A stretch of DNA of 64,000 bases, taken from a virus. Lineage: Duplodnaviria; Heunggongvirae; Uroviricota; Caudoviricetes. Shown piece after piece: positions 1 to 64,000 of this stretch. A program made the position numbers and the translations under genes. How positions within the stretch are numbered: position 1 is the first letter of the stretch; each line of letters begins with the position of its first letter. Location of the stretch: IMG/VR virus record IMGVR_UViG_3300028920_001939; one strand, given 5' to 3'. The notes beneath the pieces are model-generated. The model searched no databases. It was not told where the DNA came from and saw only the letters and a program-made list of their open reading frames with translations.

Positions 1-21
1 AGTATCGCACAAGGTAAACCA

Positions 22-3000
22 ATGACTTTTGGTCAAACATCAAAATCATTTTTAGTTGGTGCTACTTATTTTCCTTCAACACTTTGGACTGCTGCTTCTG
101 CTACACCACCTGCTGTTGAAAGTGGTGATTATTTAAAAGAATATCAATCTCAAATTTATCCAACTTTATATGGTGGTGGTTACAGATTATCAGAAGGCGC
201 AAGAGCATATCATAGAACAGGTAATATCTTGTCTTACGCAACTGAAGTTGCTACTACACCTGCTATGACAGATGTTGTTTATCCATTAGCGATAGGAGCC
301 GCCTTTCAATCTGCATCACCTTTATTATCAAAAGCTGGCGGAACGATTGCTAAAGGCGGAAGTAGATTAACTACAAAAGTTAGTTCTGTTATTACGAAGA
401 AACTTCCTACACTATCAGCGAAAATATCGAAAGCAGGTTTAAAAGGATCTCTTGGTAAAGTTGGTTCTGGCACGGGAAGATTACTTGGAAGAACTGTTGG
501 CACACCCTACGGCATAACAACAGCATTTATGGCACCAAGTGCCGCTGAGATGGGAATGACAACAGCACAATATCAAAAAGGTGAATTAGATAGAGGACAA
601 TGGATTCAATCATTACAACGAGGTGCACGAACAGGTTTTCAACTTGGAATGTTTAGTGCTGGAGCAACATATAAACCAAGTGGCACTTTATCGAGGGTTA
701 AAACTAATATTCAAAGTTTAAGAACTAAATATGGCAATATCATAAGTGATATGGAAAGAACTGGACAAACGACAAGATTTTTAAAACCCAAATCAGTCCA
801 AAGATTTGCTGATTGGGCAAGAGAAACTGATACTTCAAGAAATTTATTAATGAGTAGATTTGGTTCTCAAAATAGAATATATGGATTAAAAGCAAAAATT
901 GGAAGTTCTGCATTTGTAAAAGAAAGATCTTCTTTTGATGCTTTATCAAATTTTAGATCTTTTGGAAAAAGATTATCTCAAAGACTTCAACCTAGGTATA
1001 TAAAATCTATATCACCATATAAATATTTTAGAAGATATCTTGTAAAACAAAAAGGGTATAACTATATGGGTGGACAAGAGTATAGTTATCGTGGTGATGA
1101 TGTTTTTGGTTATATATCGCCAGAAGAAAGAATAGTTGCAGTAAGTAGATCTGTGCCGAGAACAAGAGTTGGTGCAAAACTTAAATTTATAAAAAGTAAA
1201 TTAAAGACAAAAATTCCTGGTGCAAAACAAGGATGGCCCACAAAATCAGAGGTTATGAGACATGAATTGACACATAGTTTATATCCTGAGTATTCTGAAG
1301 AAAGGATTTTAGATATAAATAAAATACTTACAGAGAATAAAGCAGGCATATACTCTGAAAGCAGAATACCAAGTTTTTCGCATGTAACAAAAAGAATAAA
1401 AAGTAATATATTAAATTCTAAATCTTTTAATAGAATGATAAAAACGAAAGGCAGAATATCAATAAGAATATCTGAATTAGAAAAAAGAATGCCTTATGCT
1501 GATGAATTTTTATCACAAAAAGCAATTGATTTGAAAGGAAAATTGATAACAGCTAAAACTAGAGTTTCTAAAATTCCAACAACATTAGAAGCAGGTTTAG
1601 AAAGAATTAAATCTGGTTATTATGGAGCAAGAGCTAGAGGTTTTGGTTATGATACATCAGGAAATGTAATGGATTTTTATGGACAACTTAAAGTTCCAGA
1701 TAAGTTAAAGATAGCACCATCAAAATTAAAATCTAGCTTTTATAAAACAAGATTTGAAGGATTTGGTGTTGATACATCAGGTGATGTTACTGGATTGTTT
1801 ATAAAAACAGGTCAAAAACTAAAAGGAAAGATATCTTCTATAAGAAGTCCCAGACAAACTATAAGTGATTGGTATATGAGAGTAAAAAGACCAGGTTCAA
1901 TGCAAATCAAAACAAGAATATCTGAACCATCTGTTGAAACAAGACTTAAAAATATATATCGTAATTTAGAGGGAAAAACAAAAACTATACCAGAAATGGA
2001 ATATGAAAAAATTATCTCTGGTGGTGGAAAGGAATTTGGCGCAACACCAATAAAAGATTACTATAAACCATATAGACAATCTGAACTTACAGAATTCGGA
2101 GTAAAAATTAGAGAAGGAGTACCAAAGTATGCAGAAGGGGGAAGATTGATAAAAGGTATGCCTAAATATGAACAAACAAGATTTGCAGGAAAGTTAGGAG
2201 AAGAAGGTTGGATATCTGTTGGTGGAGAACCTAGAAGAATAACTAAAAAATTAATGGGAAACATTTATTCATCAACTGATGATGCGATGAAAGCAATAGG
2301 TGCAAAACAAAAAGATGTAAAAGTAGCTGAAGAACTAAAAGATGCATTTGAAAGATATCAAAAAGCTAAGAAATCACCTAAAGGATATATTGAAGAAGAT
2401 GGATTAAAATATCACGCTGATGGAACAGTAACTGTTGTTGATACTGTGCCTAAAGTAAAAAAGCTAACACAAACAAAGCTTGAAAAATTTGGTTTTACAG
2501 AAAAAATTAAAGTTCCAGATAAACTTTTAAAACCAAAACCAAGAAAAGATATTATAACAGAACAAATTCCTCAACAATGGAAAGGTGTTTATGATGTACC
2601 ATATTCTCAATATCATCCTATAATCAAAAAATCTAACTTTTATCTTCCAATAATTCAAGTAAAACAAGATACAAGGCAATCATTAGCAAATTTACAAAGA
2701 CAAGAGTTAGTAAGAGATTTAGCAAAGGAACAAGAAAGAGCAAACATACAAGCACAATACCCTTTGATTAGAACTGATTACATGAGTGATACTGATACTA
2801 TTACAAGACAGCAACAAGCACAATTACAAGCACAAAAATTAGATACTGTTTTACAACAAGATTTACAACTCAAACTTGAACAAAAACAGAAATTTTTACC
2901 TCCAATATTACCTGATGATAAAGATGAAAAGAAATATTATTCACAATCAAAATATAAAAAAGGTTTAGGTTACAAAGAACGTTACTATAAAGTCCAATCA

Positions 3001-3045
3001 TTTGATTTAAGTAGAAAACCAAAATATTTGAGGATTGTAAAATGA
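22..3045 (+). CDS. Large Lys-rich protein (1007 aa), possibly tape-measure or internal virion protein; the reading frame is open back to nt 1, so it may start upstream of the window
   Basis: Long ORF. Gly/Ala-rich hydrophobic stretch near the N-terminus. Internal duplicated segment GFG(Y/V)DTSG(N/D)V...K(L/I)K. Q-rich coiled-coil C-terminus (QQQAQLQAQKL...). The next gene overlaps its stop as ATGA. Confidence 0.55.
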   Translation: MTFGQTSKSFLVGATYFPSTLWTAASATPPAVESGDYLKEYQSQIYPTLYGGGYRLSEGARAYHRTGNILSYATEVATTPAMTDVVYPLAIGAAFQSASPLLSKAGGTIAKGGSRLTTKVSSVITKKLPTLSAKISKAGLKGSLGKVGSGTGRLLGRTVGTPYGITTAFMAPSAAEMGMTTAQYQKGELDRGQWIQSLQRGARTGFQLGMFSAGATYKPSGTLSRVKTNIQSLRTKYGNIISDMERTGQTTRFLKPKSVQRFADWARETDTSRNLLMSRFGSQNRIYGLKAKIGSSAFVKERSSFDALSNFRSFGKRLSQRLQPRYIKSISPYKYFRRYLVKQKGYNYMGGQEYSYRGDDVFGYISPEERIVAVSRSVPRTRVGAKLKFIKSKLKTKIPGAKQGWPTKSEVMRHELTHSLYPEYSEERILDINKILTENKAGIYSESRIPSFSHVTKRIKSNILNSKSFNRMIKTKGRISIRISELEKRMPYADEFLSQKAIDLKGKLITAKTRVSKIPTTLEAGLERIKSGYYGARARGFGYDTSGNVMDFYGQLKVPDKLKIAPSKLKSSFYKTRFEGFGVDTSGDVTGLFIKTGQKLKGKISSIRSPRQTISDWYMRVKRPGSMQIKTRISEPSVETRLKNIYRNLEGKTKTIPEMEYEKIISGGGKEFGATPIKDYYKPYRQSELTEFGVKIREGVPKYAEGGRLIKGMPKYEQTRFAGKLGEEGWISVGGEPRRITKKLMGNIYSSTDDAMKAIGAKQKDVKVAEELKDAFERYQKAKKSPKGYIEEDGLKYHADGTVTVVDTVPKVKKLTQTKLEKFGFTEKIKVPDKLLKPKPRKDIITEQIPQQWKGVYDVPYSQYHPIIKKSNFYLPIIQVKQDTRQSLANLQRQELVRDLAKEQERANIQAQYPLIRTDYMSDTDTITRQQQAQLQAQKLDTVLQQDLQLKLEQKQKFLPPILPDDKDEKKYYSQSKYKKGLGYKERYYKVQSFDLSRKPKYLRIVK

Positions 3046-3230
3046 AAAAAATTATATTCTACTACATAACACTAACCTGGATCGCAATAGCCGTATTCAG
3101 CTTATTCCACAGCATACTGATGTTATCATTCGGCTCTGTAATGGGTGGCGTTTGTGCCACTATCGCATTCGGGTTTCTGTTGATATGTTATCAATTTACG
3201 AAAGAGGTGAAAGAATGGGATATATGTTAA
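3042..3230 (+). CDS. Small 2-TM membrane protein
   Basis: ATGA overlap with the upstream stop. Two hydrophobic helices (ITLTWIAIAVFSLF and VCATIAFGFLLICY). Confidence 0.4.
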   Translation: MKKIIFYYITLTWIAIAVFSLFHSILMLSFGSVMGGVCATIAFGFLLICYQFTKEVKEWDIC

Positions 3231-3412
3231 GAAGATATCAAAAAGATAAGATAGGAGAAATCAGGACGATGGACCCTAAACCCATATGGATTGGCACATC
3301 TGACAAAACGCCACATATCAAGAGAATGATGACTGCTGAAGAAGCAGAACGTTGGGTAAAAGAATCGCCAGATAGGCGAGTAATGATGAAATGCAAAAAA
3401 TATGAGTTGTGA
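3223..3412 (+). CDS. Hypothetical small protein (start trimmed to the ATG at 3223)
   Basis: The track ORF 3152-3412 overlaps the previous gene. The internal ATG at 3223 gives a 63-aa product that begins where the previous gene ends. Confidence 0.35.
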
Positions 3413-3415
3413 TAA

Positions 3416-3793
3416 ATGCCACTATCAATCTATGAATTGGGTTTAAGATTTCATTCCGGGAAGAAATCAGGACAATCAAGTAGAACCAGAATTATCAATA
3501 AACCCGAAAACACTTTGCTTGTAGATTACGATTGGGCTGTATTAGCCAAACGCCATAAAGATACAGGGCATATCACTTATTACAGCGGTTGGGATAGATA
3601 TAGTAGATCAACAAGTAGGCATATCACTCGAACAAACTTACGAGGTTCAAATTTTATTTCAGAAGCTCGACCGACGTTAGATTCGATAGATGATTTTATA
3701 ACAGATGATAGTGTGCAAACTTTTAGAAATACCTATGATGATGTGTTTATAGATCCATTTACTAAAAAATTAAAATTAAGAAGGCGAAAATAA
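3416..3793 (+). CDS. Hypothetical protein with C-terminal FIDPF-basic tail
   Basis: 125-aa ORF ending ...VFIDPFTKKLKLRRRK. The Arg codons form an AGGAG-like RBS for the next gene. Confidence 0.5.
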   Translation: MPLSIYELGLRFHSGKKSGQSSRTRIINKPENTLLVDYDWAVLAKRHKDTGHITYYSGWDRYSRSTSRHITRTNLRGSNFISEARPTLDSIDDFITDDSVQTFRNTYDDVFIDPFTKKLKLRRRK

Positions 3794-3987
3794 TGAAATT
3801 GTATGAAAACTATTGGGTTAAGAAAAAAGTAAGATTTGGTAAAAAAGAAATAGAAGATGATAATATGAGACCGAGAAGAGGTTATGGAAGAAAAGATGGA
3901 AGCAGAAGTGGTTGGAATAAAGGCGGACGAGGTCGAAACAGAACTGATGAATGCCGACACCCTGAAAAGAGAAGAAGGAGAAGATAA
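3793..3987 (+). CDS. Arg-rich small protein
   Basis: 64-aa ORF with the tail RHPEKRRRRR. Its last codons double as the SD (aggagaag) of the next gene. Confidence 0.3.
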   Translation: MKLYENYWVKKKVRFGKKEIEDDNMRPRRGYGRKDGSRSGWNKGGRGRNRTDECRHPEKRRRRR

Positions 3988-3988
3988 A

Positions 3989-4399
3989 ATGGGAGAAGAT
4001 ATAAATTGGGAATTAATTTCTGATAAGATAGATAGAAAAATGAAAAAGTCTGGATTACAAAGATATGTAGAAGAATTTGATTATTCTGGAGATATAGATA
4101 TTGATCAAAGAAGCGCTAGAACAGGACAACCTGTTAGTTTTAGTGCAGGAATTTATGGCAAGTTGAAAGGCGGAGTTAATTTCGTTGGTAGAGTTTTTGT
4201 TGATAATTATGGAAAGACAGTTGGTGTTCTTATGCAAAACGAAGAAACTGATGATGATTTTGATTTAGATGATAAGAATGCTTTAGATTTAGTTAAAAAA
4301 TGGACAGATAGAAAAAAGAATCAACAGAAGTATCAAACAGGTTCATTTAGTGCAACATTTATAGATCCATTTAAACCCATAAGAAAAAGAAGGAGATAA
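3989..4399 (+). CDS. Hypothetical acidic protein, paralogous C-terminus to 3416-3793
   Basis: ATG at 3989 preceded by aggagaag (track ORF starts at 3884). It ends ...ATFIDPFKPIRKRRR, the same FIDPF plus poly-basic tail as the 3416 gene. Confidence 0.45.
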   Translation: MGEDINWELISDKIDRKMKKSGLQRYVEEFDYSGDIDIDQRSARTGQPVSFSAGIYGKLKGGVNFVGRVFVDNYGKTVGVLMQNEETDDDFDLDDKNALDLVKKWTDRKKNQQKYQTGSFSATFIDPFKPIRKRRR

Positions 4400-4401
4400 A
4401 T

Positions 4402-4566
4402 ATGAAAAGGAGAAAATCATCAAAGAAAGTGAAGATTATACCTGTAGAAGTAATTGACCCGTTCTTAGAGGGATATTCAACAATTGATAAAGATGGTATT
4501 GAAACAGTATATGATATTCACGGAAATCCAATAAAAAAGTATAGTGGCGGTGTTGAAGTAAAATGA
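4402..4566 (+). CDS. Small protein, weak member of the KIIPV N-terminal family
   Basis: Not in the ORF track (54 aa). MKRRKSSKKVKIIPVEVIDPF...DKDG resembles the N-termini of the 30273, 31074 and 32629 genes. AGGAG RBS upstream. Confidence 0.35.
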   Translation: MKRRKSSKKVKIIPVEVIDPFLEGYSTIDKDGIETVYDIHGNPIKKYSGGVEVK

Positions 4567-4711
4567 CAAAAAACTTGACATATAAATATTTATATAAAAC
4601 ATTCAGACAAAGAAGAAAAAGATATCCAGAAAGCCAAAAAACAGAAAAGGTTTTTAAAAAATGGATTTGGGATAAACTTATGGATTTAAGAGATAATTAT
4701 TGGTGATGATA

Positions 4712-4909
4712 ATGCCCGTTGTATGGTATGTTGCAAGAGATAAAAAAACAGGAATTGATTTATTCAAAAAAGAACACAAATCTTGGGTTAAGCATGAATT
4801 GAAAAGAAGAGGTATAAAACAATCAACTGTTGATATTGTAAGAAAAACAATACCATACACATACGAAATTAAAAAATGGAATTGGCTTGGAGATAACTAT
4901 GACTATTGA
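4712..4909 (+). CDS. Hypothetical protein
   Basis: ORF 4700-4909; the ATG at 4712 (MPVVWYV...) is the likely start. Confidence 0.35.
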   Translation: MPVVWYVARDKKTGIDLFKKEHKSWVKHELKRRGIKQSTVDIVRKTIPYTYEIKKWNWLGDNYDY

Positions 4910-5267
4910 TAGATTAGGTATGAGAAAAGAATTCAATCAATGGAAAAAGAATCTTGCTGATAGAAATCTTGTATTAAAACAAGAAAGAAAGCAACTTGAG
5001 AAAGATAAATGGATTCCATTAGTTCAGGTTGGTGATATTAAATTGAAAAATAAAATAATGAAAACATTAAGACGAGGAGAATTCAAAGCACAAGAATTCA
5101 TTGAAACAACATCATCTGGTAATATGGGTTGTGTTATCAATATATTCGGAAAGCCAAGAGATGTGATGGATGCTAAAGAATGGTTAGATGATAAATATGA
5201 TTTGAATTTGAGAAATGCACCAGGATTACCTTGGATTGATGATTTCTTAAGCGAGAGTGATTATTGA
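4887..5267 (+). CDS. LG(L/M)xKEF-N-terminal family protein (dispersed member)
   Basis: N-terminus IDRLGMRKEFNQWKKNL matches the conserved N-terminal helix of the tandem array at 33018-35504. Confidence 0.5.
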   Translation: MEITMTIDRLGMRKEFNQWKKNLADRNLVLKQERKQLEKDKWIPLVQVGDIKLKNKIMKTLRRGEFKAQEFIETTSSGNMGCVINIFGKPRDVMDAKEWLDDKYDLNLRNAPGLPWIDDFLSESDY

Positions 5268-5510
5268 TGCCCTTTCGTAAGATAACAACTGGCAAGAATG
5301 CCGGCAAATATCGTTCTGATTCAGGACGAATTTATACCCTTAAACAAATGCGTTTGTATTACGCAACAAAGGGATTTAAGAAGAAACCGAGGCGAAAGAA
5401 ATGAAAGATAAATACAATAAAGGTGAAATGTATCTAAGATGGGATAAAGAAGATTTTGTATGGGCTTTCGGTAAACCATCTAAGAAAAAGTTAGAAGGGA
5501 GAAAAAAATA

Positions 5511-5615
5511 ATGGTAGAAAACATTTGGGGAGGCAGATGTATTTATTGTGGAAAGATACTTCCACCTGACCAATGCGTTTGCCAAAGATGTTATCATAAG
5601 AATCAGAGATGGTGA
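5511..5615 (+). CDS. Small zinc-ribbon protein
   Basis: Not in the track (34 aa). MVENIWGGRCIYCGKILPPDQCVCQRCYHK carries two CxxC pairs. Confidence 0.3.
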   Translation: MVENIWGGRCIYCGKILPPDQCVCQRCYHKNQRW

Positions 5616-5643
5616 ATTATGAAAAAGAAAACAAGACAAACTA

Positions 5644-5727
5644 CACTAGAAGAATTCGGTCTAGTGTTTGATTAGAGTTACTACATAATCGTGTGGTAAC
5701 ACACCTTGCCTATTGTTCACCTGGGGG
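5644..5727 (+). ncRNA. Cluster of three stable hairpins (possible structured RNA or terminator)
   Basis: Hairpin 1: acactaga / tctagtgt with loop agaattcgg. Hairpin 2: gtgtg GTAA cacac, a GNRA tetraloop. Hairpin 3: ggggga tct tccccc. A locally GC-rich island in an AT-rich genome. No tRNA cloverleaf could be built. Confidence 0.3.
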
Positions 5728-5765
5728 ATCTTCCCCCTCGTGAGCAATAATATGGAGTCGATAAG

Positions 5766-6017
5766 ATGAAAAAGAAAAATAAAATTTATCCAAATGCAAC
5801 TGTTACAGAAGTTAGAGAAAAATCTAAATGGATTAATACATCATTTGGTTTTAAAGTAAAAAAATATGAAAAAGGTAACTATGCTTACTTTATTGAAAAA
5901 GGTGAAGTTAATGCTATGTATCTTCCATCGAGGAAAAAGAAACTAAAGATAATGTGGTATTGGAGTCCAACAAGGGGAAAATGGGTTTCTCGTAATTGGA
6001 AAATGGGGGATAGATAA
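5766..6017 (+). CDS. Hypothetical protein
   Basis: 83-aa ORF on the + strand in the gene-dense block. Confidence 0.45.
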   Translation: MKKKNKIYPNATVTEVREKSKWINTSFGFKVKKYEKGNYAYFIEKGEVNAMYLPSRKKKLKIMWYWSPTRGKWVSRNWKMGDR

Positions 6018-6019
6018 AA

Positions 6020-6670
6020 ATGAAAATGCAAAAAAAGAAATTGGTATCTTCAATAAAAATAACGAATGATGAACCTATACCGGTTAAAGCAGTTCCTTTA
6101 GCGGGTAGAATATCTGAAAGAGGCGATGCACCAAGATGCTCAACTGAACAAGTAAAGCATTTTGTAGAGAATTGGGAAAAGATACTTCCACCACGAGTTA
6201 TCAGAAGTATCAAAAGGCATAATGATGTGTTGCACGGCGCTCGTTCTGTTAATATGATAGTTGGCAAGAAGTATTCACGACCAACTAAGGATTTTGATGT
6301 TTATTCTAAAGAACCACGAAAGCGTGCTCATCAGATAGAGAATGAGATTGATAGATGTATGGGTTGTGATATGGCTTATGTGCATTATCAAGCAATACCT
6401 AAATTGGATCCTATGGGAACTGATGATGAATTAACTGCTAAAGAATTGTTTATTGTTAAAACTGTGCCGCATCAAGATGGTGATGTGGATTATATGATGT
6501 TGCCACGTGGGTTGCCTACACATACAAGAAAAGGCATACGCCACGAAGATTTGAGAGAGGCATATCGTAAAGCGAAAAAGAATGTATATCATCCTTTGAG
6601 ATATTTCAAAGCAAGTGATGATATCAGAAGAATAGAAGCGTATTGGAGAAGTAGGGGGAAGAAAGTATGA
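6020..6670 (+). CDS. Putative minimal nucleotidyltransferase-fold protein
   Basis: LHGARSVNMIVGKKYSRPTKDFDVY fits the polymerase-beta-like NTase signature hG[GS]-x9-13-Dh[DE]h. A further acidic cluster (QDGDVDY) lies downstream. Called by eye only. Confidence 0.4.
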   Translation: MKMQKKKLVSSIKITNDEPIPVKAVPLAGRISERGDAPRCSTEQVKHFVENWEKILPPRVIRSIKRHNDVLHGARSVNMIVGKKYSRPTKDFDVYSKEPRKRAHQIENEIDRCMGCDMAYVHYQAIPKLDPMGTDDELTAKELFIVKTVPHQDGDVDYMMLPRGLPTHTRKGIRHEDLREAYRKAKKNVYHPLRYFKASDDIRRIEAYWRSRGKKV

Positions 6671-6845
6671 GTTACGACACAAGTAAGTTAATAGGTCCTA
6701 TAGTTGGAGCTGCTGGAGCCGCAATCGGCATTGGTATACTTGCTAAAACTGCACAGAATGTATCAAGAATGATGGATGACCATTACAAGAGAAAAGGAAA
6801 AAAGAAGAAAACGAAATTCCCTAATTACTGGGGTTATAAATAGAA

Positions 6846-7514
6846 ATGGCAAAAGATATACTGAAAGAATTAGGAATGGAAAAGGAATTCAACGAGTGGT
6901 TAGAACGTAAGAAACCTCAGCTTGGTTTACTTTATCCACCTGTTAAAATACTTAAAAGTAAATCACAAAGAGGAAGGATTTTTCATAAGATAGAAGAAGC
7001 ACACCCATTTTCTGCATCTTACGGTCCATTAAGAGCAATATCACCTGTTAGTGGAAATATTTATTTACATGAGTTACGTGCTGCTGGTTTGGTTGATAAG
7101 CCACGAAGAGGTGAATATAAAATAACAGAGAAAGGTTTAGATGTAGCGTATGAAATGAGAATGAATTTAGGAAGATGGATTAACCCTGATATGTTAGTTA
7201 AACCTGAACCAAAAAGTAAACCATATACAGATATGGATCCTAAAAAGATACAAAGGATTTATTCACCAACCAATATTATACAAGAAGATACTCAAAAAGC
7301 TGCTGTTTTGCGTATGTTGAAAGATTATGGGAAAGTGAGATTCTCTGAATTATCAAGAGTTGCTGATCCTGAAAATCTCGGGATTTACTTGAGAAGAATG
7401 GAAGCTGCAGGTATCGTTGATAGACCTGGACGTGGCATTTATCGTTTAACTGATAAAGGTAAAGAAGTTTATGATGAATTTGTAGAAACAGGTCAATGGG
7501 GCAGAAGGAGGTAA
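6846..7514 (+). CDS. DNA-binding protein: LGMEKEF N-terminal helix plus two winged-helix repeats
   Basis: N-terminus KELGMEKEFNEWLERKKP. Two repeats of ...(L/I)xxAG(L/I)VD(K/R)PxRGxY(K/R)(I/L)T(E/D)KG, typical wHTH recognition-helix and wing. Confidence 0.55.
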   Translation: MAKDILKELGMEKEFNEWLERKKPQLGLLYPPVKILKSKSQRGRIFHKIEEAHPFSASYGPLRAISPVSGNIYLHELRAAGLVDKPRRGEYKITEKGLDVAYEMRMNLGRWINPDMLVKPEPKSKPYTDMDPKKIQRIYSPTNIIQEDTQKAAVLRMLKDYGKVRFSELSRVADPENLGIYLRRMEAAGIVDRPGRGIYRLTDKGKEVYDEFVETGQWGRRR

Positions 7515-7866
7515 AATATGAAAAAAGGTAAAAATAAAAACAAAAGAAGATTCTTAATGTTAAACGACGCATCAATCGGTTTGTATAAACTGAAAACAGA
7601 TGCTAAAAGATTATATAAAAAGTATAAAAAGAAATGAGGTGATTAGATAGATTTTATTCCGCCGTTTAGGTTTGTCGCTAGTTTAATAGTATTCGGCTTA
7701 CTTATGTATGTTTATGGACCTATAGTAACGTGGCTTAACGAACAATATCCTACTTCAGGAGATTTTGCTACAGTTATGTTTTTCTTCTGGGGTGCTATGG
7801 CTGGGATATTTCTGTTCGCTTCTGGAATTAATTTGATAATGCAAATTCAAAGAAAAGGTTATTGAA

Positions 7867-9060
7867 ATGGAATATATAAAGAAGAAACATATCGATAGGA
7901 GAGCAACAAAACCCTTCTCGGGTAAATATAGTATTATAGATTTATCAAGAATGTTGACATACCCACGTCCCGCTGGATCTAAGATGGAAGAGAAATACAT
8001 ACACAAATTTATAGATACTGTGCCAGGTATGCAAAAGGACAAGTTTGGTAACAGATTTATCAAGATAGGCAAACAACCAACTACAATCTTCGCTTCTCAT
8101 ACTGATACTGTGCATAGTGATGATAAAAAACGAACACAGATTGATATCTTGAGAAACTCTGTTTACGATCCTAAAACAAAAACTGTTAAGTATAAAAAAC
8201 CTAAACCACTTAGAAATATTGTAATACAAGGTAAATGGGCTAAAGGCACGGGAGAAGATATTTTAGGTGCTGACGATACTACTGGTAACTGGCTTATGTT
8301 GAATCTTATACACGAAAAGAAACCAGGATTATATATATTTCATAGAGCAGAAGAAACCGGTCGTGAAGGTAGTGAATGGATTGCTAAAAATAGACCTAAA
8401 ATATTGAAGGGTATGAAAAGAGTAATATCATTTGATAGAAAAGGTTACGAAGATATTATCACACATCAAATGGGTTACAGAACCGCATCTGATAAATTCG
8501 CTAAAGAGTTAGCAAGAAGATTGGGAAGTGGTTACAAACCTGACCCAACTGGTTCTTTTACTGATTCAATGAGTTACGCTGAAAAAGTTCCAGAGTGCAC
8601 GAATATATCAATTGGTTATAAAAGAGCGCACTCAACTTCAGAAAAACAAAATTTGAGATTTGCTAGACATCTCTATACAAAATTAAGAGATATCGATTTT
8701 GAAACTTTGCCTGTTGTAAGAAAGCCAGAAAAGAGAGAAACGAATATAAGTTGGATAAATACAAGTCGTCCTTACACTTACGGCGAAGATTATTACAACT
8801 ATTGGTCTGGACGAGATTATGCAAGTAATATTTACAATGATTATGAATCGAACTATTATAAGAGATTAGAAAAAGCAAGAACAAGAGTTAGAGAGTATGA
8901 AAAAGAAGCCAAAAGAAATACAAAACAAGATGAAGAAAGAGTAATAAAAAAGTTATTTGGTGAAGAAGATAATGTAGTTGAGTTTGAAGATAATGAAGCA
9001 TATAAAAATTATATTTACAGAAGTTTGAAGAAGAAAAAGAAGGAAGGTGTTATTGAGTGA
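7867..9060 (+). CDS. M42/M20-family co-catalytic metallopeptidase-like protein (aminopeptidase)
   Basis: Ordered motifs ASHTDTV (H-x-D), LGADDTTGN (bridging D), RAEETGREG (EE-x-G), ISFDRKG (D) and KRAHSTSE (AHS) match the M42 active-site ligands. The frame is open upstream to an ATG at 7705, which would add a 2-TM N-terminal anchor. The C-terminus is low-complexity K/E-rich. Confidence 0.6.
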   Translation: MEYIKKKHIDRRATKPFSGKYSIIDLSRMLTYPRPAGSKMEEKYIHKFIDTVPGMQKDKFGNRFIKIGKQPTTIFASHTDTVHSDDKKRTQIDILRNSVYDPKTKTVKYKKPKPLRNIVIQGKWAKGTGEDILGADDTTGNWLMLNLIHEKKPGLYIFHRAEETGREGSEWIAKNRPKILKGMKRVISFDRKGYEDIITHQMGYRTASDKFAKELARRLGSGYKPDPTGSFTDSMSYAEKVPECTNISIGYKRAHSTSEKQNLRFARHLYTKLRDIDFETLPVVRKPEKRETNISWINTSRPYTYGEDYYNYWSGRDYASNIYNDYESNYYKRLEKARTRVREYEKEAKRNTKQDEERVIKKLFGEEDNVVEFEDNEAYKNYIYRSLKKKKKEGVIE

Positions 9061-11696
9061 AAACTATAAAGGTAAAAACAATCAGTTTGTATGATAAGAA
9101 ACATACTTGGGGAAAACCCTTATTCAAATTAGGTAAACCAAAGAAAGTTAAAAAATCAGATAAGAAACTATCATATAACAAAGCAAAGAAGAAATACTAT
9201 TTGAAACCCTTTGGCGATGCAGATAAAGATGGTTATTTTAATATAACTGATTGTAAACCTTTAGATCCTAAAAAGCATGGTGTTTATAAAAAATATAAAG
9301 ATAAACCTGTATTCTTTTATGATACAAAAGGTTACGGTGTTAAACCTGGCGAAGTTACTCAAGGTATGATTTTTGAGAAACTTGAGAAAAAACTACCAAG
9401 CCATTTTGGACATGAAAGAGGAGAAGGTGGACAGTATTCAGATATGCTAACTGATTCTCTTGTGAATATAGATAAAGGTGATATACCAACTGTTAAGAAA
9501 GTTGTAGGAGTACATGAGTTAGAAAAACCTGATTCTGTATCACATGAAACAGTATTTGCTACAAAACATTTAAAAGATTATCTGGAAGCAACACACCCTG
9601 ATAAAATGTTTACATTTGATATACATAAACCAGGTGAAGTATCTTACGTTGAGAAAAGCGGTAAAAGAAAAACAGAGAAGATATCAAAGTTACTTTCTAA
9701 ACCAATGTCAAGTGTGGAAACATCTGTAAGAACCCCTCTTTATGTGCAGAAAAAAGTAAAGAAATTAAAAAGTATATTTCCTGAAATAGAAAGAATGACA
9801 GGTAAGAAATTAACAGAAGAACAGAAGAAAGATATAGAAAAGAGATTAATAACTGAAGAAGATATATCTGGTATATCATCAAGTTATAGTATAAAACCTC
9901 ATTGGTCGGTAGAAGAATTACCCAAACATTTTGGTTCAAGAAAAGATGCAATTTTACATATAACAGATGATCCAGCGGAAGTTGTAATGAAATCAATGTA
10001 TCCTGGAATGCATAGTTGCGAATCAATAGATAATTGGGATTGGCATCCAAGAGGTGCTTTTTCAGATATAGAGCAAAGAAATCCTGTTGCATTCTTTTAT
10101 TTAACAGGTAAAACACCATATAGTGAAGATAGACCATCATATAGAATTATGTTAAGAAGAGCGCATCCTGTTAAGACAGGAGGAGAAATAGATAAATCAC
10201 AAGAATTTTTAGGTGTAGAAAAAGGTGTTTACGGAGGAGAACAAGCAACAGAAAGACAAATGTATCGTTGGTTGTTGCAAGAATTTCTTAAAAAGAAAAA
10301 TTTATGGAGAGTTCCACTAAAAACAAGACGTCCACATATAGGTTATTCTGATTTTGTTGCTCAAACACCAGAAAAAGCAGTTGATTATTTAGTGGATGAA
10401 TGGACACAAAAAGCAGAAGAAAGAGGCGCATATCTAGATGAGTATGATGATGATTTATTACAATTAGTTGAAGATGACGATATCACAAAATACGCTGCAA
10501 ATATTCCTTCTGTTTACGCTGAAGAGTATAGGAAACCATCTACTTCTGAAAAGACGCCTACATATAAAGAATCAGTTAGATATTTGTTATCAAAACCAAA
10601 AGATAAAGCAATACCACGTTCTTTCTTCTATAATATATTGAAAACACCAGATGTTGAAACTTTGAAATCAGCTATCAAGAGACCAGAGATGAAACCAGAA
10701 TATTATCATCCTTTAGCGTTTCATCCAAGTAGAGATATAAAGAGGGAAGTTGCTTCTTATCCTAAACTTCAGCAGATAACTGTAAAAGAATTGATACCTT
10801 CAAAAGATTATGATGTATCAAGTAAATTATTCTTTAACCCCGCTTTAACATACAAACAGAGAAAAAAGGTTGCTAAAAGAGAAGATGAAGAACTCGCTTA
10901 TGATCCTTATGATTTAACAAGTAGTGTAGAACCAAGAGTTGCAAGAGAGGCAGTTAGGATAACTGATAAGATACGTCCATCTCAAGTTTCTTCTATAGCA
11001 AGAAACACAACAAGTTTAGCGGCGATAAAATACATTTATGAAAAATATCCAGAACAAATAGAATATATCATAAAAAATCCAAATACACCTGAAAGTATCG
11101 TTAGTGATTGTGTTTCAGATATTGCAAATAGTAAAATATCAACTGATGATAAGATAAAGCAGATAAAATATATAATAGAAAACTCTGATAACTTAACAGA
11201 ACCTATAATTGATAAAATATACAGAATGTTCGGTAATAATCCTAAAGTAGCTGTAAATTTGTTTTATGATGATAGAGTTCCACCAGATATCAAAAATAAA
11301 ATAGGCAGTAGATTATTCAAGAAAGGTTACGAAGAATTGCTAGAGAAATTCATAGTTTATCCTAACAGAACCAATGTTGAAACAATAAATATGATGATTG
11401 ATAAGTTACCTATGACTAAATTAAAAAGAATGATGCTTTCTTTAACTTTGGGTAGTTATACATCAAAACAAGAAAAAGAATTATTATCAAAATTCGTTGA
11501 TAAAGCAAAGAGTAACGCAACATTCAAAAAAGCTTTCTTTGATATGTTAGAATCAAATAGAAGTTCATCATTGGAAAAGAACTTACTTGAATTAACTGAT
11601 TCCTGCTCCACCGCTTTACATAGAGATGTGATAAGATATTTAATGAAATCAACTAATAAATCAACAACAGATGAATTGATAAAGAGGTATAGTTAA
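9057..11696 (+). CDS. Large hypothetical protein (879 aa) with N-terminal TSP3-like Ca-binding motif
   Basis: FGDADKDGYFNITDCKPLDPKKHG near the N-terminus resembles the DTDGDGxP..DCxPxNP module of the 30273, 31074 and 32629 genes. ATGA-type overlap with the upstream gene. Confidence 0.6.
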   Translation: MKTIKVKTISLYDKKHTWGKPLFKLGKPKKVKKSDKKLSYNKAKKKYYLKPFGDADKDGYFNITDCKPLDPKKHGVYKKYKDKPVFFYDTKGYGVKPGEVTQGMIFEKLEKKLPSHFGHERGEGGQYSDMLTDSLVNIDKGDIPTVKKVVGVHELEKPDSVSHETVFATKHLKDYLEATHPDKMFTFDIHKPGEVSYVEKSGKRKTEKISKLLSKPMSSVETSVRTPLYVQKKVKKLKSIFPEIERMTGKKLTEEQKKDIEKRLITEEDISGISSSYSIKPHWSVEELPKHFGSRKDAILHITDDPAEVVMKSMYPGMHSCESIDNWDWHPRGAFSDIEQRNPVAFFYLTGKTPYSEDRPSYRIMLRRAHPVKTGGEIDKSQEFLGVEKGVYGGEQATERQMYRWLLQEFLKKKNLWRVPLKTRRPHIGYSDFVAQTPEKAVDYLVDEWTQKAEERGAYLDEYDDDLLQLVEDDDITKYAANIPSVYAEEYRKPSTSEKTPTYKESVRYLLSKPKDKAIPRSFFYNILKTPDVETLKSAIKRPEMKPEYYHPLAFHPSRDIKREVASYPKLQQITVKELIPSKDYDVSSKLFFNPALTYKQRKKVAKREDEELAYDPYDLTSSVEPRVAREAVRITDKIRPSQVSSIARNTTSLAAIKYIYEKYPEQIEYIIKNPNTPESIVSDCVSDIANSKISTDDKIKQIKYIIENSDNLTEPIIDKIYRMFGNNPKVAVNLFYDDRVPPDIKNKIGSRLFKKGYEELLEKFIVYPNRTNVETINMMIDKLPMTKLKRMMLSLTLGSYTSKQEKELLSKFVDKAKSNATFKKAFFDMLESNRSSSLEKNLLELTDSCSTALHRDVIRYLMKSTNKSTTDELIKRYS

Positions 11697-11698
11697 AT

Positions 11699-11995
11699 AT
11701 GAGTTGGCTTAAACAGGCAGTCGGGTTTGCAACATTCTCATTTATACTAATGGTAATATTCATAGTGTTATCAAGTCCATACAACATGTTACTTGATACC
11801 GTTAAGAATGAATCAGAAGAATATGTATCATCTGATACGTTAGACAATAGCATTACTCCATTCCTAAACACTCTACGCACAATTTTCGGGTTATTATTTG
11901 CCTTATCAATGGTTAGTTTAGTTATAGGGATATTTCTGAAGGCGCATGAAGATGAGTATGAAGAATATCCTGAAAATTACAATAGGAGGTTATGA
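11699..11995 (+). CDS. Small 2-TM membrane protein
   Basis: Two hydrophobic segments (FATFSFILMVIFIVL and LFALSMVSLVIGIFL). Confidence 0.45.
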   Translation: MSWLKQAVGFATFSFILMVIFIVLSSPYNMLLDTVKNESEEYVSSDTLDNSITPFLNTLRTIFGLLFALSMVSLVIGIFLKAHEDEYEEYPENYNRRL

Positions 11996-14900
11996 TGAAA
12001 TCAAAGTTATCAATAATTCTTCTTATAATGCTTATATTATCAAGTATTCCCATTACCATTGATGTTAGAGCAGATGATCCTTCTTCTTTTGAATTATTGC
12101 CTAATTCTGATAATGTTGATATTGGAGAAATATTCAACATAAGTGTTTATGTATCACCTAACGCTTCTATCAACTGTATTGCTATTGATGAATTAACATT
12201 TGACCCAACTTTATTGAATATCGTTGCGCACAATGCAACTGATAATGTATCACAAGGCAATATATTCGAAAGTGGAACAACATTATTGTGGCGTAGTGGC
12301 GTTATCAATAATACAGAAGGAAATCTTACAGATGTTTCGTGGGTAACAACTCCTGCTCATGGTGGAGAAGGATATTTCTGCAATATCACTTTTGAAGCAC
12401 TCGCTGTTGGTATTGCTTATGTTAATCTTACAGATGTTGCTATTGTTTACGATATCAACGAATGGGATTATCAGATTTTATCAAACGCAACTATAACTAT
12501 AGGTATCAATGTTACCACAAATGAAGCAACCGGCGTAGAAGAAACAAATGCAACATTAAATGGTTATATCAATAATCCATCTGATTTGCTTCTTAAATAT
12601 GGTTTCAATTGGGGTACAACTGCTTCCTACGGCAATAATTTAACTTTTATCAATATGACTTTTAGTTCTAACAATACTATAGATGATGCTGTTGGAATTG
12701 ATTCTCAATCTATTCTAGATGTTTTCAAGATGAATGGTGTTACATATATGATAATTGGAGCTGTTGATGGGCAATTTGAAGGTTATCATTGGAATGCAAC
12801 TGGATGTGAATGGGAAACTAATGCTTCAATCGTATCTGGTTTAGATGATGTTGGTAGTGATTCTGCTCCGACAATATTTAATATTAGTGATGTATGGTTT
12901 CTTATTGCTGGAGAAAGTACTGGAGTATTTAATGGATATGAATGGAATGGGACAGCTTGGGAAACCAACAACAGTATAATTACTGGTCTTGGTGATATTG
13001 GTGGTAATTCTGTACCATGCACTTTTTATATGAATGGTGTTTTATATCTAATAGCAGGAGAATATAACGGTTATTCTAATGGATTTGAATGGAATGGTAC
13101 ATCTTGGGTAGTTAATGATACTATTAGAAGTGGAATAGGTGATGTTGGTGCTTATTCTACGCCAACAGTTTTTAACATACAAGGAAATTATTTTCTTATA
13201 TCAGGAGAATCTACAGGAGTTCTTAATGGCTGGAATTGGACTGAAGATACTTGGGAGAGTAATTCCTTATATCCTGGTAGTGATGTGGGTGATGATTCTG
13301 CCCCAAATGTTTTTTATATCAACGATAGTCTTTATTTACTTGTAGGAGAAGCAAATACTGTTTTGAATGGTTGGGATATAAATATTGATTTCAACGGCAC
13401 TTTTTCTTATGACCTTACAGGTCTTTCTGAAGGTACTCTTTATCACTATCGTGCTTTTATGAATCAATCTGGTTCTGTTTCTAACGGACTTGATGAAACT
13501 TTCTTAACTAAACCTAATGCGCCGGAAGATTTTCAAGCCATTGCTTGGAATACAACAGTAATAAATCTAACTTGGTCAAAAGGCGATGGTGCTAACAATA
13601 CTGTTGTGGTTCACAAAACAACAGGATATCCCTCAAGTCCAGCAGATGGTTCTATAGTTTATAATGGCACCGCTGAGAAATATGATCATACTATTGTTGA
13701 AGGCACAACAAATTACTATAGTGCTTGGTCTTTTTCAAAGTGGGGTACTTTACATCAATGGAGTGATACAAATGATAGTGATATAGGCAAATATATCGAC
13801 TTCTCTTTGATAATCTTTGTTAATTCAACAACAAGTATTGAAGAAGAAGCAGTGAAACTTAACGGTTATGTTGCTTCTCATGATGCTACATATGCAGATG
13901 TAGGTTTTGTTTATGATACAGAAATACACACAGATATAGATGATTGGACTTATAATTTTACAGCTGAAGAAGATATTGCTAATTATACTGAATTCGATTA
14001 TACTGCTGTAAACTTACAACCTGGAGAATACTATTATGTAAAATCTTGGTTGCATATCTATTATCAAGGAACTCATCTATGGAATCAATCAAGTGATATA
14101 GAATACTTTTTAACCAAACCTGAATCACCATCTAATCTTACTGTTACAGATATTGGTGATACAAACTTGACTTTAGAGTGGGATAAAACAACGGATGTAG
14201 GTTCCGGAACAACAGTAAATACAGTTATACGTTACAAAGAAAATGTATATCCAACATCACCAACTGGCGCAGATGGAAGCACTTTAGCATATAACGGCAC
14301 AGATGAAACTAAATTAGTAACAGGTTTAAATCCTGATGTAAATTATTATTTCAGCTCTTGGACTTGCGCTAACTCATCAGGTTCACCTAATCTATATCAA
14401 TACAGCGATAATTATGATTCTTTGATGTATTCTTTATTCAATGGTACATACAACATAACTGTAAGATATGAAAACAGAACTTATGGTCTTGTTGATTTGA
14501 CAACAGGGCACAACCATCAATTTATAGTGTATTATTCATCATCAACAGAAGTAAACGATTTTAACAAAACAGGTGAAATGGACGGTGGAAATGATACTGT
14601 AGGTTATTGGGACAATGTGAATAACGGCAACTTTACTATTAATGTAGAATCAAGACCTTTATTCTTCTCTTTCCATTGGAATGCTACTAAAACTTGGCTT
14701 GACGATTCAGGTAATTCAAATACAACAAATTTCAGTTGTTACAGAGTTATTGTACCAGAAACAGGACAACGTAATATAACATTCTATATAAGAGATGATT
14801 TGCGTGTTTACGGCGATTCATCTATTTACAGAAACGATAGTTTAGTGCGTTATACAATGTCCTTTATAGATAGTTCTGGGGAATTTATACCTCAAAACAA

Positions 14901-15753
14901 TCCATACGCTATCATATATACCTATGATAGTGAAAACAACAAACAAGTTATACATTCAGAATACTTTGACGCTTCAAAACAGATAATACCTTGGTTGATT
15001 TATGATAAGAGATATTATATCGGCGTAAAATGTGATACAGAAGAATTTGCTAGAATATCAACATTCATTCCTGGAGATGACCAAAATCCAAAGATACTCA
15101 TACCTTATCAATATGTTTCTGACATATCATTTTTTGATTTAATTGAACTTGATGTTGGTAGAACAGCTACTGGTTTCTTTGTTGATTATCAAGATACAAC
15201 AGGTTGCGATATCAGCGCAACTTTATATGTTTGGTGGTATAGTAATGATACAGTTTATAAATCACCTACATACCCAAAAACAGTTTATTTGAATTCACAT
15301 AACTGGACAGTTGTTTGTAACACATCAATGGCTTGGAAATACAATCTTAAAATCATTCTTACAGATACAGATCCAGATGATAATATCAATTATACTGGTA
15401 CATATTGGTTAGCAAACGCTAATGGTGCTGCTGTCTTAAATCCTGGTCTTGAAAGTATTATAACTGTTAATGATATCAATGATATACTCCAAATAATATT
15501 TGGTGATTCACCTATGTATGATAACGAAGGAGATGTTGTTTCTTGGGCTAGTATAGCTCTTTTTGGATTTTCATTTGTATTACTTGTATCATTTGGAAAG
15601 ATAAATGCTTTCGTTGGTTCACTTTCAGTAGGAATATTTTTAATGGCTGCTGGAGGTTGGGTATATGGGGCAATATCTGGTATTGTAGCAGTAGGTGTAT
15701 TCATTTTAGCAATATCAATTGTTGGATTATTGGGAGGTGTTGATACAAGATGA
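11992..15753 (+). CDS. Giant secreted, membrane-anchored glycoprotein (1253 aa): beta-propeller-like repeats plus two FN3 domains plus C-terminal TM helices
   Basis: Sec signal peptide (...TIDVRA/DD). About 5 tandem 48-aa blades (F.NG..YLI.GE..G..NG.EWNGT.W..N.SI..G.GD.G..S.P..F). Two FN3-like domains (TKPNAPEDF...YYSAWSF and TKPESPSNLTVT...YYFSSWT). Dozens of N-x-S/T sequons. C-terminal Gly-rich TM helices. Confidence 0.8.
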   Translation: MMKSKLSIILLIMLILSSIPITIDVRADDPSSFELLPNSDNVDIGEIFNISVYVSPNASINCIAIDELTFDPTLLNIVAHNATDNVSQGNIFESGTTLLWRSGVINNTEGNLTDVSWVTTPAHGGEGYFCNITFEALAVGIAYVNLTDVAIVYDINEWDYQILSNATITIGINVTTNEATGVEETNATLNGYINNPSDLLLKYGFNWGTTASYGNNLTFINMTFSSNNTIDDAVGIDSQSILDVFKMNGVTYMIIGAVDGQFEGYHWNATGCEWETNASIVSGLDDVGSDSAPTIFNISDVWFLIAGESTGVFNGYEWNGTAWETNNSIITGLGDIGGNSVPCTFYMNGVLYLIAGEYNGYSNGFEWNGTSWVVNDTIRSGIGDVGAYSTPTVFNIQGNYFLISGESTGVLNGWNWTEDTWESNSLYPGSDVGDDSAPNVFYINDSLYLLVGEANTVLNGWDINIDFNGTFSYDLTGLSEGTLYHYRAFMNQSGSVSNGLDETFLTKPNAPEDFQAIAWNTTVINLTWSKGDGANNTVVVHKTTGYPSSPADGSIVYNGTAEKYDHTIVEGTTNYYSAWSFSKWGTLHQWSDTNDSDIGKYIDFSLIIFVNSTTSIEEEAVKLNGYVASHDATYADVGFVYDTEIHTDIDDWTYNFTAEEDIANYTEFDYTAVNLQPGEYYYVKSWLHIYYQGTHLWNQSSDIEYFLTKPESPSNLTVTDIGDTNLTLEWDKTTDVGSGTTVNTVIRYKENVYPTSPTGADGSTLAYNGTDETKLVTGLNPDVNYYFSSWTCANSSGSPNLYQYSDNYDSLMYSLFNGTYNITVRYENRTYGLVDLTTGHNHQFIVYYSSSTEVNDFNKTGEMDGGNDTVGYWDNVNNGNFTINVESRPLFFSFHWNATKTWLDDSGNSNTTNFSCYRVIVPETGQRNITFYIRDDLRVYGDSSIYRNDSLVRYTMSFIDSSGEFIPQNNPYAIIYTYDSENNKQVIHSEYFDASKQIIPWLIYDKRYYIGVKCDTEEFARISTFIPGDDQNPKILIPYQYVSDISFFDLIELDVGRTATGFFVDYQDTTGCDISATLYVWWYSNDTVYKSPTYPKTVYLNSHNWTVVCNTSMAWKYNLKIILTDTDPDDNINYTGTYWLANANGAAVLNPGLESIITVNDINDILQIIFGDSPMYDNEGDVVSWASIALFGFSFVLLVSFGKINAFVGSLSVGIFLMAAGGWVYGAISGIVAVGVFILAISIVGLLGGVDTR

Positions 15754-16220
15754 ATGCATATCATTTAATGGCGTTTTTATTATTATTTAACATATCAATG
15801 TCAGTAGTTTTGAGTATGAGTATATATACTGTTCCTGTTGAACCTGTACCTATTGTAGATGTTGATGATACGAATACTTCTGCAGATTTTTCAAATCCAA
15901 ATTCTCTGCAAAAAGCAAATCTTTTATATATATTTGGTGGTAATGTTATAGCAGGTTTACTTATGGGTGTGGTTTTTGGCGGAGCTTTAGCAATATGGAC
16001 ACAAATTCCTGGCGATGCTGCTTTTGCTTATTCTATATTCATAACTTTTTATTGGACAATGGCAAAAAATACTGTTGATATACTTTATGCTATATCAGAA
16101 GGAACAGGTGCTGGAGATGGTTTGATATATGTAGTTGCTGTTTTTGTTGCTGTATTAGCAGTATCTTTTGTATCGTTTATGATACAGTTGGTGAGAGGAC
16201 CATGGGGATCTATGCGTTAG
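15750..16220 (+). CDS. Multi-TM membrane protein
   Basis: ATGA overlap. 3-4 hydrophobic helices. Confidence 0.5.
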   Translation: MNAYHLMAFLLLFNISMSVVLSMSIYTVPVEPVPIVDVDDTNTSADFSNPNSLQKANLLYIFGGNVIAGLLMGVVFGGALAIWTQIPGDAAFAYSIFITFYWTMAKNTVDILYAISEGTGAGDGLIYVVAVFVAVLAVSFVSFMIQLVRGPWGSMR

Positions 16221-16528
16221 TATCTACAGTCGTTGCGGCTATTAATCTTAACTTGAGTAATTTAACAACTGATGGTATATTGAAAGCTGCTTTCAATCCA
16301 TACTATTCAATCTTTGGTGAATTCACTTGGGGTATAATATTAGGATTCATAGGCGCTGCTTTGTATGTTAATGAAAGAAGTGTAGGCACTACAACCACAT
16401 ATCTTATACTTGTGGGTGTGTTTGTATCAATAATATTCCCATCTCATATAGTATCTGTATTTGGTGTGATACTCGCTTTCCTGATAGCTATAATATTCTA
16501 CAAAGCATTTATAGAAAGAGAAGGTTAA
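16202..16528 (+). CDS. Multi-TM membrane protein
   Basis: Hydrophobic helices throughout. Overlaps the upstream gene end. Confidence 0.45.
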   Translation: MGIYALVSTVVAAINLNLSNLTTDGILKAAFNPYYSIFGEFTWGIILGFIGAALYVNERSVGTTTTYLILVGVFVSIIFPSHIVSVFGVILAFLIAIIFYKAFIEREG

Positions 16529-16558
16529 TAAAGGTAATAGTAGATTAAAGAGGTAAAA

Positions 16559-16885
16559 ATGTTTGAAAATATCTTCATAGTGATGTTAATAATCGGCATT
16601 GTAATGCAGATACTTGCTATCTATTGGGAATCTTGGCCCTTCAATGTTTTATGTATAATGTGGTTTCTTAAATTAACACTTGATTCTTTGAATATACAAC
16701 ATCTCATAGTTTATCAACCTTTTATGCTTGATAATGTAACATATATTAATGGAACATATGAATTGATTTCTCACGGTGATTATGGGTTGGGTTCGTTATT
16801 AGGGATTTTCATATTTATCAATATACCTCTTGCAATCTATTATTTTTCAGGAAGATCTTTAATGGAAAGATATAAGGGAATGTAA
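16559..16885 (+). CDS. Multi-TM membrane protein
   Basis: Three hydrophobic segments. Confidence 0.45.
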   Translation: MFENIFIVMLIIGIVMQILAIYWESWPFNVLCIMWFLKLTLDSLNIQHLIVYQPFMLDNVTYINGTYELISHGDYGLGSLLGIFIFINIPLAIYYFSGRSLMERYKGM

Positions 16886-17175
16886 TGAATAAAATTATCA
16901 AAATTATAAGAATGAAAACTCCTGAAGAAGTTAAGCAGGAGATGAAGAAAGTTCTTGATAAGTTAGAGAAAGAGAACTTTGCTAGAACTGATAATTCTGC
17001 TGTTATGAGAATGTTCCCTCGTTTTATCCCTGATGTTTACAAACGTGATAATACTGTTTATTGTAAAGAGGGTATCATATTCATAAAACCTACTTATTAT
17101 GTCGAAAGATGTGGGGAATATAGTTTTAAGTTAAAAATACGAAATTCTAATTTTTTGATGGAAAGTTCAGAGTAG
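16885..17175 (+). CDS. Hypothetical soluble protein
   Basis: 96-aa ORF with TAATG overlap. Confidence 0.45.
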   Translation: MNKIIKIIRMKTPEEVKQEMKKVLDKLEKENFARTDNSAVMRMFPRFIPDVYKRDNTVYCKEGIIFIKPTYYVERCGEYSFKLKIRNSNFLMESSE

Positions 17176-17310
17176 GTATATTTCTCCAGATATTTATATA
17201 TAAAATATATATTTTCTTTACCAGATATACTATATATCAATAAATATCGGTTTACCTTTATATACCATAAACGATAATACTACCTTCAATAAATAAAAGG
17301 AGGTTAAGAC
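17176..17310 (+). promoter_or_regulatory. Strong promoter/leader region for the small 2-TM protein genes
   Basis: 135-nt AT-rich intergenic region with repeated ccagatat and tatatat elements and a near-perfect SD (aaaggaggt) 8 nt before the ATG at 17311. Confidence 0.35.
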
Positions 17311-17562
17311 ATGAAAACTAGATTCGGATTTATAGATCCAGGCGCCATAATGGGTGTAGTAGTCTCTCTAATCATTCTAGCAGTCGGTGTTTTCGCGTTC
17401 TACGTCACCATTACAGAAATTCCACACGACGACACTAACATCTGGGACAAAGTCAACAACACATCTGACACAGCTGACTCTGTTTTCAACATTATAGGTA
17501 TAGTGTTGATAATTGGAGCAATTATGTCTATCGTTGGTCTTGTCTATAACTACGTACGTTAG
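17311..17562 (+). CDS. Small 2-TM protein, probably abundant structural or membrane protein (paralogue A)
   Basis: MKTRFGFIDPGAIMGVVVSLIIL... with two TM helices. Strong SD. Tandem paralogue follows. Confidence 0.6.
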   Translation: MKTRFGFIDPGAIMGVVVSLIILAVGVFAFYVTITEIPHDDTNIWDKVNNTSDTADSVFNIIGIVLIIGAIMSIVGLVYNYVR

Positions 17563-17574
17563 AGGTGACATCGA

Positions 17575-17865
17575 ATGAAAACACGATTTGGTTTCATTGA
17601 CCCCGGTGCAATAATGGGTGCTGTAGTCTCTCTGATAATACTTGGAGTAGGCGTGTTCGCTTTCTTCATAGTAATAAGTGAAGTGCAACCCACCGTGCCA
17701 GATGATGGTAATTACAGTAATATGACAAACGCTGATAGAAACTTACTCGATAAGTTTAACAATACATCAGCTACTGGAGATTCTGTATTTAACATCATAG
17801 GCATAGTGCTTATCATTGGTGCCATAATGAGTATTGTAGGGTTAGTCTACAACTATGTCCGATAA
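17575..17865 (+). CDS. Small 2-TM protein (paralogue B of 17311-17562)
   Basis: Identical N-terminal 15 aa (MKTRFGFIDPGAIMG) and conserved C-terminus (NIIGIVLIIGAIMSIVGLVYNYVR). Confidence 0.6.
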   Translation: MKTRFGFIDPGAIMGAVVSLIILGVGVFAFFIVISEVQPTVPDDGNYSNMTNADRNLLDKFNNTSATGDSVFNIIGIVLIIGAIMSIVGLVYNYVR

Positions 17866-17878
17866 ATATAACAACCGT

Positions 17879-17914
17879 GGAGGCATTTTGCCTCCTACCT
17901 TTTATCTTTTATTT
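17879..17914 (+). terminator. Hairpin plus oligo-T terminator after the paralogue pair
   Basis: ggaggc-atttt-gcctcc stem-loop immediately followed by taccttttatcttttattt. Confidence 0.5.
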
Positions 17915-17934
17915 ATGAATTGGAGGAAAGTTAA

Positions 17935-18228
17935 ATGGATAATTTGCCTAATGTGATTTTGATATTATCAGTATCATTAATGATTTTTGCTGTTGGTTTC
18001 TTTGCTTTTTTTTATGTTTATACCGAATTAGAATACTCAACTGAACAGATTGAGAGTTTTGCTGTTACAGATCCCACAACGGATGAAACTGTAACATTAT
18101 CAGATTTACCCACAAGTATCACTCTCGTTGAGCAGTATAATGGTTTTGAATGGAAGGAGATTCCATCGGCTGGTTATACGCAAAACGAAAATCAAGTTAC
18201 AGTTGATAGTGCTTATTTGGAGGGTTAG
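17935..18228 (+). CDS. N-terminally anchored small protein
   Basis: One N-terminal TM helix then an acidic, Thr-rich ectodomain. Confidence 0.45.
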   Translation: MDNLPNVILILSVSLMIFAVGFFAFFYVYTELEYSTEQIESFAVTDPTTDETVTLSDLPTSITLVEQYNGFEWKEIPSAGYTQNENQVTVDSAYLEG

Positions 18229-18246
18229 TTTTTTAGAGGTATTTTT

Positions 18247-19530
18247 ATGTCAAGAAAGATGAAAAAATTTTTAAGAGATACTAAAGCTAGAATGTTGCCG
18301 TATTCTGTAATATTTTTGTTGATAATAGCAGGTTTAACAAGTATGTTTTTTGTTTTGCCTGGAAATAAATTTGTGAGAGCTCTTAGTGAACATTCAGATG
18401 ATTTTGAGGATGATACACCAGGACAATGGCCCGATGAAGATTGGTATATTTTAAGTATTGATAATATAAATGTAGGAGATAGAAATGTAACAGATTCTAC
18501 ATCTTATGATGGTTCTAATTGTTTGTTAGTTAATTATTCAGATCCAGATAATAATGGACATATGTTTTTTAATACAACTTCTGAGAATGAAAAATGGAGT
18601 AATTTTTCTTTTTGGTTTTATGCGGAAGCTGATAACAACGATTTTTCTACTTGGTATAGTAATGGAACAAATGGTAGTGCTGGTTCTTTTGCTAGTGTAA
18701 GAATAGGATGCACTGGAATAGGTGGTGGTGATGCAGAATCTATTTCTATTAAAGGAGGAGGAGGAGAAGAAATTACTGATATAGACTATACTTTTGAAGA
18801 ATGGTGGTTTTTTAAAGTTAGTTTTAATTGGACAGATGAAACATTTTCAGTACATATACATAACGATACTCAAGAAAATAATACAGAGTGGTTTACCTTT
18901 ATTTACTCTGTTTCAGAAGGAGGAGCTAATCCATTTTTAGGAAGATATCATTTTACAAATCCTAAAGGTAAAGTTACTAACATCTATCTTGATAATATGC
19001 AATTTAATGGAACAACTTCTGGAGCTGCACAAGGAGAAATATGTTATTATAATTATACAGGTCTTGATGAAAGTAATAGAACCACATTTGGCTCTGGAAC
19101 TCCTGGTGATACACTTTATTCTAATGCTACAGCTAATTGGAATACTGGTGCTATGCTTACAATTGAAATTTCTGTTAATGATACTGTTTATGTTGAAGAT
19201 GTATGTATTGATTTTGCTGAAACAGATTTACATACATCAGTTCATTGGGAAAACATCAGTATATCTGTAGATTTAGATAATTCTACTTGGCATGCTTTTG
19301 CAGCCGTAACAGATATAGATCAAGGAGGAGATGCTTCCAATATTAGTTTGAATACTTCTTGGGCTAGTATATGTTCAGATGGCAATCCATTTCCAATATC
19401 AAATACATCTGTAGGTGTTGATGATTATATTTATGTTCTTTTTAAACTTGACTTGCCAGATGATGCAGAAACAGGAGGTCCTTATACAACTGATTCTTGG
19501 AATATTTTATGGAAAACAGTAGAATCGTGA
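18247..19530 (+). CDS. Secreted or signal-anchored glycoprotein
   Basis: N-terminal hydrophobic anchor. Many N-x-S/T sequons (NVTD, NYSD, NTTS, NFSF, NGTN...). Confidence 0.65.
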   Translation: MSRKMKKFLRDTKARMLPYSVIFLLIIAGLTSMFFVLPGNKFVRALSEHSDDFEDDTPGQWPDEDWYILSIDNINVGDRNVTDSTSYDGSNCLLVNYSDPDNNGHMFFNTTSENEKWSNFSFWFYAEADNNDFSTWYSNGTNGSAGSFASVRIGCTGIGGGDAESISIKGGGGEEITDIDYTFEEWWFFKVSFNWTDETFSVHIHNDTQENNTEWFTFIYSVSEGGANPFLGRYHFTNPKGKVTNIYLDNMQFNGTTSGAAQGEICYYNYTGLDESNRTTFGSGTPGDTLYSNATANWNTGAMLTIEISVNDTVYVEDVCIDFAETDLHTSVHWENISISVDLDNSTWHAFAAVTDIDQGGDASNISLNTSWASICSDGNPFPISNTSVGVDDYIYVLFKLDLPDDAETGGPYTTDSWNILWKTVES

Positions 19531-19573
19531 TTTATATGATGAAATCTATAATATAAAGAGTGGAGATAAATAT

Positions 19574-21469
19574 ATGAAGAACAAAGAAGTAATAATAATT
19601 GTTTCTTTATTTATAACTTTATGTTTACTCGTAGGAACAATTACACCGCCTTATTCTTTTGAAGAAACTGTTTCTGAAAATACAGCAACTATTAACTGGA
19701 TAGATGGAAATCAATCTCAAGAAAATCGTTCTTACTTTACTGGTTATCTTATTTATGTATCATATATTGCAGAGGATAACGCAACATATGTTGTAACATC
19801 AAATGATGATGATGATTCAACGGTACAAGCTTTTTATCATAATAATTGTACTTGGTCTGAACTATATACAGTTGATGAGGGAATACCTGCTGTTGGTGAT
19901 TCTGGTGCTACACCAAGGCAAGTAATTAAAGATAATGAAGGATATTATCATATTTTGTATCATGTACATAATGGTTGGGGTGGCTTATACAAGAGTGTAG
20001 GACAAAACATTAGTGAGTGGGGAGAATATGAACAGTTCGGTGCTAATGATGGTTCTAACTATGAACATATATATACTGATGATGGAGATTGGTATATTTT
20101 TTACAGAACAGGTGGAGGCGCAAATAGGCCCTATCATTATAGATTATCTACCGATAATGGAGATAATTGGGGAGCAGAAACGACAATTTTTGATTTTGAT
20201 GATACTACAACACAAGAACAGTATGTTCATGGTATAAGATATGATCCAGAAAATAACTATATACACTTTTCTTGGTGCCAACAATCACATGGTTTAGGAG
20301 GCGCAAGACACGGAATGTGGTATGCTTATTGGCTTTTAACTAATCATTCATTTTGGGACGTAGAAGGGAAATATATAACAGATACTACTCTTAATCATGC
20401 AAATACCAATTATACTCCTTGTAAGTTATTTGGTACTGGTTTTTATACAGAAGCAGGTGGACCTATAGTTAATTCAGGATTTTTAGGAATAGATGAGAAT
20501 AATTATCCATGGGTTGAATTTACAGCTGATTATGACCAATCTGTTGAAACAGAAGATGATTGGGGTAACTATGTGGTTCATTGGGATGGAGATGAATGGA
20601 TACAAGATATTGTATTCAATCAAAGTTATGATGGACATAGTGCTATTAGAAATTGTGGTGCTTTGTATGTACATAATAACTCAAGTATAGACTATTGGGC
20701 TATAGATGGAAATACTGTTGATGATAATGGCGCATATCCAGGAAATGTTACTCACTATTATTATGATGGAGAAGATTGGATTTTTCAAGGTGAATTAGCC
20801 AATTTATCTACTTGGGGAGCACATTTTAATTTTAACATAGGAAGGTATGGAATGAGCACCTTTAATAGTTCTGATGATTTCTCTGGTTGGTGGAATGTTG
20901 CTGTAATAGCTTTTGAGCAAGATGATAATGATGCTTATTATATATATTCTCCTGTTGGTGGATATTTATGTAGTGGAAATAATCAATTATATACTCTTGT
21001 AAGATACTCAGATTCTGATAATATCACAACGATAAATGATGGTTATTCAGCGTATAATGATTCAGGTAATTCTTACACTTTTACTGGGTTAGATAGTGGT
21101 ACTACTTATTATTATAGTGCTTGGTCATTTACTGTAAATGAGGGATATAGTGAAATGGAAGAGGGAACATTTACTACAGAAGGGGAACAAAATACAGATG
21201 TAACAATTTCATCTATAAACAATCAAGAAAATAATACAATTGCAAAAAATAGAAGTAGATGTTTTAATTGGTCAAAAGTTAGTAATGCAATATCTTATCA
21301 AATAAGAATATCAAATACATCTAATTTCGTTACTACTTTCTTAAATATGAGTGTTACTGAAGAAGATTATAGTGTTGTTGGCGGTTATATAGAATATAAT
21401 TTACCATATCAATATAATATAAGTTGGAACGCATATCATTATTATCAGGTAAGAGCATATTTGGCTTAA
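19574..21469 (+). CDS. Secreted glycoprotein with C-terminal FN3-like domain
   Basis: Signal peptide. Sequon-rich. FN3-like ...YTFTGLDSGTTYYYSAWSF shared with neighbouring genes. Confidence 0.7.
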   Translation: MKNKEVIIIVSLFITLCLLVGTITPPYSFEETVSENTATINWIDGNQSQENRSYFTGYLIYVSYIAEDNATYVVTSNDDDDSTVQAFYHNNCTWSELYTVDEGIPAVGDSGATPRQVIKDNEGYYHILYHVHNGWGGLYKSVGQNISEWGEYEQFGANDGSNYEHIYTDDGDWYIFYRTGGGANRPYHYRLSTDNGDNWGAETTIFDFDDTTTQEQYVHGIRYDPENNYIHFSWCQQSHGLGGARHGMWYAYWLLTNHSFWDVEGKYITDTTLNHANTNYTPCKLFGTGFYTEAGGPIVNSGFLGIDENNYPWVEFTADYDQSVETEDDWGNYVVHWDGDEWIQDIVFNQSYDGHSAIRNCGALYVHNNSSIDYWAIDGNTVDDNGAYPGNVTHYYYDGEDWIFQGELANLSTWGAHFNFNIGRYGMSTFNSSDDFSGWWNVAVIAFEQDDNDAYYIYSPVGGYLCSGNNQLYTLVRYSDSDNITTINDGYSAYNDSGNSYTFTGLDSGTTYYYSAWSFTVNEGYSEMEEGTFTTEGEQNTDVTISSINNQENNTIAKNRSRCFNWSKVSNAISYQIRISNTSNFVTTFLNMSVTEEDYSVVGGYIEYNLPYQYNISWNAYHYYQVRAYLA

Positions 21470-21487
21470 AGGAGATATAAAATAAAA

Positions 21488-23596
21488 ATGAAAAATAATA
21501 AAAAGATTGTATGGTTCATTCTTGGTATTCTATTATTTTCAACTATCAATCTTTTTTATATAAATTCTTCCAAAGCGGATGGAGAAAGTTGGCTTACTGG
21601 TTGGACTTATCGAAAGGAGATAACAGTTAGCAATAAGATAGCTGATTATGCTACTATGATTAATGTTACAAAATCATCTGGCGGTGATGTAGATTGTGAA
21701 GGACATTGTAATGATAATTTTAGTGATTTGCGTTTTACACAAAGCGATGGAGAAACATTGATACCTCATTGGATTGATGAATTGGAGTATAGTAGTGGAA
21801 GTTATGCACATGTTTGGGTAAATAATACAAATGATGAAGCTACTCTTTATATGTATTATGGTAATGTTGGTGCAACAAGTACAAGTAGTGGAGATGATAC
21901 ATTTATAGTTTTTAGTTCATTTGAAAATGAATATGATGATGGATGGTCTTTGGATCAAGGTGGTGGTGGGTTTACAGATGTTACAAGTAGAGATGGTAGT
22001 TATTCTGTTGATTTATATGATAATGGTGCTGATGCGTGGTGTGTTCTTAATAGAGCAATTGATTTTGATTTTACATTAAATTGTTGGCTTTATATGGCTG
22101 ATGCTAATGCTGTTTGTCATATACGTTTTTGGGATACTTCTGGTGACCCTCCAGATGCAAATCTTATGTATGGTATTAGATTTGAAGATGATTTGTTGCG
22201 TGTATATGGCGATGTTGGTTATGATGCATATACACCTCATCACAATGAAGATAGTTGGTATTTTTTTGTTTTTGATGTTGATATTTCTGCTAATGATGTT
22301 TGGATGAAATACCGAGAAGATGGTAGTGATACTTGGTCTTATTATAATACAACTGCTTGGTCAGAAGGAAGTGCTGTAACAACATCTGAATTTTGGTTTA
22401 TGAGTGGTTATAATTCTCAACATGCATATTTTGATGCTTTCGTTTTAAAACCTTGGACTACTGGTACTGAACCAAGTTTCAGTTTCGGAAGTGAGGAAAC
22501 AGAGGGACCTGGTTGGACTAATTCTAATCCTTCGATTACTGCAGATAGTGAAAATCCTCCTGATACACAAACAGATGTAACAACATTACTTGCAAATTTC
22601 TATAATCATTTCAATATCAGCGTAACAGATGATGATAACACAAATCAATCTATCAATGTTACTTGGAGAGCTATAGTAGATAGTGAATGGAAAGATATTG
22701 GTTCTAATGCATCTTCAGAATGTAATTCTACCTTTTATTGTAATAATGTTAGTTGGATAGATAGTTATAATACTGAATATACTTGGAGTGTTAATGTATC
22801 AGATAACTGTACTTCTGGTAAAGGGTGGTCTAATCAAACATTTACTTTTACAACAATAGATTATACACCTGATGCACCGACCATTACAGGGGCAACTGCT
22901 GATAGTCCATCACAAATCACAATCACTTGGACAGATGATGATGAGGCAGATTCTACATACATTGAATGGGATTCTCAAAATGATGATAGTTGGAATCGTG
23001 GCGACCATAACGATACAACTATTAATGCAACATCTGGTTCTGAATCACATACAGGTTTATCATCTGGAACAACATATTATTATAAAGCGTGGTCTTGGAA
23101 TGCTTCGCAAGCAATTTGGAGTTCAGGTTCAAATATTGTTAGTGCTAAAACTCGTGGTTTAGTTTGGCACTCTAAAACATTTGGTGGTAGTGTTACTGTA
23201 ACAGGCGGTGAAGCAATAGATTGTGAATTAAATTCGACTAACTGGATTATAGGTGAGTTAGGAGTAGGAAATTCTGCTGTAAAGAATTTCAAATTCTGGC
23301 AGAATGGTACTGCTAATATAGATGTAGAAATCGGTGTAAGCAATATCAATTTTACATTTGTTAATTACACTGATTGGGATGCAAGTGGTTTCAATCAATT
23401 TTGCGCTAACTTTACAAACGACAGCTGGGTAACTGAAACGAATATACTTACAAGTCCATTCAATGGTACACTTAAATATAATTTTGCCCCAGGCAATTTT
23501 GATTTTGGTGTACGTATTTGGATGCCGAAAACTATGAGTGTTGAAAGTAAGAGAGAAGATTTCGAGGTGATTTTAACTGTTACAGAGCATACATGA
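21488..23596 (+). CDS. Secreted glycoprotein, DUF2341-like N-terminus plus FN3
   Basis: Signal peptide (SKA/DGE). WLTGWTYRKEITV resembles the DUF2341 hallmark. FN3 (...HTGLSSGTTYYYKAWSW). WHSKTFGGSVTV motif shared with the 25415 gene. Confidence 0.7.
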   Translation: MKNNKKIVWFILGILLFSTINLFYINSSKADGESWLTGWTYRKEITVSNKIADYATMINVTKSSGGDVDCEGHCNDNFSDLRFTQSDGETLIPHWIDELEYSSGSYAHVWVNNTNDEATLYMYYGNVGATSTSSGDDTFIVFSSFENEYDDGWSLDQGGGGFTDVTSRDGSYSVDLYDNGADAWCVLNRAIDFDFTLNCWLYMADANAVCHIRFWDTSGDPPDANLMYGIRFEDDLLRVYGDVGYDAYTPHHNEDSWYFFVFDVDISANDVWMKYREDGSDTWSYYNTTAWSEGSAVTTSEFWFMSGYNSQHAYFDAFVLKPWTTGTEPSFSFGSEETEGPGWTNSNPSITADSENPPDTQTDVTTLLANFYNHFNISVTDDDNTNQSINVTWRAIVDSEWKDIGSNASSECNSTFYCNNVSWIDSYNTEYTWSVNVSDNCTSGKGWSNQTFTFTTIDYTPDAPTITGATADSPSQITITWTDDDEADSTYIEWDSQNDDSWNRGDHNDTTINATSGSESHTGLSSGTTYYYKAWSWNASQAIWSSGSNIVSAKTRGLVWHSKTFGGSVTVTGGEAIDCELNSTNWIIGELGVGNSAVKNFKFWQNGTANIDVEIGVSNINFTFVNYTDWDASGFNQFCANFTNDSWVTETNILTSPFNGTLKYNFAPGNFDFGVRIWMPKTMSVESKREDFEVILTVTEHT

Positions 23597-23662
23597 AAAT
23601 AACGGGCAGGACGGCAATAGAAAAATCCTATCTTGTGGGGTAGTTGAAGAGGTGAAGAGCAT

Positions 23663-24157
23663 ATGAAAAACAAAATTGTGGTATTACTGGTCGTATCTGC
23701 TGTATTCGGTATGCTTGCTGCCCCTATAGGGTTTGCAAGTGATACAACAGTTACAGGTACATTCACAGCAACTGCATCATTAGATGTTGATGTAAACAGA
23801 TCTACAGCAGCATTTGGTACTATAACTGTAAGTGATCACTTTACTGTACCATTTAAATTAGTTAATAATGGTACTGTTGCTGCTGATGTAACTCAAGACC
23901 AAGCAGTAAAAGACAGCGGTGATATGACTATCGGAACCAATGGATCTCTAGCACAAGACGAGTATAGCGTTGTAATGAATGTATCAGAAGTTTGGACAGA
24001 TATAGGACAAAACGATAATACAGAAATAGCAGATGGATTAGCAGCATCCGGGGAAAAAGGTTATAATATAACAGTTTACATTGGTCCCTCGTTAAGTGCA
24101 GAATCACATGCAGATGAACAATTTAGCATAGATGTTACTGTAGCGGCTGATACATAA
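23663..24157 (+). CDS. Small secreted Thr/Val-rich protein
   Basis: Signal peptide (GFA/SD); 164 aa. Confidence 0.6.
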   Translation: MKNKIVVLLVVSAVFGMLAAPIGFASDTTVTGTFTATASLDVDVNRSTAAFGTITVSDHFTVPFKLVNNGTVAADVTQDQAVKDSGDMTIGTNGSLAQDEYSVVMNVSEVWTDIGQNDNTEIADGLAASGEKGYNITVYIGPSLSAESHADEQFSIDVTVAADT

Positions 24158-24168
24158 GGTGATATCAC

Positions 24169-24819
24169 ATGAAACATAAAATTTGCTTGATAATGATTCT
24201 TTTGTTATCAAGCATCTTATTTATTTCTAATGCTAACGCCGTAGATATATCATTAGTGAATAGTATAGGTATACACACGTTTGATTATGATGATACAGGA
24301 AATGTGTTAATATCAAAGGGTAGTGTTCCCATTGAAAATCAAGATAAAGAGAATAGCATTCATATAACATTATCAACATCAAATGATTTACTAAATACCG
24401 ATTTAGGTCCTAACAGAGAACCAAGAAAGCATAACATAAATCAAAAAGTTTATTTTTATCCGCTTGTTGATACAAGTTGGGTAGAGTTCGAAGAAGATAG
24501 TTTCACTATTCCACCCGCTTCTGTTAGAATCGCTAATTATACTTTGGTGATACCTGTAGATGAATTGCCATCATATGTAAACGCTACAAATGGTTTCATT
24601 GGTTACATAAAGATAATTTGTGGTTCAGAACCAACTTCGGGTAGTGGAGCAAGTGTAGGAGTAAAATACACATATAAACTATTCGTAATTTTTCACGAAA
24701 CATTTCCATTTCCAATTCCATTATACTATATCATTTCTGTAATAGTGCTTTCTATTGCTTTGATATATCTAGTAATCAGATTACGAATAAAAGATAAGAA
24801 GAAATCGAAACACCTTTGA
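24169..24819 (+). CDS. Secreted protein with C-terminal TM plus basic-tail anchor
   Basis: Signal peptide (ANA/VD). C-terminus FPFPIPLYYIISVIVLSIALIYLVIRLRIKDKKKSKHL, a sortase/archaeosortase-style tripartite sorting signal. Confidence 0.6.
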   Translation: MKHKICLIMILLLSSILFISNANAVDISLVNSIGIHTFDYDDTGNVLISKGSVPIENQDKENSIHITLSTSNDLLNTDLGPNREPRKHNINQKVYFYPLVDTSWVEFEEDSFTIPPASVRIANYTLVIPVDELPSYVNATNGFIGYIKIICGSEPTSGSGASVGVKYTYKLFVIFHETFPFPIPLYYIISVIVLSIALIYLVIRLRIKDKKKSKHL

Positions 24820-25418
24820 AGGAGGTCATTAGAATTAAGAAAATTACCGTTGCGGTAATACTGATACTGATAGTATCTTTGCCTGCAACATACGCAAGTA
24901 ATGAAGTAACTTGCTCTTTCAATGCAAGTGACCCAAATTATGGGAGTAGTGCAATAATGGAATTACCTGAACCTGAAAATAAATCTTGGAGAGATACAGA
25001 TAATCATTCAATGAAAGTTAAAGTATCAAATCAATTAGGTGAAACTATGGATGTATCATTCTATTGGCATAACAATCACACTCTTATAGGCGAAGATACA
25101 GATGTAGCTAACGATACATACGCAAACGTAACTGTCGGATTTAGTTATGTAGAATATGAAAATTATACTTGGTATGTAAATGTAACTGCAACGCACTACG
25201 ATAACCAAAGTGCAAAGTGGTGGTTTAAAGGAGAAGCACACAATTGGGATATCAATAGAGATGAAGATATTAATATAGTTGATGTAACAGGAGTTACAGC
25301 ACACTATGGTGAAACAGATGAAACACCACATTGGATTAGAGCAGATTGTGCAGAAAATGGTGATATAAATATTGTTGATGTTACAACAGTAACATCGCAT
25401 TATGGAGAGTCGTATTGA
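24816..25418 (+). CDS. Secreted glycoprotein ending in a double dockerin-like Ca-binding repeat
   Basis: Signal peptide (TYA/SNE). C-terminus WDINRDEDINIVDVTGVTAHYGE...CAENGDINIVDVTTVTSHYGESY, two DxNxDxxxNxxD loops each followed by a helix. Confidence 0.65.
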   Translation: MKEVIRIKKITVAVILILIVSLPATYASNEVTCSFNASDPNYGSSAIMELPEPENKSWRDTDNHSMKVKVSNQLGETMDVSFYWHNNHTLIGEDTDVANDTYANVTVGFSYVEYENYTWYVNVTATHYDNQSAKWWFKGEAHNWDINRDEDINIVDVTGVTAHYGETDETPHWIRADCAENGDINIVDVTTVTSHYGESY

Positions 25419-26365
25419 TGAAATATGTGAAATATTTAATTGTGATATTAGGATTATTCTTTATTTTATTATTATCTTATAGTGTTAGTGCTGAATGGCA
25501 TTCTCAAAGTTTCGGTGGAAGTGTTACAGTAGAACCTTGGATTAATAGTGCCCCTACTTTTAGTGATAATTCACCATCTGGTTCAGGCATAGAATTAAAT
25601 GTAAATTTATCAGTTGTTGTTACGGATGCTAATGGGAATGAATCAACAGTTTATTGGAAGATTGATACTGATTCAAATGTGAACGATACAAGTGTTGCAC
25701 ATATCAATACTTCTATTTTGAATGAAACTGCTTATTATAATTATTCTTCTGAAGTAGATTCGTATTCTACTACTTATTATGTTGGAGTATGGGCTAATGA
25801 TACACACGACAATTCTTCTATCTATTGGAGTTTTACTACAGTTAATCAACCTGAACCTTATGTTTATGATGAATCACCAACGAACGGTTCAACAGATGAA
25901 GTAACAACAGGTATAACATTATCAATTAATGTAACAGAATATCAAGGACAAAAATTCAATATCACTTGGTCAACGAATGCAAGTGCTTGGACTGCTTATA
26001 ATTCTTCTTGTGATAATGGTACTTTTACACAAGATATAACTTGGGCTGATACTGAATCTACTAAATATTGGTGGAATGTATCTGTTAATGATACTGCTGG
26101 AAATTGGAATAATAAAACATATCATTTTACTACAGGCAGTTTTGAATGGGGAAATTGGTCTGTTTATTGGAAGTTAGGTCAAACATCAATTTATGATGTT
26201 AATCTAAATATGGGTGTGAATATTGTTGATGTTACTTCTGTTACCAGTCATTATGGAGAATCTGGTGATCCAGGGTGGATTGATCAAGATATTAATAATG
26301 ATGGTGATATTAATTATATAGATGTAAGTGGTATCGCAAACCACTTTGGAGAAGATTATACTTGA
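25415..26365 (+). CDS. Secreted glycoprotein ending in a double dockerin-like repeat
   Basis: Signal peptide (VSA/EW). C-terminus ...NLNMGVNIVDVTSVTSHYGESGDPGWIDQDINNDGDINYIDVSGIANHFGEDYT. Confidence 0.65.
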   Translation: MMKYVKYLIVILGLFFILLLSYSVSAEWHSQSFGGSVTVEPWINSAPTFSDNSPSGSGIELNVNLSVVVTDANGNESTVYWKIDTDSNVNDTSVAHINTSILNETAYYNYSSEVDSYSTTYYVGVWANDTHDNSSIYWSFTTVNQPEPYVYDESPTNGSTDEVTTGITLSINVTEYQGQKFNITWSTNASAWTAYNSSCDNGTFTQDITWADTESTKYWWNVSVNDTAGNWNNKTYHFTTGSFEWGNWSVYWKLGQTSIYDVNLNMGVNIVDVTSVTSHYGESGDPGWIDQDINNDGDINYIDVSGIANHFGEDYT

Positions 26366-27696
26366 AGAAGGTGAAAATAATGAATAAAAAATCAATAAAA
26401 ATATTGATAATATCAATAATGCTGATTTTGTCTACAATTGTTTTAACAACAACTGTAAGTGCTGATGATGAAGCTTGGGTTGTATATGTAACTCCAGAAG
26501 AACAAAGTGTTATTAATGGTTCGAGTTTCGAGATAAGTTTAACTGCAAATAACACACAAGGCGGTTCAGGATCTGCAGTTGGTGGTTGGGAGATAACTCA
26601 ACTTAACTGGACTGTTGGTTTAGCCAACATAACATCAGCTACTGAAGGTAATTGGTTGTCAGATGTTGATTCTACTTTGTTTAGTGATGGTGATTTTCAC
26701 AACGCAAGTGGAAACTTAACTGATAACTATTGTGCTATTCTTGGTACTGGAGATACATCAGTAAATGGAACAATGGTGACTTATAATTTCACTACTTTAA
26801 AAACAGGTGTTATTGAAATAACATTTTATGGTTTATTTTCTTATGGAGAAAATGAAATATGGTTTGCCGAAACTACAGGCAACATAACGGTGTATAATGA
26901 TAGTGCGCCAGAAATAGTAGATAATTCTCCTGCTACTGGGACTACTGGAGATTTTTTTCTATTCAATGTTTCTGTTACTGATGATGTTGATAGTGCGCCG
27001 GCGCTTACGGTCAAAGTGAATTGGACGCATGACCCATCTTCAAGTAACGATTCAATGGAATATCAAGGTGGAACTTACTTTGAGAAACAGATAACATTGG
27101 ATAATAGTGTTTCAGATTTAGCATATCATATATATGTTAATGATACAGTTCCAAATGCAAATTATACTGAAGAACTTACAGCAGGTGTAACAGATAATGA
27201 TAAACCATTGAATAATACTAAAGTTAATGTTAGTGAAAAGTTTATGGGAGATGTAACAAAGATATTTAGTATTGATTGGACTAATATTTCTTGTAATGTT
27301 ACAGATAACATAGCTGTAACTGGAGTATATCTTAACATAACAATAAATGGTTCAATCTATGATAATACTTCTGTTGTAGATAATAAAACAGCAGATAACA
27401 AGTATTTTAGAAATAACAGTTTTGCAACGGTTGGAACATATGTTGTATTCTTGCATTCATATGATGCTGCTTCAAACAAGAATAATACTGAAAATCAAAC
27501 TTATGAGATATTCTATAAATGGGATTTAAATCAAGATAATGATGTAAACATAGTCGATATCACTTCCATAACAGGTGTTTATGGACAAACAGGTGATAAT
27601 AGATGGATAAAACAAGATTGTGCATCTACTGGTGATGGAGATATCGACATTGTTGATATAACTACTGTAACCGCCCATTATGGCGAAACATATTAG
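26362..27696 (+). CDS. Secreted glycoprotein ending in a double dockerin-like repeat
   Basis: Signal peptide (VSA/DD). C-terminus WDLNQDNDVNIVDITSITGVYGQTGDNRWIKQDCASTGDGDIDIVDITTVTAHYGETY. Confidence 0.65.
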   Translation: MKKVKIMNKKSIKILIISIMLILSTIVLTTTVSADDEAWVVYVTPEEQSVINGSSFEISLTANNTQGGSGSAVGGWEITQLNWTVGLANITSATEGNWLSDVDSTLFSDGDFHNASGNLTDNYCAILGTGDTSVNGTMVTYNFTTLKTGVIEITFYGLFSYGENEIWFAETTGNITVYNDSAPEIVDNSPATGTTGDFFLFNVSVTDDVDSAPALTVKVNWTHDPSSSNDSMEYQGGTYFEKQITLDNSVSDLAYHIYVNDTVPNANYTEELTAGVTDNDKPLNNTKVNVSEKFMGDVTKIFSIDWTNISCNVTDNIAVTGVYLNITINGSIYDNTSVVDNKTADNKYFRNNSFATVGTYVVFLHSYDAASNKNNTENQTYEIFYKWDLNQDNDVNIVDITSITGVYGQTGDNRWIKQDCASTGDGDIDIVDITTVTAHYGETY

Positions 27697-27705
27697 GGAA
27701 TGTAA

Positions 27706-30210
27706 ATGAAGAAGAATATAAGTAAATTGATAATACTAATGCTATTGTTTAACTTACTGTTTGTAGGATTTATATCTGAAGTAAATGCTACAGGCACCAC
27801 AACTTTAGTGATAGATCCAGAGAATACAAATGTAACTATAGGTGATTCTTTTATTGTTTATATCAATGCTACAATTGATACTGATGATGATATAGGTGGA
27901 TTTGAGATAACATTTTTCAATTTTACTTCTGGTGTTGTGAATATCACTAAAGTTAATGAAGGTGATGTGTTTGACGCATATCCATCTTTATTTGATCCAG
28001 GTGATATCTATAATGATACAGGTAACGTAACAGATTCTTATGGTGCTATATTGGGAGTTGAAAATGTATCTGGTGCCAAATCTCTTGTTTATTATAATAT
28101 ATTAGCATACGGCGTAGGCGTATCACCTATCAATTTTAGTGCTGTTTTATCTTATAGTGAAAATACTTTTATTCATACTGATAGTTTTGGTAACATAACT
28201 GTTCATCCAGAATCTATTACAGGCGCAACTGCAACTAATCATTCACATAACAGAATCAATTTAACTTGGGATACGCCATTCGGGAATGGAACTGATAAAT
28301 GTGTAGTATTCGCCAATTCTACTGGAAGTGCTGCTTCAAGAAGTCCAGGTGATGAAATTTACAACGGAACAAGTGATCATTATAATCATACAGGTTTAGA
28401 TCCTAATCAACAATGGAATTATTCTTTCTGGGGTTGGAATGAAACTGCTAGATTGTATTCAATGCTATTTCAACAAGATTCTAACACAACACAAACTTCT
28501 CCAGGTACTAATACTTGGATAATTTTAGGTGATGCAACACCGGCAACTGGTTCAACTTACGCTTATAAAACATCGCAAGAAGTTAATATCACTATAATAG
28601 GCGGTTATCTTACAGATACAATACAACCTATAACACATGGAGCTTTTGGGGGAGCATCAGATGAATTGCCACATCAATATATCTGTTATATGAATATAAC
28701 ATTTGGCGCAACACAATATAATGAAACAGAAGATTATATTTTAGATAGATACAATGGTGTTGTTGATTGGTCTCCTGCTGGAGATGAACCAGCGCCTGGT
28801 GCATCTTATTCAGCAAATTACACATACATATACAATACAGATTCATCATTCAAGTATTGGATTAACACAACAGCAGGGCAAAAAACAGAATCATCTGTTA
28901 ATTCTGGTTATAAAACTTATACAATGAGTGGTCTTACAGGTGGAACTGAATGGTGGAATGTTACTGCTGTATTTGATGGGAATAAAACCCAAGGCAATTA
29001 TTCGTTTGATATCAATCGAAAACCAAGAGGCGGTGGGGATGGAGGAGATTGGAATGAGGATCCTGAAAATTCAGCGCCTTCTGTTTCTGTATCAACAGCA
29101 TTAGCAGTAGATGTTGAAGATTTAGATGGCGATACTGTAAATGTAACTTTCTATTGGCAAAACGATACTCGAATAGATAACGATACTGTTGCTGGAGCAG
29201 GAACTGCTTCTGTTAATCCTTCAACTTTAGATTACAATACAGAATACGGCTGGTATGTGATTGCTGATGATTTTACTGATACAACAAGAGGACCCACAGC
29301 TGGGTATTGGACTTTTAATACATCTTCGTTGGGTATCAATCTAACAAAAGAATGGGTTTTAAATCCTGAAAACAACACTATAAGAAGTTGGATTAATGTA
29401 ACTAATACTGGTACTGCTAACTTAACAGGCGTTAATATATGGGATAGAGAATGCCACGGCTTGAACCTTGTTAGTTATAATAATTCAGTTGATTTTTCAG
29501 GCAACGGTCATTGGAATTGGGAAGCTGCTTATCTTAACATATCAGGTTATGATAATCACACTTACAAGATAACTATGTTACATGAATATTATACACTTGT
29601 GCCTTTAGCAAATGGTAGTGAAGTTTGGAATTATGCAAACGTATCACATCTCGGTCAAACATCTGGACAGAATGTATCTGGCTACTTTGTGGGATTTACT
29701 GCAACTAAAGAAGCAAACGTATCAAAGATGAATAGCACAATACTTGATGTAACGTGGTGGATAAATATCACTAATTCAGGTGATTTCAATCTTACAAATG
29801 TAACAGTAAACGAAACCTATGATGATTTTATCAATTATACAAGTAGTAATGTTGATCCTTTTGATGAATCTAATGTTACGTTTGTTATACCATTTATTAA
29901 GCCAAGTGAAACATTTAGTTTAATGGTTAATATATCTGCGACACCTAACTCAATAACTAATGGTTCAACAGTTTATAACAATATCACTATACGTTCTGAC
30001 CAGTTAGAAGAACAAACATTTAGTGAATCTTTGAGTTATGGTGGACGTACTGAAACTTTGAGAATTACATACGACACGACCTTGACCGATGTATCAGTAT
30101 ATGGAGATTCGTTGGTAATTATAATAGGCGTATTACTAACAATCTCTGCTTTGCTGATAGTAGTTGGATTGTTGTATAAATTCGGTTATCTCGGGAGAGG
30201 TGAGCAATAG
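27706..30210 (+). CDS. Large secreted glycoprotein (834 aa) with FN3 and C-terminal TM anchor
   Basis: Signal peptide (VNA/TG). FN3 (...NHTGLDPNQQWNYSFWGW). Many sequons. C-terminal TM LVIIIGVLLTISALLIVVGLLYKFGYLGRGEQ. Confidence 0.7.
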   Translation: MKKNISKLIILMLLFNLLFVGFISEVNATGTTTLVIDPENTNVTIGDSFIVYINATIDTDDDIGGFEITFFNFTSGVVNITKVNEGDVFDAYPSLFDPGDIYNDTGNVTDSYGAILGVENVSGAKSLVYYNILAYGVGVSPINFSAVLSYSENTFIHTDSFGNITVHPESITGATATNHSHNRINLTWDTPFGNGTDKCVVFANSTGSAASRSPGDEIYNGTSDHYNHTGLDPNQQWNYSFWGWNETARLYSMLFQQDSNTTQTSPGTNTWIILGDATPATGSTYAYKTSQEVNITIIGGYLTDTIQPITHGAFGGASDELPHQYICYMNITFGATQYNETEDYILDRYNGVVDWSPAGDEPAPGASYSANYTYIYNTDSSFKYWINTTAGQKTESSVNSGYKTYTMSGLTGGTEWWNVTAVFDGNKTQGNYSFDINRKPRGGGDGGDWNEDPENSAPSVSVSTALAVDVEDLDGDTVNVTFYWQNDTRIDNDTVAGAGTASVNPSTLDYNTEYGWYVIADDFTDTTRGPTAGYWTFNTSSLGINLTKEWVLNPENNTIRSWINVTNTGTANLTGVNIWDRECHGLNLVSYNNSVDFSGNGHWNWEAAYLNISGYDNHTYKITMLHEYYTLVPLANGSEVWNYANVSHLGQTSGQNVSGYFVGFTATKEANVSKMNSTILDVTWWINITNSGDFNLTNVTVNETYDDFINYTSSNVDPFDESNVTFVIPFIKPSETFSLMVNISATPNSITNGSTVYNNITIRSDQLEEQTFSESLSYGGRTETLRITYDTTLTDVSVYGDSLVIIIGVLLTISALLIVVGLLYKFGYLGRGEQ

Positions 30211-30223
30211 GCAAGAAAAATAT

Positions 30224-30247
30224 GTGGTCTCTCGAAAGAGGGACCAC
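30224..30247 (+). terminator. Stem-loop with GAAA tetraloop after the glycoprotein block
   Basis: gtggtctctc-GAAA-gagggaccac lies 14 nt after the stop of the 27706-30210 gene. No clear oligo-T follows. Confidence 0.3.
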
Positions 30248-30272
30248 CTTTCCTCCAAATGAGGTGTAAGAT

Positions 30273-31073
30273 ATGAAAAAGGTAAAAATAATAGAAGTAA
30301 AGCCGATGAAAATAAATTGGGTAAACGAAAGACATGATACAGATGGTGATATGATACCAAACTACTTTGATTGTAATCCTTGGAATCCTAATGAGCAAGG
30401 TTGGTTACACGATACTATAGATAAATTAAAAGATAGACATTCTGAAGTTAAGCAAATGAAAAAAGAAAGAAAAGGTAAAGAAGCTTATTTTTCTGCTGCT
30501 AAACAAGATGCACAACAACATGCACAAGTAGAAGCTGAAATACAAAAACAAGTTGATAGAGCAAAAAAACCTGTTTATCTATATGCAAAGATGGGAGATC
30601 CAAGATTGAAAGGTGGATTAAAATGGTATTTTATTGGTGGTTACGAAAGAGGCAATATCAATCAAGTTGTAAGAGAGTTATCATCACGACAAAATGTGCA
30701 CGGTGTTGAATCATCTGATAGAGCAGATATGGAAGGTTATCTTAATAGAAGGGATTTCGGTGAAGCAGTTAAGAAATATGGTAGTGAAAGATGGACTGGT
30801 AAAGATAAAGAAGGTAAAAAAGTTTATAGTGGTTGGAAAGAAAATGTAGAAAGAGGTTTAATGTCAAAAGATAAACAAGAAAGATTGAAAAGATTGAAAT
30901 CTTATCAAAAGAGGTTAGCTATTGAAAGAGCAATCACCGGTGCGCCACAAGTTATTGTGCATACAGGTGATGAATTTAATAGTATAGTAAGTAATAGGCG
31001 TCCTAAAAAAAGGATGATTTATCAAACGTATCCCCCAAGAATGAGAGGGGAAGAAAATATAGGAGGTGAATAG
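30273..31073 (+). CDS. KIIPVK-DTDGDG-DCxPWNP N-terminal family protein (266 aa)
   Basis: MKKVKIIEVKPMKINWVNERHDTDGDMIPNYFDCNPWNPNEQ, a TSP3-like Ca-binding motif in the N-terminus. The rest is Lys-rich. Confidence 0.55.
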   Translation: MKKVKIIEVKPMKINWVNERHDTDGDMIPNYFDCNPWNPNEQGWLHDTIDKLKDRHSEVKQMKKERKGKEAYFSAAKQDAQQHAQVEAEIQKQVDRAKKPVYLYAKMGDPRLKGGLKWYFIGGYERGNINQVVRELSSRQNVHGVESSDRADMEGYLNRRDFGEAVKKYGSERWTGKDKEGKKVYSGWKENVERGLMSKDKQERLKRLKSYQKRLAIERAITGAPQVIVHTGDEFNSIVSNRRPKKRMIYQTYPPRMRGEENIGGE

Positions 31074-31388
31074 ATGAAAATGAAAAAAATAAAAATAATA
31101 CCAGTAAAGTGGATACCAGACAAGCATGACACAGATGGAGATGGTGTACCAAACTACAAAGATTGTGTACCTTGGGACTCAAAAAGGCAACACTTTAAGC
31201 CATTCGGTGTTTATTCTATAGGTAACAACAGATACGCAGTATATCAACAGCAATTAATGGGTGCTGGTTATGTAAAGAGAGGCAAACCATTATTTGTTGG
31301 CACCGAATACGAAGCGAAGCAGTTTATAAATCAGATACCCGTAAATCCAGAAAGTTACGACGCTGAAACATCTATATTCGAGAGGTAA
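31074..31388 (+). CDS. KIIPVK-DTDGDG-DCxPW family protein (104 aa)
   Basis: MKMKKIKIIPVKWIPDKHDTDGDGVPNYKDCVPWDSKRQH. Confidence 0.5.
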   Translation: MKMKKIKIIPVKWIPDKHDTDGDGVPNYKDCVPWDSKRQHFKPFGVYSIGNNRYAVYQQQLMGAGYVKRGKPLFVGTEYEAKQFINQIPVNPESYDAETSIFER

Positions 31389-31394
31389 TAGAAA

Positions 31395-31577
31395 ATGAAG
31401 GCGAAATTCACAATAGAATTAGAAGCAGATAAAGAAGAAATAAATGATTTCGTGAAGAACATAAATCATTTTGTGCATAGACGTGATAATATACTCATAG
31501 ATGTAAAACCAGTTGGCGGTTATATACCAAGATTCTATTTACCCAAAAGAAATTATTTAAAAATAAAAGGGAGGTGA
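31395..31577 (+). CDS. Hypothetical small protein
   Basis: 60-aa ORF. Confidence 0.3.
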   Translation: MKAKFTIELEADKEEINDFVKNINHFVHRRDNILIDVKPVGGYIPRFYLPKRNYLKIKGR

Positions 31578-31583
31578 TAATAT

Positions 31584-31733
31584 ATGGCAAGAAAAAGAAT
31601 TGTAGCAACAAGTGCTAAATCAGCTCGTAGAAAAGCAGGTGGAAAAACAATTGTTGTTACAAAAGTCAATTATATCAAAGGTTCTAAAAAAGGCAACAAA
31701 AAGACCTATGATGTAACTACTAAAAAGAAATAA
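31584..31733 (+). CDS. Small basic protein (possible nucleic-acid binding)
   Basis: Not in the track (49 aa). MARKRIVATSAKSARRKAGGKTIVV..., pI clearly basic. GGGAGGTGA SD upstream. Confidence 0.35.
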   Translation: MARKRIVATSAKSARRKAGGKTIVVTKVNYIKGSKKGNKKTYDVTTKKK

Positions 31734-31782
31734 GGATTTATTTATAGTTTGAACAAAAAAATAAATAGGAGGTAGTAGCCAA

Positions 31783-31887
31783 TGAAAAAGAAAAATAAAT
31801 ACACAAAAGCCGAACATAAAAAAGCAGCTAAAAAAGCTTGGCGTACACGCCGAAAGAAATACGGCAAAAACGGCGTACGAGGTTAAG
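31783..31887 (+). CDS. Very basic mini-protein (34 aa)
   Basis: MKKKNKYTKAEHKKAAKKAWRTRRKKYGKNGVRG. AGGAGGT SD upstream. T-rich terminator-like tract (gcttttttgtttg) follows. Confidence 0.3.
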
Positions 31888-32031
31888 CTTTTTTGTTTGT
31901 AAGTGGGGTTGATAAAACCCTTCTTCTGTTGTCAATCCCATTTACCTGCTAAAATATCAACGAAAAGTATATACTTAACGTGTTAGAAATCCATTACCGT
32001 GGATCTTTATATCAGTAAAGTTGAAAAAACT

Positions 32032-32454
32032 ATGGAATATAGAAAAATTAATTCAAAATACATTGATGATATTCTCAAACTTGATAGTAGATTTGGATCT
32101 CCTTGGTCAAGAGGACTTTATTTAGATAGATTATCAATGTTTCCCGATTTATCATATGGTGTTTTTAAAAATGGTAAACTTATTGGGTTTATTTTAGGCA
32201 AAAAAGAACCTATTGGTAATATCAAGATTAGTAGATTGGTTGTTGATGAGAAATACGAAGGTCGTGGCATAGGCGGACATTTAGTTGATGTTTTAACTAA
32301 AAAAGCTGATGAGAAAACGAAGAAGATGAGATCTATTATTCGTGAAAGTAACAAACGCTCAATCAAGTTGCATAAGCACCGTGGTTTTGAGATTTATGAT
32401 TATCATACTTATAAAGATGGTGAAAAAGGAATTAAATTTTTAAAGAGGTTATGA
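32032..32454 (+). CDS. GNAT-family N-acetyltransferase
   Basis: Acetyl-CoA binding motif A (LVVDEKYEGRGIGGHLVDVL = h..hhV...Y.G.GIG..Lh). Track start 31999 is GTG; the ATG at 32032 is more likely. Confidence 0.55.
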   Translation: MEYRKINSKYIDDILKLDSRFGSPWSRGLYLDRLSMFPDLSYGVFKNGKLIGFILGKKEPIGNIKISRLVVDEKYEGRGIGGHLVDVLTKKADEKTKKMRSIIRESNKRSIKLHKHRGFEIYDYHTYKDGEKGIKFLKRL

Positions 32455-32455
32455 A

Positions 32456-32632
32456 ATGAAATGGTTTGTAATGAAAAAAGTGGATGAAATATCACATTAT
32501 GGTTATAGTGAAATAGTTTATCATAAAGCAAGTAAGTATTTCTCAACTAAAAAGAAAGCGCAAAATGAAATGAAGAAAATGAAAAAGAAACATCCAAAAA
32601 CATATTATAAAATAGGTGGTGAACCTGAATGA
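32456..32632 (+). CDS. Small basic protein
   Basis: Not in the track (58 aa). ...KKKAQNEMKKMKKKHPKTYYKIGG. Confidence 0.3.
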   Translation: MKWFVMKKVDEISHYGYSEIVYHKASKYFSTKKKAQNEMKKMKKKHPKTYYKIGGEPE

Positions 32633-33021
32633 AGAAGATAAAAGTTATACCAATTAAATTGAATTTAGATACAGATGGCGATGGAGTTAAGGATTGTAAG
32701 GACTGTAAACCTTTCAACCCATATAAGCAACACACGAAGAAATGGAAAGAAAAGATGTTGAAAGAAGAACGATTCAAACGAGAACACGCTGATGATATAA
32801 TATGGCATTTAGATAGGGGATTTTCTGAAGGACAAGCATTAACAAGAATGAAAAAGAAACGAAGTTCTAATCTTGAAAAACTAATATCAAGGCACGAAAG
32901 AATATCAAAGATACCTAATGCAACTGCTTTTTGTGGTGATGATATAAGAAGAACAAAAGATGTTGTTATGTATATTCACGATAATAAATTGAAAGATTTA
33001 GGTTCAGAGATAAGATTATGA
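32629..33021 (+). CDS. KIIPVK-DTDGDG-DCKPFNP family protein (130 aa)
   Basis: MKKIKVIPIKLNLDTDGDGVKDCKDCKPFNPYKQH. ATGA overlap. Confidence 0.5.
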   Translation: MKKIKVIPIKLNLDTDGDGVKDCKDCKPFNPYKQHTKKWKEKMLKEERFKREHADDIIWHLDRGFSEGQALTRMKKKRSSNLEKLISRHERISKIPNATAFCGDDIRRTKDVVMYIHDNKLKDLGSEIRL

Positions 33022-33272
33022 AAACGATAAAGAGATTGGGATTGGAGAAAGAGTTTGAAGCATGGAAAAAAGATATACTTGATAAAAGACCTTTGGTTTT
33101 GGATGATTTTAAGATTGGTGATAAAGTATTGTTTGTGAGAGGAGATATACCTAATAGTCCATTTTTGAATAAGAAAGGAAAAGTTATAGGAAAAACTGGT
33201 AACCTTCTTCTTGTAGACCTAGAAGGATATGGAGAAGGTAACTTTTATCCTTATAAATTTAAGTTGATATAA
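33018..33272 (+). CDS. LGLEKEF-KOW family protein, array copy 1
   Basis: MKTIKRLGLEKEFEAWKKDI followed by the KOW/SH3-like motif IGDKVLFVRGDIPNSPFLNKKGKVIGK. Confidence 0.6.
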   Translation: MKTIKRLGLEKEFEAWKKDILDKRPLVLDDFKIGDKVLFVRGDIPNSPFLNKKGKVIGKTGNLLLVDLEGYGEGNFYPYKFKLI

Positions 33273-33457
33273 TGACCCAAAGAAAACGTGTTAAGATAGA
33301 ACAAACACCGAATTATATCATATACAGATATGGCTATCTTAATGATGCTCGAAAGAAACAAGAACAGTTGGAGAATGAATATGGTTACGAATTTGATATA
33401 TACAAAGAGAAATTTAAAGGCGGTTATGATTATTTTATAGCGGAGCCCATAAGATGA
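33272..33457 (+). CDS. Hypothetical small protein inside the array
   Basis: 61-aa ORF. Tyr-rich. ATGA-type overlap. Confidence 0.35.
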   Translation: MTQRKRVKIEQTPNYIIYRYGYLNDARKKQEQLENEYGYEFDIYKEKFKGGYDYFIAEPIR

Positions 33458-33747
33458 GTAAAGATACAATTAAGCGATTAGGATTAGAAAAAGAATTCAA
33501 AAAGTGGATGATAGATATAAATAAACCTGTTAAATTTAGAGCAGGCGATAGAGTTATGATAACAGGTAAAGCAGAATCACACAAACATGGATTTACTGAT
33601 AGTTGGGTTAGAGAAATGGATAACACGATAGGAACTGTGGGCACAATAAGAGAAATTGATGAAAGTGGTAATGTCGCAGTATTTTTTACATATGAATATA
33701 ACTATTTTTGGTATCCTAAATTTGTTTTGAAAAAGGTTGAAAGATGA
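33454..33747 (+). CDS. LGLEKEF-KOW family protein, array copy 2
   Basis: MSKDTIKRLGLEKEFKKWMIDI then AGDRVMITGKAESHK. Confidence 0.6.
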   Translation: MSKDTIKRLGLEKEFKKWMIDINKPVKFRAGDRVMITGKAESHKHGFTDSWVREMDNTIGTVGTIREIDESGNVAVFFTYEYNYFWYPKFVLKKVER

Positions 33748-34151
33748 AATTCATAAGAGCAACAGATAGCAGTAAATACAAGAAATCCCGTAGATTAACC
33801 TATATGAAACCATCTGAATTTCTCGATTTATCACTTCCACAAAAACCCACTAAAAGTAAATACGATTCTCAATATTACGAAAAAGAATCACTTGATAATC
33901 TCGAAAAGCGTATGAAGCGTGGGTTAGAGATAGATGCGCCTTCTTTTGATGTTGATATCAAACACAAGGCAATCGTTGGTCACGCTGGACGACATCGTGC
34001 TTTTACAGCACATAAGTTGGGAATATCAAAGATACCTGTTTATGTGTATTACAAAGAAGGTCCCTATTATATTGAGCAGTTAGGCACAAATATCAAAGAT
34101 GTTGAGAAATTTAAACCGAAAAGTGAGTTGTTTGGGTTGCATTTGAAATGA
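33744..34151 (+). CDS. ParB/Srx-like domain protein (tentative)
   Basis: AIVGHAGRHRAFTAHKLGISKIPVYV resembles the G(R/H)HR..A motif of ParB N-terminal/sulfiredoxin domains. Called by eye only. Confidence 0.35.
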   Translation: MKFIRATDSSKYKKSRRLTYMKPSEFLDLSLPQKPTKSKYDSQYYEKESLDNLEKRMKRGLEIDAPSFDVDIKHKAIVGHAGRHRAFTAHKLGISKIPVYVYYKEGPYYIEQLGTNIKDVEKFKPKSELFGLHLK

Positions 34152-34402
34152 AAACTATAAAAAGATTAGGATTAGAAAAAGAGTTCAAGAATTGGTTAAA
34201 AGATATTAAAGATAATCCTTTTAGAAGAAATCAAAGACTTGAATTGATGAATATGGAAGATATGCCAAGAAGAATGTTTAAAGGTCAAATGGTACGAGTT
34301 GTTGCAACAGATTATGGAGATAATGTTTTACTTTATAGTGAAGGCAGAACTTTTAGATTTCCAAAAAAAGAGATGAAGAAGCATTTTAAGGTGTTATATT
34401 GA
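34148..34402 (+). CDS. LGLEKEF-KOW family protein, array copy 3
   Basis: MKTIKRLGLEKEFKNWLKDI...KGQMVRVV. Confidence 0.6.
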   Translation: MKTIKRLGLEKEFKNWLKDIKDNPFRRNQRLELMNMEDMPRRMFKGQMVRVVATDYGDNVLLYSEGRTFRFPKKEMKKHFKVLY

Positions 34403-34662
34403 AAAAGAATATTATCAAGAAACTTGGTATGGAAAAAGAATTCAAAAATTGGGTTAAGAATATAGAATCAAGACAAGGTATAGATATCGGTTCAAGAGTT
34501 GAGTTAATTGAAAATTTTAGAATATATCCTATAGGAGCAAAAGGCACCGTTAAAGGTTCTAAACCTTCTAGATTAGAACCTGGAATAAGATTACTTACAG
34601 TATCACTTGATAATTATGAAACTACACATATTTATGATAAGAGGTTCAAGTTGATAAAATGA
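34399..34662 (+). CDS. LGLEKEF-KOW family protein, array copy 4
   Basis: KKLGMEKEFKNWVKNI...GSRVELIENFRIYPIGAKGTVKG. Confidence 0.6.
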   Translation: MKKNIIKKLGMEKEFKNWVKNIESRQGIDIGSRVELIENFRIYPIGAKGTVKGSKPSRLEPGIRLLTVSLDNYETTHIYDKRFKLIK

Positions 34663-34955
34663 AGAAAAAGAAAAACACTTTGAAGCGATTGGGTATGGAA
34701 AAAGAATTTAACAATTGGGTTAAAGATATTCGTTCAAAGCCAAGAATGCAAGTTGGTTCAAGAGTAAGAATAAAAGAAAATGTTAAAAGATATAATTTAA
34801 CAACACCATTTAGTGAAGGTGTTATTGTTGAATATGAGCCGGTTACTTCATCAATGTGGATAAAATTTGATAAACTTACTTGCCCAAGAGAAAGATTAAG
34901 TGAAACATCACGAAGGAAATTTCAGATTGAAAAAAGATATGTTGAATTGATATGA
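34659..34955 (+). CDS. LGLEKEF-KOW family protein, array copy 5
   Basis: LKRLGMEKEFNNWVKDI...VGSRVRIKENVK. Confidence 0.6.
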   Translation: MKKKKNTLKRLGMEKEFNNWVKDIRSKPRMQVGSRVRIKENVKRYNLTTPFSEGVIVEYEPVTSSMWIKFDKLTCPRERLSETSRRKFQIEKRYVELI

Positions 34956-35254
34956 AGAAAAGCAACACGTTAAAACGATTGGGATTAGAAAAGGAATTTG
35001 CTAATTGGTTAGTTGATATCAGAAAACGAGAAAGCGGATTTAAAATAGGGGATAAAGTTTTTTTGAATATACCTAATAAATCTTTTGAAGATTATTGGAA
35101 ATATTATGGTGTTCGTAGTGGATCTGAAGGAACTATTGAAAGAGATGCAGGAAAATGTTCAATTCATGGAGAAAATAAAGAATGTTATCAAATTGACTTC
35201 GGTAGACGTATGTTATATGTGCCAAAAAATCAGTTGAGGAGGCGAAATTATTAG
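34952..35254 (+). CDS. LGLEKEF-KOW family protein, array copy 6
   Basis: LKRLGLEKEFANWLVDI...IGDKVFLNIPNK. Confidence 0.6.
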   Translation: MKKSNTLKRLGLEKEFANWLVDIRKRESGFKIGDKVFLNIPNKSFEDYWKYYGVRSGSEGTIERDAGKCSIHGENKECYQIDFGRRMLYVPKNQLRRRNY

Positions 35255-35504
35255 CAAAAATACATTAAAAAAACTTGGATTAGAAAAAGAATTCGCAAAT
35301 TGGAAGAAAACAATTAACGATAAAGTTGAATTATCATTTGATAAACTTACTGTTGGTACTAAATTTGAAGTAATAAAAGGACCCTTTAAAGGAGAAAGAG
35401 GTATAATTAAGAGTAGAACTCCTTCTATTTGTTATTGTGATATTGGTGAAGATGTTGATGTTACTTTAGAAAAAGAAACTTTTGATTATATTAAGATTTT
35501 ATAA
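35250..35504 (+). pseudogene. LGLEKEF-KOW family, array copy 7, lacking a canonical start codon (ATT in place of ATG)
   Basis: Frame reads ...I-I-S-K-N-T-L-K-K-L-G-L-E-K-E-F-A-N-W-K-K-T-I...VGTKFEVIKGPFKGERGIIK (textbook KOW GxxKGxxGxV). There is no ATG/GTG/TTG between the upstream in-frame stop at 35235-35237 and the motif. ATT sits where the paralogues have ATG, overlapping the upstream stop. Confidence 0.45.
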
Positions 35505-35593
35505 TTTTTTAAAAACCGATACCATTATAACGGTAACTGCCTATATATAGATTACTATATAGAAAAAATATAGTTGATATATAGGGTGTTTCT

Positions 35594-35899
35594 ATGGAAG
35601 TAAAAAAAATATCTATGGATATTCCCGTTGAAGATTATAATTGGTTAAAAGACGAGAATATCAATATGACCGAACTTTTTAAAGGGGCTATTGAAAGAGT
35701 AAGATACAATAAAACAGAAAAAGTATCGCCATTGATGTTTTTAGCATCAATAATGGGAATTGTTTTCTCTATTGCATTGATTGGAATAGGTTTAACACCA
35801 ACACCAATACATTTTTTCACAAGAGGTTTCTTGTGTGTGTTGGGAGGAGTTATGGCAGTATCAACCATGACAGCATATATAAGAAGTAAAAGGAAATAA
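35594..35899 (+). CDS. Membrane protein (soluble N-terminus plus 2 TM)
   Basis: 101-aa ORF preceded by an AT-rich region with TATATAG repeats. Confidence 0.45.
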   Translation: MEVKKISMDIPVEDYNWLKDENINMTELFKGAIERVRYNKTEKVSPLMFLASIMGIVFSIALIGIGLTPTPIHFFTRGFLCVLGGVMAVSTMTAYIRSKRK

Positions 35900-35904
35900 G
35901 TAGT

Positions 35905-36351
35905 ATGATGAGGGGAGATTATAATCCTAATGCTATTCAGGATGCTTCATTAACTGCTGTAGAGTATATACTCGACCCCTCAATACCAGCTTCTCAAAGA
36001 AAGTATTTTGAAAGATTTTATGTTTTATTCACAAACATAATGGCGCTTGGTAATATTCAGAGAAGGGAAATATTTGCTATTATACTTGCTTTTGATGAAA
36101 TAACACTTCTTATGGAAATGGGTTTATATGAAGAAGCTCGTCAATTAATGGGAAGGGAATTGATGAAAATGCAAGTATCACGTTCTGTTGATGGTTTCCA
36201 AACTTTGTTTGGTCAACACGGCATACAGAGAACAGAACATATAGAGAAAGTGTTAGCAAGAACCAAGAAAAGAAAGGGTATAATAAATAGAATCGCTGGT
36301 GGATTTGGTGGAAAGAAGAAACAAGAATATATAGAGGAGGAAGTATATTGA
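35905..36351 (+). CDS. Hypothetical protein
   Basis: 148-aa ORF. Confidence 0.45.
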   Translation: MMRGDYNPNAIQDASLTAVEYILDPSIPASQRKYFERFYVLFTNIMALGNIQRREIFAIILAFDEITLLMEMGLYEEARQLMGRELMKMQVSRSVDGFQTLFGQHGIQRTEHIEKVLARTKKRKGIINRIAGGFGGKKKQEYIEEEVY

Positions 36352-36926
36352 TATTTGCATTAGCTTTTATATTTTTAATAGCAGGAGTATTCTTATGTGG
36401 AATAGTAGGTTTAATGCCTATACAGATACAAATGGTAATACCCGATATGTTTAGAGTAGTGTTTTTCTTTTTAGGCGGTATCATTTCTGCAATAGGACTT
36501 ATCATTCTACGTGGAAGAGCAGAAAAAACAGGTTCTATACATCTGTTAGAATTTGGTAGACCAGGAACAGTTAATTGGTTTTATTTTTATAAAGATGATA
36601 CTATGAAGATAACACCTGCTATAAGAGATGTTGAAGCACAACTTTATTCTAAAGAGTTAGATGCTCAAATAACTGAATTGAAATCGTATAGATTATTTGA
36701 TCACTCTATAAGAATTGTGCCAGAAGGTGTTGGTCACGCTGTAGATTTAGATATGGTTTTGTATTCTAATCTGTTTAGGTCTAAATGGGGTTTTCAATCT
36801 ATACGTTCAGCTAGAAGAAATATTTTTTCAAGTATGATAAATATGTTTAGGCAACCAGAGTTAAGTGAATTGCCCAAAGAGAAAATGTTAGTATCAAAAG
36901 GTGAAGAAGATGGCGAGAATAAATAA
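36348..36926 (+). CDS. N-terminally membrane-anchored protein
   Basis: Two N-terminal TM helices. ATGA-type overlap. Confidence 0.45.
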   Translation: MIFALAFIFLIAGVFLCGIVGLMPIQIQMVIPDMFRVVFFFLGGIISAIGLIILRGRAEKTGSIHLLEFGRPGTVNWFYFYKDDTMKITPAIRDVEAQLYSKELDAQITELKSYRLFDHSIRIVPEGVGHAVDLDMVLYSNLFRSKWGFQSIRSARRNIFSSMINMFRQPELSELPKEKMLVSKGEEDGENK

Positions 36927-37416
36927 GAGAGTTAAAGATTTACAAGATGAAATAAATGAGGATTTTTATAAATCACAAGAACCTGGTTACAGTAGTAATC
37001 AGAGAGATGTGCAACAACATATGCGAACACCTCCTTCAAGGGTGTATTACTCGGACCGTGAGGAATCTCACGGTTTCGGTGATACACGAGATTCTGTTGG
37101 TATAGCAAAAGATATAGAAGATAATCCAATGCCACCTGGAATATGTGAAGTTATGATAGGTGGTCGTCCAGTTGATTTACATATGTTTGAAGATTATATG
37201 GTGTGGAGAATATCACCATATCAAATGAGAACTGTTTTAAGATATAGAACTGCAAGAATAATGGAAGAGATAAAAAATTATTCATCTTCACCTAAAGCAA
37301 AGTTTGGTTCAAATATATTCATACTTATCATTATAGCAGTTGCTTTTCTTGTAATAGGTGTATTGGTTCTTATGTATATGCCACAAATTACGCAATTCTT
37401 TAAGGGTTTCGTATGA
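36901..37416 (+). CDS. C-terminally membrane-anchored protein
   Basis: C-terminal TM IFILIIIAVAFLVIGVLVLMYM. Confidence 0.45.
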   Translation: MKKMARINKRVKDLQDEINEDFYKSQEPGYSSNQRDVQQHMRTPPSRVYYSDREESHGFGDTRDSVGIAKDIEDNPMPPGICEVMIGGRPVDLHMFEDYMVWRISPYQMRTVLRYRTARIMEEIKNYSSSPKAKFGSNIFILIIIAVAFLVIGVLVLMYMPQITQFFKGFV

Positions 37417-37557
37417 GTAAATTGATTGATTCTATACGAGAACAATTTCGAAGTGCTAAAGATCAATTAATGTTTAGTTGGGATAAAGGTGCCAATATTG
37501 GCAAACATATGAAGAAATCACATAAGAATAAGTTAAAAAAATTGAGAGGTAAGAAAG

Positions 37558-38130
37558 ATGAAAAATAGAGCTAAAGGTAGTTTTTTAATATTAATGATAG
37601 TTTTTATCATATTCTCAATGGGTTGGTTTGTATTAAATACTGTTAATAGCCAAATAGATGGGCAGAATGATTATATGAATACAACTGCTTATACTTCGAA
37701 TACAGTATTCAGTATTGTCAATGTTGTAATGGTTGTAGGTGCTATTGTAGTTTGCGTTGGTTTAGCAAGTTGGTATGTATCAACACCAGAAAGATACAAG
37801 AAAGGTAATAAGTATGTAAGAATGTTGATAGATTTTTTAGATACAACTACTTATTATTTTGCTTATGGTTTACTTGCTATTGTATGTATAGGTATCCCAA
37901 CGATACTGATATATCTTGCTTACAGATTAGCAGTATATTCAGCAGAAACAGGTGTTGGTTTAGAGATAGGGAAATGGGCAATAGTAATTATCGTACTCTA
38001 TTTCGGAATTGCTGGACTTGGTTATCTGTTTAAACGTAAGATATGGGATAAGTGGAAAAAGAGAAGATCAGAAAGCGAAGAAAAAGAATATAAAGATAAC
38101 TTTAAATATCTACCAGGGTTGTTTAAATGA
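37558..38130 (+). CDS. Multi-TM membrane protein
   Basis: 4 hydrophobic helices. Confidence 0.5.
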   Translation: MKNRAKGSFLILMIVFIIFSMGWFVLNTVNSQIDGQNDYMNTTAYTSNTVFSIVNVVMVVGAIVVCVGLASWYVSTPERYKKGNKYVRMLIDFLDTTTYYFAYGLLAIVCIGIPTILIYLAYRLAVYSAETGVGLEIGKWAIVIIVLYFGIAGLGYLFKRKIWDKWKKRRSESEEKEYKDNFKYLPGLFK

Positions 38131-38525
38131 AATCTTATGATGATTTATCAGATAAAGAACAAGAAAAACTTGCTTCATATATACAATCTATAACTTATTT
38201 TAAGTTAAGAAGTAATCAAACAAATTCAGAATATATGATGTTCTTGATATGGGTATCAATTTTAGCATCTGCGTTTTTAGTGTCTGGTTGTGTTTTGGCA
38301 TCCAATTTTCCATCAATTGCAGAAATGTTTTTAATTGTTTCTATAATAACATTCATTTCAGGGTTGGTAATTTATTCGTTACTTTGCGTATATCAATTTT
38401 ATCTTGAAGAAAGAATTAACAGGATGCTGTTTCTTATATACGGTTATACAGGTATAAAAACAGAAGTTTTCGATATCAAAAAATCTGATATTGATAGTTT
38501 GAAAAAAGTTTATAAAAAGAGGTAA
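38127..38525 (+). CDS. Membrane protein
   Basis: 2-3 TM helices. ATGA overlap. Confidence 0.45.
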   Translation: MKSYDDLSDKEQEKLASYIQSITYFKLRSNQTNSEYMMFLIWVSILASAFLVSGCVLASNFPSIAEMFLIVSIITFISGLVIYSLLCVYQFYLEERINRMLFLIYGYTGIKTEVFDIKKSDIDSLKKVYKKR

Positions 38526-38530
38526 TGTAA

Positions 38531-39067
38531 ATGTTTGATGTAGAAGCAAAAGAAGCTAATGTTTCATCTTTAGAGTTGTTATTGATGAGAAGATTAGAAA
38601 AGGCGTTTGAAGCAGTTGATGCACATCAAGGAGAAATCTTTGATGAGATTGTAGAAGAAATGGAAATGTTATTCAAGTTGAAACCAAAGATATACAAACA
38701 ACTACTTGCTTACAAAGAAGAATTAACTAAAAACATAACAATATTAGCTGAACGAGCAGGACAGTTAGCAGGCGCCGCTAGAAACGAGATACAAAGAAGG
38801 GCATTTTATGAAGGTGAAGTAGATTCGATTGAATGGGATGCAAGAAAAGATTATCTTGACCAGATTGTATCAATAATGGGAACTAACCAAATGATACCGA
38901 TGGAAACTGTAGAACCAGCAACGCTTGAAAGAGCAGAACCGATTGAAGAAGCACCAGAAGAAGAAGAAGAAACTACTGATGAACCAGAAGAAAAACCTTT
39001 AAAAAAGAAAGATAAACCAAAATTATCATTTACACCTAAAAAATCTGATAAAGAGTTTGAAGTATAA
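38531..39067 (+). CDS. Hypothetical protein with acidic C-terminal tail (scaffold-like?)
   Basis: C-terminus EEAPEEEEETTDEPEEKPLKKKDKPK. Confidence 0.45.
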   Translation: MFDVEAKEANVSSLELLLMRRLEKAFEAVDAHQGEIFDEIVEEMEMLFKLKPKIYKQLLAYKEELTKNITILAERAGQLAGAARNEIQRRAFYEGEVDSIEWDARKDYLDQIVSIMGTNQMIPMETVEPATLERAEPIEEAPEEEEETTDEPEEKPLKKKDKPKLSFTPKKSDKEFEV

Positions 39068-39942
39068 TGGTATCAAAGTTAGAGATTATTGCAGGTCAAA
39101 TTCGTGATAGAATTCATAATCATGACCCTGACCACGGTGGAGTGTTTTTAGAAGTAACAGGATCACCAGGTTCAGGAAAAACAAGTTCTATGTTATCAAT
39201 GATAAGAACTATAATGAAAGAGCATCCTGATGAGAAGATATTTTTCAGTAATACTTATTTTGCGCCTATGCAGAGTTTGAGAATAGGTATGGAGAACCAT
39301 AAGATACTTATTAAGAGAGGTGCTAAAGTTACCTTTCACGATAGGGATAAGAGATTGAAACAGATTTATCCTAAAATTACATATTTCTCTGATTTTGATG
39401 AATTGTATGATAGTGCAGAAGCAGGTAAGATAAATGCTGTTTTCTTTGGTAATAGAGCTGAATGGAGAAAATTTTTACATTACTTGCGAAGTGTTGGGGA
39501 ATGGTGCCACGTATGTTTTGATGAGTTTGGTGAAGTAGCACCTGCTCATAAAGCGGGAAAAGAGTATTGGAATATAGGTAAATTCTCTGATGATTTGAAA
39601 GAAGTAAGAAAGTGTATGATAAACGTATTTGAGAACACACAATCAGTTACAGATATTGATTTTAGGGTTAGAACGAAAATAATGGTCTTTATTTATTTAC
39701 CTGGAGCAAGAGCAAACAAGAATGGTAGAGTTACACAAGCAGCAATTGATAATTTAGATTTGAATCGTAAAAAGGGTAATGAGGCGTATCTTGAGTTTTC
39801 TGGTCGTTTCGGTAAACTACGTTTTAGAGATATATTTCCTCCAGCGAAACAACATTGGGAAGCAAGAATACCTGAAGTTTTAGAAGGAGAAGAAGATGAA
39901 CAAAAAGGAAACGAAAGCGCTTCAAGTAAGAGCGACTCTTAA
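39067..39942 (+). CDS. P-loop NTPase (candidate FtsK/HerA- or A32-like packaging ATPase; function unproven)
   Basis: Walker A VTGSPGSGKTSS at about aa 35. Walker B HVCFDEFGE at about aa 150. 291 aa with no additional recognizable domain. Confidence 0.5.
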   Translation: MVSKLEIIAGQIRDRIHNHDPDHGGVFLEVTGSPGSGKTSSMLSMIRTIMKEHPDEKIFFSNTYFAPMQSLRIGMENHKILIKRGAKVTFHDRDKRLKQIYPKITYFSDFDELYDSAEAGKINAVFFGNRAEWRKFLHYLRSVGEWCHVCFDEFGEVAPAHKAGKEYWNIGKFSDDLKEVRKCMINVFENTQSVTDIDFRVRTKIMVFIYLPGARANKNGRVTQAAIDNLDLNRKKGNEAYLEFSGRFGKLRFRDIFPPAKQHWEARIPEVLEGEEDEQKGNESASSKSDS

Positions 39943-40354
39943 AGATACACGGCGACGTCAAGATGAACTTTTTGAACTTCTTCGTAAAAAAATATATTAT
40001 AACACATCATTAAGTATTGAAGAAAGAAAGATTTTTTCTGGCTTAACTTCAGAAGCAATGCTTTCACAAGCGTATAGGCATTGTTATTATCTTGCGCCTG
40101 ATAACAAAAGAATAGATTTAGGTTCAATACGTTTTTTATGTCTTAATTTGTTAGATGTATCTGGCAAAGCTATCAATATAAAGGATCCAACAACTGATAG
40201 TAAATATAGAGTATCAATAAAAGAGATTTGGGAAATTTTGTATAATAAGTGCAAAGAAACAAGTCAAGCAGCGCTAAGAGAAGCGTTGAAGATGAGTAAA
40301 GAGTTACCTAAAAGAGAAGAACCAACTTCACTTGATTACTCCTCTGAAGATTAA
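39896..40354 (+). CDS. Hypothetical protein
   Basis: 152-aa ORF overlapping the upstream gene end. Confidence 0.4.
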   Translation: MNKKETKALQVRATLKDTRRRQDELFELLRKKIYYNTSLSIEERKIFSGLTSEAMLSQAYRHCYYLAPDNKRIDLGSIRFLCLNLLDVSGKAINIKDPTTDSKYRVSIKEIWEILYNKCKETSQAALREALKMSKELPKREEPTSLDYSSED

Positions 40355-40355
40355 A

Positions 40356-40385
40356 GTATGGATAATTACACAATCTTTATAAACT
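40356..40385 (+). promoter_or_regulatory. Conserved promoter architecture GTATGGATAATT-N-TTTATAAA (copy upstream of SPFH gene)
   Basis: GTATGG lies 20 nt upstream of a TATA-box-like TTTATAAA. The same arrangement is found at 41446, 43123 and 46553. Confidence 0.4.
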
Positions 40386-40422
40386 ATTTTTTGATTTTGT
40401 TTTTTAAAAGGTGATATAAAAA

Positions 40423-41253
40423 ATGAAAACGAAAAGTATGTTGACGCTGATGATTTTCATAGTGATGCTTGGTGTGATCGCTATAGTATTTACAACATGC
40501 ATAACAATAGTACCTGCAGGGCATGTTGGAGTACATGATTTATTCGGTAAAGTAAGTAAAGATGAATTTCAACCAGGATTGAAGTTTAAGAATCCATTTG
40601 CTCATATTGAAATGATGAGTGTAAAAACACAAGAATATACAATGACATATACAAAAGGTGAAGGAGCAATTCACGGATCAGATGTTATATCTTCTCTAAC
40701 AAAAGAGGGATTAACAGTTAATTTAGATATGACAGTTCTTTATCGTTTGAGATCAGATTACGCAAACGAAGTCTATAAAACTATTGGACCTGATTATGTT
40801 AATGTTATTGTAAGACCACAAATCAGAACAGCAATACGAGATGTAGTGGCTTTATATGAAGCAAAACAAATCTATAGTGCTGATAGACAAAAAGTTGCAC
40901 TAGAGATTTTTGATGAAATGGAACCTGTTTTATCAAAAAGAGGGATAGTATTAGAAAGTGTTTTATTGAGACATGTACAACTTCCAGCAGAATTAACTAC
41001 AGCAATTGAGGCAAAATTAACTGCTGAACAAAATATAGAAAAGAAAGCTTTTGAAGTTCAGGAAGCACAACAAGAAGCAAATAGAAAAAGAGAAGAAGCA
41101 CGAGGTATAGCCGACGCAAATATTATTATATCAAATAGTTTAACTAACAATTATTTGAGATGGTATTGGATAAACGGGTTACAAGAGCAAGATTCAATCT
41201 ATTATGTGCCTGTTGGTTCTGACGGATTACCTATAATGAAAATTATAGAGTGA
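40423..41253 (+). CDS. SPFH/band-7 (prohibitin/stomatin-like) membrane protein
   Basis: N-terminal TM then IVPAGHVGVHDLFGKV...PGLKFKNPF...TQEY, characteristic of SPFH domains. Coiled-coil, Glu/Ala-rich C-terminus. Confidence 0.65.
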   Translation: MKTKSMLTLMIFIVMLGVIAIVFTTCITIVPAGHVGVHDLFGKVSKDEFQPGLKFKNPFAHIEMMSVKTQEYTMTYTKGEGAIHGSDVISSLTKEGLTVNLDMTVLYRLRSDYANEVYKTIGPDYVNVIVRPQIRTAIRDVVALYEAKQIYSADRQKVALEIFDEMEPVLSKRGIVLESVLLRHVQLPAELTTAIEAKLTAEQNIEKKAFEVQEAQQEANRKREEARGIADANIIISNSLTNNYLRWYWINGLQEQDSIYYVPVGSDGLPIMKIIE

Positions 41254-41258
41254 TAAAC

Positions 41259-41441
41259 ATGACCGTTTTTTCAAGGGAAGAAGAAGTAAGAGCAATTTCT
41301 TCTGCTTTTCTTTCTCTTATTTTATTTATAACAACTATTATCTCTGGATTTTCAGGTTCGCCTATTTGGGTAGGTCTTTTTATAATATCAGTTGCTTTTT
41401 TAATACCTATAATAAGAATATTTTTAGAACAAACAGAATAG
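41259..41441 (+). CDS. Small 2-TM protein downstream of the SPFH gene
   Basis: Track ORF 41250 (GTG); the ATG at 41259 is likely. Two TM helices. Confidence 0.35.
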   Translation: MTVFSREEEVRAISSAFLSLILFITTIISGFSGSPIWVGLFIISVAFLIPIIRIFLEQTE

Positions 41442-41445
41442 TTTG

Positions 41446-41507
41446 ATATGGTAAATACCGAAATCTTTATAAAGCGATAAAACATTCTACCTATGGAGTG
41501 ATCTGAA
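41446..41507 (+). promoter_or_regulatory. Conserved 60-nt promoter/5'UTR element, copy 1 (upstream of MoxR/CobS-like gene)
   Basis: ATACCGAAATCTTTATAAAGCGATAAAACATTCTACCTATGGAGTGATCTGAAATG is about 85% identical to the copy at 43123-43187. Contains a BRE/TATA-like segment and a GGAGTGA SD. Confidence 0.5.
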
Positions 41508-42719
41508 ATGAACGAGCAAAATTCCCAAAAAAAGCAATTGAGTTATCAAGATGTGAAAAACATCTTAGAGAATTTTAAAGATAAGAAAGATTTTGATATT
41601 AAAGTTGATAAATTAGGTGCTATTACTGTAAAGTATAACGGTAAAAATCAAGAGTATTTTACCGAAAGAAATTACGGCATAGCACACGGCTATCAAAAGA
41701 GTGGTAGTTGGAATACTGATAAGTTACGAGATTATCAATCTTTAGAAAGAGCAATTAACAATCTTTTTGATGATAATTATCAACATAGTGTTATACCTAA
41801 AGAAATAACAGTAGAACACAAACCTGTTGATACATCTGAATACAAATCTCTTATACCTGAAAACTTTAAGTATTTTACAAGAGAGTTATGTGGCAACTTA
41901 ACTGATTATGAAGTTTTTGAGAGAGCACTTGAGCAAGGTAAGAATGTGTTACTTATCGGTCCTACAGGTTCAGGTAAAACTACTTTACCACGATATTATT
42001 GTGCACAACATAAAACACCTTACATTAGAGTATCACTAAACGGCGGTTGCACAGTAGAAGATTTAGTTGGACATTACGTTATCAAAACTGATGAACACGG
42101 TAATCAAGTAACAGAGTGGGTTGACGGACTTTTAACAATTGCTTGCCGTAAAGGGTATATAGTTGTTTTAGATGAGATAAACGCCGCTTCAAGTGAAATC
42201 TTATTCAAACTGAATTCTTTACTTGATGATGAACGTATCTTAATCCTTTCAGAAAAGGACGGCGAAATAGTAAATCCACACCCAGAGTTTCGTTTTATCG
42301 CCACTTGTAATCCAACAGAACTGGGTTATTCTGGAACAAAAGAACTTAATGAGGCATTACTTGATAGATTTCAAATGATTATGTATGTTGATTACAACGA
42401 GCAAGTTGAACGTAAAATCTTGAAACAGATACTAAAACTTGAAGATGTTGATAAAGTCCAGAATTTCGCCAAAGCTGTAAGAAGTGCTTACACTAACGCT
42501 GAGATACTTACACCACTATCTACAAGAACACTTATCAATCTCGCCGATTTAATGAATCAGGGAATGACAGATTTAATAGAAAACAGGTTCAAAGAATCAG
42601 AGAGAACGATAATATCTGACCAGATAGATATGCACATTAAAACGAAAAACAAACTAAACGAAGATAATGAGGGAGTTGGTAACGCTGATGATACCACTCC
42701 AACTACTCCCTCATCTTAA
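41508..42719 (+). CDS. MoxR-family AAA+ ATPase, CobS-like
   Basis: Walker A LLIGPTGSGKTTL. Walker B VVLDEINAA. Sensor region RFIATCNP...LLDRF, typical of AAA_5/CbbQ/CobS proteins. Confidence 0.7.
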   Translation: MNEQNSQKKQLSYQDVKNILENFKDKKDFDIKVDKLGAITVKYNGKNQEYFTERNYGIAHGYQKSGSWNTDKLRDYQSLERAINNLFDDNYQHSVIPKEITVEHKPVDTSEYKSLIPENFKYFTRELCGNLTDYEVFERALEQGKNVLLIGPTGSGKTTLPRYYCAQHKTPYIRVSLNGGCTVEDLVGHYVIKTDEHGNQVTEWVDGLLTIACRKGYIVVLDEINAASSEILFKLNSLLDDERILILSEKDGEIVNPHPEFRFIATCNPTELGYSGTKELNEALLDRFQMIMYVDYNEQVERKILKQILKLEDVDKVQNFAKAVRSAYTNAEILTPLSTRTLINLADLMNQGMTDLIENRFKESERTIISDQIDMHIKTKNKLNEDNEGVGNADDTTPTTPSS

Positions 42720-42738
42720 TCTTTTTGAGGTCGATTAA

Positions 42739-42918
42739 ATGAAAACTGTAAAAGAGATACATAAGGGCTATCAAACAAGAACAACAATATTTATAATGTT
42801 ATCTATACCTATTGCTATTGGTGGATATATTTTAAATAATAATTTTATATTGGGATATGGTATAGCATCACTTATTGTTGCATTCTCTTTATATCCTAGC
42901 CCAAAAGATTGTAGGTGA
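42739..42918 (+). CDS. Small 2-TM protein
   Basis: Not in the track (59 aa). Confidence 0.3.
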   Translation: MKTVKEIHKGYQTRTTIFIMLSIPIAIGGYILNNNFILGYGIASLIVAFSLYPSPKDCR

Positions 42919-42924
42919 AATAAG

Positions 42925-43122
42925 ATGAAAAGAAATGAGTTGTTAGATTGTTTATTTAGTTACGGTTTATCATTAGGTATTATATGTATTGCTGTTTTTG
43001 CTATACTATTATCATTGAAACTTGATAGTGTTATACCACAGTTTGCTTTTCTTGGTTTATATGGTGTTGGTAGTGCATCATTAGCTATTGGAATGTTATC
43101 AGATATTGTGTTGAGTAGATAA
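42925..43122 (+). CDS. Small 2-TM protein
   Basis: 65-aa hydrophobic ORF between the AAA+ and vWA genes. Confidence 0.35.
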   Translation: MKRNELLDCLFSYGLSLGIICIAVFAILLSLKLDSVIPQFAFLGLYGVGSASLAIGMLSDIVLSR

Positions 43123-43184
43123 GTATGGAAAACACCGAAATACTTATAAAGGGATAAATTATTCTACCTATGGAGTGAAATCGA
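43123..43184 (+). promoter_or_regulatory. Conserved 60-nt promoter/5'UTR element, copy 2 (upstream of vWA/CobT-like gene)
   Basis: GTATGGAAAACACCGAAATACTTATAAAGGGATAAATTATTCTACCTATGGAGTGAAATCGAATG. Confidence 0.5.
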
Positions 43185-45182
43185 ATGGAAATGAATAAAA
43201 CCCGGACTTTGATACGAGAGCAGAGGTTAGAAAAGTTTGCTCGTATTTTATCAAACAGATATAGTATTGAGTTGAAACTATCACCTGCTACGCATAAAGT
43301 TGGTTGTTGTGATACTACTAAAAAGATTTGGATATCATCTACGATTGATAAAGACCCAATACACAATTTACTTTTACAGAAAGCAACTGCTTTACATGAA
43401 TTAGGACATATGCTTTACACAAACAGTAAATCTTGGGAAAAGATGTGTGTTTCACCGAGATTTGCAAACATCATAGAGGACGGCAGAGTAGAAGAAGGAG
43501 TTAGCAGAATGTTTTCCAAAGCAAGATTATACTTTATCTACTTAAACAGAAAACTTAACCCAGTAGTTATTCACAAGAAAGAAGATTTAACTTTAGATAT
43601 CAATAAAATGGTATATGAGTTAGTTTTCAGAGAAGCGAAACGTAATGTTGGGATACCACAACTTCCTTTAGATATCAAATTGAAATTAAGAAGATACTTG
43701 AATGATGATTACGATTGGATACTTGAGAAAACAAGAGATTGTATAAACGCTAATACAGAAGATGAAGCAGCTAAACTTGCTTACGATTTAGAAATGAAAC
43801 TTCAATTCATAACTAAAAAAGAATGTGAAATAGGTAAATTTGATAAATCTTTAGATACTTGTGGAGCACAATCAAGACAAATGCCACAAATGACAGAAGA
43901 TGATATAGTTGATAAACTTGAAGAATTAAATAAGTTAGAACAAGAACAAATCGATAATCAAATAAAAGCAGAAGATGAGCAACAGAAATTACAAGAATCA
44001 CTAAAACAAGAACCAGAGATAAGAGAGAATATCAGTAAAACAGAATACAAACCACAAGAAGTAGAAGATGTATCAGTTGAAGAAGAAATGATTGATAATT
44101 TTTTTGGTAGAAAAACAAGTGTTGAACCAGATGATAAGAAACAAGAAGAAAAGAAAAATACTGGAAACGGCGAAACACCTGTTGATAAAGCTAAAAAACC
44201 AGATATACCTGGACAACTACCTGATATTGACGATATCACTAAACAAATAGAAGATAGTTTGAAATCGATTACTGACCAAGTTGAAGATAGAATATCAAAA
44301 GACGCTGAGAATGAATTAAGAAATGAGAATGATACTATACAATCAGGTGAAATAGATCCAGAATTTGATTCATATAATACTATTGATACTGATGATTTGA
44401 GACCAATGGGAGGTTACGGCAATTTATTACGACCTGTTGATGTTACTAAACTTGATCCTGTTGCCAGAAGAATATCAAGAAACTTTAAGATAATTGCTCA
44501 ATACGGTGACGGCTGGATACACAATCAAACTCGTGGTAGATTAGAAATGCACAAGATACACACTATCATAGATAAGAATAAAAGACCAAGAGTATTCAGA
44601 AAGAAAGATGAAGTAGAAGCAGTTGACCTTGCTGTTGTTACTTTACTGGACGCAAGTGGTTCTATGAAAACACGAAGATTCGTTGCTACTGATACTGCTT
44701 ATACAATATCAAGAGCACTTGAGTTGGGTAACTATAAATCAGAAGTTGTGCAGTTTGGTGTTAAAGCAGGTTCTACTGAAGTATTCGGTGTTAAATCATT
44801 TAATCAGAAAACACAATATGCAAGAAAGAGATTTAAACCTGTAGCAGAAGGTTATACGCCACTATTAGAGGCACTTGAGGGAGCAGATAGGTCGTTATCA
44901 AATCAAGACGCTAAACGTAAAGTGTGTTTCGTTATAACTGACGGATATCCATTTGCAGGACAAGGAAGTCAAAGTAATAAAGAATACAGAGATAAGTGTA
45001 GAAAACAAATGTTGAAAATGGAGAAACAGGGAATTACAGTAATAGGTGTTTTAATTCAAACAGATGATAGAAGAAACATGTTTCACGATAACAGAAAAAT
45101 AATATGTGAAGATGTTAATGATGTTGAGAAAAAGATGTTAGATGTATTGAAGAAAGTATTGATAAAGTTAAAGAATACTTAA
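43185..45182 (+). CDS. vWA-domain protein, CobT-like partner of the MoxR ATPase, with N-terminal HExxH motif
   Basis: C-terminal vWA MIDAS motif VVTLLDASGSMK...T...D (FVITDGYP). N-terminal ALHELGHMLY (HExxH) followed by EDGRVEEG. Central acidic, Lys-rich low-complexity linker. Confidence 0.7.
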   Translation: MEMNKTRTLIREQRLEKFARILSNRYSIELKLSPATHKVGCCDTTKKIWISSTIDKDPIHNLLLQKATALHELGHMLYTNSKSWEKMCVSPRFANIIEDGRVEEGVSRMFSKARLYFIYLNRKLNPVVIHKKEDLTLDINKMVYELVFREAKRNVGIPQLPLDIKLKLRRYLNDDYDWILEKTRDCINANTEDEAAKLAYDLEMKLQFITKKECEIGKFDKSLDTCGAQSRQMPQMTEDDIVDKLEELNKLEQEQIDNQIKAEDEQQKLQESLKQEPEIRENISKTEYKPQEVEDVSVEEEMIDNFFGRKTSVEPDDKKQEEKKNTGNGETPVDKAKKPDIPGQLPDIDDITKQIEDSLKSITDQVEDRISKDAENELRNENDTIQSGEIDPEFDSYNTIDTDDLRPMGGYGNLLRPVDVTKLDPVARRISRNFKIIAQYGDGWIHNQTRGRLEMHKIHTIIDKNKRPRVFRKKDEVEAVDLAVVTLLDASGSMKTRRFVATDTAYTISRALELGNYKSEVVQFGVKAGSTEVFGVKSFNQKTQYARKRFKPVAEGYTPLLEALEGADRSLSNQDAKRKVCFVITDGYPFAGQGSQSNKEYRDKCRKQMLKMEKQGITVIGVLIQTDDRRNMFHDNRKIICEDVNDVEKKMLDVLKKVLIKLKNT

Positions 45183-45192
45183 AGAGGTAAAA

Positions 45193-45360
45193 ATGAGCAG
45201 ATGTGATGATTGTAAAAAGAAATTCACTTGTAAAAGAAGTAAATACTACAATGGAGATAGGGAAAGTGATAGTGAAAATAAAAAACCAGCTTCTAACACG
45301 GGTTTCATTTCAATCACTCTACTATTGCTTTCCCCTCTAAAATATAAGGAGATGAAATAA
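45193..45360 (+). CDS. Small Cys-rich protein
   Basis: Not in the track (55 aa). MSRCDDCKKKFTCKRSKYY... Confidence 0.3.
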   Translation: MSRCDDCKKKFTCKRSKYYNGDRESDSENKKPASNTGFISITLLLLSPLKYKEMK

Positions 45361-45758
45361 TGGGTTTAGAAAAAAGAATTGCAGATATGTCAAAAAAGAG
45401 ATTAGAATTGTTGAAGAATCTTGTATCAGTAGGTGTGATAATATGTATTGCTTACGCTGCTATTACTTTAGCGGGATTAAGAGATCCGTTGGATTTCTTT
45501 GAAACACAAGCATTCATATACATTTGTATAACACTTTTACTGTTATCAATAGTTTGGAAATTGTTAAACGGTGCAAAGATGCATTTTCCTAATGATTTGA
45601 AAAAGAAAGATACACCGGTCAAGAAAGAATATGAACCTAAACAGAGGCAATCTTATCAGCGACCAAAGAAGTCCACTACAATTGGGTCCTGGCTTTGCCC
45701 TAAATGTGGAACCTTTGTTATAGGCGACCGATGTCCTAAATGTAAGTATAGAAGGTGA
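45360..45758 (+). CDS. Membrane protein with C-terminal zinc ribbon
   Basis: TM helices then CPKCGTFVIGDRCPKCKY. Confidence 0.5.
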   Translation: MGLEKRIADMSKKRLELLKNLVSVGVIICIAYAAITLAGLRDPLDFFETQAFIYICITLLLLSIVWKLLNGAKMHFPNDLKKKDTPVKKEYEPKQRQSYQRPKKSTTIGSWLCPKCGTFVIGDRCPKCKYRR

Positions 45759-45763
45759 TATAA

Positions 45764-46030
45764 ATGAATAGATTAATTAGATACGCTGGAATAATGTTTG
45801 CTTTCTTTATAACTGCAAACTTTTATGTTATTATGATAGTTGCTATGATAAATAATAATGCTGTAACAGTTTATTTTGATCATTTCGGCGAAGCTACAAT
45901 AGAATACATATTGTATTTTCTATTAGCACCTATACTGTTATATTCATTTTATTATGAGGTATCAAAATTTAGGAGGGCAAAAAATGCCAAAAAGAGATAT
46001 GCAAAAAATTATACTGAAAATACTAACTGA
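45764..46030 (+). CDS. 2-TM membrane protein
   Basis: Hydrophobic 88-aa ORF. Confidence 0.4.
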   Translation: MNRLIRYAGIMFAFFITANFYVIMIVAMINNNAVTVYFDHFGEATIEYILYFLLAPILLYSFYYEVSKFRRAKNAKKRYAKNYTENTN

Positions 46031-46271
46031 ATCAAAAAAGAATAATATTCCATATCTTACAAGAAAGCAGATAGTAGATAAAATTGAGAAGATTAAACCT
46101 AAAATGAAGAATGTTGATAGAAAAGTAAGTCAAGCGTTGTATTTACTGAAAATCAAACAGCATAGAAAGTGGAATGCACCTAAAGTTATACAATATGAAA
46201 AAGAAATTACTGTAGAAGGCGAAAAGAAAGTAGAAAGAGGTTGGACGATAAAAGATGAAAGTTACAGTTGA
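45984..46271 (+). CDS. Putative winged-helix DNA-binding protein
   Basis: ATG at 45984 preceded by AGGAGGG SD (track ORF starts at 45954). LTRKQIVDKI...RKVSQALYLLK is wHTH-like. Confidence 0.4.
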   Translation: MPKRDMQKIILKILTESKKNNIPYLTRKQIVDKIEKIKPKMKNVDRKVSQALYLLKIKQHRKWNAPKVIQYEKEITVEGEKKVERGWTIKDESYS

Positions 46272-46458
46272 TACACATCAATCTTGGGATATTTGGCTTT
46301 GGTATCTTATTCTTTTAACAGTTGCTTTGACTTATTATTTTTCGCATATTGGTTCTAATATGATGATTTTATCAATTATAGGTTTAATAGTTTTTTTTAT
46401 TTTGATGATAGTGAATAGTAGTGTTGCTGTAAATAAAATCAAAAATAAAAAAGTGTAG
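46255..46458 (+). CDS. 2-TM membrane protein
   Basis: 67-aa hydrophobic ORF. Confidence 0.4.
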   Translation: MKVTVDTHQSWDIWLWYLILLTVALTYYFSHIGSNMMILSIIGLIVFFILMIVNSSVAVNKIKNKKV

Positions 46459-46552
46459 GTGGATAGATGAGAGATAGAGTAAATAGCTTCCTAGCTAAAA
46501 CAATTTCCGCTTATTGTTATCTATCTTTTATTCCACAATCTACACTTTAAAA

Positions 46553-46582
46553 GTATGGATAATTCAAAAACATTTATAAATT
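46553..46582 (+). promoter_or_regulatory. Conserved promoter architecture GTATGGATAATT-N-TTTATAAA (copy upstream of 46604 gene)
   Basis: Near-identical to 40356-40385 (GTATGGATAATT...TTTATAAA with 20-nt spacing). Confidence 0.4.
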
Positions 46583-46603
46583 ATCTATTAATTCTTTTTA
46601 TTA

Positions 46604-46912
46604 ATGAAAATTATAACGCTTAAATCAGAGGAAGTCAAAATATCTTTTGATGATGATGTAAGTAAAAATTATGATATATCAACCAGAGGCGCTATAATAT
46701 TATGTTTGAAACATCTTTATCGTTATAATGAATTCTATATGCCTAAAGATATTATGGCAAGTATTTTGTTAAAAGCGTTGAGAGGTTGTAGTTGTGATAA
46801 GGATCATTTTGATATATCACAAAGATTAGCGTTGTATGATTATATCAAAGATAAGAAAATTGATGATCCATATGTAAAACAATTTATAAAAGAAACGGAG
46901 GAAAGAAAATGA
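46604..46912 (+). CDS. Hypothetical protein
   Basis: 102-aa ORF. Confidence 0.45.
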   Translation: MKIITLKSEEVKISFDDDVSKNYDISTRGAIILCLKHLYRYNEFYMPKDIMASILLKALRGCSCDKDHFDISQRLALYDYIKDKKIDDPYVKQFIKETEERK

Positions 46913-47490
46913 TAAGATTTAGTTATTCTCAAATAGAAGCAACTTTAAGTTGTGCTGATTGTGATAATAGAAATTATTGTGCTAAAGAAAGGTATAGAAA
47001 GTTGCCTACGCAAACGGCGCATATCTGTGATTCATTTGTAAAAAGAAGATATAAACCTGAAGTGAAAACAGCGTGTGTTGATTATAATCAACTTATGCAT
47101 CAACTATCAAATTGGAATTGTATAGCAGAAGGTGTAAAAAACCATCACATGTCAATTGATTGGTATGGTGGTTTAAAAGATGATAAAATTCCTGGTTTTA
47201 CTGAATGTTTAATCTTTATTGAAATAAATAAGATATTTATGGAATACTTAACTGAATTCAAAGAAATGTTGTTGCATAGCAATTCAATTTTAGAGTTACT
47301 TTTGCAAACTGTTTATTCTGTTGATATGAACAATAGCAAAGTATCAATATATACGAAGGATAAACTTTTGTTAGAAAGAATTGAGAACTATTTGCATATG
47401 ACAGATTTTAAGTTAAGAGAAGATACCTATGAAAATATAATGGGTATAAGTAAAGATAAAAATAGAATAATGCAATATATTGTATTATAG
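46909..47490 (+). CDS. Hypothetical Cys-rich protein
   Basis: N-terminus CADCDNRNYC...HICDSF. ATGA overlap. Confidence 0.45.
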   Translation: MIRFSYSQIEATLSCADCDNRNYCAKERYRKLPTQTAHICDSFVKRRYKPEVKTACVDYNQLMHQLSNWNCIAEGVKNHHMSIDWYGGLKDDKIPGFTECLIFIEINKIFMEYLTEFKEMLLHSNSILELLLQTVYSVDMNNSKVSIYTKDKLLLERIENYLHMTDFKLREDTYENIMGISKDKNRIMQYIVL

Positions 47491-47501
47491 GAGATGAAAA
47501 A

Positions 47502-48149
47502 ATGCTGAAAGTAGAAGCAACAATAGAAGAAGTAGTAAATGGCGAAGTTACACAACTTCGAATAGGTGATGATGTCTATTATATAACACATATTGGTTAT
47601 TATAAAGACATCGAAGAAGCTGATGATAAACAACCGATACCACAAGATAGTGTTTTAGAAAAGGGAAAGAAGATTGCTCAGATAAATCATTCTGCAGTAT
47701 ATGAAAATATATTCAATGATATAATCGAACATTTAGGTTCGAAATATGATCGTGATATGTATAGAAATATTGTAAAGAGATATTACAGAGATAGTCCTGA
47801 TTCAACAATTAAAAGTTTAATATCAACCTACAAAAGAGCAGTAGAAAATAAGTTTGATGGGACTTTAGAGAAACCACAACGAAGATACAAAAGATATAGA
47901 AGAAGAAAACCTGCAGGTGCGATTGGTAAAGATAAAACATATAAAGTTTGGATAAAAGAAGATGATTACAATAAAGTTAAGAGAGCTATGTTTACATTTG
48001 GAGCAACGCCTACAACAGATTTTATTGCAAGAGAAAGTGGTTTGACAGTAGACAAAGTAAGAGCAGTTGTTCATTATATGATTGATGAGGGAAAGGTAAA
48101 AAGAACAACAAATGAAGATGGTAGTGTATTTTACTCTTATACGGGGTAA
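47502..48149 (+). CDS. Hypothetical protein
   Basis: 215-aa ORF. Basic patch RRYKRYRRRKP. Confidence 0.45.
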   Translation: MLKVEATIEEVVNGEVTQLRIGDDVYYITHIGYYKDIEEADDKQPIPQDSVLEKGKKIAQINHSAVYENIFNDIIEHLGSKYDRDMYRNIVKRYYRDSPDSTIKSLISTYKRAVENKFDGTLEKPQRRYKRYRRRKPAGAIGKDKTYKVWIKEDDYNKVKRAMFTFGATPTTDFIARESGLTVDKVRAVVHYMIDEGKVKRTTNEDGSVFYSYTG

Positions 48150-48253
48150 TACCTACTTTTATTTTTTCTCTACCATAAAAAAATCAAAACTTTTATAAAG
48201 ATAAAAATCATTAACATTTTTTATCACAACCGAGAGGGATTTGTAATGGGAAT

Positions 48254-49651
48254 TTGTTTCTCCTAATCGCCTCTTTCGCTGTGGAGTTGGTGGCAACATT
48301 TATGGTTGGTGTGGTAATCAAATCAGAGGACTTTGGCGACAAACTTATATCTGATTATTTAGAAGTTTTCGACAAATATTCTTTTAAAAACAGATTCTAC
48401 GGAAATATTGCATTACACGTTATTTTAGGACAAGCATTGAAGAATGTTTATTATAGAATTGGAAGAAGAAAAATAGATATTCGTATTCATTTTATACTTA
48501 TCAAACCACAAGGAACTGGTAAAGGCGCAGGATTTGGTTTTTGTAAGAAAGCATCAGATTGGGTTGGTTTAGATTTTCAAGTTTTATCAGAATCAACAGA
48601 TGGTGGTTTAGCAGGTTCAAAGAAATACGACGCTTCTCAAAAGAAAGATATTGTTGTGCCGGGTTTACTTGAATATGCTGATGTAGTTGCTATGGAAGAA
48701 GCTTCCATATTGATTGATTTCGCTAATGAGTTTAGCAAGAAAAATATGACTTATATGCAAATCACTATGAATCCATTGGAAGATGATTCTTGTTATATAC
48801 ATAGAAGATTAGTTGGATTAGATATCAGTTTTAAACCACACGCTTCGTTTCTACTGATGAGTTATCCACCAGATAATATTGCTGATAAGATTGTAAAAAC
48901 TGGTTTCATTGATAGAATGGTAACTGATTTTGAAGATGTAACTTTAGTTGACAGATTAGAAGTTTTAAAGAAAATAATGGAAAATGCAAATCTTGATGAA
49001 GCAGAGTGGATGGATAAAGAACAGTATGTTAAGAAAAGATTACAATATATAGTAAAGAGATATGAGAAAGGTACTATATGTATCAATATAGAAGAAAAGA
49101 TACATCAGGCAGTATTACAATGTATTGATGAAATGGCAACAATGATACTGGACGCTTCACCTAAAGCAAGAGAGAAACTTGAACACTTTATCACACGTTT
49201 GTATGAAATTTTAGTTAAGTTATCAATACATCATGCGTTGTTATCAAATAGAACTGAATTGAGAATATCAGATGTGCTTTATGCACGAATGACCTATTTG
49301 CCTATATGGAGAAATCTTATCATTAGTATTGAATCATTATTAATTATTAGTCCACAAGAACGTTTTAGAAAGCACAGTATCAAATCACAAGCGATTAAAG
49401 AATATAAGAGATTGTTGAAAGAAGGTAGATTTGTTAAACAAGATGTTTGGGTTAGAAGATTAACTATGGTTCAGAATTTACAACCTAAATGGGATAACTG
49501 TAGTATGGAAACTGCAGATAATAATTTATCAAAATTAGAAGTATTACCTAAAGAAACTTATGGAAAGTTTTTGAAGGTTTCGCAGTATGAAAAAGAAAAG
49601 ATATTCAAAAGAAAATATTTTGGAGAAACTGCATATATAAAAATGATATAA
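48254..49651 (+). CDS. Hypothetical protein with divergent P-loop-like motif (candidate packaging/terminase-like NTPase; very tentative)
   Basis: TTG start in the track. KPQGTGKGAGF is Walker-A-like and VVAMEEAS is Walker-B-like. 465 aa. No confident assignment. Confidence 0.45.
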   Translation: MFLLIASFAVELVATFMVGVVIKSEDFGDKLISDYLEVFDKYSFKNRFYGNIALHVILGQALKNVYYRIGRRKIDIRIHFILIKPQGTGKGAGFGFCKKASDWVGLDFQVLSESTDGGLAGSKKYDASQKKDIVVPGLLEYADVVAMEEASILIDFANEFSKKNMTYMQITMNPLEDDSCYIHRRLVGLDISFKPHASFLLMSYPPDNIADKIVKTGFIDRMVTDFEDVTLVDRLEVLKKIMENANLDEAEWMDKEQYVKKRLQYIVKRYEKGTICINIEEKIHQAVLQCIDEMATMILDASPKAREKLEHFITRLYEILVKLSIHHALLSNRTELRISDVLYARMTYLPIWRNLIISIESLLIISPQERFRKHSIKSQAIKEYKRLLKEGRFVKQDVWVRRLTMVQNLQPKWDNCSMETADNNLSKLEVLPKETYGKFLKVSQYEKEKIFKRKYFGETAYIKMI

Positions 49652-49662
49652 GGAGGAAAAAG

Positions 49663-49848
49663 ATGAATTATAAAAAACAACCAATGCATTGGCAAAGAAT
49701 TAGATTTTTAGTAAAAAGATTGAAACAGTATAGAACAGAAGATGAGATAATTAATGAAATAAGAAAGTTGAAATGGACAGATTTTAATGAAAATATGTCA
49801 AGATTTCAAATAAGAAACGCAAAAAGATATGAATATAAAAAGATATAA
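49663..49848 (+). CDS. Hypothetical small protein
   Basis: 61-aa ORF with AGGAGG SD. Confidence 0.4.
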   Translation: MNYKKQPMHWQRIRFLVKRLKQYRTEDEIINEIRKLKWTDFNENMSRFQIRNAKRYEYKKI

Positions 49849-49859
49849 GGAGGAAAAAA

Positions 49860-50915
49860 ATGGCTCAAATACCAGAAGATATAAAGGCAGGAATTGAAGC
49901 ATTGAGTAAAGCGAAAGATACGCCAATAAAAGATTTGTTGGAGAGATTAAAGGAGATTATCAATGAAGATGAAAATTTAAAAGCGATGGATAATGATAAC
50001 TTTAAGATTAGAGTTGCTTGGGCTGCTTTGTATAAAGAATATTCTGCTGCTCAAGGTCAAGAGTGTTTGATAACACCTTTGTTACATTGTTCACCACGAT
50101 ATATAAGAATAAAAGAAGAAAACACAGCAGTTGGTGATATATCAGCACTTGTTAAACCTTTGAAGAATGAGAAAGGTGAAGAAATAGAGTATAAATCACC
50201 AGATGAAGGTTGGCAATACGCTGCTGGAACTCTTTGGAGAGATGCTGCTGAGAAAGCAGGTGATTTAGAAGTAGGTAAAGTTTACAACACTAAAGTTATT
50301 TTGACTAACACCTATGGAGAAAAAGGTAAAAAGAGAAAAGAAAGAGATTGGGGTTTAGGTATCATAGCAAGTAACGCAACTTTTTCTGTTTCGAAAGAGA
50401 AAGCACCTGATTTCAAGAAATTCTTTGAGAAAGAGATAGAAGATAACAACGAGATAATGATGTTATCAGATGCTGATATGAATCAAAGTGCACACGATAC
50501 AGATATCAGAGTTGTAAGAATTCAGATAATGGATGAAGATTTCGGTGAAAGAGAAGATGGGAGCGAATATGCTTTCTATGATATAATGGACAACTCAATT
50601 GCAGGTGAAACTAAAAGATTCTTTATTGATAAGAGAGATTACAAGTATATGCAAGGTTCTGTTTTACTTGCTGGTGTTATAGTTAGAAATACTGCGAAAG
50701 AAGATGAAGAACCTATATTTAGATTGAACCCACAATGGTTTATACCAGAGATTGCAGAAGAAGTATCATTTGAAGAAAAGAAATCAGAAGATACAGAAGA
50801 AATTGTACTTGATGAACCAGAAGAAAAAGAGGCAGAGAAAAAGGAAGATGTGGAGGAAAAACCTGAAGCGGAAAGTGAGGAAAAGAAAGAAGAAGGGGAT
50901 TTATTCGAGATTTAA
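49860..50915 (+). CDS. Hypothetical protein with long acidic C-terminal tail
   Basis: 351-aa ORF with AGGAGG SD. C-terminus EEKKSEDTEEIVLDEPEEKEAEKKEDVEEKPEAESEE. Confidence 0.5.
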   Translation: MAQIPEDIKAGIEALSKAKDTPIKDLLERLKEIINEDENLKAMDNDNFKIRVAWAALYKEYSAAQGQECLITPLLHCSPRYIRIKEENTAVGDISALVKPLKNEKGEEIEYKSPDEGWQYAAGTLWRDAAEKAGDLEVGKVYNTKVILTNTYGEKGKKRKERDWGLGIIASNATFSVSKEKAPDFKKFFEKEIEDNNEIMMLSDADMNQSAHDTDIRVVRIQIMDEDFGEREDGSEYAFYDIMDNSIAGETKRFFIDKRDYKYMQGSVLLAGVIVRNTAKEDEEPIFRLNPQWFIPEIAEEVSFEEKKSEDTEEIVLDEPEEKEAEKKEDVEEKPEAESEEKKEEGDLFEI

Positions 50916-50952
50916 ATTTCCCTTCTTCTATTTATTATGAAGGAGGAAAGAA

Positions 50953-52026
50953 ATGATTAAAAAAGAAACTTTAAAAAAACATGAAGCTGTTAATTTATGG
51001 GACCAAGAAGCTGAATCTTTAACTTTTACAGATTTTAAAGATTCTATTGCTGATACTGAAAAGTTGTTAGTATTTGGCGAAACTGGTTCTGGGAAAACAA
51101 AATTTTATATTGATAGATTCAGATATCTATACAAGAAAGGTGTAAAACCAGAAAATTTCTTCGCTTGTATTATATTGCCTGATAGACCAACAGGTATCAC
51201 TAAACTTGCTGATTTTATACCAGAAGAATACAAGGATAGAATAAAGATATTCCCTGTAAATCAATATGAAGATACTATCAAAGCAACGGCTACGGCTGTA
51301 AAACTATTAGAAGAACACTATCAAAAAACAGGTAAGTTTGGAGATTTAGTTTTCGAGTTAATGGAGAATTATTGGACATTTGCTCAAGATTATTTCTGTA
51401 GACAAGCATATGGTAAAACAATGGGAGAATTCTTTTCACAAATGCAATCAATAATGGGTGCTGATAAAGGTGATAAGAGAACTGCATATGAAGCATTTGC
51501 TGGACCCTTTGGTGGACCGTGGCCCATAATTAAGTTCTTTCACAACTTTAACTGGATTGATAAAGTAAAGAGATTACAATTCAATACGATTTTCACATCA
51601 GAGATTAAAGAAGAAACAAACAAAGATTCGATATTCTTTGATTTAGGTTTTAGACCTGCTGGTGAAAAACACAACCAGCACAAAATGGATAGCGTTGTTT
51701 ATGTATCTCATATAGGTGATGATTTCTTTATACGAGCATACAAACTTACTGGTTACACTAAATTGTATGGCAAAACTAAAGTTACGAATAAGAATGATTA
51801 TGAATCGCATTTGAAGTGTATCGAAGAATTAGAAAAACGTGGTTTTAAAGTATCTGCTATGAATGATTTAGAACAACAAGCAGGTATCGAACCACCAAAA
51901 AAAGAAGAAATTAAAGTTGTCAAAAAGGAGGAAATGACTGAAGAACAAAAAGAAGTTAAAAAGCAAGATGAGGAGGATAAACCCGAAGAAAGAGAAAGAG
52001 ATGATGATTGGGATTTATCATTGTAG
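50953..52026 (+). CDS. P-loop NTPase of unknown family
   Basis: Walker A VFGETGSGKTKF at about aa 40 with AGGAGG SD upstream. Acidic C-terminus. Confidence 0.5.
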   Translation: MIKKETLKKHEAVNLWDQEAESLTFTDFKDSIADTEKLLVFGETGSGKTKFYIDRFRYLYKKGVKPENFFACIILPDRPTGITKLADFIPEEYKDRIKIFPVNQYEDTIKATATAVKLLEEHYQKTGKFGDLVFELMENYWTFAQDYFCRQAYGKTMGEFFSQMQSIMGADKGDKRTAYEAFAGPFGGPWPIIKFFHNFNWIDKVKRLQFNTIFTSEIKEETNKDSIFFDLGFRPAGEKHNQHKMDSVVYVSHIGDDFFIRAYKLTGYTKLYGKTKVTNKNDYESHLKCIEELEKRGFKVSAMNDLEQQAGIEPPKKEEIKVVKKEEMTEEQKEVKKQDEEDKPEERERDDDWDLSL

Positions 52027-52149
52027 TGTTTTGTGAAAGAGAGTTTGGATATTTCGTTCTCCTTTCAGAAATACATCCACCTAGATATATTTCTTCACCA
52101 CACCAACTCTCCACAAAAGAACACTATGATGAAATAGAGGTGAATAAAA

Positions 52150-52914
52150 ATGAAATTTGTAATAAAACAAGAAAAACTTGAATATATGTTAGAAAAACTT
52201 TTGGTAAAAGATATGGTTCCATCTTCTGTTATATCAGTAAAAGATGGGAAGATGTTTTCTATTCAGAAGGAAGAAAAAGGCAGGTCGTTACGATTCTTAA
52301 AACTACAGAAAGAGTTTTTTGAAGAAATAGATGAGAAAGCGAATGAGTCAATACAACTTGATATTGCTAAGTTTCTTAAAAACGTGAAACTGTTTCCACC
52401 AAAAGAGAAACTTGAATGTGAAGTAATTGGATCTGTAATGAGTATCAAAGGTGAAGTTAGAAACCCTAAACTTACTATAGAATCGCCAAGAAGTGAAGTT
52501 ATGACTAAATTACCTTTTAATATCGAAGGTAATATTCCAACTGTAACAGATGATCAAGGCGCTGAAATTAAACTTGATGTGAAAGTAACAGTTGATGTTG
52601 CTGAATTTAGAGAGATAATAAGAGGTGCTGAAGCAATTGGAACTGAATTTTATGAATTTACCGATAAAGATGGAAAATTCTTAACTGTTGTTGGTGATTT
52701 GAATTCCAATGAGAAAGATGAATTTTTCCCTAAATCAATATTGAAAGGTAAAGATTTCAAAGCAGTTTACACTTATGGGATGCAGCAGATAGGTGCAACA
52801 TTTGATAAAGAGGTGAATATCAATATGGCGAATAACGCACCCGCTTGGGTATATGAAACATCAAAAGAACATTTACTTGGTGTGTTTATTCCGCCATTTA
52901 TGCAAGAAGATTAG
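52150..52914 (+). CDS. PCNA-like sliding clamp
   Basis: 254 aa, the typical PCNA size. Pattern resembles archaeal PCNA (…FSIQ…FFEEIDE…IQLDIAKFLKNVK…) and the C-terminus hGVFIPPFMQED matches the PCNA h.hLAP(K/R)hE(D/E) tail. Gene sits beside primase and RFC. Confidence 0.55.
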   Translation: MKFVIKQEKLEYMLEKLLVKDMVPSSVISVKDGKMFSIQKEEKGRSLRFLKLQKEFFEEIDEKANESIQLDIAKFLKNVKLFPPKEKLECEVIGSVMSIKGEVRNPKLTIESPRSEVMTKLPFNIEGNIPTVTDDQGAEIKLDVKVTVDVAEFREIIRGAEAIGTEFYEFTDKDGKFLTVVGDLNSNEKDEFFPKSILKGKDFKAVYTYGMQQIGATFDKEVNINMANNAPAWVYETSKEHLLGVFIPPFMQED

Positions 52915-52919
52915 ATAGA

Positions 52920-53900
52920 ATGTTTAAGGAATTGCCTCGGTACATGGGATTTCCCAATCAGAGCTTTGTTAAGAGAGAGTTTGCTTTTAACGCTTTCTTC
53001 AGAGAGCTCAACGGGGTTGCTCCTTTCTTTGTATCTACATATCAATTTAAAAATGAATCTACACCGATAGTTAATTCTCTTGTGTTTGATATTGATTCTA
53101 ATTTCGGTATGAGATTTCCATATAAGAATACTAAATCTTTGAAGAAATTTTGTGAAAATAACGATATACCATATGTGCTTGATTTTAGTGGTGGGAAAGG
53201 TTTTCATTTGTTTATGATTATAAAAGATATAATTCCAAAACCAGAAGAAAAAAATTCTTTAGCAGATAAGATGTATTCGGTCCAAGTTGCTTTAGCAAAA
53301 CATTTGAATATTGAATCTGTTGATTATCCAACATTTGGTAGATTGCATTTTCTTATAAGATACCCAACGAGTAAATATGTAAGAGCAAGAGAATCAAATG
53401 GGTTATATTGTAGAAACATAACATCAGAAGATTTTGATAGAGGTCTTAAACATATAGCAGAGATAGTAAAAACTCCAGGAGAAGTGCCGGAAACTCCAAA
53501 GGCGAAACAAAGTTTAGATGATATCATAAAGTTAGTGCCGAATTACAAAGAAATCGAAAGAGTAGATGGAGAAGATATGATACAGATAATTCGTGCTGGT
53601 ATGGAACCGCCTACAGTAGAAGCAGTTGCTTTGCCGTGTTTGAAAGATTTATCAAAACATTCACACCCAAGGCATTATGAAAGAGTAGAATTAGGTTCTT
53701 GGTTGAAGTTTCTGGGTTATACTGATTTGGCGATTATCACTTTTATGAAAAATCAGAACTGGACACGATTCAGTTACAATACAACACGATATCAAGTTAG
53801 CACGTTACAACCGAGATTTCCGAATTGTAAGAAATTGAAAGAAGTATATGGTGATTTATGTAAAGATTGTATATTGAATAAAAAGAGGAAGAAAAAATGA
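52920..53900 (+). CDS. Archaeo-eukaryotic primase catalytic subunit (PriS/Prim-Pol-like)
   Basis: Motif I LVFDIDSNF (DxD). Motif II DFSGGKGFHLF (SGxRG-F/Y-H). Motif III GRLHFLIRYPTSKY. Cys/His-rich C-terminus. Confidence 0.7.
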   Translation: MFKELPRYMGFPNQSFVKREFAFNAFFRELNGVAPFFVSTYQFKNESTPIVNSLVFDIDSNFGMRFPYKNTKSLKKFCENNDIPYVLDFSGGKGFHLFMIIKDIIPKPEEKNSLADKMYSVQVALAKHLNIESVDYPTFGRLHFLIRYPTSKYVRARESNGLYCRNITSEDFDRGLKHIAEIVKTPGEVPETPKAKQSLDDIIKLVPNYKEIERVDGEDMIQIIRAGMEPPTVEAVALPCLKDLSKHSHPRHYERVELGSWLKFLGYTDLAIITFMKNQNWTRFSYNTTRYQVSTLQPRFPNCKKLKEVYGDLCKDCILNKKRKKK

Positions 53901-54103
53901 CGAATAGTGTAAAAGATTTAAGAAAAGCATTGAAAAGAATGATGGGAGATTTATCAAAGAAACCAGATGAGAATCTTATCAGGGGTTACAAGAATGCTAT
54001 GAAAGATTACAAAGAAACTAAAGATGAGAAATGCTTACGAGCAGCTGAATTTATTAAGATAGAGTTAGATAAAAGAGGTATAGAAGTTGAAGATATACAT
54101 TGA
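53897..54103 (+). CDS. Hypothetical small protein
   Basis: 68-aa ORF with ATGA overlap. Confidence 0.4.
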   Translation: MTNSVKDLRKALKRMMGDLSKKPDENLIRGYKNAMKDYKETKDEKCLRAAEFIKIELDKRGIEVEDIH

Positions 54104-54746
54104 TAATCGAGAAGGAGAAAAGATAAATGCATTTAAAGAGTATATTTACAAACGAAAAAATAGTATTATTGATGATGTAAGAACTGGAAATTATCAAGTT
54201 AGCGATTATCATTCTGGTGATGGTTTAATTGGCATTGAGAGAAAGAAATCAGATTATACGAAAGATGTTTTTAGTGGCAAACTTGACCAGCAGTTGAAAG
54301 AGTTAAAAGATAATTTTGAATACCCATTTTTGTTTATAGATTACCCAAGTTTATCAGATTTGATAAGTGAATCTTTGGGAGTAAGCCCTCAAATTATTAT
54401 CGGCTCTTTGATATCAATATTAGCACGACACAAAGTTACTGTTATGTTTGTTGGTGGAATGTTTGTTCCATTTACTGTGAGATTATTTGAAAAATTTTAT
54501 GATGGGAAAACAAAACCTAAAGAGATGAATTATATTCCTATCAGAAGAAAATCAACATCATCAGAGATAAAGAGAGCGATGCTTGAGAATGTTTTTCCTG
54601 GATTAGGTAAAACTAAAGTGAATGCTTTGTTTGATCATTTTAATGGTTCATTTAAAGATATAGTAAATGCTGATACACAAGAATTGATGAAAGTAAAAGG
54701 TATAAGTAGCACACTTGCTTCGAAAATGGTAGAGGTGTTTAAATGA
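54087..54746 (+). CDS. Short archaeal-type XPF/ERCC4 nuclease with C-terminal HhH2
   Basis: IYIDNRE ... SDYHSGDG ... GIERKKSDY (ERCC4 ERK motif). C-terminal tandem helix-hairpin-helix GLGKTKVNALFDHFNGSFKDIVNADTQELMKVKGISSTLASKMVE. Track start is TTG. Confidence 0.6.
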   Translation: MKIYIDNREGEKINAFKEYIYKRKNSIIDDVRTGNYQVSDYHSGDGLIGIERKKSDYTKDVFSGKLDQQLKELKDNFEYPFLFIDYPSLSDLISESLGVSPQIIIGSLISILARHKVTVMFVGGMFVPFTVRLFEKFYDGKTKPKEMNYIPIRRKSTSSEIKRAMLENVFPGLGKTKVNALFDHFNGSFKDIVNADTQELMKVKGISSTLASKMVEVFK

Positions 54747-55699
54747 AAGATACACTTTTCGCTGAGAAATATAGACCACAAACATTATCAAAAATTATTG
54801 GTCAAGAACACGTTTTGAAATGGATTAAGAAATACGTTGAGAATGATGATATACCACATATGTTATTTGCTGGTCCTGCTGGTACTGGAAAGACAACCGT
54901 TGCTAAAGCACTTACTAAAGATTTATATGGAGATGATTGGAGATATTATTATCACGAAGTAAACGCTTCAGATGAAACTGGTGTTGAGAATATAAGAAAA
55001 TCTGTTAAAGATTTTGCAAGAATGAGAATAGTTGGTAGAAAATACAAGATAGTTTTCTTTGATGAAGCAGATTACTTGAGTATACCATCAATGGGTTGTT
55101 TAAGAAGAATAATGGAAGAATACGCACATATATGTAGATTTATTTTCAGTTGTAATTATCCAGAGAAAATAATTGATCCTATCAAAGACAGATGTAATGT
55201 TTTCAGATTCAAGAGTATCAAAGAAGATGATATGTTACCTTTGCTTTCTGAAATTGTGCAATCAGAAGAAATTGATATCAGAGATTCAGCACTTAAAGAA
55301 TTAGCAAGGTTATCACACGGTTCTATGAGAACAGCAACGAATTATTTACATCAGTTGAAACGAGCAAATATCAAAGATATACACAAAGAAGTAATCTATG
55401 AGATTACTGGTCACGTTGATGATAGTTTTATCAAACAGATGATTATGAAATGCAAAGAAGGTGATGTATCAATTGTTTATGATTATCTTCAAGATTTGCT
55501 GTATGATAAAGCGTATTCGCATAAAGAGATTATCAATACTTTAAGAGATGTAATTTTAGAATCTAAATCTAACAAGAAACTTGAGATACTTGAAAGATTG
55601 GTTGATACATCATTCAGAATATCATATGGCGGTGATGCTGAAGAACAGTTGTTTGGTTTTATGATATATTTAATGAAGATATTTGATGGAGGTAAATAA
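54743..55699 (+). CDS. Replication factor C small subunit (clamp loader)
   Basis: RFC box II EKYRPQTL. Walker A LFAGPAGTGKTT. NASDETGVENIRKSV. Walker B IVFFDEADYLS. SCNY-box IFSCNYPEKIIDPIKDRC, near-identical to the archaeal RFC-S consensus. Confidence 0.85.
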   Translation: MKDTLFAEKYRPQTLSKIIGQEHVLKWIKKYVENDDIPHMLFAGPAGTGKTTVAKALTKDLYGDDWRYYYHEVNASDETGVENIRKSVKDFARMRIVGRKYKIVFFDEADYLSIPSMGCLRRIMEEYAHICRFIFSCNYPEKIIDPIKDRCNVFRFKSIKEDDMLPLLSEIVQSEEIDIRDSALKELARLSHGSMRTATNYLHQLKRANIKDIHKEVIYEITGHVDDSFIKQMIMKCKEGDVSIVYDYLQDLLYDKAYSHKEIINTLRDVILESKSNKKLEILERLVDTSFRISYGGDAEEQLFGFMIYLMKIFDGGK

Positions 55700-55846
55700 A
55701 TGGAAAAACTAATGTGTGATGAAGATTGTTGGTTGATGAGATGGAGCAGATGTTATACAAATAATAAAGATGGCACTTGCGATAAGCCAGAAAGAAAGAA
55801 AAATGCAATGGAAACGAATGGTGGATTTACAGGATTTGATGGGTAA
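55700..55846 (+). CDS. Small Cys-rich protein
   Basis: Not in the track (48 aa). MEKLMCDEDCWLMRWSRCYTNNKDGTCDK. Confidence 0.3.
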   Translation: MEKLMCDEDCWLMRWSRCYTNNKDGTCDKPERKKNAMETNGGFTGFDG

Positions 55847-56013
55847 TGCAGAAAACTTATTGTGATATATGCAAAGAAGAAATTCCAAGAAAACATATAG
55901 AAGATTGCTATATTAGATTAGATATAGGTGGAATGGATTTTCAATGGGATTTGTGTAAGAAATGTAAAGATAGGTTATTTACATCAATTGAATGGATGTT
56001 GAAAGATTATTGA
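55846..56013 (+). CDS. Small zinc-ribbon protein
   Basis: Not in the track. CDICKEE...CKKCKD, two CxxC pairs. TAATG overlap. Confidence 0.3.
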   Translation: MQKTYCDICKEEIPRKHIEDCYIRLDIGGMDFQWDLCKKCKDRLFTSIEWMLKDY

Positions 56014-56024
56014 GGTGAAAAAGA

Positions 56025-56177
56025 ATGAAAAAGAATATGCCCTGGTTTGGGATTGGTAAATTACAGATATACTATAAATGTAAAAACTGTAATGAGAAGC
56101 AAGTGTTAGAAGAAAAAACAGTTATATATTTCTTAAAAAGAATATTTCCTATTCCACTTTTATCAAAGTCGATTTAA
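56025..56177 (+). CDS. Small zinc-ribbon protein
   Basis: Not in the track (50 aa). ...YYKCKNCNEKQ. Confidence 0.25.
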   Translation: MKKNMPWFGIGKLQIYYKCKNCNEKQVLEEKTVIYFLKRIFPIPLLSKSI

Positions 56178-56247
56178 ATGGAAGAAGAAACATTTGGTCA
56201 AAGAGTAAAGAAACTTGCTGAAAAAGCAAGATATCTTGATATGTTAG

Positions 56248-56727
56248 ATGAGGAGAATAGAAATGAAAAATGAAGAAGTTGATGAAGAAGAATCTGAAGT
56301 TAATTTGAAGCATTGGCTAACGAGAACTATCATATTACTTGCTATTTTTAGTATGTTAATCTATATGACAGAGATTACGTTTAAAGTTGAATTGTTATCA
56401 AATACAATTATGGTAATAGCAATTGCGGTATCACTTGGTTTAATCCACGAGTATTTGCATTATTATCAAGCAGTTAAACTTGGTTATAATCCTGTATGGT
56501 ATAGAACGAGATTCACTATGGGATTCGAGATATCACATAAATCTGCGAGAGGTAAGTGGGTTAAAGATAAGAAGAAGATATCATTGTTACCTTATAAAGT
56601 ATTGTTACCAGCATCAGTTGTAATATTTTGTATTGGATTTTATTTTGACATTTGGGGTATTTGGCTTGGTGGTGTGATGGGAATACTTTTACACACGATA
56701 GCATACCCTTTGACGGAGGGGCATTAA
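56248..56727 (+). CDS. Membrane protein with HExxH motif adjacent to a TM helix
   Basis: 3-4 TM helices. LGLIHEYLHYYQA (HEYLH) lies at the end of TM2. Possible intramembrane metalloprotease-like fold. Speculative. Confidence 0.4.
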   Translation: MRRIEMKNEEVDEEESEVNLKHWLTRTIILLAIFSMLIYMTEITFKVELLSNTIMVIAIAVSLGLIHEYLHYYQAVKLGYNPVWYRTRFTMGFEISHKSARGKWVKDKKKISLLPYKVLLPASVVIFCIGFYFDIWGIWLGGVMGILLHTIAYPLTEGH

Positions 56728-56894
56728 TGGAAAAATGTATAGAGAAAGGATGTGGAAATGAAGCAAGATGTTATGTCCATAATGGAAATGGTGTTTTAAG
56801 ATTTTGTTTCGAACACTACAAGAAGTATAGTGATAAACAACTTAAAGAAAGAATGAAATTAATAACAGATTTTCAACCTGTGAAAGATGAATAG
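56727..56894 (+). CDS. Small Cys/His-rich protein
   Basis: ATG at 56727 (track ORF 56652 overlaps the upstream gene). MEKCIEKGCGNEARCYVHNGNGVLRFCFEHY. Confidence 0.35.
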   Translation: MEKCIEKGCGNEARCYVHNGNGVLRFCFEHYKKYSDKQLKERMKLITDFQPVKDE

Positions 56895-57687
56895 AGGTAT
56901 TAGTCAATCAGGCATATGTCTTTACAGGTTTTGTCCATATGCCTACAAGTTGAAATATATCGATAAGTGTATACCGATGAGTTACGATTCATCAGCGATG
57001 GATACGGGAAGTTACGTACACGAAGCGATAAAGAGTTATTACTGGACTAAATTCTCAATGGATAATACTGCTAACGATATATTTTATGATACTTACAACA
57101 AGTTAAGAGAACTTTGGGATATCACACTTGAACCAGAATGGTTAAAAAAGGCATATGATTGTTTAAAGACACACGCTGAATGGGAATATCAAAATATTAA
57201 GAAAGGTATCACTAAACCATTCTCTGAAATAAAAATAGATCAAAATAATATCGATAAAACAAATAATGGTTACTTTGGAATTCTTGATTACGTTAATCTA
57301 CAGAAAGCACAAGTTATAGATTGGAAGACAGGTAGTTATCCAACAGTATCATTTGAGTATAGAATGCAAGCGCATGTTTATAAGATATTGTTTGAGAGTA
57401 AATTTGATACGAAACTCAAAGATTTTTATTTCTTTTATCTTTACCCAAATCAATGGCGTAAGATATCATATACTAACCCGAAACAGATTGAAGCGGGTAA
57501 AGAATGTGATTATTTGTTATCAAAGATTTTAGATAATGGCTACGAGAAAAAGCCAAGATTAGAAAATAGTTGTAGATACTGCGATTTTAAGTATTACTGT
57601 AAGGTTATCGAAGAACCTTACCAGATAAAAAACGAAATATATAAAAACATAAAAGAAGATTCAGATGTGAGAAAGCAATATGATTAG
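56887..57687 (+). CDS. Cas4/RecB-family PD-(D/E)xK exonuclease with Fe-S cluster cysteines
   Basis: N-terminal LYRFCPYAYKL (Cas4 N-terminal Cys). GILDYVNL...VIDWKTG (D...EhK-like core, cf. Cas4 IVDYKTG). QAHVYK (QhxxY). C-terminal CRYCDFKYYC (CxxCx5C). Confidence 0.7.
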   Translation: MNRGISQSGICLYRFCPYAYKLKYIDKCIPMSYDSSAMDTGSYVHEAIKSYYWTKFSMDNTANDIFYDTYNKLRELWDITLEPEWLKKAYDCLKTHAEWEYQNIKKGITKPFSEIKIDQNNIDKTNNGYFGILDYVNLQKAQVIDWKTGSYPTVSFEYRMQAHVYKILFESKFDTKLKDFYFFYLYPNQWRKISYTNPKQIEAGKECDYLLSKILDNGYEKKPRLENSCRYCDFKYYCKVIEEPYQIKNEIYKNIKEDSDVRKQYD

Positions 57688-57820
57688 AGATGGGGCAGAA
57701 AAAGATAGGTTTATTTGCCATAGTTGCGCAAATAGAGATTCTTGTGAAGATGGTAAAACAAGAGATTACAGATGGGGTCCCATTATAATTGAATGCACAA
57801 GTTATAAAGAGGATATTTAA
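57680..57820 (+). CDS. Small Cys-rich protein
   Basis: Not in the track (46 aa). ...FICHSCANRDSCEDG... Confidence 0.25.
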   Translation: MIRDGAEKDRFICHSCANRDSCEDGKTRDYRWGPIIIECTSYKEDI

Positions 57821-57821
57821 T

Positions 57822-59060
57822 ATGGAAAAAATAAAGTTATATGATGATTTACCAGATAACGCAGAACCTTATAAAACACCCATAAAACTAATGCCAACAG
57901 AAACATATTGCTGTCCCGCTTCTTTAAAAGTTGATCTATACCTTGGTTGTAGTTTTAGTTGTTTATATTGTTTCGCTATGGATTGGTTTCTGAATATGTA
58001 TCACAACTGGTATCGACCATCTAAACCAGCAGATATATCAATTGTAGAGAAAGAATTTTACAATGCTTTCAAAGGTAAAACAAACACTTATCTTGCTAAA
58101 GCATTACGACACAGACAATACATACGATTGGGAAGTATGACAGATAGTTTTCAGCACATAGAGAAAAAACATAAACTTACATACGAATTCTTTAAAATAG
58201 CAAATAAATATGATAAATACCCTGTTTTGATATTTACAAAATCAATAATTCAAGCAGAAAATGAATATATCAATCTGATGAAAGATGGCAATTATGTTTG
58301 CCAAGAGAGCATATCAATTTGGAATGATGAATTGAGAAAGAAGATTGAACCCGGCACTTGGTCAACAGAAAAGAGATTTGAAGCGTTAGCGAAGTTGAAT
58401 CGAAATGATATACCAATTCAAGTTAGAATTTCGCCACATTTGTATCAATTAACAGATATGAGTGATACTATCAAGATTATTGATAAGGCGAAAGAAGTTG
58501 GCGTTAATGAGATTATTTGGGAGCCGATTAGGATTACAACGCCGTGCAATAAGATATTCTTACAAGAAAGTGGTATTGATTTGATACAGAAGATGAAAGA
58601 TTACGGCGATACTGAATCAGATTATAGTGGTGGGAGTTACAGGAATATTTTTCCGATTAGGCAGAAAGTTATGAATGAAGTTAAGAAAGAAGTTGAAGAT
58701 AGAGATATGAAGTTCTATCATTGTTTGGCTGAAAACGCTTGTAATGCATCATGTCCCGGAGAGGACTGTTGTGGAATGGATAATTATCCCGAGTTTAGTA
58801 AGGGTGCTGTAAAGCGCAATATACAGAAGATATATATGCTTTTGAAAGAGAAAGGCGAATTATCAATTGATGATGTTGCGCATTTACACACTTGCCACGA
58901 CAAAGAGGCAGAGGCACAATGGAATAATGGTTCTCTTGTTAAGTATATGGCTGATGTTGTGTTTGATGAAAGAGATAAAGTTTACAGATATCAAAAAGAT
59001 GCTTATATGGGAGAAAATTTAAGGCATAAGAAAGTGGTGAAGGTGGATAAATGGCTATAA
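57822..59060 (+). CDS. Radical-SAM enzyme, SplB/spore-photoproduct-lyase-like (COG1533-type DNA repair)
   Basis: LGCSFSCLYCFA = CxxxCxxC radical-SAM cluster motif in the N-terminal region, resembling SplB-like CSHxCxYCY. Additional C-terminal Cys cluster (CPGEDCCGMDNYPEF). Track start 57789 is TTG; the in-frame ATG at 57822 is likely. Confidence 0.6.
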   Translation: MEKIKLYDDLPDNAEPYKTPIKLMPTETYCCPASLKVDLYLGCSFSCLYCFAMDWFLNMYHNWYRPSKPADISIVEKEFYNAFKGKTNTYLAKALRHRQYIRLGSMTDSFQHIEKKHKLTYEFFKIANKYDKYPVLIFTKSIIQAENEYINLMKDGNYVCQESISIWNDELRKKIEPGTWSTEKRFEALAKLNRNDIPIQVRISPHLYQLTDMSDTIKIIDKAKEVGVNEIIWEPIRITTPCNKIFLQESGIDLIQKMKDYGDTESDYSGGSYRNIFPIRQKVMNEVKKEVEDRDMKFYHCLAENACNASCPGEDCCGMDNYPEFSKGAVKRNIQKIYMLLKEKGELSIDDVAHLHTCHDKEAEAQWNNGSLVKYMADVVFDERDKVYRYQKDAYMGENLRHKKVVKVDKWL

Positions 59061-59854
59061 CAAAAAAGATTAATGAAAAAAATAAATTAATTGAATTATT
59101 AAAAAATATTCCACATTCTGATAAAGAAAATGAAGAAACACTTACAATTAAAATAATTGTTGATAATGATACTAGAATAATAAAAAATATTCCAAAAAGA
59201 TATGAATTGCCGTGTAATCTTAAAAGTTCTGTTTTGAAAAAAGAGTTTATGGAAAAATTAAACTTTATTTTTTTAGGTGAAGAAACAGAGTTATATGATT
59301 ATCAGAATAAAAGAAAAGAAGTAGGTCAACCAGATTTTATGATAAAGCCGAAAATATTGAATGATGTATCTATTGTTCAAGAACACAAGGTTAAAGGTGA
59401 TTCAATAAGAGAATCGCAAGAAGATTATTTATTTAATCATACTGATGAAGTTGGTATGTTTATTTATGTTGATAAATTTTATACAAAAAATGAATATAAG
59501 AATGTACTTCTTACTTATGATAATATAATTTACCAACTTGATAATTTTTCTAAAAAACAACCATATAGGCATCCAAAAACTAATAATCCATATATTGAAT
59601 TATATCAAGATGATTGGCCCGATAATACAAAGGATAGAACGATGGTTGGTGGAGGAATAGTTGTTTTAGGAAAAGTTATCTATCATTCTGGTAATGGATA
59701 TTTAATAAGATCAAGTTTTAATGACATACCTTATGATGATCACAAAGGAGTTCCTATAACACAAAGAGAAATAGATATTATAAAACTTGAGATAAAAGAT
59801 ATAATACATCAACAGCAACAATTAGTTTATAGTAGGAGGAAGAAAGATGTATGA
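59051..59854 (+). CDS. Hypothetical protein
   Basis: 267-aa ORF overlapping the upstream gene end. Confidence 0.45.
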   Translation: MAITKKINEKNKLIELLKNIPHSDKENEETLTIKIIVDNDTRIIKNIPKRYELPCNLKSSVLKKEFMEKLNFIFLGEETELYDYQNKRKEVGQPDFMIKPKILNDVSIVQEHKVKGDSIRESQEDYLFNHTDEVGMFIYVDKFYTKNEYKNVLLTYDNIIYQLDNFSKKQPYRHPKTNNPYIELYQDDWPDNTKDRTMVGGGIVVLGKVIYHSGNGYLIRSSFNDIPYDDHKGVPITQREIDIIKLEIKDIIHQQQQLVYSRRKKDV

Positions 59855-60368
59855 TATCAAACGTATAGAATATTATGTTAATCATCCAGAAGAAATAAAA
59901 ATTTCAAAAAATTGGATGAATGTTATTCTTGATTGTACTCCAAAAGGAAGAAAATTTTGTAAAGGTAAATGTTGTTATGATCACGGTGATAAAAAAGATA
60001 AAGGGATATTTGTTAGATATACAGATGATGAAGTAAAGAAACTTCCTAAATCTTTTAAAAAACACATAAAAGATAACAATGTTGTTAAAGTTGATAAAGA
60101 TGGTAAATGTGAATTGATTAATTTATGTATGAAATATCCTAAATATAAACCTATAGAATGTAAATTGATACCGTTAACTATTGATAAACGTGGTTTGTTA
60201 CAGATATATGTAGGTTCATTAAGTGGATGCCCAAATCTTAACAGAGGTAAAACTCCTGTTTATATTGCTATGAAGGATAATCTTATAGATTTATTTGGAG
60301 AAGAATTTTATAAAAGATTAGAAAATAAGATGAAAACAGATAATAATTCTGTTGATAAATATATGTGA
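59847..60368 (+). CDS. Hypothetical Cys-rich protein
   Basis: Multiple Cys (CTPKGRKFCKGKCCYDHGD ... CELINLC ... CKLIP ... CPN). Confidence 0.45.
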   Translation: MYDIKRIEYYVNHPEEIKISKNWMNVILDCTPKGRKFCKGKCCYDHGDKKDKGIFVRYTDDEVKKLPKSFKKHIKDNNVVKVDKDGKCELINLCMKYPKYKPIECKLIPLTIDKRGLLQIYVGSLSGCPNLNRGKTPVYIAMKDNLIDLFGEEFYKRLENKMKTDNNSVDKYM

Positions 60369-60377
60369 GGAAATTAA

Positions 60378-60545
60378 ATGAAAGATATAATTTGCCAAGA
60401 TTGTAAGAAAAAAGTTGGCGAAGTCGAAGAAGATTCTATGATAATATCATCAGATCCATTTTATGGTATTGATATTTATTGTAATAAATGTAAAGAGAAA
60501 CATATAAATGATTTTAGAGAGGATGAAAATCAGTTGGTGAATTAA
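60378..60545 (+). CDS. Small zinc-ribbon protein
   Basis: Not in the track (55 aa). CQDCKKK...CNKCKEKH. Confidence 0.3.
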   Translation: MKDIICQDCKKKVGEVEEDSMIISSDPFYGIDIYCNKCKEKHINDFREDENQLVN

Positions 60546-61208
60546 ATGAAACCGTTTTTGTATGAGGGAACTTATGTTTGTTATCCTATGATAACAATAG
60601 TTGAAGCAAACAGGACTATAAGAAATGATACATTACAGCATATCGTTTTATTCGATTTGGCTGAAACAGATATGGGTTTAGGGCAAGTTAATTTCAGAAA
60701 GACATCATCATTCTGTAGCAAAGGCAACTTTGTGCACGGTATCAATTACACACACCCATCTTTAGAGTTTCACGCTATAGGTAAAGAATTTATGTATGAT
60801 TTTAATGGTATTGATATAAACGATTACAACAGATGGGATAATGTGAATAAGAATCTTATCAACGGCAATATCAAGCCCGGCGCACATATCTGTTGCGCAG
60901 GTGAGTGGGAGTTCGGCACTATAGGTGATAATCTTTATGCTGGTGTTGGCATTGCGGTGCCAGAAGATAAGAAGAATGCTATTTTGTTTATGGAATGTGT
61001 TGGTAAGACGATTGAGATAACGAGGGAAACGATACGAGAAGATATCATTGAATCGATTGTGCAAATAGGTAAGAATCAGAATATCAAATACAAAGAAATA
61101 TATGTAGTAACAGATGAGAAAACACTACAGAAGGATTTGGGGTGTGCGATGGTAACGATACCTTATTTTTTGATAGAGAAAATACCGTATTTTTTAAAGG
61201 AGAAATAA
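60546..61208 (+). CDS. Hypothetical protein upstream of the methyltransferase
   Basis: 220-aa ORF with no recognizable motif. Confidence 0.45.
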   Translation: MKPFLYEGTYVCYPMITIVEANRTIRNDTLQHIVLFDLAETDMGLGQVNFRKTSSFCSKGNFVHGINYTHPSLEFHAIGKEFMYDFNGIDINDYNRWDNVNKNLINGNIKPGAHICCAGEWEFGTIGDNLYAGVGIAVPEDKKNAILFMECVGKTIEITRETIREDIIESIVQIGKNQNIKYKEIYVVTDEKTLQKDLGCAMVTIPYFLIEKIPYFLKEK

Positions 61209-61209
61209 T

Positions 61210-61758
61210 ATGGTAAAAAATATAAGTGATAATACAGTACAACAATATGAAAATGTAATAAATAGTATAATAAAAACAATTTATGAATTATTTGAAGTAG
61301 AAATTACATATGAAAAAATAGAAATTCCATTTGAGCAAAGAAACGGATATCATTATGATTATATTTATAGATATTCTTTAAAAGATGAAAATTATGTTAA
61401 TGATGGTGTTACACCTGTGAATTTACATACTACATATAGAGATGTATCATTTAAAAAACCAAGATATAAAGATGGAACTCGTGCTTGTTTTCATAATTGC
61501 AAAAAAGTTGATGAAATAATATTTTTTGATGAATTAAATGATATTCAAGAATTAATAAAGAAAGATATTAACAATTTTTGTTCTTCTATGAAAAGATATG
61601 CATTTATTTGGGCTTGTGCATATTTTGAATTTGCTGTTGGAATTCTTGTGAATAAAATAGTTGATGGGTTAGAACACGATAAAACAAATGAGTTTATATC
61701 TTTTGATGATTTTATAATTGAGGTTAAAAAGAATATTAATAATGGAAAATGGTTATAA
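61210..61758 (+). CDS. Hypothetical protein immediately upstream of, and overlapping, the DNA MTase (candidate restriction or control partner; unproven)
   Basis: 182 aa. Weak PD-(D/E)xK-like stretch ([10 protein letters not shown]). Overlaps the MTase start by 10 nt. Confidence 0.4.
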
Positions 61759-63623
61759 TGAAAGATAAGTGGATTAACAAAATACATTGCGGAGATAACA
61801 TAGAGTTATTGAAACAATTACCAGAAGAATCAGTTGATTGTGTGATAACATCGCCACCATATTGGGGGTTAAGGAGCTATTCTGATGCTGCTGTTAAGAT
61901 ATGGGGTGGAGATCCAAATTGTGAACACGAATGGGGAACATCACATACTCGCCATCAGGAGGCACCGGGTAAAACCTCTTTAGTTAAACAGAAAGGACTT
62001 GCATATGATGTTACAACACATACTTGCACAAAATGCGGTGCTTGGAAAGGGCAGTTCGGACTTGAACCACACCCAAATATGTATATCGAACATTTAGTAG
62101 AAATATGCAGAGAAATACGCAGAGTATTGAAGAAAACAGGTTCTTTCTATCTAAATTTAGGTGATTCATACTATAATTCTCCTGCTGGTAACAAAGAACT
62201 AACTCAATCAATATCAAAAGGCACCGCAAAAGCACAAGATATAGCATCAAAGAAAAGAGTTTTTCGACCAGATGGAAAGTGGCTCCGACCGAAACAACTG
62301 TTACTTATACCCACAAGAGTTGCGGAAGCATTACAAGAAGATGGGTGGATTTTAAGAAATGATTTAATATGGAATAAACCGAATCCAATGCCCACCAGCG
62401 TAGTTGATAGATTAAACAACACTTATGAACATATTTTCTTTTTTGTTAAAAACGAGTCATATTTCTTTGATTTAGATGTTATACGAGAAAAACCCTCAAC
62501 CGGCGTTGAATACACACGCAAAGCATCAGGTATCAAAGGCAACGTAGGCGCTATGAACCGGCAATCAATGCAAGACATATCAAATAATCCACTTGGTAAA
62601 AACCCCGGCGATGTATCAACATTTGAAAGTGTTACAATAGATGCAGAATTAGAAAAGATAAAAGATGATATCGAGTATCATATCAATAAGATATTCGTTT
62701 TAGCAAAGCAACGAGATAGAGAAACATACGGCGGTAAGTATAGTGATTGTGGTGAAGGTAAAGATGGTAAATCAACACAAGAATATTTAGTATCAATCAG
62801 AAGAACTGCTGATGAGTATGTCAAAGAAAACAAGCTAACTGGAAAAATAGCGCAGGTTATCAAGGATTATGCACACGGTTATGCTGGTAATCCTGCTGGT
62901 AGAAATCCTGGTGATATCTTTACAATAACTGTGCAACCATTTGCTGAAGCACACTTTGCTGTTTTCCCACCAGAGTTAGCAAGAAAACCTTTGATATCAT
63001 CTTGTCCTAAAGAAATCTGTACTGAATGTGGATCGCCAAGAGAAAGAATACTTGAAGATGTAAAACAATTAACACCTAAACAAGAAGAAGATTTGAAGAA
63101 ACAAAGAGAAAAGCAACAAGAGTATATTAAAGCCGGTGGAGGTCGTGGTGGTTTGCCTTCAACTGATTTGATATCAACAGAGAAAGTAACAGTTGGTTGG
63201 ACAGAATGTGGTTGTAAGGCACCTTATGCACCGGGAGTTGTTTTAGATCCATTTAATGGTAGTGGTACTACTTGTTTAGTTGCGAAACAAGAAGGCAGAA
63301 GATATATTGGTTTCGATATCAATCCAGATTATTGTGAAATGGCAAGAAACAGAATTGCTAAAGTTACCAATGTTGATGAGTGGGGTGGAAAGAATTACAA
63401 CTACCCATTGAAAAGTTACACTAATGCAGTAGTTCAATCAGGCGAAGTTGAAATTGAAGATGAATTCTTTGGTGGAGATTACAAGGTAAAAACAGAACTT
63501 GATGATGAAGAAACGATTGAAACAGTATCAAAGAGTGAAGGTAGCAAAGAAGTTAAGGGTAAAATGAGTAAAAAAGAATTTGTATCAAAAGATAAGAAAG
63601 AGGAGATAGATTGGGAGATTTAG
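61749..63623 (+). CDS. DNA methyltransferase, beta-class N6-adenine/N4-cytosine type
   Basis: Motif [12 protein letters not shown] near the N-terminus. Motif [12 protein letters not shown] near the C-terminus, so IV-before-I order = beta class. A long insertion of about 350 aa lies between them. K/E-rich C-terminal tail. Confidence 0.8.
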
Positions 63624-63817
63624 TTAAAGATAGACTTAAAGAGTTAAGTGAAAAATGTGATGTGCCTATAGATATGTTAGAGAAAACATTGAAAACTATA
63701 TTAGATGAACCAGATCATAAAGGATTTGTTTTACATATAGAAGAATGGGATAAACATAATGTTGCTTATTCTTTGAAAGATATGAAAGAGTTAAAGAAAA
63801 GGTATGGGATAAAATGA
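63611..63817 (+). CDS. Hypothetical small protein
   Basis: 68-aa ORF. Confidence 0.4.
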
Positions 63818-63945
63818 ATAAAGAAGAAATAATTAGGGAAATAGAGTTTCTTGAAAAAGATATAGATGAAGCAGAAGTTGAATTGAAAGATAAAGAAAGA
63901 GAATATGAGATGTTAATAGAAGATTTAGCAAATATGTGAATAGAT

Positions 63946-64000
63946 ATGAAAATCAAATTTATGGAGAAGATAGGTAAATTTTTTCACGATTTGTTTGAAA
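63946..64000 (+). CDS. Start of a gene truncated by the window end
   Basis: ATG at 63946 (MKIKFMEKIGKFFHDLF...) continues to the window edge. Confidence 0.3.
   Translation, partial: MKIKFMEKIGKFFHDLFE

What the first reader, a model, noticed from the sequence alone, without database searches (positions are those of the whole stretch)
18247..30210. Nine back-to-back Sec-exported, sequon-saturated glycoprotein genes with shuffled FN3 modules
Every gene from 18247 to 30210, and also 11992-15753, begins with a positively charged N-terminus, a hydrophobic core and an AxA-type cleavage site (e.g. SKA/DGE, ANA/VD, VSA/DD). All are packed with N-x-S/T sequons. A recurring FN3-like module (...Y-N-G-T...Y.HTGL..GTTYYYSAWSF) appears in 11992, 19574, 21488 and 27706, indicating domain shuffling within the element. 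This is a large investment in surface-exposed glycoproteins for a 64-kb segment. They could be envelope or virion decoration, host-surface remodelling, or adhesion and superinfection-exclusion factors.
Basis: seen in the sequence. Interest (0 to 1): 0.6.

Follow-up and report, generated by a model that had tools for sequence, protein, structure and literature searches.

The report
Archaeal virus adhesin cluster with cohesin–dockerin
The nine genes really do encode exported proteins packed with N-glycosylation sites, and they most likely form the host-attachment module of a ~101-kb circular archaeal virus-like element, apparently snapped together by cohesin–dockerin "plug and socket" domains that I could not find reported in an archaeal virus.

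Summary
All nine genes (18247-30210) and 11992 begin with signal-peptide-like N-termini. Pooled, they carry 230 N-x-S/T sequons against 90±8 expected from composition; only 24169 is not enriched. FN3 modules recur at 26-40% identity.

1. The element is a complete circular ~100.9-kb archaeal replicon with RFC, PriL-like, XPF and Cas4-like genes.
2. Just upstream lie two paralogous 83/96-aa two-helix proteins. Their helices are nearly invariant and their loop carries a sequon. The family has ≥625 members in metagenomes and looks like a spindle-virus capsid protein. Downstream is an ATPase homologous to PAV1 ORF375.
3. 11992, 26362 and 27706 start with cohesin domains, and 24816, 25415 and 26362 end in dockerins.

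The C-terminal anchor of 27706 copies capsid-protein helix 2.

Best reading (about 0.55): a fast-evolving virion adhesin module. Capsid-lattice-anchored scaffolds recruit dockerin-tagged binding modules, all glycosylated by the host.

Caveats:
- No significant match to a known spindle capsid protein.
- 29 kb of the genome was not seen.
- No binding or virion data exist.

Verdict: new variant of a known kind; interest 0.66.

The parts
17256..17264 (+). Archaeal TATA-like box CTTTATATA, 47 nt upstream of the first capsid-like gene. Candidate promoter of the structural operon.
   Evidence: The same CTTTATAAA motif lies upstream of 40423 and 41508. The count alone is not above chance (7 found, 4.9 expected), so this is an inference from position.
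17311..17562 (+). Capsid-like protein paralog 1 (83 aa): two hydrophobic helices joined by a loop that carries N-x-S/T.
   Evidence: It is 72% identical to 17575 by BLAST and 83% over aligned columns.
17575..17865 (+). Capsid-like protein paralog 2 (96 aa). Candidate major capsid protein of spindle-virus type.
   Evidence: At least 625 homologs at about 60-80% identity. Helices are nearly invariant; the loop is hypervariable but keeps a sequon. The AF2 model is a helical hairpin, H10-36 and H52-95, pLDDT 75. phrog_16261 'virion structural protein' is hit at E=2.3e-4, and by 12 of 28 family members, best 2.2e-6. There is no significant match to SSV1, His1 or PAV1 capsid proteins.
17877..17898 (+). 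Hairpin followed by T-runs after the capsid-like genes. Possible attenuator.
   Evidence: z=-2.1. Modest support.
17935..18228 (+). 97-aa protein whose N-terminal helix resembles capsid-protein helix 1, followed by an acidic domain.
   Evidence: hmmsearch with the capsid-family profile gives iE 4.2e-7 over profile positions 10-46. Smith-Waterman z=10.8 against shuffles. It is conserved in the distant relative L009 at 40%.
18247..19530 (+). Gene 1 (427 aa): long n-region plus a TM segment (signal anchor or signal peptide), 19 sequons, no recognised domain.
   Evidence: There is only a weak, collinear BLAST hit to His1 ORF27 (E=0.086).
19574..21469 (+). Gene 2 (631 aa): N-terminal TM segment, BNR_4 beta-propeller (19754-20605), FN3 (about 20957-21136).
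   Evidence: Pfam BNR_4 E=2.7e-11, 43.8 bits against a cutoff of 27.3. FN3 alignment.
21488..23596 (+). Gene 3 (702 aa): signal peptide (SKA/DG), DUF2341 (21716-21934), FN3-like module (about 22868-23125).
   Evidence: Pfam DUF2341 E=1.9e-16. Relatives carry DUF2341 with Laminin_G_3. The L001 ortholog is 1747 aa with extra PQQ/FG-GAP propeller repeats.
23663..24157 (+). Gene 4 (164 aa): signal peptide (GFA/SD), small secreted protein, no anchor found.
   Evidence: It is 53% identical to its L001 ortholog.
24169..24819 (+). Gene 5 (216 aa): signal peptide (ANA/VD), C-terminal TM segment and basic tail. Not sequon-enriched.
24816..25418 (+). Gene 6 (200 aa): signal peptide, a module of about 110 aa, and a C-terminal dockerin (25236-25415).
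   Evidence: Pfam Dockerin_1 E=1.4e-3. Profile A1 matches solved dockerins: 2b59_B at 3e-6, 5k39_B at 9e-6. HMM coordinates.
25415..26365 (+). Gene 7 (315/316 aa): signal peptide (VSA/EW), Ig-like modules, C-terminal dockerin (26183-26359).
   Evidence: The start is probably ATG 25418.
26362..27696 (+). Gene 8 (438/444 aa), an adaptor: signal peptide (VSA/DD), N-terminal cohesin (26467-26898), Ig-like modules, C-terminal dockerin (27511-27693).
   Evidence: Cohesin: profile A3 found 2775 proteins, and 8 of 10 sampled carry Pfam Cohesin; where both best stretches can be compared (5 proteins) they fall on the same residues. The AF2 model has pLDDT 87, and its top 15 Foldseek PDB hits are cohesins, with 6kgc_A at E=4.7e-6 and TM 0.69. 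Dockerin.
27706..30210 (+). Gene 9 (834 aa), an anchored scaffold or adhesin: signal peptide (VNA/TG), cohesin (27793-28212), FN3 (about 28207-28449), DUF4815 phage tail-fibre domain (28618-28914), CLIPPER/DUF11 (29698-30009), and a C-terminal anchor resembling capsid-protein helix 2 (30058-30183).
   Evidence: Pfam. tblastn matches to phage 'adsorption associated tail protein' genes. Cohesin HMM. Anchor: Smith-Waterman z=10.1 with 0 of 1000 shuffles as good, and hmmsearch iE 2.9e-5. Orthologs at 59-70% identity.
30224..30247 (+). Strong hairpin immediately after gene 9. Likely end of the transcription unit.
   Evidence: -22.2 kcal/mol, z=-4.2, 0 of 200 shuffles fold as well.
11992..15753 (+). 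Upstream partner (1252/1253 aa): signal peptide (VRA/DD), cohesin (12073-12501), propeller-like repeats, two FN3 modules (13513-13746 and 14119-14376), C-terminal multi-TM anchor (15544-15729).
   Evidence: The C-terminal half is conserved at 34% in the distant relative L009.
39067..39942 (+). P-loop ATPase of the morphogenetic module, homologous to PAV1 ORF375.
   Evidence: tblastn E=5e-7 over 83% of the query. It hits phrog_22963 at E=1.3e-17, and PAV1 ORF375 belongs to that family at 8.7e-196. It is 87% identical to its L001 ortholog.

Best explanation
The nine genes, together with 11992 and 17935, are the host-attachment (adhesin) module of a large circular archaeal virus-like element. Its particle is probably built from small two-helix hydrophobic capsid proteins of the spindle-virus type.

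Proposed mechanism:
1. The genes are expressed as part of the structural gene block that starts at the capsid-like genes.
2. The products enter the host membrane through Sec.
3. The host oligosaccharyltransferase N-glycosylates them heavily on the outer face.
4. Two of them serve as anchored scaffolds. 27706 is held by a C-terminal helix that copies capsid-protein helix 2, so it can sit in the capsid lattice. 11992 is held by a multi-TM C-terminus.
5. Each scaffold carries a cohesin at its outer tip. The dockerin-tagged proteins 24816, 25415 and 26362 plug into these cohesins. 26362 has its own cohesin and can extend or branch the assembly.
6. The remaining proteins add glycan-binding or glycan-cleaving heads: a BNR_4 propeller, DUF2341/LamG-like modules, a DUF4815 tail-fibre domain and Ig/FN3 spacers.

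The result would be a modular, exchangeable receptor-binding complex that diverges quickly between related elements.

Shown: the signal-like N-termini, the sequon selection, the domain identities, the gene order, the circular replicon, the helix similarity and the variability between relatives.

Inferred: incorporation into virions, cohesin-dockerin pairing within the set, the Sec and AglB steps, and spindle morphology.
For: Export and glycosylation signals.

Dockerins. Profile A1 matches solved type II dockerins (E=3e-6). The repeats keep duplicated D-x-N-x-D-x-x-x-N-x-x-D calcium loops.

Cohesins. The profile reaches Pfam Cohesin proteins, at the same residues where the best stretches can be compared. 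The confident AF2 model's top 15 PDB matches are cohesins. The window holds exactly three cohesins and three dockerins, and the close relative L001 holds the orthologous set.

Capsid context.
- Two tandem 83/96-aa two-helix genes sit 400 nt upstream. They belong to a highly conserved family of at least 625 clusters with a sequon-bearing loop.
- 12 of 28 family members hit phrog_16261, 'virion structural protein'.
- The family profile's best-scoring segments in SSV1 and PAV1 are their capsid genes. In His1 the capsid gene ranks second. None of these scores is significant.

ATPase. It is homologous to PAV1 ORF375.

Gene order. Capsid genes, then small TM proteins, then signal-peptide/TM glycoproteins, then a conserved block, then the ATPase. 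This mirrors His1, PAV1 and Wyrdviridae (10.1101/2021.07.29.453957).

Lattice anchoring.
- The tail of 27706 matches capsid helix 2, and the head of 17935 matches helix 1.
- In relatives, seven distinct glycoproteins of 535-1351 aa end in the same helix.
- Two proteins of about 490 aa are a capsid protein with about 380 aa inserted in the loop.

Tail-fibre link. 27706 has a DUF4815 domain shared with phage adsorption proteins.

Variability. Cluster proteins are 50-70% identical to L001 orthologs and show domain gains and losses. The downstream block is 68-90% identical, mostly 79-90%. In 27 of 29 relatives with enough sequence, the capsid genes are followed by large sequon-rich proteins.

Replicon. 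It is circular, about 100,856 bp, with archaeal replication genes.
Against: - No statistically significant sequence or fold match links the two-helix protein to any characterised spindle capsid protein. I could not determine which viruses make up phrog_16261.
- About 29 kb of the 100.9-kb genome was not seen. A HK97 capsid, portal and terminase set is therefore not excluded.
- Three IMG/VR scans found no relatives.
- A genome of 101 kb is larger than any spindle-shaped virus genome described in the papers I read (largest 72.6 kb, PMC9894754).
- Within ±10 kb of the capsid gene, cohesins appear in only 3 of 80 relatives. My narrow dockerin profile found none. The docking system is therefore not a family-wide requirement.
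- 18247, 19574, 21488 and 23663 have no recognised way of attaching.
- There are no expression, proteomic or binding data.
Confidence: 0.55

Rival explanations
1. Host-surface remodelling by a non-viral extrachromosomal element, such as a large plasmid, a Borg-like element or a plasmid carried in vesicles. The proteins would be displayed on the host cell envelope or on membrane vesicles, organised by cohesin-dockerin as in cellular archaeal systems. They would change adhesion, partner contact or susceptibility to other elements. The two-helix protein would be a vesicle or membrane scaffold rather than a capsid protein.
For: - Archaeal cells such as ANME and Archaeoglobus use non-cellulosomal cohesin-dockerin on their surfaces (PMC9012536).
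- The viral cohesins are close to cellular ones from Thermoplasmatota and Promethearchaeota MAGs.
- No known capsid homology reaches significance.
- The element is absent from IMG/VR.
- It is large and has its own replication genes.
Against: - The ATPase is homologous to that of the spindle virus PAV1.
- The gene order matches spindle-virus morphogenetic modules.
- The two-helix protein is extremely conserved, and its helices are grafted onto adhesins. This fits a repeating lattice better than a plain membrane.
- 27706 has a DUF4815 tail-fibre domain.
- Tandem repeats are few (four short arrays) and there is no Borg-like repeat load.
Confidence: 0.2
2. Secreted or surface decoys for superinfection exclusion or receptor masking. 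The element would be a virus, but the cluster products would stay on or leave the infected cell to block the receptors used by competing viruses. They would not be built into the virion.
For: - Four of the nine proteins (18247, 19574, 21488, 23663) have no dockerin and no lattice-type anchor.
- The cluster varies strongly between relatives, as expected under an arms race.
Against: - 27706 carries a capsid-helix anchor, and the same arrangement recurs across the family.
- The cluster sits directly downstream of the capsid-like genes, with only short intergenic gaps, and is closed by one strong hairpin.
- Its position between the capsid genes and the ATPase is where spindle viruses place their adhesins.
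Confidence: 0.12
3. Tail-fibre or baseplate accessory genes of a head-tailed archaeal virus, with capsid, portal and terminase encoded in the unseen 29 kb.
For: - DUF4815 is a phage tail-fibre domain.
- Archaeal tailed viruses of about 100 kb with their own replisome genes are known (10.1101/2025.02.15.638363).
- Part of the genome was not seen.
Against: - Tail fibres of tailed viruses are assembled in the cytoplasm. From general knowledge, they lack signal peptides, TM anchors and selection for sequons.
- The Pfam and PHROG scans of the window's larger ORFs found no HK97, portal, terminase or tail gene. The same holds for the precomputed Pfam hits in the flanks I could read.
- The cluster is dominated by membrane proteins.
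Confidence: 0.05
4. An ordinary chromosomal surface-protein island of a small-genome archaeon.
For: Sequon-rich, Lys-poor secreted proteins with FN3, cohesin and dockerin domains are common in archaeal chromosomes.
Against: - The sequence closes into a circle of about 100.9 kb in two independent assemblies with different break points.
- Every credible gene in the window lies on one strand; the minus-strand ORFs listed are short and overlap plus-strand genes.
- There are no tRNA or rRNA genes.
- Most genes are orphans.
- Only one locus, in a probably misbinned contig, was found among 185,579 species genomes.
Confidence: 0.03

Closest known systems
Adhesin / end-filament modules of spindle-shaped archaeal viruses (SSV1 VP4/C792, His1 ORF26/ORF27, PAV1 ORF676/ORF678, Wyrdviridae adhesin)
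   Same: - The gene order is the same: small two-helix capsid gene(s), small TM proteins, large proteins with a signal peptide and C-terminal anchor, a conserved block, then an ATPase.
- Lectin-type and glycan-related domains are present.
- Capsid and adhesin proteins both carry N-glycosylation sequons.
- The ATPase is homologous to PAV1 ORF375.
   Different: - There are nine or ten adhesin genes (about 16 kb) instead of one to three.
- Cohesin and dockerin domains are present.
- The adhesin anchor clearly copies a capsid helix (z about 10). The equivalent comparison for SSV1 VP4 against VP1 gives only z=2.8.
- The genome is about 101 kb, against about 14-73 kb.
- No significant sequence similarity to the adhesins or capsid proteins of SSV1, His1 or PAV1 was found.
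Cellulosomes and non-cellulosomal archaeal cohesin-dockerin systems (Archaeoglobus fulgidus, ANME archaea)
   Same: - The cohesin fold and dockerin F-hand repeats are genuine.
- The logic is the same: an anchored scaffold, an adaptor carrying both domains (26362), and dockerin-tagged cargo.
   Different: - The system is encoded by a mobile, virus-like element rather than a cell.
- Each protein has a single cohesin, so there is no multi-cohesin scaffoldin.
- The cargo is small Ig-like modules, not enzymes.
- There is no carbohydrate-binding-module scaffold.
- The anchor is a capsid-like helix or TM segment, not an SLH domain or sortase signal.
Pleolipovirus spike proteins (e.g. HRPV-1 VP4). This comparison rests on my own knowledge and was not tested here.
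   Same: Type I membrane glycoproteins with a signal peptide and a C-terminal anchor, taken up from the host membrane into the particle.
   Different: - Pleolipoviruses have a single spike gene.
- Their membrane protein (VP3) is unrelated.
- Their genomes are much smaller.
- They have no cohesin-dockerin.
DUF4815 tail-fibre / adsorption proteins of tailed phages
   Same: About 100 residues of 27706 match at 51.5 bits, above the cutoff of 30. tblastn gives 34-47% identity to genes annotated as adsorption or VrlC proteins.
   Different: - Only this one domain is shared.
- The phage proteins have no signal peptide, sequon load or membrane anchor.

Membership tests
Cohesin domain (Pfam PF00963) | Sequence membership in the cohesin family | tested here: met
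   A direct Pfam scan of the window proteins gave no hit. A profile of the N-terminal domain found 2775 proteins. Eight of 10 sampled carry Pfam Cohesin above cutoff; for five of them the best stretches of both searches fall on the same residues. Membership is therefore shown transitively.
Cohesin domain (Pfam PF00963) | Nine-stranded jelly-roll beta-sandwich fold like solved cohesins | tested here: met
   The AF2 model has pLDDT 87 and pTM 0.84. Its top 15 Foldseek PDB hits are all type I or type II cohesins, with E=5e-6 to 6e-5 and TM about 0.6-0.7.
Cohesin-dockerin system | Calcium-dependent, specific binding between the cohesin and dockerin partners | not testable with these tools
   This needs recombinant binding assays or multimer modelling. 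Which of the 3x3 pairs bind is unknown.
Dockerin domain | Tandem duplicated F-hand calcium-binding loop-helix repeats of about 22 residues | tested here: met
   All three proteins have two repeats. The first loop of each has Asp/Asn at loop positions 1, 3, 5, 9 and 12, for example DINRDEDINIVD. Several second loops deviate at position 3, for example DCAENGDINIVD.
Dockerin domain | Sequence match to known dockerins | tested here: met
   The six-sequence profile matches solved dockerins: 2b59_B at 3e-6, 5k39_B at 9.4e-6, 3kcp_A at 9.7e-6. On a single sequence, Pfam Dockerin_1 scores only 19.2 bits against a cutoff of 22.9.
Cellulosome | Multi-cohesin scaffoldin carrying dockerin-borne glycoside hydrolases and a cellulose-binding module | tested here: not met
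   Each protein has one cohesin, and no hydrolase or CBM is attached to a dockerin. The system works like a cellulosome scaffold but is not one.
Spindle-shaped archaeal virus (Fuselloviridae / Halspiviridae / Thaspiviridae / Wyrdviridae type) | Capsid protein of about 80-100 aa with two hydrophobic helices and a short glycosylated loop, often as two paralogs | tested here: met
   Topology, size, tandem paralogs and a conserved sequon were all found. This is the criterion used in PMC10541130 and 10.1101/2021.07.29.453957.
Spindle-shaped archaeal virus (Fuselloviridae / Halspiviridae / Thaspiviridae / Wyrdviridae type) | Detectable homology of the capsid protein to a characterised spindle-virus capsid protein | tested here: inconclusive
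   phrog_16261 'virion structural protein' is hit by 12 of 28 members, best 2.2e-6, but its member viruses are unknown. SSV1 VP1 and VP3 belong to other PHROG families. hhalign, a PDB profile search and Foldseek found nothing significant. The known capsid genes are the top-ranked segments in SSV1 and PAV1 and the second-ranked in His1, at non-significant E-values of 0.4-4.4.
Spindle-shaped archaeal virus (Fuselloviridae / Halspiviridae / Thaspiviridae / Wyrdviridae type) | Morphogenetic ATPase shared with a known spindle virus | tested here: met
   The ATPase is homologous to PAV1 ORF375. Caveat: I did not test whether this ATPase family also occurs in plasmids.
Spindle-shaped archaeal virus (Fuselloviridae / Halspiviridae / Thaspiviridae / Wyrdviridae type) | Spindle-shaped particles | not testable with these tools
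   This needs electron microscopy of particles.
Fibronectin type III domain | Match to the FN3 profile | tested here: inconclusive
   11992 scores 24.8 bits against the cutoff of 25 (E=2.5e-5). 21488 matches the FN3-like family Pur_ac_phosph_N at E=3e-4. The five copies align with a shared Y-N-G-T...TGL..TTYYY.AW motif. They are very likely FN3, but each sits just under the curated cutoff.
Sec-dependent secretory proteins | Tripartite signal peptide with a (-3,-1) small-residue cleavage site | tested here: met
   My own rule-based scan flags all ten proteins, and eight have an AxA-type site. 17 of 72 window ORFs are flagged in total, and ten of those are the cluster proteins. SignalP and DeepTMHMM were not available.
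Archaeal N-glycoproteins | Selection for N-x-S/T beyond what composition predicts | tested here: met
   230 sequons against 90±7.6 expected. The reversed motif occurs 87 times. Relatives show the same enrichment. Actual glycan attachment cannot be tested here.
Borg-like extrachromosomal elements | Linear genome with long terminal inverted repeats and pervasive tandem repeats | tested here: not met
   The genome map is circular. The window has only 4 short tandem arrays in 64 kb.

The most novel reading that the evidence does not exclude
This would be the first virus-encoded cohesin-dockerin system: a modular adhesin complex on the particles of an undescribed family of very large spindle-type archaeal viruses. 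The family shows up on contigs of about 60-183 kb; related RFC genes lie on contigs up to 232 kb. Receptor-binding modules would be swapped by plug-and-socket docking, and adhesins would be grafted into the capsid lattice through copied capsid helices.

A sharper version: the viral cohesins are close relatives of cellular scaffoldin cohesins from Thermoplasmatota and Asgard MAGs. The virus may therefore dock directly into the host's own cohesin-dockerin surface network and use it as its receptor.
Probability: 0.35. Interest if true: 0.85.

Novelty: new variant of a known kind. Interest (0 to 1): 0.66.

Why it matters
If the reading is right, three things follow.

1. Cohesin-dockerin docking is best known from cellulosomes and from a few archaeal cell surfaces. 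It would also be used to assemble a virus attachment apparatus. That gives a simple physical route to swapping host range. It also gives a testable 3x3 binding matrix.

2. Copying a capsid helix onto the end of an adhesin, or inserting a whole ectodomain into the capsid loop in relatives, shows how spindle-type lattices can display large proteins. This question remains open for these viruses.

3. The two-helix protein family has at least 625 sequence clusters. They come from metagenomes that include Ace Lake, Salton Sea and Aarhus Bay type samples (sample names from my own recollection). Three scans of IMG/VR with proteins of this element found no relatives. The family may therefore mark a widespread group of large archaeal viruses that current pipelines miss.

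Tried and rejected
Searches that found nothing:
- Exact-protein look-ups for 21488, P0001, the methyltransferase and ORF1.
- Three IMG/VR scans, with 21488, 9057 and the ATPase.
- A metagenome scan with ORF1.
- The PDB profile search with the cohesin alignment. The fold search and the transitive Pfam route were needed instead.

Capsid protein. tblastn against phages found no match. hhalign against SSV1, His1 and PAV1 capsid proteins gave a probability below 1%. The PDB profile search hit only GPCR-type TM noise. Foldseek of the hairpin model gave E>4. I had guessed that phrog_16261 was the SSV1 VP1 family or contained PAV1 ORF121. Both guesses were wrong.

Adhesins. BLAST of His1, PAV1 and SSV1 adhesins and membrane proteins against the window gave only the ATPase link. 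Pfam on ten excised sub-domains added nothing.

Host. The scan of species genomes found one probably misbinned Dehalococcoidales contig. A contig encoding a close cellular cohesin was too short to be useful. The named relatives of RFC are only 37-40% identical and taxonomically mixed. The host remains unknown.

Rejected readings:
- Borg-like element: few tandem repeats and a circular map.
- Chromosomal island: circular closure, no tRNA genes and no Rfam matches.

Other. The TATA-like motif is not enriched overall. The 23597-23662 spacer has no significant structure.

Full report
**1. The observation**

The window is 32% G+C, and every credible gene lies on the + strand. From 18247 to 30210 there are nine ORFs separated by -4 to 66 nt.

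Each of them, and 11992-15753, starts with a net-positive n-region and a 12-20-residue hydrophobic core. 18247 has a long n-region with VRA/LS only at residue 45. 19574 has no AxA site. Both may be signal anchors. This rests on my own rule-based scan, because SignalP was not available.

Sequon saturation is real and is not a by-product of Asn-rich composition.
- The ten proteins carry 230 N-x-S/T in 5187 aa. Shuffling each protein's own residues gives 90.0±7.6, with a maximum of 114 in 1000 shuffles.
- The mirror motif [ST]-x-N occurs 87 times, N-P-S/T three times, and 48% of all Asn sit in sequons.
- Per-protein z-scores are 3.6-11 for eight of the ten and 2.9 for 23663. Only 24169 is not enriched, with 2 sequons and z=0.

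The cluster proteins have 2-9% Lys+Arg. Most of the rest of the window has 10-26%.

The FN3 module is present in 11992 (twice), 19574, 21488 and 27706, but the copies are only 26-40% identical.

Public gene calls place the starts of two genes at ATG 25418 and ATG 26380 rather than at the upstream TTG codons.

**2. What the element is**

The window encodes archaeal-type replication and repair proteins:
- RFC small subunit (54743)
- a PriL-like protein (52920)
- an XPF/ERCC4-HhH nuclease (54087)
- a Cas4-like nuclease (56887)

It also encodes a MoxR ATPase with a VWA partner, a Band-7 protein, a Zn-peptidase and a DNA methyltransferase. There are no tRNA genes, no Rfam matches and only four short tandem repeats.

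An identical element exists as a 101,246-bp ENA contig and a 100,983-bp JGI contig. In the ENA contig the gene at window 17575 lies at position 69,999, and the RFC gene at window 54743 lies at position 6,311. The window therefore runs across the ends of that contig. The map is circular with a period of about 100,856 bp. The first ORF of the window is the 3' part of a 1573-aa gene.

This is a complete autonomous replicon, not a chromosomal island. About 29 kb of it could not be fetched.

The closest named RFC homologs are only 37-40% identical (Thermoplasmatales, Nanohaloarchaea, Pacearchaeota, Halobacteria). An unnamed clade at 44-85% identity sits on contigs of up to 232 kb. The host remains unknown.

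**3. The neighbours that give the cluster its meaning**

*Capsid-like genes.* Immediately upstream lie 17311-17562 and 17575-17865. They are paralogs, 72% identical by BLAST, of 83 and 96 aa. Each has two hydrophobic helices.
- The family is large: at least 625 clusters, with the listed hits about 50-80% identical to the query.
- The two helices are almost invariant. The connecting loop is hypervariable but keeps an N-x-S/T just before helix 2.
- AF2 gives a helical hairpin.

Size, topology, sequon and tandem paralogs are the features used in the literature to recognise capsid proteins of spindle-shaped archaeal viruses.

Direct homology evidence is weak.
- 12 of 28 family members hit phrog_16261, 'virion structural protein', with a best E of 2.2e-6. 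I could not find out which viruses make up that family. SSV1 VP1 and VP3 and PAV1 ORF121 are not in it.
- hhalign, the PDB profile search, Foldseek and tblastn found nothing significant.
- Among 382 translated segments of SSV1, His1 and PAV1, the family profile's best-scoring segments in SSV1 and PAV1 are their known capsid genes. In His1 the capsid gene ranks second. The E-values are non-significant, at 0.4-4.4.

*ATPase.* Downstream, 39067-39942 is a P-loop ATPase homologous to ORF375 of the spindle virus PAV1. tblastn gives E=5e-7. Both proteins fall in phrog_22963, at 1.3e-17 and 8.7e-196.

*Gene order.* The order is: capsid genes, small TM proteins, signal-peptide/TM glycoproteins, a conserved block (35594-39067), then the ATPase. 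It matches His1 (ORF21, then ORF23-25, then ORF26/27), PAV1 (ORF121, then ORF676/678 lectins, then ORF375) and the published description of Wyrdviridae.

*Transcription signals.* A TATA-like box lies 47 nt before the first capsid gene. A hairpin with T-runs follows the second capsid gene. A strong hairpin (-22.2 kcal/mol, z=-4.2) follows gene 9. That these delimit one transcription unit is an inference.

**4. What is inside the cluster**

*Dockerins.* The C-termini of 24816, 25415 and 26362 are dockerins. Each has two repeats with Asp/Asn at the calcium-binding positions. A six-sequence profile matches solved type II dockerins: 2b59_B at 3e-6, 5k39_B at 9e-6.

*Cohesins.* The first 140 or so mature residues of 11992, 26362 and 27706 are cohesins. 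Pfam and a PDB sequence profile did not see this. A profile search of 1.84 billion representative proteins found 2775 relatives. Eight of ten sampled carry Pfam Cohesin; where the best stretches of both searches can be compared, they fall on the same residues. A confident AF2 model (pLDDT 87) has cohesins as its top 15 PDB matches.

The window therefore holds three cohesins and three dockerins, and the close relative L001 has the orthologous set.
- 27706 and 11992 are membrane-anchored at their C-termini.
- 26362 has both domains, as an adaptor would.
- 24816 and 25415 are small dockerin-tagged proteins.

*Other domains*:
- BNR_4 propeller in 19574
- DUF2341 in 21488; relatives add Laminin_G_3
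- DUF4815 in 27706, shared with phage adsorption and tail proteins
- CLIPPER/DUF11 in 27706
- a recurring Ig-like module

18247, 23663 and 24169 remain unassigned.

**5. Link to the capsid lattice**

The last 40 or so residues of 27706 align in register with capsid-protein helix 2:

GDSLVIIIGVLLTISALLIVVGLLYKF against GDSVFNIIGIVLIIGAIMSIVGLVYNY

The Smith-Waterman z-score is 10.1, and none of 1000 composition-preserving shuffles scores as well. Orthologs give z=9.7-13. The TM segments of Band-7, 15750, 16202 and 11992 do not match, and that of 24169 only marginally (z=2.8). hmmsearch with the family profile gives iE 2.9e-5.

The N-terminus of 17935 matches helix 1 (iE 4e-7). A segment of 37558 matches helix 2.

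Across 80 related JGI loci the pattern recurs. Seven distinct glycoproteins of 535-1351 aa end in the helix within 3-7 residues of the C-terminus, with iE down to 2e-11. Two proteins of about 490 aa are helix 1, an insert of about 380 aa, then helix 2. In other words, they are a capsid protein with an ectodomain in its outward loop.

This is the strongest argument that the glycoproteins are built into the same assembly as the two-helix protein, rather than merely exported.

**6. Comparative behaviour**

In the syntenic relative L001, the cluster proteins are 50-70% identical to those of the window and show large domain gains and losses. The 21488 ortholog is 1747 aa and the 26362 ortholog is 635 aa. 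The downstream block and ATPase are 68-90% identical, mostly 79-90%.

In the distant relative L009, on a 183-kb contig, the conserved set is 11699, the C-terminal half of 11992, 15750, 16202, 16885, the capsid genes and 17935. The nine downstream genes share only isolated domains.

In 27 of 29 relatives with at least 3 kb downstream of the capsid genes, those genes are followed by large, Lys/Arg-poor proteins with hydrophobic N-termini and 3-8 sequons per 100 aa.

Cohesins occur in only 3 of 80 loci within ±10 kb, and my narrow dockerin profile found none. The docking system is therefore specific to this lineage.

A conserved core with a hypervariable, modular periphery is what is expected of a host-recognition module.

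**7. Mechanism, with shown and inferred steps marked**

Shown: the export-type N-termini, the selection for sequons, the domain identities, the anchors, the gene order and the variability.

Inferred:
- translocation through Sec and glycosylation by the host's AglB-type enzyme;
- insertion of 27706 into the capsid lattice through the copied helix, and of 11992 through its TM bundle;
- docking of 24816, 25415 and 26362 onto the cohesins;
- a role in adsorption to a glycosylated host surface.

I put about 0.55 on this whole picture. For its parts:

| Claim | Confidence |
|---|---|
| Exported glycoproteins | about 0.9 |
| Genuine cohesin and dockerin domains | about 0.95 |
| Circular archaeal mobile element | about 0.95 |
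| Spindle-type virus | about 0.6 |
| Docking within the set | about 0.5 |

**8. Rivals**

- *Surface remodelling by a non-viral element or vesicle-forming plasmid (0.2).* This is supported by the lack of significant capsid homology and by the cellular use of cohesin-dockerin in archaea.
- *Decoys or superinfection exclusion (0.12).*
- *Tail fibres of a head-tailed virus whose capsid genes lie in the unseen 29 kb (0.05).*
- *Chromosomal island (0.03).* This is effectively excluded by the circular closure.

**9. Comparison with what is known, and novelty**

Functionally this is the adhesin module of a spindle-type archaeal virus. It differs in four ways: its size of nine to ten genes, the cohesin-dockerin architecture, the explicit capsid-helix anchors, and the genome of about 101 kb.

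Full-text searches for dockerin or cohesin together with archaeal viruses returned no paper. That library is incomplete, so prior description cannot be excluded.

It is not a cellulosome: there is no multi-cohesin scaffoldin and there are no enzymes on dockerins. It is not Borg-like.

I classify it as a new variant of a known kind. The most novel reading is a virus-encoded docking system that may even plug into the host's own cohesin-dockerin network. The closest named cellular cohesins come from Thermoplasmatota and Promethearchaeota MAGs.

Noticed in passing
window 1-64000 (whole element): The element is a complete circular genome of about 100,856 bp. Two independent assemblies (ENA 101,246 bp, JGI 100,983 bp) break the circle at different points, and the window spans the ENA contig junction near window position 48,432.
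   Followed up: yes
window 22-3045: The first ORF is cut by the window edge. In the public contig it is a 1573-aa, very basic, Ser/Thr/Gly/Lys-rich protein with an HELTH metallopeptidase-like motif and no database match. It might be an internal or DNA-associated virion protein.
   Followed up: partly
window 4887, 6846, 33018, 33454, 34148, 34399, 34659, 34952, 35259 (DNA repeat family D1): Nine genes begin with the same N-terminal motif of about 20 aa, (K)RLG[LM]EKEF..W, followed by unrelated small domains. Seven of them form a tandem array at 33.0-35.3 kb. Function unknown. The array varies between relatives.
   Followed up: partly
window 9057-11696, 30273-31073, 31074-31388, 32629-33021: Four cytoplasmic-type basic proteins share an N-terminal D-x-D-G-D-x(3-8)-D-C-x-P motif, which resembles a thrombospondin type 3 calcium-binding repeat. 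It is also present in the distant relative L009. Function unknown.
   Followed up: no
L054 8440-9918 and L070 12666-14114 (related JGI loci): Proteins of about 490 aa consist of capsid-protein helix 1, an insert of about 380 aa and capsid-protein helix 2. They are a capsid protein with an ectodomain displayed in its loop.
   Followed up: partly
window 37558-38130 and 36901-37416: Membrane proteins of the conserved block upstream of the ATPase also contain a segment resembling capsid helix 2 (iE 4.9e-6 for 37558, 0.15 for 36901). They may be assembly or lattice-associated factors.
   Followed up: partly
window 41436-41510 and 43113-43187; 40353-40407 and 46550-46604: Two pairs of conserved upstream regions (78-79% identical) contain CTTTATAAA-type TATA boxes and GGAG ribosome-binding sites. 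They lie in front of the MoxR ATPase and VWA genes, and of the Band-7 and 46604 genes. They are likely co-regulated archaeal promoters.
   Followed up: partly
window 31577-31999: The 421-nt 'gap' holds two short ORFs that encode extremely basic peptides of about 49 and 34 aa (Lys/Arg-rich). They are possible DNA-condensing proteins, analogous to SSV1 VP2.
   Followed up: no
window 60546-61208: A pyruvoyl-dependent decarboxylase-like protein, with matches to the HDC and PvlArgDC families. This is an unusual auxiliary gene for a virus-like element and might be involved in polyamine synthesis.
   Followed up: no
window 54743-55699 and hits P0288-P0364: The RFC small subunit belongs to an unnamed metagenomic clade at 44-85% identity, carried on contigs of up to 232 kb. 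Capsid-family contigs reach 135-183 kb. This suggests a whole group of very large related elements.
   Followed up: partly
JGI10211J14876_10000003 (loci L052, L058): A 92.9-kb contig carries the capsid-like genes at two places, near positions 9 kb and 89.5 kb, with identical downstream 762-aa and 209-aa proteins. This could be a terminal duplication, a concatemer or an assembly artefact of a circular genome.
   Followed up: no

Follow-up and report, generated by a model that had tools for sequence, protein, structure and literature searches.

Do three consecutive genes at positions 24816, 25415 and 26362 of the window (the whole 64,000-nucleotide stretch analyzed here) specify a cohesin-dockerin docking system, and does that system belong to a virus, as a preliminary description of the DNA proposed? 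All three open reading frames (ORFs) are present on the + strand as described, and the mapped positions of their C-terminal tails agree with that description (Table 1, in which proteins are named by the first nucleotide of their genes).

Each tail is a duplicated Ca-loop/helix module of ~58 residues, and the three are 48-59% identical to one another with 21 invariant columns. Read directly, they contain two tandem segments of ~22 residues, each a 12-residue Ca loop followed by a helix, which is the arrangement by which dockerins are recognized. Two motif copies per tail had been claimed, with Asp/Asn at loop positions 1, 3, 5, 9 and 12; both copies are present in every tail, but the Asp/Asn pattern is full in three segments (the first of 24816 and of 26362 and the second of 25415), while the second loops of 24816 (Ala at position 3, Asn at position 5) and 26362 (a 2-residue insertion) are imperfect. 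Position 5 of the first loop of 25415 is Asn. A profile built solely from 28 dockerins encoded in cellular loci of Thermoplasmatota (the cellular-only dockerin profile, a 58-position model) found all three tails over the full model length (E 2e-16 to 6e-13, individual values in Table 1) and no other window ORF at E <= 10 among the 117 of at least 70 aa, and chance is therefore not the explanation of the tails.

Profiles of the tails in turn match solved dockerins, with E-values of 1.5e-6 to 3.6e-5 overall. A 3-tail profile retrieved the PDB dockerin chains 5k39_B, 2b59_B, 3kcp_A and 5g5d_B (E 3e-6 to 3.6e-5) in alignments covering both Ca loops, and a 24-tail profile gave similar matches, the best 13 of which are all named cellulosomal/dockerin chains. 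The comparison with Pfam Dockerin_1 (PF00404) gave a divided answer: 15 of 24 family tails match (best E 3.6e-9), and PF00404 is among the precomputed assignments of homologues P0017, P0020, P0021, P0023 and P0024, but no window protein alone reaches the gathering score of 22.9 bits (24816 scores 19.2 bits as a whole protein and 22.8 as an isolated tail, 25415 scores 10.4 bits, and 26362 has no match). Dockerin membership therefore rests on the profile and on transitive homology, and judged by sequence in this way the three tails are dockerin homologues, as had been proposed. The helix-loop-helix pair (F-hand) expected of a dockerin did not emerge in the AlphaFold model of full-length 26362.

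Cohesins were expected among the neighboring secreted proteins, and the expectation was borne out. The N-terminus of 27706 is firmly identified as a cohesin: residues 28-170 were modeled by AlphaFold at pLDDT 93.5 and pTM 0.87, and the best 14 Foldseek matches of this domain in the PDB are all cohesins, which are nine-stranded beta-sandwiches (jelly-rolls) of ~140 residues (TM 0.65-0.73, E 3.6e-7 to 1.1e-5; best single structural match 2vo8), the next matches having TM <=0.53. The cohesin of 26362, modeled at pLDDT 85-95, shares 34% identity with the N-terminus of 27706 (E 2e-21), and a profile of cellular cohesins retrieves both; homologues of 26362 carry precomputed PF00963 assignments and some also PF00404. 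Across the family, the cohesin profile matches PDB chains 1g1k_A (E 5e-6), 2vn5_A, 3ul4_A and 5lxv_A over the full length (E 5e-6 to 2.9e-4), and Pfam Cohesin (PF00963) recognizes 10 of the 14 members (best E 2.3e-13). By themselves, the window sequences stay below the Pfam Cohesin gathering score, and the 26362 cohesin domain alone matched no Pfam family in the scan. In 11992, the N-terminal domain was found by profile A2, which was built without the 11992 sequence; it is graded as probably a cohesin because the profile of cellular cohesins only misses it. Of the three scaffold candidates named in the preliminary description, 27706 is thus firm and 11992 probable, whereas 24169 matches neither cohesin nor dockerin profiles. 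Since cohesin partners adjoin the dockerin genes, the locus is best read as a cohesin-dockerin docking system.

Table 1. Features of the docking cassette and neighboring genes in the window.
Feature	Nucleotides	Strand	Residues	Description or basis
11992, exported 1253-aa protein, candidate second membrane anchor	11992..15753	+		signal peptide, probable N-terminal cohesin
11992, probable cohesin	12070-12501	+	27-170	profile A2, E 6e-14
11992, beyond cohesin: FG-GAP-like repeats, FN3 modules, multi-span hydrophobic C-terminus		+		Pfam fn3, sequence reading
23663, secreted 164-aa protein, upstream neighbor of cassette	23663..24157	+		signal-peptide-like N-terminus
24169, 216-aa protein	24169..24819	+		signal peptide, C-terminal transmembrane segment and basic tail; hydrophobic ends
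24816, dockerin protein 1, 200 aa	24816-25418	+		signal peptide, ~115-aa module, C-terminal dockerin
24816, dockerin	25239-25415	+	142-200	cellular-only profile, E 1.9e-16
25415, dockerin protein 2, 316 aa	25415-26365	+		signal peptide, sequon-rich ~230-aa N-terminal part, C-terminal dockerin
25415, dockerin	26189-26359	+	259-315	cellular-only profile, E 4e-15
26362, adaptor, 444 aa (438 aa from alternative ATG 26380)	26362-27696	+		cohesin-X-dockerin
26362, cohesin	26464-26904	+	35-181	cellular-only cohesin profile, E 6.1e-14
26362, dockerin	27514-27693	+	385-444	cellular-only dockerin profile, E 5.8e-13
27706, membrane anchor, 834 aa	27706..30210	+		signal peptide, cohesin, C-terminal transmembrane helix
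27706, cohesin	27781-28212	+	26-169	cellular-only cohesin profile, E 1.5e-18
27706, transmembrane helix	30112-30177	+	~803-824	hydrophobic C-terminus; short basic tail after

The three dockerin proteins had all been taken for cargo. This holds for 24816 and 25415, which are dockerin-only, but 26362 is an adaptor with both partners, in the order signal peptide, cohesin, two beta-sandwich X modules and dockerin. The cargo module of 24816 has no PDB sequence match and no recognized fold, and the N-terminal part of 25415 matches no family and no PDB sequence. Between its cohesin and its helix, 27706 contains DUF4815 and DUF11/CLIPPER-type modules (Pfam DUF4815, DUF11). The 24169 gene overlaps the 24816 gene by 4 nt, the 23663 protein has no Pfam or NCBIfam match, and BNR_4 and DUF2341 proteins encoded nearby were without dockerins in the profile search.

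Hydrophobic, signal-peptide-like N-terminal segments occur on all seven proteins of Table 1, and 27706 (a single helix) and 11992 (multi-span) also have C-terminal transmembrane segments, 11992 being hydrophobic at both termini. The proteins 24816, 25415 and 26362 contain 4.5-5.9 sequons per 100 aa, 2-3x the expectation from composition, in agreement with their earlier portrayal as exported and sequon-rich; 27706 and 11992 have 53 sequons each, and most cluster proteins have 3-6.4 per 100 aa versus <=1 in the cytoplasmic-type proteins of the same element. With signal peptides on all seven and sequons in most, the proteins are therefore expected to act outside the cytoplasmic membrane, and both docking partners are predicted to be extracellular, with at least one cohesin carrier attached to the cell.

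In the mechanism we propose, 27706 and probably 11992 would stay in the membrane, each presenting one N-terminal cohesin; the adaptor would offer an N-terminal cohesin together with a C-terminal dockerin; and 24816 and 25415 would contribute a dockerin only, behind non-catalytic modules. After export, Ca2+ would fold each duplicated dockerin, which would then plug into a cohesin, a step suggested by the element-specific co-variation of the two modules described below. In this way the anchors would tether 24816, 25415 and 26362, either directly or through 26362, copies of which could also join head to tail. What would form is a glycoprotein layer or adhesin specified by the element and located on the host envelope or a membrane-derived particle. 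The likely product of the kit is a protein layer on the host membrane; the biological purpose of such a layer is guesswork, because the cargo modules have no recognizable function.

Between related elements, the residues that determine dockerin specificity change together in all paralogues, and a cohesin strand changes in step. At the specificity positions (loop 9-11, 13-15 and 17-18 in each of the two segments), identity is 52% among the paralogues of one element and 36% among orthologues from different elements; in the rest of the dockerin module the corresponding values are 55% and 67%. Upon permutation of labels, the observed value was reached in 5 of 5000 shuffles, a frequency obtained with few elements and with positions chosen partly post-alignment. 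Within an element, all three dockerins agree in their residues at these positions, and the cohesin strand reads AILG in the two cohesins of the window, C[YF]TI.G in the two of L003 and likewise the two of L014, and [MV][VM][LM]G in the two of L009. Recent gene conversion is excluded as the source of this likeness, because the six coding segments (60 nt each, two per gene, 93-99 nt apart) are only 60-75% identical in DNA. The shared dockerin residues and the matching cohesin strand therefore make it probable that the system has a single, element-private specificity and not a type I/type II hierarchy.

It is hard to regard the tails as generic Ca-binding modules for stabilization or wall association that do not bind the neighboring cohesins and are co-located with them through a shared surface-protein neighborhood. 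Many non-cellulosomal dockerin-like modules indeed have no known partner, the cargo includes no enzymes and the locus no multi-cohesin scaffoldin, and such a reading would also fit the sub-threshold Pfam scores, the AlphaFold model of full-length 26362, in which residues 393-438 of the dockerin are left unfolded (pLDDT <50, without secondary structure), and the unclear role of archaeal cohesins and dockerins in the literature (PMC9012536). Yet the pairing of dockerin-only, cohesin-plus-dockerin and cohesin-anchor proteins is strict and is repeated across dozens of loci, the dockerin change is concerted and element-specific and is matched by the cohesin strand despite diverged DNA, and archaeal cohesin-dockerin pairs are known to bind, according to refs 167 and 168 as cited in PMC9012536. 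We consider the generic-module explanation very unlikely and retain that of a docking system.

What carries this docking system? The replicon is circular, at 101,105 bp: the ends of the ENA contig are identical over 141 nt (an assembly overlap), which closes the circle, and the window reads through the contig junction with 0 mismatches. The element encodes PolB, an RFC clamp loader, a primase-like protein, a resolvase, a DNA methylase, a Cas4-like nuclease, a MoxR/CobT-type AAA and VWA pair, and a phage-type Zn peptidase (phrog_4191, E 1.8e-67 in PHROGs). Also encoded is a basic protein of 1573 aa that has a hydrophobic core and an HExxH motif. All long ORFs of the window lie on one strand, and many small ORFs are present. 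The window could in principle be ordinary Thermoplasmatota chromosomal DNA and the cassette the organism's own surface-protein operon, as homologous cassettes in chromosomes CP070798 and CP070724 are flanked by Hdr/Mvh and other housekeeping genes; we hold this to be extremely improbable in view of the closed circle spanned by the window, the lack of tRNA in the window and of ribosomal or core metabolic families in any scan, the element's own replication genes, the one-strand layout, and the 15-24 non-cassette genes that are syntenic with the element in related contigs. The replicon, self-replicating by its gene content, is read as an extrachromosomal element of a Thermoplasmatota-type archaeon. 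Taken with the docking genes, it is likely that the region is a self-contained, non-cellulosomal cohesin-dockerin assembly module on a circular 101-kb archaeal extrachromosomal element.

That the system is virus-encoded, as first proposed, did not find support. Neither PHROGs, applied to 56 ORFs, nor Pfam revealed any capsid, portal, terminase or tail family in a hallmark scan covering ~78 of 101 kb, and the element's status as a virus is therefore unproven. The cassette, PolB and an 879-aa protein have no relatives among the 2.9 million contigs of IMG/VR, and the cassette has no match in INPHARED phages or in PHROGs; moreover, proteins of tailed virions are normally without Sec signal peptides. 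A virus could nevertheless be accommodated, its cohesin-anchored network serving as the outer decoration or the receptor-binding apparatus of a membrane-containing virion, or marking the membrane of the infected cell at a budding or egress site. The replication, Cas4-like, AAA and VWA and peptidase genes resemble the content of large archaeal or bacterial viruses, small ORFs are numerous and on one strand, the basic HExxH protein could be tape-measure-like, and the other 22.5 kb (ENA ERZ27252253 k141_4173328, positions 23327-45839) would give enough room for a morphogenesis module. We judge this reading unlikely, though the most serious competitor to that of a docking module on an extrachromosomal element.

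The cassette is conserved in the order dockerin protein(s), cohesin-X-dockerin adaptor and cohesin anchor. At least four relatives of the element carry this order (L003/L004, L009/L010 and L014), the short contigs L012, L013 and L015 contain partial sets, and chromosomes CP070798 and CP070724 and other Thermoplasmatota MAGs share the order as well. Homologues were found of 24816 (P0030-P0036), of 25415 (orthologues in L003 and L010), of 24169 (syntenic in L003, and also in L014, L015 and L012) and of 23663 (at the equivalent position in L003, L014 and L015). The presence of the same cassette in chromosomes overturns the suggestion that the docking set is a novelty of this element, and most likely the cassette was acquired from, or shares ancestry with, a homologous Thermoplasmatota chromosomal cassette.

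More speculatively, a family of archaeal extrachromosomal elements, whether viruses or plasmids, may carry a portable kit with a specificity private to each lineage and use it to build a glycoprotein coat or adhesin of their own, a conjecture that we find possible but rather doubtful. Specificity would be re-tuned by concerted change of dockerin loop positions 9-11 and the facing cohesin strand, and the coat or adhesin would be placed on the host membrane or on the element's particles. If this were true, possible uses would include competitor exclusion, cell-cell contact for transfer and host recognition, the system would be the first cohesin-dockerin system encoded by a mobile element, and the lineages would constitute a natural set of orthogonal docking pairs.

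One of the closest known systems is the Thermoplasmatota chromosomal cassette (CP070798.1 positions 1575920-1597788; CP070724.1; no annotated name), whose proteins are 31-43% identical to those of the window and which likewise comprises a dockerin-only protein, a cohesin-X-dockerin adaptor and then a cohesin protein, with X modules of the 'GTTGD..FN' type common to both adaptors. The window cassette differs in its carrier, a circular 101-kb element, and in its parts: it encodes two dockerin-only proteins and an extra cohesin on the 1253-aa protein, and its anchor, which contains DUF4815/CLIPPER modules and a transmembrane helix, is much larger. Its dockerins form a clade apart and have other residues where specificity is determined. 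For both modules, clostridial cellulosome pairs give the best matches by sequence profile and by structure, examples being the type I cohesin of C. cellulolyticum CipC (1g1k/2vn5) and the type II X-dockerin of C. thermocellum CipA (2b59). Common to both systems are a dockerin duplicated into two nearly identical segments, which would permit a dual binding mode, and the logic of anchor, adaptor and cargo. In contrast to the clostridial system, that of the window has no glycoside hydrolase or carbohydrate-binding cargo, one cohesin per protein in place of a multi-cohesin scaffoldin, anchoring by transmembrane helices instead of SLH domains or sortase, and an apparently single specificity in place of a type I/II hierarchy; its host is archaeal, its proteins are N-glycosylated and its carrier is a mobile replicon. 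A cellulosome sensu stricto was rejected on account of the single cohesin per carrier and the lack of any catalytic or CBM family in the dockerin proteins, the docking logic being alike.

In Clostridium perfringens, the dockerin cargo is an enzyme. The small beta-rich glycoproteins of the window differ from this cargo and from the substrate-binding protein of ANME, and the carrier is extrachromosomal, whereas the Archaeoglobus fulgidus, ANME and C. perfringens systems are chromosomal. These non-cellulosomal systems (C. perfringens glycoside-hydrolase toxin complexes, cohesin 2vo8; A. fulgidus; ANME) do not serve cellulose degradation either (examples after Peer et al. 2009; Chadwick et al. 2022, PMC9012536). 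In archaea, a single dockerin occurs in the same protein as one or a few cohesins, the function is largely unknown, and the cargo in ANME is often a substrate-binding protein (PMC9012536). Set beside these, the window system is a variant of a known docking kind, a non-enzymatic surface-assembly module whose kit resembles one that is common on host chromosomes.

The three consecutive open reading frames (ORFs) 24816, 25415 and 26362, named here like other genes by start coordinate, are present and contiguous on the plus strand as the preliminary description had it, and each ends in a duplicated C-terminal tail whose profile coordinates coincide with the positions proposed there (table). The tails comprise ~58 residues each, with two similar segments apiece; aligned with one another they are 48-59% identical with 21 invariant columns, and their DNA forms one repeat family of six segments, two per gene, at a spacing of 93-99 nt and an identity of 60-75%. 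On direct reading, the expected Asp/Asn residues at loop positions 1, 3, 5, 9 and 12 are found in segment 1 of 24816 and 26362 and in segment 2 of 25415. In loop 1 of 25415, position 5 is Asn; in loop 2 of 24816, positions 3 and 5 are Ala and Asn, respectively, and loop 2 of 26362 contains an insertion of two residues. All three proteins begin with a hydrophobic, signal-peptide-like segment, in keeping with their predicted export, and the many sequons ascribed to them amount to 4.5-5.9 N-x-S/T per 100 aa, 2-3 times the composition-based expectation; the window's replication and ATPase proteins have at most 1 per 100 aa. Overlaps of 4 nt (24816-24819, 25415-25418 and 26362-26365) chain genes 24169, 24816, 25415 and 26362, the last three of which start with TTG, and together these features suggest that the four genes are translationally coupled. 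Start assignment depends on the gene caller: 26362 shortens to 438 aa when read from ATG 26380, and in the JGI annotation 24816 is 153 aa long and leaves out the signal peptide.

Positions in the window of the dockerin-bearing genes and of the carriers of a thrombospondin-type-3-like (TSP3-like) motif
Feature	Window position	Strand	Length	Tail or motif position
Dockerin protein 24816	24816-25418	+	200 aa	tail nt 25239-25415
Dockerin protein 25415	25415-26365	+	316 aa	tail nt 26189-26359
Adaptor 26362	26362-27696	+	444 aa	tail nt 27514-27693
TSP3-like motif carrier	9057-11696			motif aa 54
TSP3-like motif carrier	30273-31073			motif aa 22
TSP3-like motif carrier	31074-31388			motif aa 19
TSP3-like motif carrier	32629-33021			motif aa 14

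Comparison of the tails with Pfam Dockerin_1 gave a divided outcome, in that the window proteins taken alone fall below the cut-off of 22.9 bits (24816 scores 19.2 bits as the whole protein and 22.8 bits as the isolated tail, 25415 scores 10.4 bits, and 26362 gives no match), while 15 of 24 family tails do match, with a best E of 3.6e-9. A profile of the three tails matched dockerin-bearing chains among solved structures (E 3e-6 to 3.6e-5), namely 5k39_B together with 2b59_B, 3kcp_A and 5g5d_B, which contain CipA's type II X-dockerin, in alignments covering both Ca loops, and a 24-tail profile agreed, its best 13 matches all being named cellulosomal or dockerin chains. To avoid circularity, a further profile was restricted to dockerins from cellular Thermoplasmatota loci (28 sequences); over the whole model it matched the window tails with E values of 1.9e-16, 4e-15 and 5.8e-13, and among 117 window ORFs it detected nothing beyond these three. 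Structure prediction gave the one negative result: in the AlphaFold model of complete 26362 the dockerin tail has a pLDDT below 50, which does not confirm the fold. The profile evidence argues that the tails of 24816, 25415 and 26362 are dockerin homologues.

A cohesin-bearing scaffold had been predicted on the host envelope, on the virion or as another product of the element, and sequence analysis places cohesins in 26362, in 27706 and probably in 11992. Homology links the N-terminal 150 residues of 26362 with those of 27706-30210 (34% identity, E 2e-21), and database homologues of 26362 consist of a signal peptide, a cohesin, repeated X modules and a dockerin, many of them with a precomputed PF00963 match, with or without PF00404. 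A single-sequence PDB search with the 26362 cohesin returned no match, and the family profile alone succeeded: built from 14 N-terminal domains, it matches the solved cohesins 1g1k_A (E 5e-6), 2vn5_A, 3ul4_A and 5lxv_A along their full length, and 10 of the 14 domains match Pfam Cohesin (best E 2.3e-13). A Foldseek search of the PDB with the full-length model of 26362 retrieved generic multi-Ig/FN3 chains only and was uninformative about the cohesin; this model was replaced by a domain-only model of the 27706 cohesin (aa 28-170; pLDDT 93.5, pTM 0.87), whose 14 best PDB matches are all cohesins (TM 0.65-0.73; among them 2vo8, 3ul4_A, 2vn6_A, 1g1k_A, 6kgf, 4uyp_A, 4dh2 and 1qzn), followed by unrelated beta-sandwiches at TM of at most 0.53. 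The N-terminal domain of 27706 is accordingly modelled with a cohesin fold. Protein 11992-15753 (1253 aa) has a divergent N-terminal cohesin-like domain, matched with an E of 6e-14 by a profile excluding 11992; since the cellular-only cohesin profile did not detect it, we grade this third cohesin as probable. Thus, among the neighbours put forward as scaffold, 27706-30210 was borne out by its cohesin and 11992-15753 probably so, whereas 24169-24819 has no cohesin by Pfam or profiles. The C-terminus of 27706 consists of a transmembrane helix and a short basic tail, and that of 11992 of several hydrophobic spans. In total, the window is predicted to encode three dockerins and three cohesins (that of 11992 being the probable one). 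Two proteins have only a dockerin, the adaptor combines both modules, and the remaining two cohesins sit on membrane-anchored carriers.

Sequence and modelled structure show export signals, glycosylation sequons, membrane anchors, dockerin homology, a cohesin fold and a conserved co-occurrence of the modules. In the arrangement we propose, the dockerins of 24816, 25415 and 26362 would dock in a Ca2+-dependent manner onto the cohesins of 27706, 11992 and 26362, and the adaptor and the two small glycoproteins would be tethered to the membrane, directly or via the adaptor; as the adaptor bears both a cohesin and a dockerin, it could also chain head to tail. No catalytic signature was found in the cargo modules by family assignment or PDB sequence search, those of 24816 and 25415 giving no match to PDB sequences, so that the product of the cassette would be a structural or adhesive glycoprotein array and not an enzyme complex. 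For a mobile element such an array could serve in surface masking, cell contact or particle decoration.

Just upstream, in the same cluster, lie two large secreted, sequon-rich proteins (19574-21469 and 21488-23596), one with a sialidase-like BNR_4 propeller and one combining DUF2341 with FN3, in neither of which a dockerin or cohesin was found; their presence is a hint that the same surface module also binds or modifies glycans. An N-terminal TSP3-like Ca-binding motif, D-[TA]-D-x-D-G-x-x-N-[YF]-x-D-C-x-P-[WFL]-[ND]-P, is common to four basic proteins that lack signal peptides; Pfam TSP_3 matches it at an E of only 0.38. Three of the four are directly downstream of the cohesin anchor, and the motif, which may act as another type of shared tag, is also kept in the related elements L003, L009 and L014.

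Conservation of the set was examined by an HMM scan of ~100 related loci, in which the order of the cassette (dockerin protein or proteins, cohesin-X-dockerin adaptor, cohesin anchor) recurs again and again. In complete or near-complete Thermoplasmatota chromosomes the cassette is set among cellular genes. In CP070798.1, for example, Hdr/Mvh hydrogenase genes adjoin a dockerin protein of 313 aa, the adaptor P0015 (622 aa) and a cohesin protein, and the Thermoplasmatales chromosome CP070724.1 (L063 9965-17839) encodes five consecutive cohesin and/or dockerin proteins (cohesin-dockerin, 633 aa; cohesin, 438 aa; cohesin, 425 aa; cohesin-dockerin, 328 aa; cohesin, 407 aa), which by their predicted modules represent an expanded cellular version of the cassette. 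The 38 matches in species-representative genomes are all to archaeal metagenome-assembled genomes (MAGs) except for one weak match, to the X module only, in a Saccharibacteria MAG, and wherever nearly the whole adaptor is matched, the MAG bears the title Thermoplasmatota or Thermoplasmatales. Many non-cassette genes of the window recur, in conserved order, in a separate clade of contigs: 21-24 window ORFs in L003, L004 and L011, 15 in L014, and 6-8 in L009/L010 and L015. The neighbourhood in L003 is that of the window, including the upstream 164-aa and 216-aa proteins and both dockerin-only proteins. This recurrence in related contigs and chromosomes indicates that the cassette is a conserved part of an element family with a chromosomal counterpart in the same phylum.

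Across the element clade, the dockerin flanks read WD.NRD...HWIRAD in the 24816 type, IYDV.L.M...GWIDQD in the 25415 type and KWDLNQDN...RWIKQD in the adaptor type. The start of the dockerin helix (loop positions 9-11 onward) is the same within an element and different between elements (window, NIV; L003 and L014, DIN; L012/L013/L015, TLT/SLS; L009/L010, DVL/SVL); this stretch includes positions 10 and 11, the known specificity determinants of clostridial dockerins. At positions 9-11, 13-15 and 17-18 of both segments, within-element paralogues are 52% identical and between-element orthologues 36%, and in the rest of the module this order is reversed (55% and 67%, respectively). When element labels were shuffled inside each ortholog class, 5 of 5000 trials attained the observed value; as the sample is small and the positions were partly picked after inspection, the evidence for a concerted change of the dockerin specificity positions in each element is suggestive. 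Recent gene conversion as the source of the within-element agreement is excluded by the many synonymous differences between the coding segments. One cohesin strand varies in step, alike in the adaptor and anchor cohesins of each element (D.Y[CG]AILG in the window, C[YF]TI.G in L003 and L014, [MV][VM][LM]G in L009). The simplest reading of these patterns would be a single specificity common to the modules of each element, with matching maintained by selection.

ENA contig ERZ27252253 k141_4173328 (101,246 bp), which encodes the identical protein, begins and ends with one identical stretch of 141 nt, as is typical of circles assembled at k=141, and the window reads through this junction at 48433-48573 with 0 mismatches on either side. 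From this it follows that the replicon is an extrachromosomal element of 101,105 bp, circular or circularly permuted. It encodes a family B DNA polymerase (PolB), a resolvase, an RFC-type clamp loader, a primase-like protein and a DNA methylase, together with ERCC4 and Cas4-like nucleases, a MoxR-type AAA plus VWA pair, an SPFH protein, a MazE-like antitoxin and many small ORFs, its long ORFs all lying on one strand. Within the window, all ORFs of at least 150 aa are on the plus strand, a tRNA scan found none, a tandem-repeat scan found nothing relevant, and cumulative GC skew rises monotonically over 1-64000 (GC 28-36%), the absence of a turning point meaning no origin or terminus signal in this stretch. 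The stretch 40423-45182 encodes, in this order, an SPFH/Band-7 membrane protein, a MoxR/GvpN/CobS-like AAA_5 ATPase and a CobT-like VWA protein, a trio frequent on large phages and plasmids.

The designation of the system as virus-encoded was not upheld, as capsid, portal, terminase and tail families were not detected in the ~78 kb covered by PHROGs and Pfam (the replicon apart from 22.5 kb at contig positions 23327-45839). PHROGs was run on 10 and then 56 ORFs, Pfam on ~40 ORFs, with precomputed Pfam added for three stretches of the contig, and NCBIfam was also used; none of the three gave a head, tail or packaging family among the ORFs scanned. IMG/VR searches for relatives of the cassette, of the polymerase and of the 879-aa protein found none, and PolB has distant matches only, to Salinibacter and Halorubrum viruses. 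A Zn peptidase resembles phage peptidases, yet it is no hallmark gene. Positions 22-3045 of the window encode the last 1007 aa of a 1573-aa ORF (L007 4909-9630) whose product is very basic and Ser/Lys-rich, contains the HExxH-type motif HELTH, is hydrophobic and Gly/Ala-rich in its centre, and has no Pfam or PHROG match; its window part has zero Cys and zero sequons. This protein is possibly tape-measure-like or internal, which bears on whether the element is a virus. An NCBIfam match to 'archaeal signal peptidase I' (E 9e-8) probably reflects a 92-aa S24/S26-like ORF and not a true signal peptidase. This ORF (L005 13575-13853), ~0.8 kb past the window end and beside a resolvase, is the sole one with the GNSM.P nucleophile motif (GNSMKP, S24/S26-peptidase type); it has no membrane segment and is not counted in the docking system.

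The statement that no virus or mobile element was known to carry its own dockerin set held across the collections searched: no precedent for the cassette was found in PHROGs, INPHARED phages (tblastn), PLSDB plasmids or IMG/VR (single protein, alignments), BFVD gave no named cohesin (the best match, at TMq 0.67, being to an unnamed entry), and no paper on virus- or plasmid-borne cohesin-dockerin sets turned up in the one library searched. The best BFVD matches of the 27706 cohesin model, A0A7T8ERM8 (243 aa) and G4YC55/G4YBB9 (TMq 0.58-0.67, E ~3-5e-5), may represent cohesin-like folds in viral proteins. In this compact and complete locus, replicated in evolution, anchor, adaptor and cargo occur together without enzymes; lying on a mobile replicon and having a chromosomal counterpart in the same phylum, it offers a small testable model of non-cellulosomal cohesin-dockerin function on archaeal surfaces. 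It also makes clear that a mobile element can bring along surface-assembly hardware of its own. From the residue sets NIV, DIN, TLT/SLS and DVL, the docking pairs may be naturally orthogonal, and such pairs would be useful in engineering protein scaffolds. Should the element turn out to be a virus, its cohesin-anchored glycoproteins, exported by Sec, would suggest that the surface of the virion or of the infected cell has an unusual biology in Thermoplasmatota.

The docking logic of the cassette is that of cellulosomes, but it has neither a multi-cohesin scaffoldin nor enzymes and is thus not a cellulosome; its predicted modules place it among the non-cellulosomal cohesin-dockerin systems. Such systems have been reported in C. 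perfringens and in archaea, and in the latter their function is still unclear (PMC9012536 and references therein). The nearest relative of the window cassette is the chromosomal cassette of Thermoplasmatota.

Follow-up and report, generated by a model that had tools for sequence, protein, structure and literature searches.

Calcium-binding loops of the thrombospondin type 3 (TSP3) class are known from the repeats of COMP (3fby) and OmpA (5wtl) and are collected in the Pfam family PF02412. They are organized in contiguous tandem arrays, carry disulfide pairs between repeats and are built on the 12-residue loop D-x-D-G-D-G-(V/I)-P-(N/D)-x-x-D, after which Cys, Pro, Asn and Gln follow in a set order. 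A similar loop is found in Cys-rich repeats of bacteria, which we take to be the 'MopE-like' family PF11617, to which no match was obtained. Examples such as 'DSDGDGVCNNQDCQPNNPAFPATPGTxCN' and 'DxDGDGVxxxxDCxPxNxxxYPGAxExCD' continue as PG...C with a second and a third Cys and form long arrays inside large secreted proteins. Dockerins are portable docking tags of varied enzymes; their 22-residue unit has a 12-residue D-x-(D/N)-x-D-G calcium loop, and they consist of two duplicated loop-helix (F-hand) segments.

In phage T4, diverse internal proteins have only an N-terminal capsid-targeting sequence in common (PMC3012670). This tag of about 10 residues is cut off by the prohead protease. Polyvalent proteins of phages and conjugative elements, described by Iyer et al. 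in 2017, join two or more distinct effector or enzyme domains in one chain; those of phages are predicted to be packaged and injected, which was shown for a processed form of P1 DdrB, and the authors propose that they process themselves; the paper contains no mention of TSP3 or of a calcium module or linker (PMC5512222).

The module considered here comes from an uncultured, probably archaeal virus of about 101 kb (IMGVR_UViG_3300028920_001939), of which a stretch of 64,000 nucleotides (the window) was analysed. It consists of a leader and a 22-residue motif; it is conserved and modular and tends to lie at N-termini and domain junctions, its leader is specific to the virus, and it precedes diverse payloads in Cys-depleted carriers. 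The class of TSP3-type loops is already known, and the stand-alone viral form with its distinct second half is a new variant of it.

The module in the window

Table 1. Proteins of the window that carry the module or a part of it.
Protein	Coordinates (nt)	Strand	Composition
p30273, 266 aa	30273..31073	+	leader MKKVKIIEVKPMKINWVNERH, then putative Ca-loop/Cys motif DTDGDMIPNYFDCNPWNPNEQG at nt 30336-30401; downstream 'WLHD', then long charged helical payload
p31074, 104 aa	31074..31388	+	leader MKMKKIKIIPVKWIPDKH, motif DTDGDGVPNYKDCVPWDSKRQH at nt 31128-31193, small payload domain
p32629, 130 aa	32629..33021	+	leader MKKIKVIPIKLNL, motif DTDGDGVKDCKDCKPFNPYKQH at nt 32668-32733, basic payload
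p9057, 879 aa, GTG start	9057..11696	+	leader-like VKTIKVKTISL, then basic insert of ~40 aa, motif DADKDGYFNITDCKPLDPKKHG at nt 9216-9281 (residues 54-75)
p4402, 54 aa	4402..4566	+	leader only, KKVKIIPVE, nt 4423-4449; degenerate loop STIDKDGIETVYD, without DCxP

The proteins p30273, p31074 and p32629 have their first ~40 residues in common (BLASTP E of 1.5e-14, 1.9e-12 and 2.9e-8), and no significant similarity was detected by BLASTP beyond this point, in agreement with the initial annotation, which regarded the proteins as otherwise unrelated. The leader, MKK(I/V)K(I/V)IP(V/I)K in this virus, and the motif, whose core in the window is D-x-D-G-D-G-V-P-N-x-x-D-C-x-P-x-N-x-x-x-Q, together form a portable unit of ~40-45 residues. 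The KIIPVK/DTDGDG consensus ascribed earlier to p30273 has to be corrected: this protein actually reads IIEVK and DTDGDM. A profile of the three strong copies, run against the six frames of the window, recovered p9057 (E=0.0025), p4402 (E=0.056) and no others, exactly the two places where weaker copies had been reported; p9057 also matches p32629 with an E of 3.8e-5. Across the window, the leader pattern matches p4402, the three strong copies and no further frame. The claim that five proteins have the module in common can be kept for the three strong copies and, as regards the motif, for p9057, whereas p4402 offers the leader and a degenerate 'IDKDG'.

Four matches to the core pattern D.D.D.{6}DC.P were observed vs. 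1.4e-4 expected, and 300 residue shuffles produced none. In all four true copies six residues separate the third Asp from the Asp-Cys pair. Recent duplication or gene conversion as the source of the similarity was ruled out, because the core nucleotide identity among the window copies is only 58-67%. All five frames have good ribosome-binding sites, and the public ENA record annotates each of them as a gene, the 9057 frame likewise with 879 aa. Searches of the five proteins against Pfam, PHROGs and NCBIfam assigned no family and gave only sub-threshold TSP_3 matches. Pfam and other family searches identified no domain in p9057; the ~50-85 residues after its motif resemble the first payload of multidomain relatives, and its alignments to the loci L229, L215, L161 and L223 extend past the motif, to residues 122-159.

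Resemblance to known calcium loops

The complete motif, invariant in spacing, reads D-x-D-G-D-G-V-P-(N/D)-x-x-D-C-(Q/E)-P-x-N-x-(M/K)-(R/K)-Q-(D/G). Its first 12 residues are predicted to be a calcium-binding loop of the TSP3/EF-hand type with ligands at positions 1, 3, 5, 9 and 12. In 12 of 12 first copies, Asp is invariant at positions 1, 3, 5 and 12, and position 9 is occupied by either Asn or Asp. When 5.8 billion proteins were searched with a profile, 20 scored 42-62 bits, followed after a gap by ordinary bacterial TSP3 repeats at 29 bits; the 20, which were not selected by pattern, keep the same Asp/Asn ligands.

The initial annotation saw a TSP3 signature in the motif, and the loop itself bears this out. 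A profile search across the PDB returned TSP3-type and related DxDxDG calcium loops only, namely the OmpA TSP3 repeats 5wtl (E 6e-9), COMP 3fby (E 0.024) and C2 toxin II (E 1.6), and the matches align exactly across the 12 residues. AlphaFold2 predicts a confident, irregular loop: residues 1-40 of p31074 have pLDDT of 74-85 and no regular secondary structure apart from a 3-residue turn. This model, a check that had been proposed for the module, resembles 5wtl, whose repeats were all that Foldseek returned (rmsd 0.3 Å over 16 columns), but the E of about 9 is not significant. The Pfam TSP_3 profile also gave matches, of 14.0 bits for p31074, 10.9 bits for p30273 and 14.6-16.2 bits for orthologues, all below the cutoff of 25 bits; there was no match for p32629, p9057 and p4402, and among relatives just 1 of 102 and 2 of 65 had E<1e-3. 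No Pfam family covers the motif. At the level of sequence, then, the TSP3 resemblance is real but incomplete and falls short of the 25 bits that define family membership.

The departures begin directly behind the loop. Cys, Pro, Asn and Gln follow in the TSP3 order, but the Cys is shifted by one position (viral DCxP vs. DxCP in TSP3), the Asn-to-Gln spacing is one residue shorter and the tail, (M/K)(R/K)Q(D/G), is not TSP3-like. The viral unit has one Cys instead of disulfide pairs, its copies are single at N-termini or 2-4 spaced ones instead of tandem arrays, and its carriers are made in the cytoplasm, without signal peptides. The bacterial Cys-rich repeats are identical to it over D-x-D-G-D-G-V-x-(N/D)-x-x-D-C-x-P-x-N, spacing included; they differ in the PG...C continuation with its additional Cys residues, where the viral motif has the tail just given, and in being arrayed. 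Unlike dockerins, the viral motif has one loop only and no duplicated segment; a Pro stands three residues behind the loop, and AlphaFold2 models no helix there. Pfam dockerin gave no match among window proteins and tagged relatives, and dockerin and intein-like identities were set aside, their defining features being absent.

Relatives, payloads and genomic context

Leader and motif are kept in the p30273 orthologues P0049 and P0047. Over the first 47 aa, p30273 is 81% identical to its orthologue (hand count on the sequences), vs. 36% for the whole protein (best local alignment, spanning 89% of it). The module is therefore under selection, and the concern that the motif might be a low-complexity coincidence unconserved in homologues can be dismissed. 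The p31074 orthologues in L139 and L253 also keep the module. L253 is a contig of a related virus with 71-74% nucleotide identity; near the end of the syntenic block, its frame 11892-12149 has the p32629 leader and motif before a different payload. Conversely, the p31074 payload 'KYxIYD..G.FLVGY.F.T..EA..FI' recurs behind other leader types. The p30273 type (motif, QG(W/I/F)xH, R/K/E-rich helix and basic tail) is a family present in many loci. A full-length homologue search with p31074 recovered only itself, and related-locus searches of IMG/VR with the 3-copy alignment and with p9057 gave no matches.

Relatives were found via degenerate DNA patterns with fixed spacing, which in IMG/VR yielded five other contigs with the motif (L003-L006 and L130; L129 comes from another part of the L003 contig) and in metagenomes at least 119 loci. 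Among the metagenome matches listed there are 170 motif frames in 123 loci, with a median GC of 31.5%. In these frames the tail is conserved at (M/K) in 59%, at (R/K) in 87% and at (D/G) in 93%, while the 100% for Gln was imposed by the search pattern; p9057 and the p31074 orthologue of L253 have His in place of this Gln. Genome contigs scanned without the Gln anchor gave mostly bacterial repeat proteins. An exhaustive search returned 2252 representatives with E<=1e-3, each standing for a cluster at 50% identity; hardly any of them has a Pfam match. Among the best 150 of them, 139 were newly returned; 123 of the 139 have the viral-type motif, and in the other 16 either 3-22 loops form large arrays or the motif is missing. 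The motif occurs in at least 120 protein families of uncultured low-GC viruses, and probably in over a thousand. It was found in no cultured virus or deposited phage genome; blastn and tblastn against the latter gave no relevant match, and one to Pseudomonas phage PaBG (E 0.1) was set aside as chance. Literature searches with motif sequence strings, or with TSP3 plus archaeal virus, found no match. The scan of genome contigs yielded no host: a single viral-type copy lies on a 3.8-kb contig of 33% GC in the bin of a Thermoplasmata MAG, too slight a basis for naming Thermoplasmata as host.

In 90% of frames the first motif copy lies within 100 aa of the earliest Met, at a median position of 39 in the metagenome frames listed and 25 in the representatives from the best 150 of 2252; in none of these frames and representatives does this first copy fall in the final third of the protein. 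The initial annotation had placed it always at the extreme N-terminus, which is too strict: it occupies residues 54-75 of p9057, and 52 of the 123 representatives (best 150 of 2252) have 2-4 copies between domains, 100-300 residues apart and never in tandem arrays. Most tagged proteins are single-domain and shorter than 120 aa, and large relatives carry one copy of the motif ahead of each of their domains.

The payloads are unrelated to each other and comprise small basic proteins as well as ParB/Srx-like, ParB_N, GNAT, metallopeptidase (DUF6782, M64, HExxH) and Tpt1/KptA-like domains. GNAT, HExxH and ParB-like domains occur in L003, and GNAT, metallopeptidase, Tpt1/KptA and ParB_N domains in P0051 and other representatives. 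Clustering of 156 payload segments gave 106 clusters, of which 87 have a single member. In the 40 residues downstream of the motif, identity is at the random level both within and between loci (13.5% and 15%), whereas free motif positions are 66% identical within a locus vs. 39% between loci, and leaders 56% vs. 24%. The commonest leader across relatives, MxxIDKxIKKIIGKxKxRGGK, is amphipathic and polybasic. This genome also has a second leader, 'LGLEKEFxxW', which in other viruses is fused upstream of the motif. The motif Cys is the sole Cys in 72% of the representatives (best 150 of 2252) and in 70% of the metagenome frames listed, and Cys outside the motif amounts to 0.21-0.32% vs. 1.09% in neighbouring genes of the same loci (p about 7e-62).

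Tag genes stand directly after genes of signal-peptide proteins rich in NxS/T sequons or of small hydrophobic proteins, which are probably structural; such upstream neighbours were seen in the window, L240, L253, L144, L004, L130, L199 and L246. The tag genes are often in tandem (5 in L144, 2 in L128, 3 in the window), and they also immediately precede groups of small genes and replication genes. No head, portal, terminase, capsid or prohead protease gene was identified within the window.

A possible cargo tag and competing explanations

The reading that we prefer, at a probability of roughly 40%, is that the module is a Ca- and Cys-dependent tag by which cargo proteins dock into the virion. 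The tag would have two parts, the virus-specific basic/hydrophobic leader and the fixed 22-residue motif, and would dock the cargo onto a partner, so that it is built into the particle. This partner would be virus-encoded and not a conserved host protein, because the leaders vary between viruses and are homogenised within a genome. In the extracellular particle, the cargo might be fixed in place by bound calcium, perhaps together with a disulfide formed by the lone Cys; in the Ca-poor, reducing cytoplasm of a newly infected cell such a latch would open and release it. The Cys depletion hints at an oxidising or extracellular setting, although it could partly stem from the charged, low-complexity composition of many payloads. 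A virion-incorporation or Ca-dependent tag, as suggested in the initial annotation, would fit all of this indirect evidence.

By analogy, the kinds of payload match known virion-delivered cargo and the domains of polyvalent proteins. As in T4, a short N-terminal tag is placed on diverse, fast-evolving, small and often basic proteins (PMC3012670) and is common within one genome while the payloads are unrelated. The T4 sequence has neither Ca loop nor Cys, and there is no sequence similarity; the likeness is one of analogy. The large relatives recall polyvalent proteins in joining ParB-like, GNAT, metallopeptidase and Tpt1/KptA domains in one chain and in being encoded near probable structural genes, but the viruses here appear archaeal, and the hallmark MPTase-PolyVal, MuF and portal-linked domains gave no Pfam match in 102 + 65 tagged proteins, among which the metallopeptidases were confined to other families (DUF6782, M64) and HExxH motifs. 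The analogy to T4 and P1 may not transfer to a virus with no head, portal or terminase gene in the window. Moreover, a tag before every domain of one chain is more than packaging alone needs.

A competing explanation is a processing junction, at which a viral or host protease, or autocatalysis by the Cys, cuts multidomain precursors into single domains, an N-terminal copy in a small protein then being a removable propeptide. In large relatives the motif is placed exactly between domains, 2-4 times per protein, and its conserved end resembles a P3-P1' site. Several carriers have metallopeptidase domains (HExxH in L003, DUF6782, M64), an M28-like peptidase encoded at 7867-9060 adjoins p9057 in the window, and self-processing has been proposed for polyvalent proteins (PMC5512222). 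Nevertheless, we consider such a junction rather unlikely: Gln to His, as in p9057 and the L253 orthologue, is awkward for a P1 residue, a mere cleavage site has no need of a full 12-residue Ca loop, the loci examined show no consistently co-occurring protease, most tagged proteins are short and have one domain, and virus-specific leaders and Cys depletion are left unaccounted for. It is unlikely, too, that the module targets membranes or surfaces, its basic amphipathic leader and Ca loop forming a bridge to acidic lipids or the envelope, in which case the proteins need not be delivery cargo. The amphipathic, polybasic nature of the commonest leader, the many membrane and secreted glycoproteins encoded beside tag genes and the occurrence of solved DxDxDG loops in envelope-associated proteins, e.g., the OmpA TSP3 repeats, all agree with this. 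However, the window leader KIKIIPVK has no obvious amphipathic helix and AlphaFold2 predicts none, targeting does not readily explain the internal copies that separate enzyme domains, and free cytoplasmic calcium would be too low to load such loops.

The position of tag genes before small-gene and replication blocks would equally suit early, non-structural proteins. The module could then be an intracellular interaction motif that binds one conserved host factor, with no role in the particle or for calcium; the tag genes do lie in small fast-evolving gene blocks upstream of replication genes, and the payload enzyme types serve host takeover. Leaders that are virus-specific and homogenised within the genome point to a virus-encoded partner instead, the Ca-ligand positions are all strictly kept and the Cys depletion suggests an oxidising setting, which makes this explanation improbable. 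The most doubtful one is a structural spacer, i.e., one isolated TSP3-like repeat that spread through duplication and has no specific function. It can draw on the weak Pfam TSP_3 matches and on the fact that extracellular repeat proteins in Saprospiraceae and Myxococcales often have the first half of the motif with the same spacing. It is at odds with a conservation of the module that far exceeds that of the remaining protein, with the strong positional bias, with a conserved virus-type second half absent from bacterial repeats and with a motif Cys that is the only one in about 70% of proteins.

If the cargo-tag reading is correct, the tag picks out which effectors these viruses deliver, a Ca/Cys module has independently given rise to the 'shared tag, variable cargo' strategy seen in T4 and P1, and a short peptide would be available for loading foreign proteins into such particles. 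A bolder version, which we hold to be doubtful, makes the module the first virion-addressing signal to be described for archaeal viruses and a two-key latch of Ca and disulfide, the multidomain relatives strings of individually latched effectors and 'LGLEKEFxxW' the other half of the addressing system. Even with another function, a stand-alone TSP3-like loop with a nearly sole Cys is an unusual use of a common extracellular motif, and the module is a sequence handle on 2252 otherwise unannotated clusters of uncultured low-GC, probably archaeal viruses. The habitats of the motif-bearing viruses are sediments and saline lakes.

A two-part module shared by proteins of the window

The products of three genes of the window, p30273, p31074 and p32629 (named by their start positions), turned out to be alike over their first ~40 residues (BLASTP E of 1.5e-14, 1.9e-12 and 2.9e-8), and no similarity was detected by BLASTP beyond them. 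The shared region is a virus-specific leader followed by a 22-residue motif with a calcium-type loop and a single cysteine, together referred to as the tag; the sequence after the motif is the payload. The initial annotation had placed weaker copies at 4402 and 9057, and a profile of the three copies, searched against the six-frame translation of the window, recovered exactly these two (residues 54–83 of p9057, E 0.0025; p4402, E 0.056). Its claim that five proteins share the module stands in full for the first three. p9057 has the motif half only and p4402 the leader half only, with the leader KKVKIIPVE present, a degenerate loop and no DCxP. The four real copies have the identical ungapped spacing D-x-D-x-D-x6-D-C-x-P, which as a regular expression matches four times in the window as compared to 1.4e-4 expected, and in none of 300 shuffles. 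The leader expression matches only the N-termini of p30273, p31074, p32629 and p4402. Since the core nucleotide identity between the window copies is 58–67%, the copies are old.

The module is conserved in homologues. L253, a 12-kb contig from the same sample, is syntenic with window 24.2–32.5 kb at a nucleotide identity of 71–74%. Its orthologue of p30273, P0049, shows 36% identity overall and 81% over the first 47 residues (hand count). The orthologue of p31074 on the same contig keeps leader and motif, with Gln replaced by His, and a frame at the contig end has the same leader and motif with a different payload. Two further loci, L139 and L240, reveal the same pattern. Leader and motif are thus kept in all three loci, against the possibility, entertained in the initial annotation, of a chance motif absent from homologues.

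Relation to TSP3 repeats and distribution

The proposed resemblance to a thrombospondin type 3 (TSP3) repeat holds for the first 12 residues; it fails at the Pfam cutoff and in the second half. Pfam TSP_3 gives 14.0 bits for p31074 and 10.9 bits for p30273 against a cutoff of 25, no match for p32629, p9057 and p4402, and 14.6–16.2 bits for orthologues; E < 1e-3 is reached in 1 of 102 and 2 of 65 tagged relatives. A 12-copy profile searched against all PDB sequences returned only four proteins at E ≤ 10, namely OmpA of Capnocytophaga gingivalis with its TSP3 repeats (5wtl, E 6e-9), COMP (3fby, E 0.024), C2 toxin component II (E 1.6) and an adhesin (E 4), every alignment being confined to the first half of the motif, kDtDGDgVPnefD. 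In the AlphaFold2 model of p31074 (23-sequence alignment), residues 1–40 have a pLDDT of 74–85 and are devoid of regular secondary structure, and Foldseek against the PDB matched the model only to the 5wtl repeats (rmsd 0.3–0.4 Å over 16–17 columns, with a non-significant E of ~9). Judged by sequence, motif residues 1–12 form a DxDxDG loop of canonical type whose ligand positions (1, 3, 5, 9 and 12) bear acidic side chains, and the unit is a single repeat, TSP3-like but divergent. As compared to TSP3, its cysteine comes one position earlier (DCxP instead of DxCP), the Asn-to-Gln distance is shorter by one residue, and the module ends with (M/K)(R/K)Q(D/G). The unit is not classed as a TSP_3 member because it stays below the Pfam cutoff and has neither the array architecture nor the cysteine pattern of that family.

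Protein-based locus searches for relatives of the module found nothing; relatives were recovered with fixed-spacing degenerate DNA patterns. Five other viral contigs of IMG/VR carry the motif (L003–L006 and L130). In L004, L005 and L006, the motif is found 25–40 residues from the start of small proteins rich in K, R and E. L003, otherwise unrelated to the window, has two very large frames, one of 1146 aa with three copies and one of at least 640 aa (which runs off the locus end) with two, the copies being placed between domains; one domain is a GNAT (Pfam), others bear HExxH and DGxHR/EGRHR motifs. The metagenome scan yielded at least 119 loci, saline-lake and sediment sites among their origins, and the matches listed from both sources comprise at least 170 reading frames in at least 123 loci with a median GC of 31.5%. 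Motif positions not forced by the pattern are conserved in the 170 listed frames: G4 in 78%, G6 in 74%, P8 in 47%, Q14 in 58%, M19 in 43%, R/K20 in 87% and D/G22 in 93%.

A profile search of 5.8 billion proteins returned 20 small proteins at 42–62 bits, all 20 with the complete viral motif, followed by ordinary bacterial TSP3 repeats at 29 bits. An exhaustive search of 1.84 billion representatives gave 2252 proteins at E ≤ 1e-3, including 194 at E ≤ 1e-10. Among the best 150 of the 2252, which were examined, 139 had not been returned by earlier searches, and 123 of these 139 have the viral-type motif, in a single copy in 71 (median length 96 aa) and in two to four copies in 52 (median length 550 aa). 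Fifteen of the 16 motif-negative proteins, which we take to be bacterial-type TSP3 arrays, have 692–3377 aa and 3–22 DxDxDG loops with no viral-type second half; the remaining one is a 64-aa protein. In cellular genomes, scanned without the Gln anchor, the same first half and spacing occur in extracellular repeat proteins of Saprospiraceae and Myxococcales, but these bacterial repeats, unlike the viral unit, continue with PG...C and form arrays. The only viral-type copy in that scan (L069) is at 1948–1992 of a Thermoplasmata MAG contig, JAGGZU010000127.1 (3.8 kb, 33% GC), which also encodes an HNH nuclease; the contig is probably a viral fragment and a weak host hint at best. The motif occurs in none of the deposited phage genomes, its sequence strings appear in no paper of the literature searched, and Pfam, PHROGs and NCBIfam have no model for it. 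The module is widespread in a poorly known virus group.

Anatomy of tagged proteins and a possible role of the module

In 90% of frames, no more than 100 residues separate the first copy from the earliest possible Met (median position 39 for the metagenome frames and 25 for the representatives), and in complete proteins of either set it never falls in the last third. It is preceded by a stereotyped leader, each virus having its own type: MKK(I/V)K(I/V)IP(V/I)K in the window, L139, L246 and L253, MxxIDKxIKK(I/M)(I/L)GKxKxRGGKN as the commonest, M(A)FPGFNNKKxS and ...KRSLFG as further ones. Leader identity is 56% within a locus vs. 24% between loci, that of the free motif positions 66% vs. 39%, and that of the 40 residues after the motif 13.5% vs. 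15%, both at random level. The payload segments (n = 156) fall into 106 BLAST clusters, 87 of them singletons. The largest cluster (25 members, 20 loci) contains an 'EGRHRA.AA..G...IPV' domain; a profile of this domain gives weak matches to two proteins of the ParB/Srx fold, SbnI (E 0.013) and sulfiredoxin (E 0.19). A few tagged members have Pfam matches (GNAT, DUF6782 and M64 metallopeptidases, Tpt1/KptA, ParB_N and HNH_repeat), and most have none. The similarity of p9057 to the first payload of multidomain relatives extends ~50–85 residues past the motif. The p31074 payload, 'KYxIYDxxxGxFLVGYxFxTxxEAxxFI', stands behind three leader types in different viruses (window, L139, L157, L173, L136), so payloads move between tags. 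The module is conserved and portable and occupies N-termini or junctions.

The motif cysteine is invariant, also in matches not selected by pattern, and outside the motif cysteine is depleted 3–5 times. It makes up 0.21% of residues there in the 123 representatives (from the best 150 of 2252) and 0.32% in the at least 170 listed metagenome frames, as compared to 1.09% in untagged frames on the same strand of these loci (binomial p ~7e-62) and 0.97% in the window's own genes. Cysteines other than those of the motif are absent from 88 of the 123 representatives and from 119 of the 170 listed frames (~70%). The same holds for p30273 and p31074 of the window, and many multidomain members have as many cysteines as motifs. 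Some bacteria are known to exclude cysteine from their exported proteins. The depletion suggests that tagged proteins pass through oxidising surroundings at some stage and that a specific task falls to the motif cysteine.

The module combines a loop matching solved calcium sites and a virus-specific leader with unrelated payloads in cysteine-depleted proteins. We assume that the loop would bind calcium and that the unit would dock payloads onto a virus-encoded partner and hence into the particle; calcium, perhaps plus a disulfide, would hold the payload outside the cell, to be released in the cytoplasm. We give this reading a probability of roughly 40%. The unit might instead be a processing junction, which we regard as unlikely. 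Its use as a membrane-targeting unit appears more doubtful still, to the same degree as an intracellular role in which the motif binds a host factor, and a spacer without function is the least credible of these explanations.

In the way it is used, the unit is comparable to a targeting tag or to a docking unit of the dockerin kind; none of the features that define either is present. The T4 internal proteins are diverse and have only an N-terminal capsid-targeting sequence in common (PMC3012670), a parallel to the proposed tag as one N-terminal sequence on diverse proteins. The genes of phage polyvalent proteins and P1 DdrB lie beside structural genes, and packaging of the products is either established or predicted (PMC5512222), a parallel to the proposed packaging of tagged payloads. 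The novelty is that a TSP3-like kind of motif is put to a new use.

Genomic setting of the tag genes

The window has a GC content of 32%, tightly packed genes, all on the + strand, and no tRNAs. It matches a 101,246-bp ENA metagenome contig (ERZ27252253 k141_4173328; sample run SRR8554435), in which window 31074 falls at record position 83498 and window 61210 at 12778; the two mappings share ~390 bp near window 48433–48822. Since the window spans both ends of the contig, the ~101-kb genome is either circular or has a terminal repeat. The replication genes are of archaeal type, and the source is in our view an uncultured archaeal virus or virus-like element. No capsid, portal or terminase genes were detected by PHROGs or Pfam in the sequence examined.

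Tag genes lie directly 3' of genes for sequon-rich secreted or anchored or small hydrophobic proteins in the window (right after 27706–30210), L240, L253, L144, L004, L130, L199 and L246. L144 has five in tandem, and in L127 and L128 they are flanked by large tagged multidomain proteins on one side and by replication genes on the other.

Features of the window
Coordinates	Feature	Details
22-3045	C-terminal two thirds of a 1573-aa protein	gene start 2.1 kb upstream of window; coiled-coil-like and hydrophobic stretches; HExxH motif (MRHELTHSL); calcium-loop tag absent
4402-4566	p4402	
7867-9060	M28/M20-like HxD...GADD pattern	PHROG 4191 'peptidase', E 1.8e-67; no match in Pfam, NCBIfam or PDB; directly upstream of p9057
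9057-11696	p9057	downstream of M28-like peptidase gene
11992-30210	large signal/anchor-segment proteins	N-terminal signal peptides; 3-6 NxS/T sequons per 100 residues; BNR_4, DUF2341, fn3, DUF4815; small hydrophobic proteins also encoded (11.9-30.2 kb)
11992-15753, 27706-30210	members of this run	most hydrophobic stretch at the C-terminus
17311-17562, 17575-17865	paralogues, 83 and 96 aa	two hydrophobic helices; both begin 'MKTRFGFIDPGAIMG'
30273-31073	p30273	
31074-31388	p31074	payload 31188-31388
31395-31886	three tiny genes between two tagged genes	kept in L253
31584-31733, 31782-31886	two products	extremely basic, protamine-like
32629-33021	p32629	
4899-5267, 6846-7514, 33018-33272, 33454-33747, 34148-34402, 34399-34662, 34659-34955, 34952-35254, about 35235-35501	frames with second leader	
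41508-45182	GvpN/CobS-like AAA+ ATPase; two small genes on, VWA-domain protein (CobT_C/VWA)	pair common in large phages
54087-55699/52920-53900	replication region: RFC small subunit	NCBIfam 322 bits, above curated cutoff of 303
54087-55699/52920-53900	replication region: Hef/XPF-like nuclease	
54087-55699/52920-53900	replication region: PriL-like protein	weak match
just past window end	family-B polymerase and resolvase	

The start of the two paralogues at 17311–17865 looks pilin-like (class III signal-like). Both are kept in L246 and could be major proteins of the particle or of a membrane.

A second N-terminal leader, '(K/R)LG(L/M)EKEFxxW' at residues 5–13, is common to nine reading frames of the window, seven of which form a tandem block of 77–100-aa frames; one frame has an SH3_15-like domain. 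In multidomain tagged proteins (L003, L176, L186, L229), the similar 'GASL(E/Q)KQQEW' is found 18–20 residues upstream of many internal copies. From this likeness and the upstream site, the two leaders of the window may each be half of a single junction.
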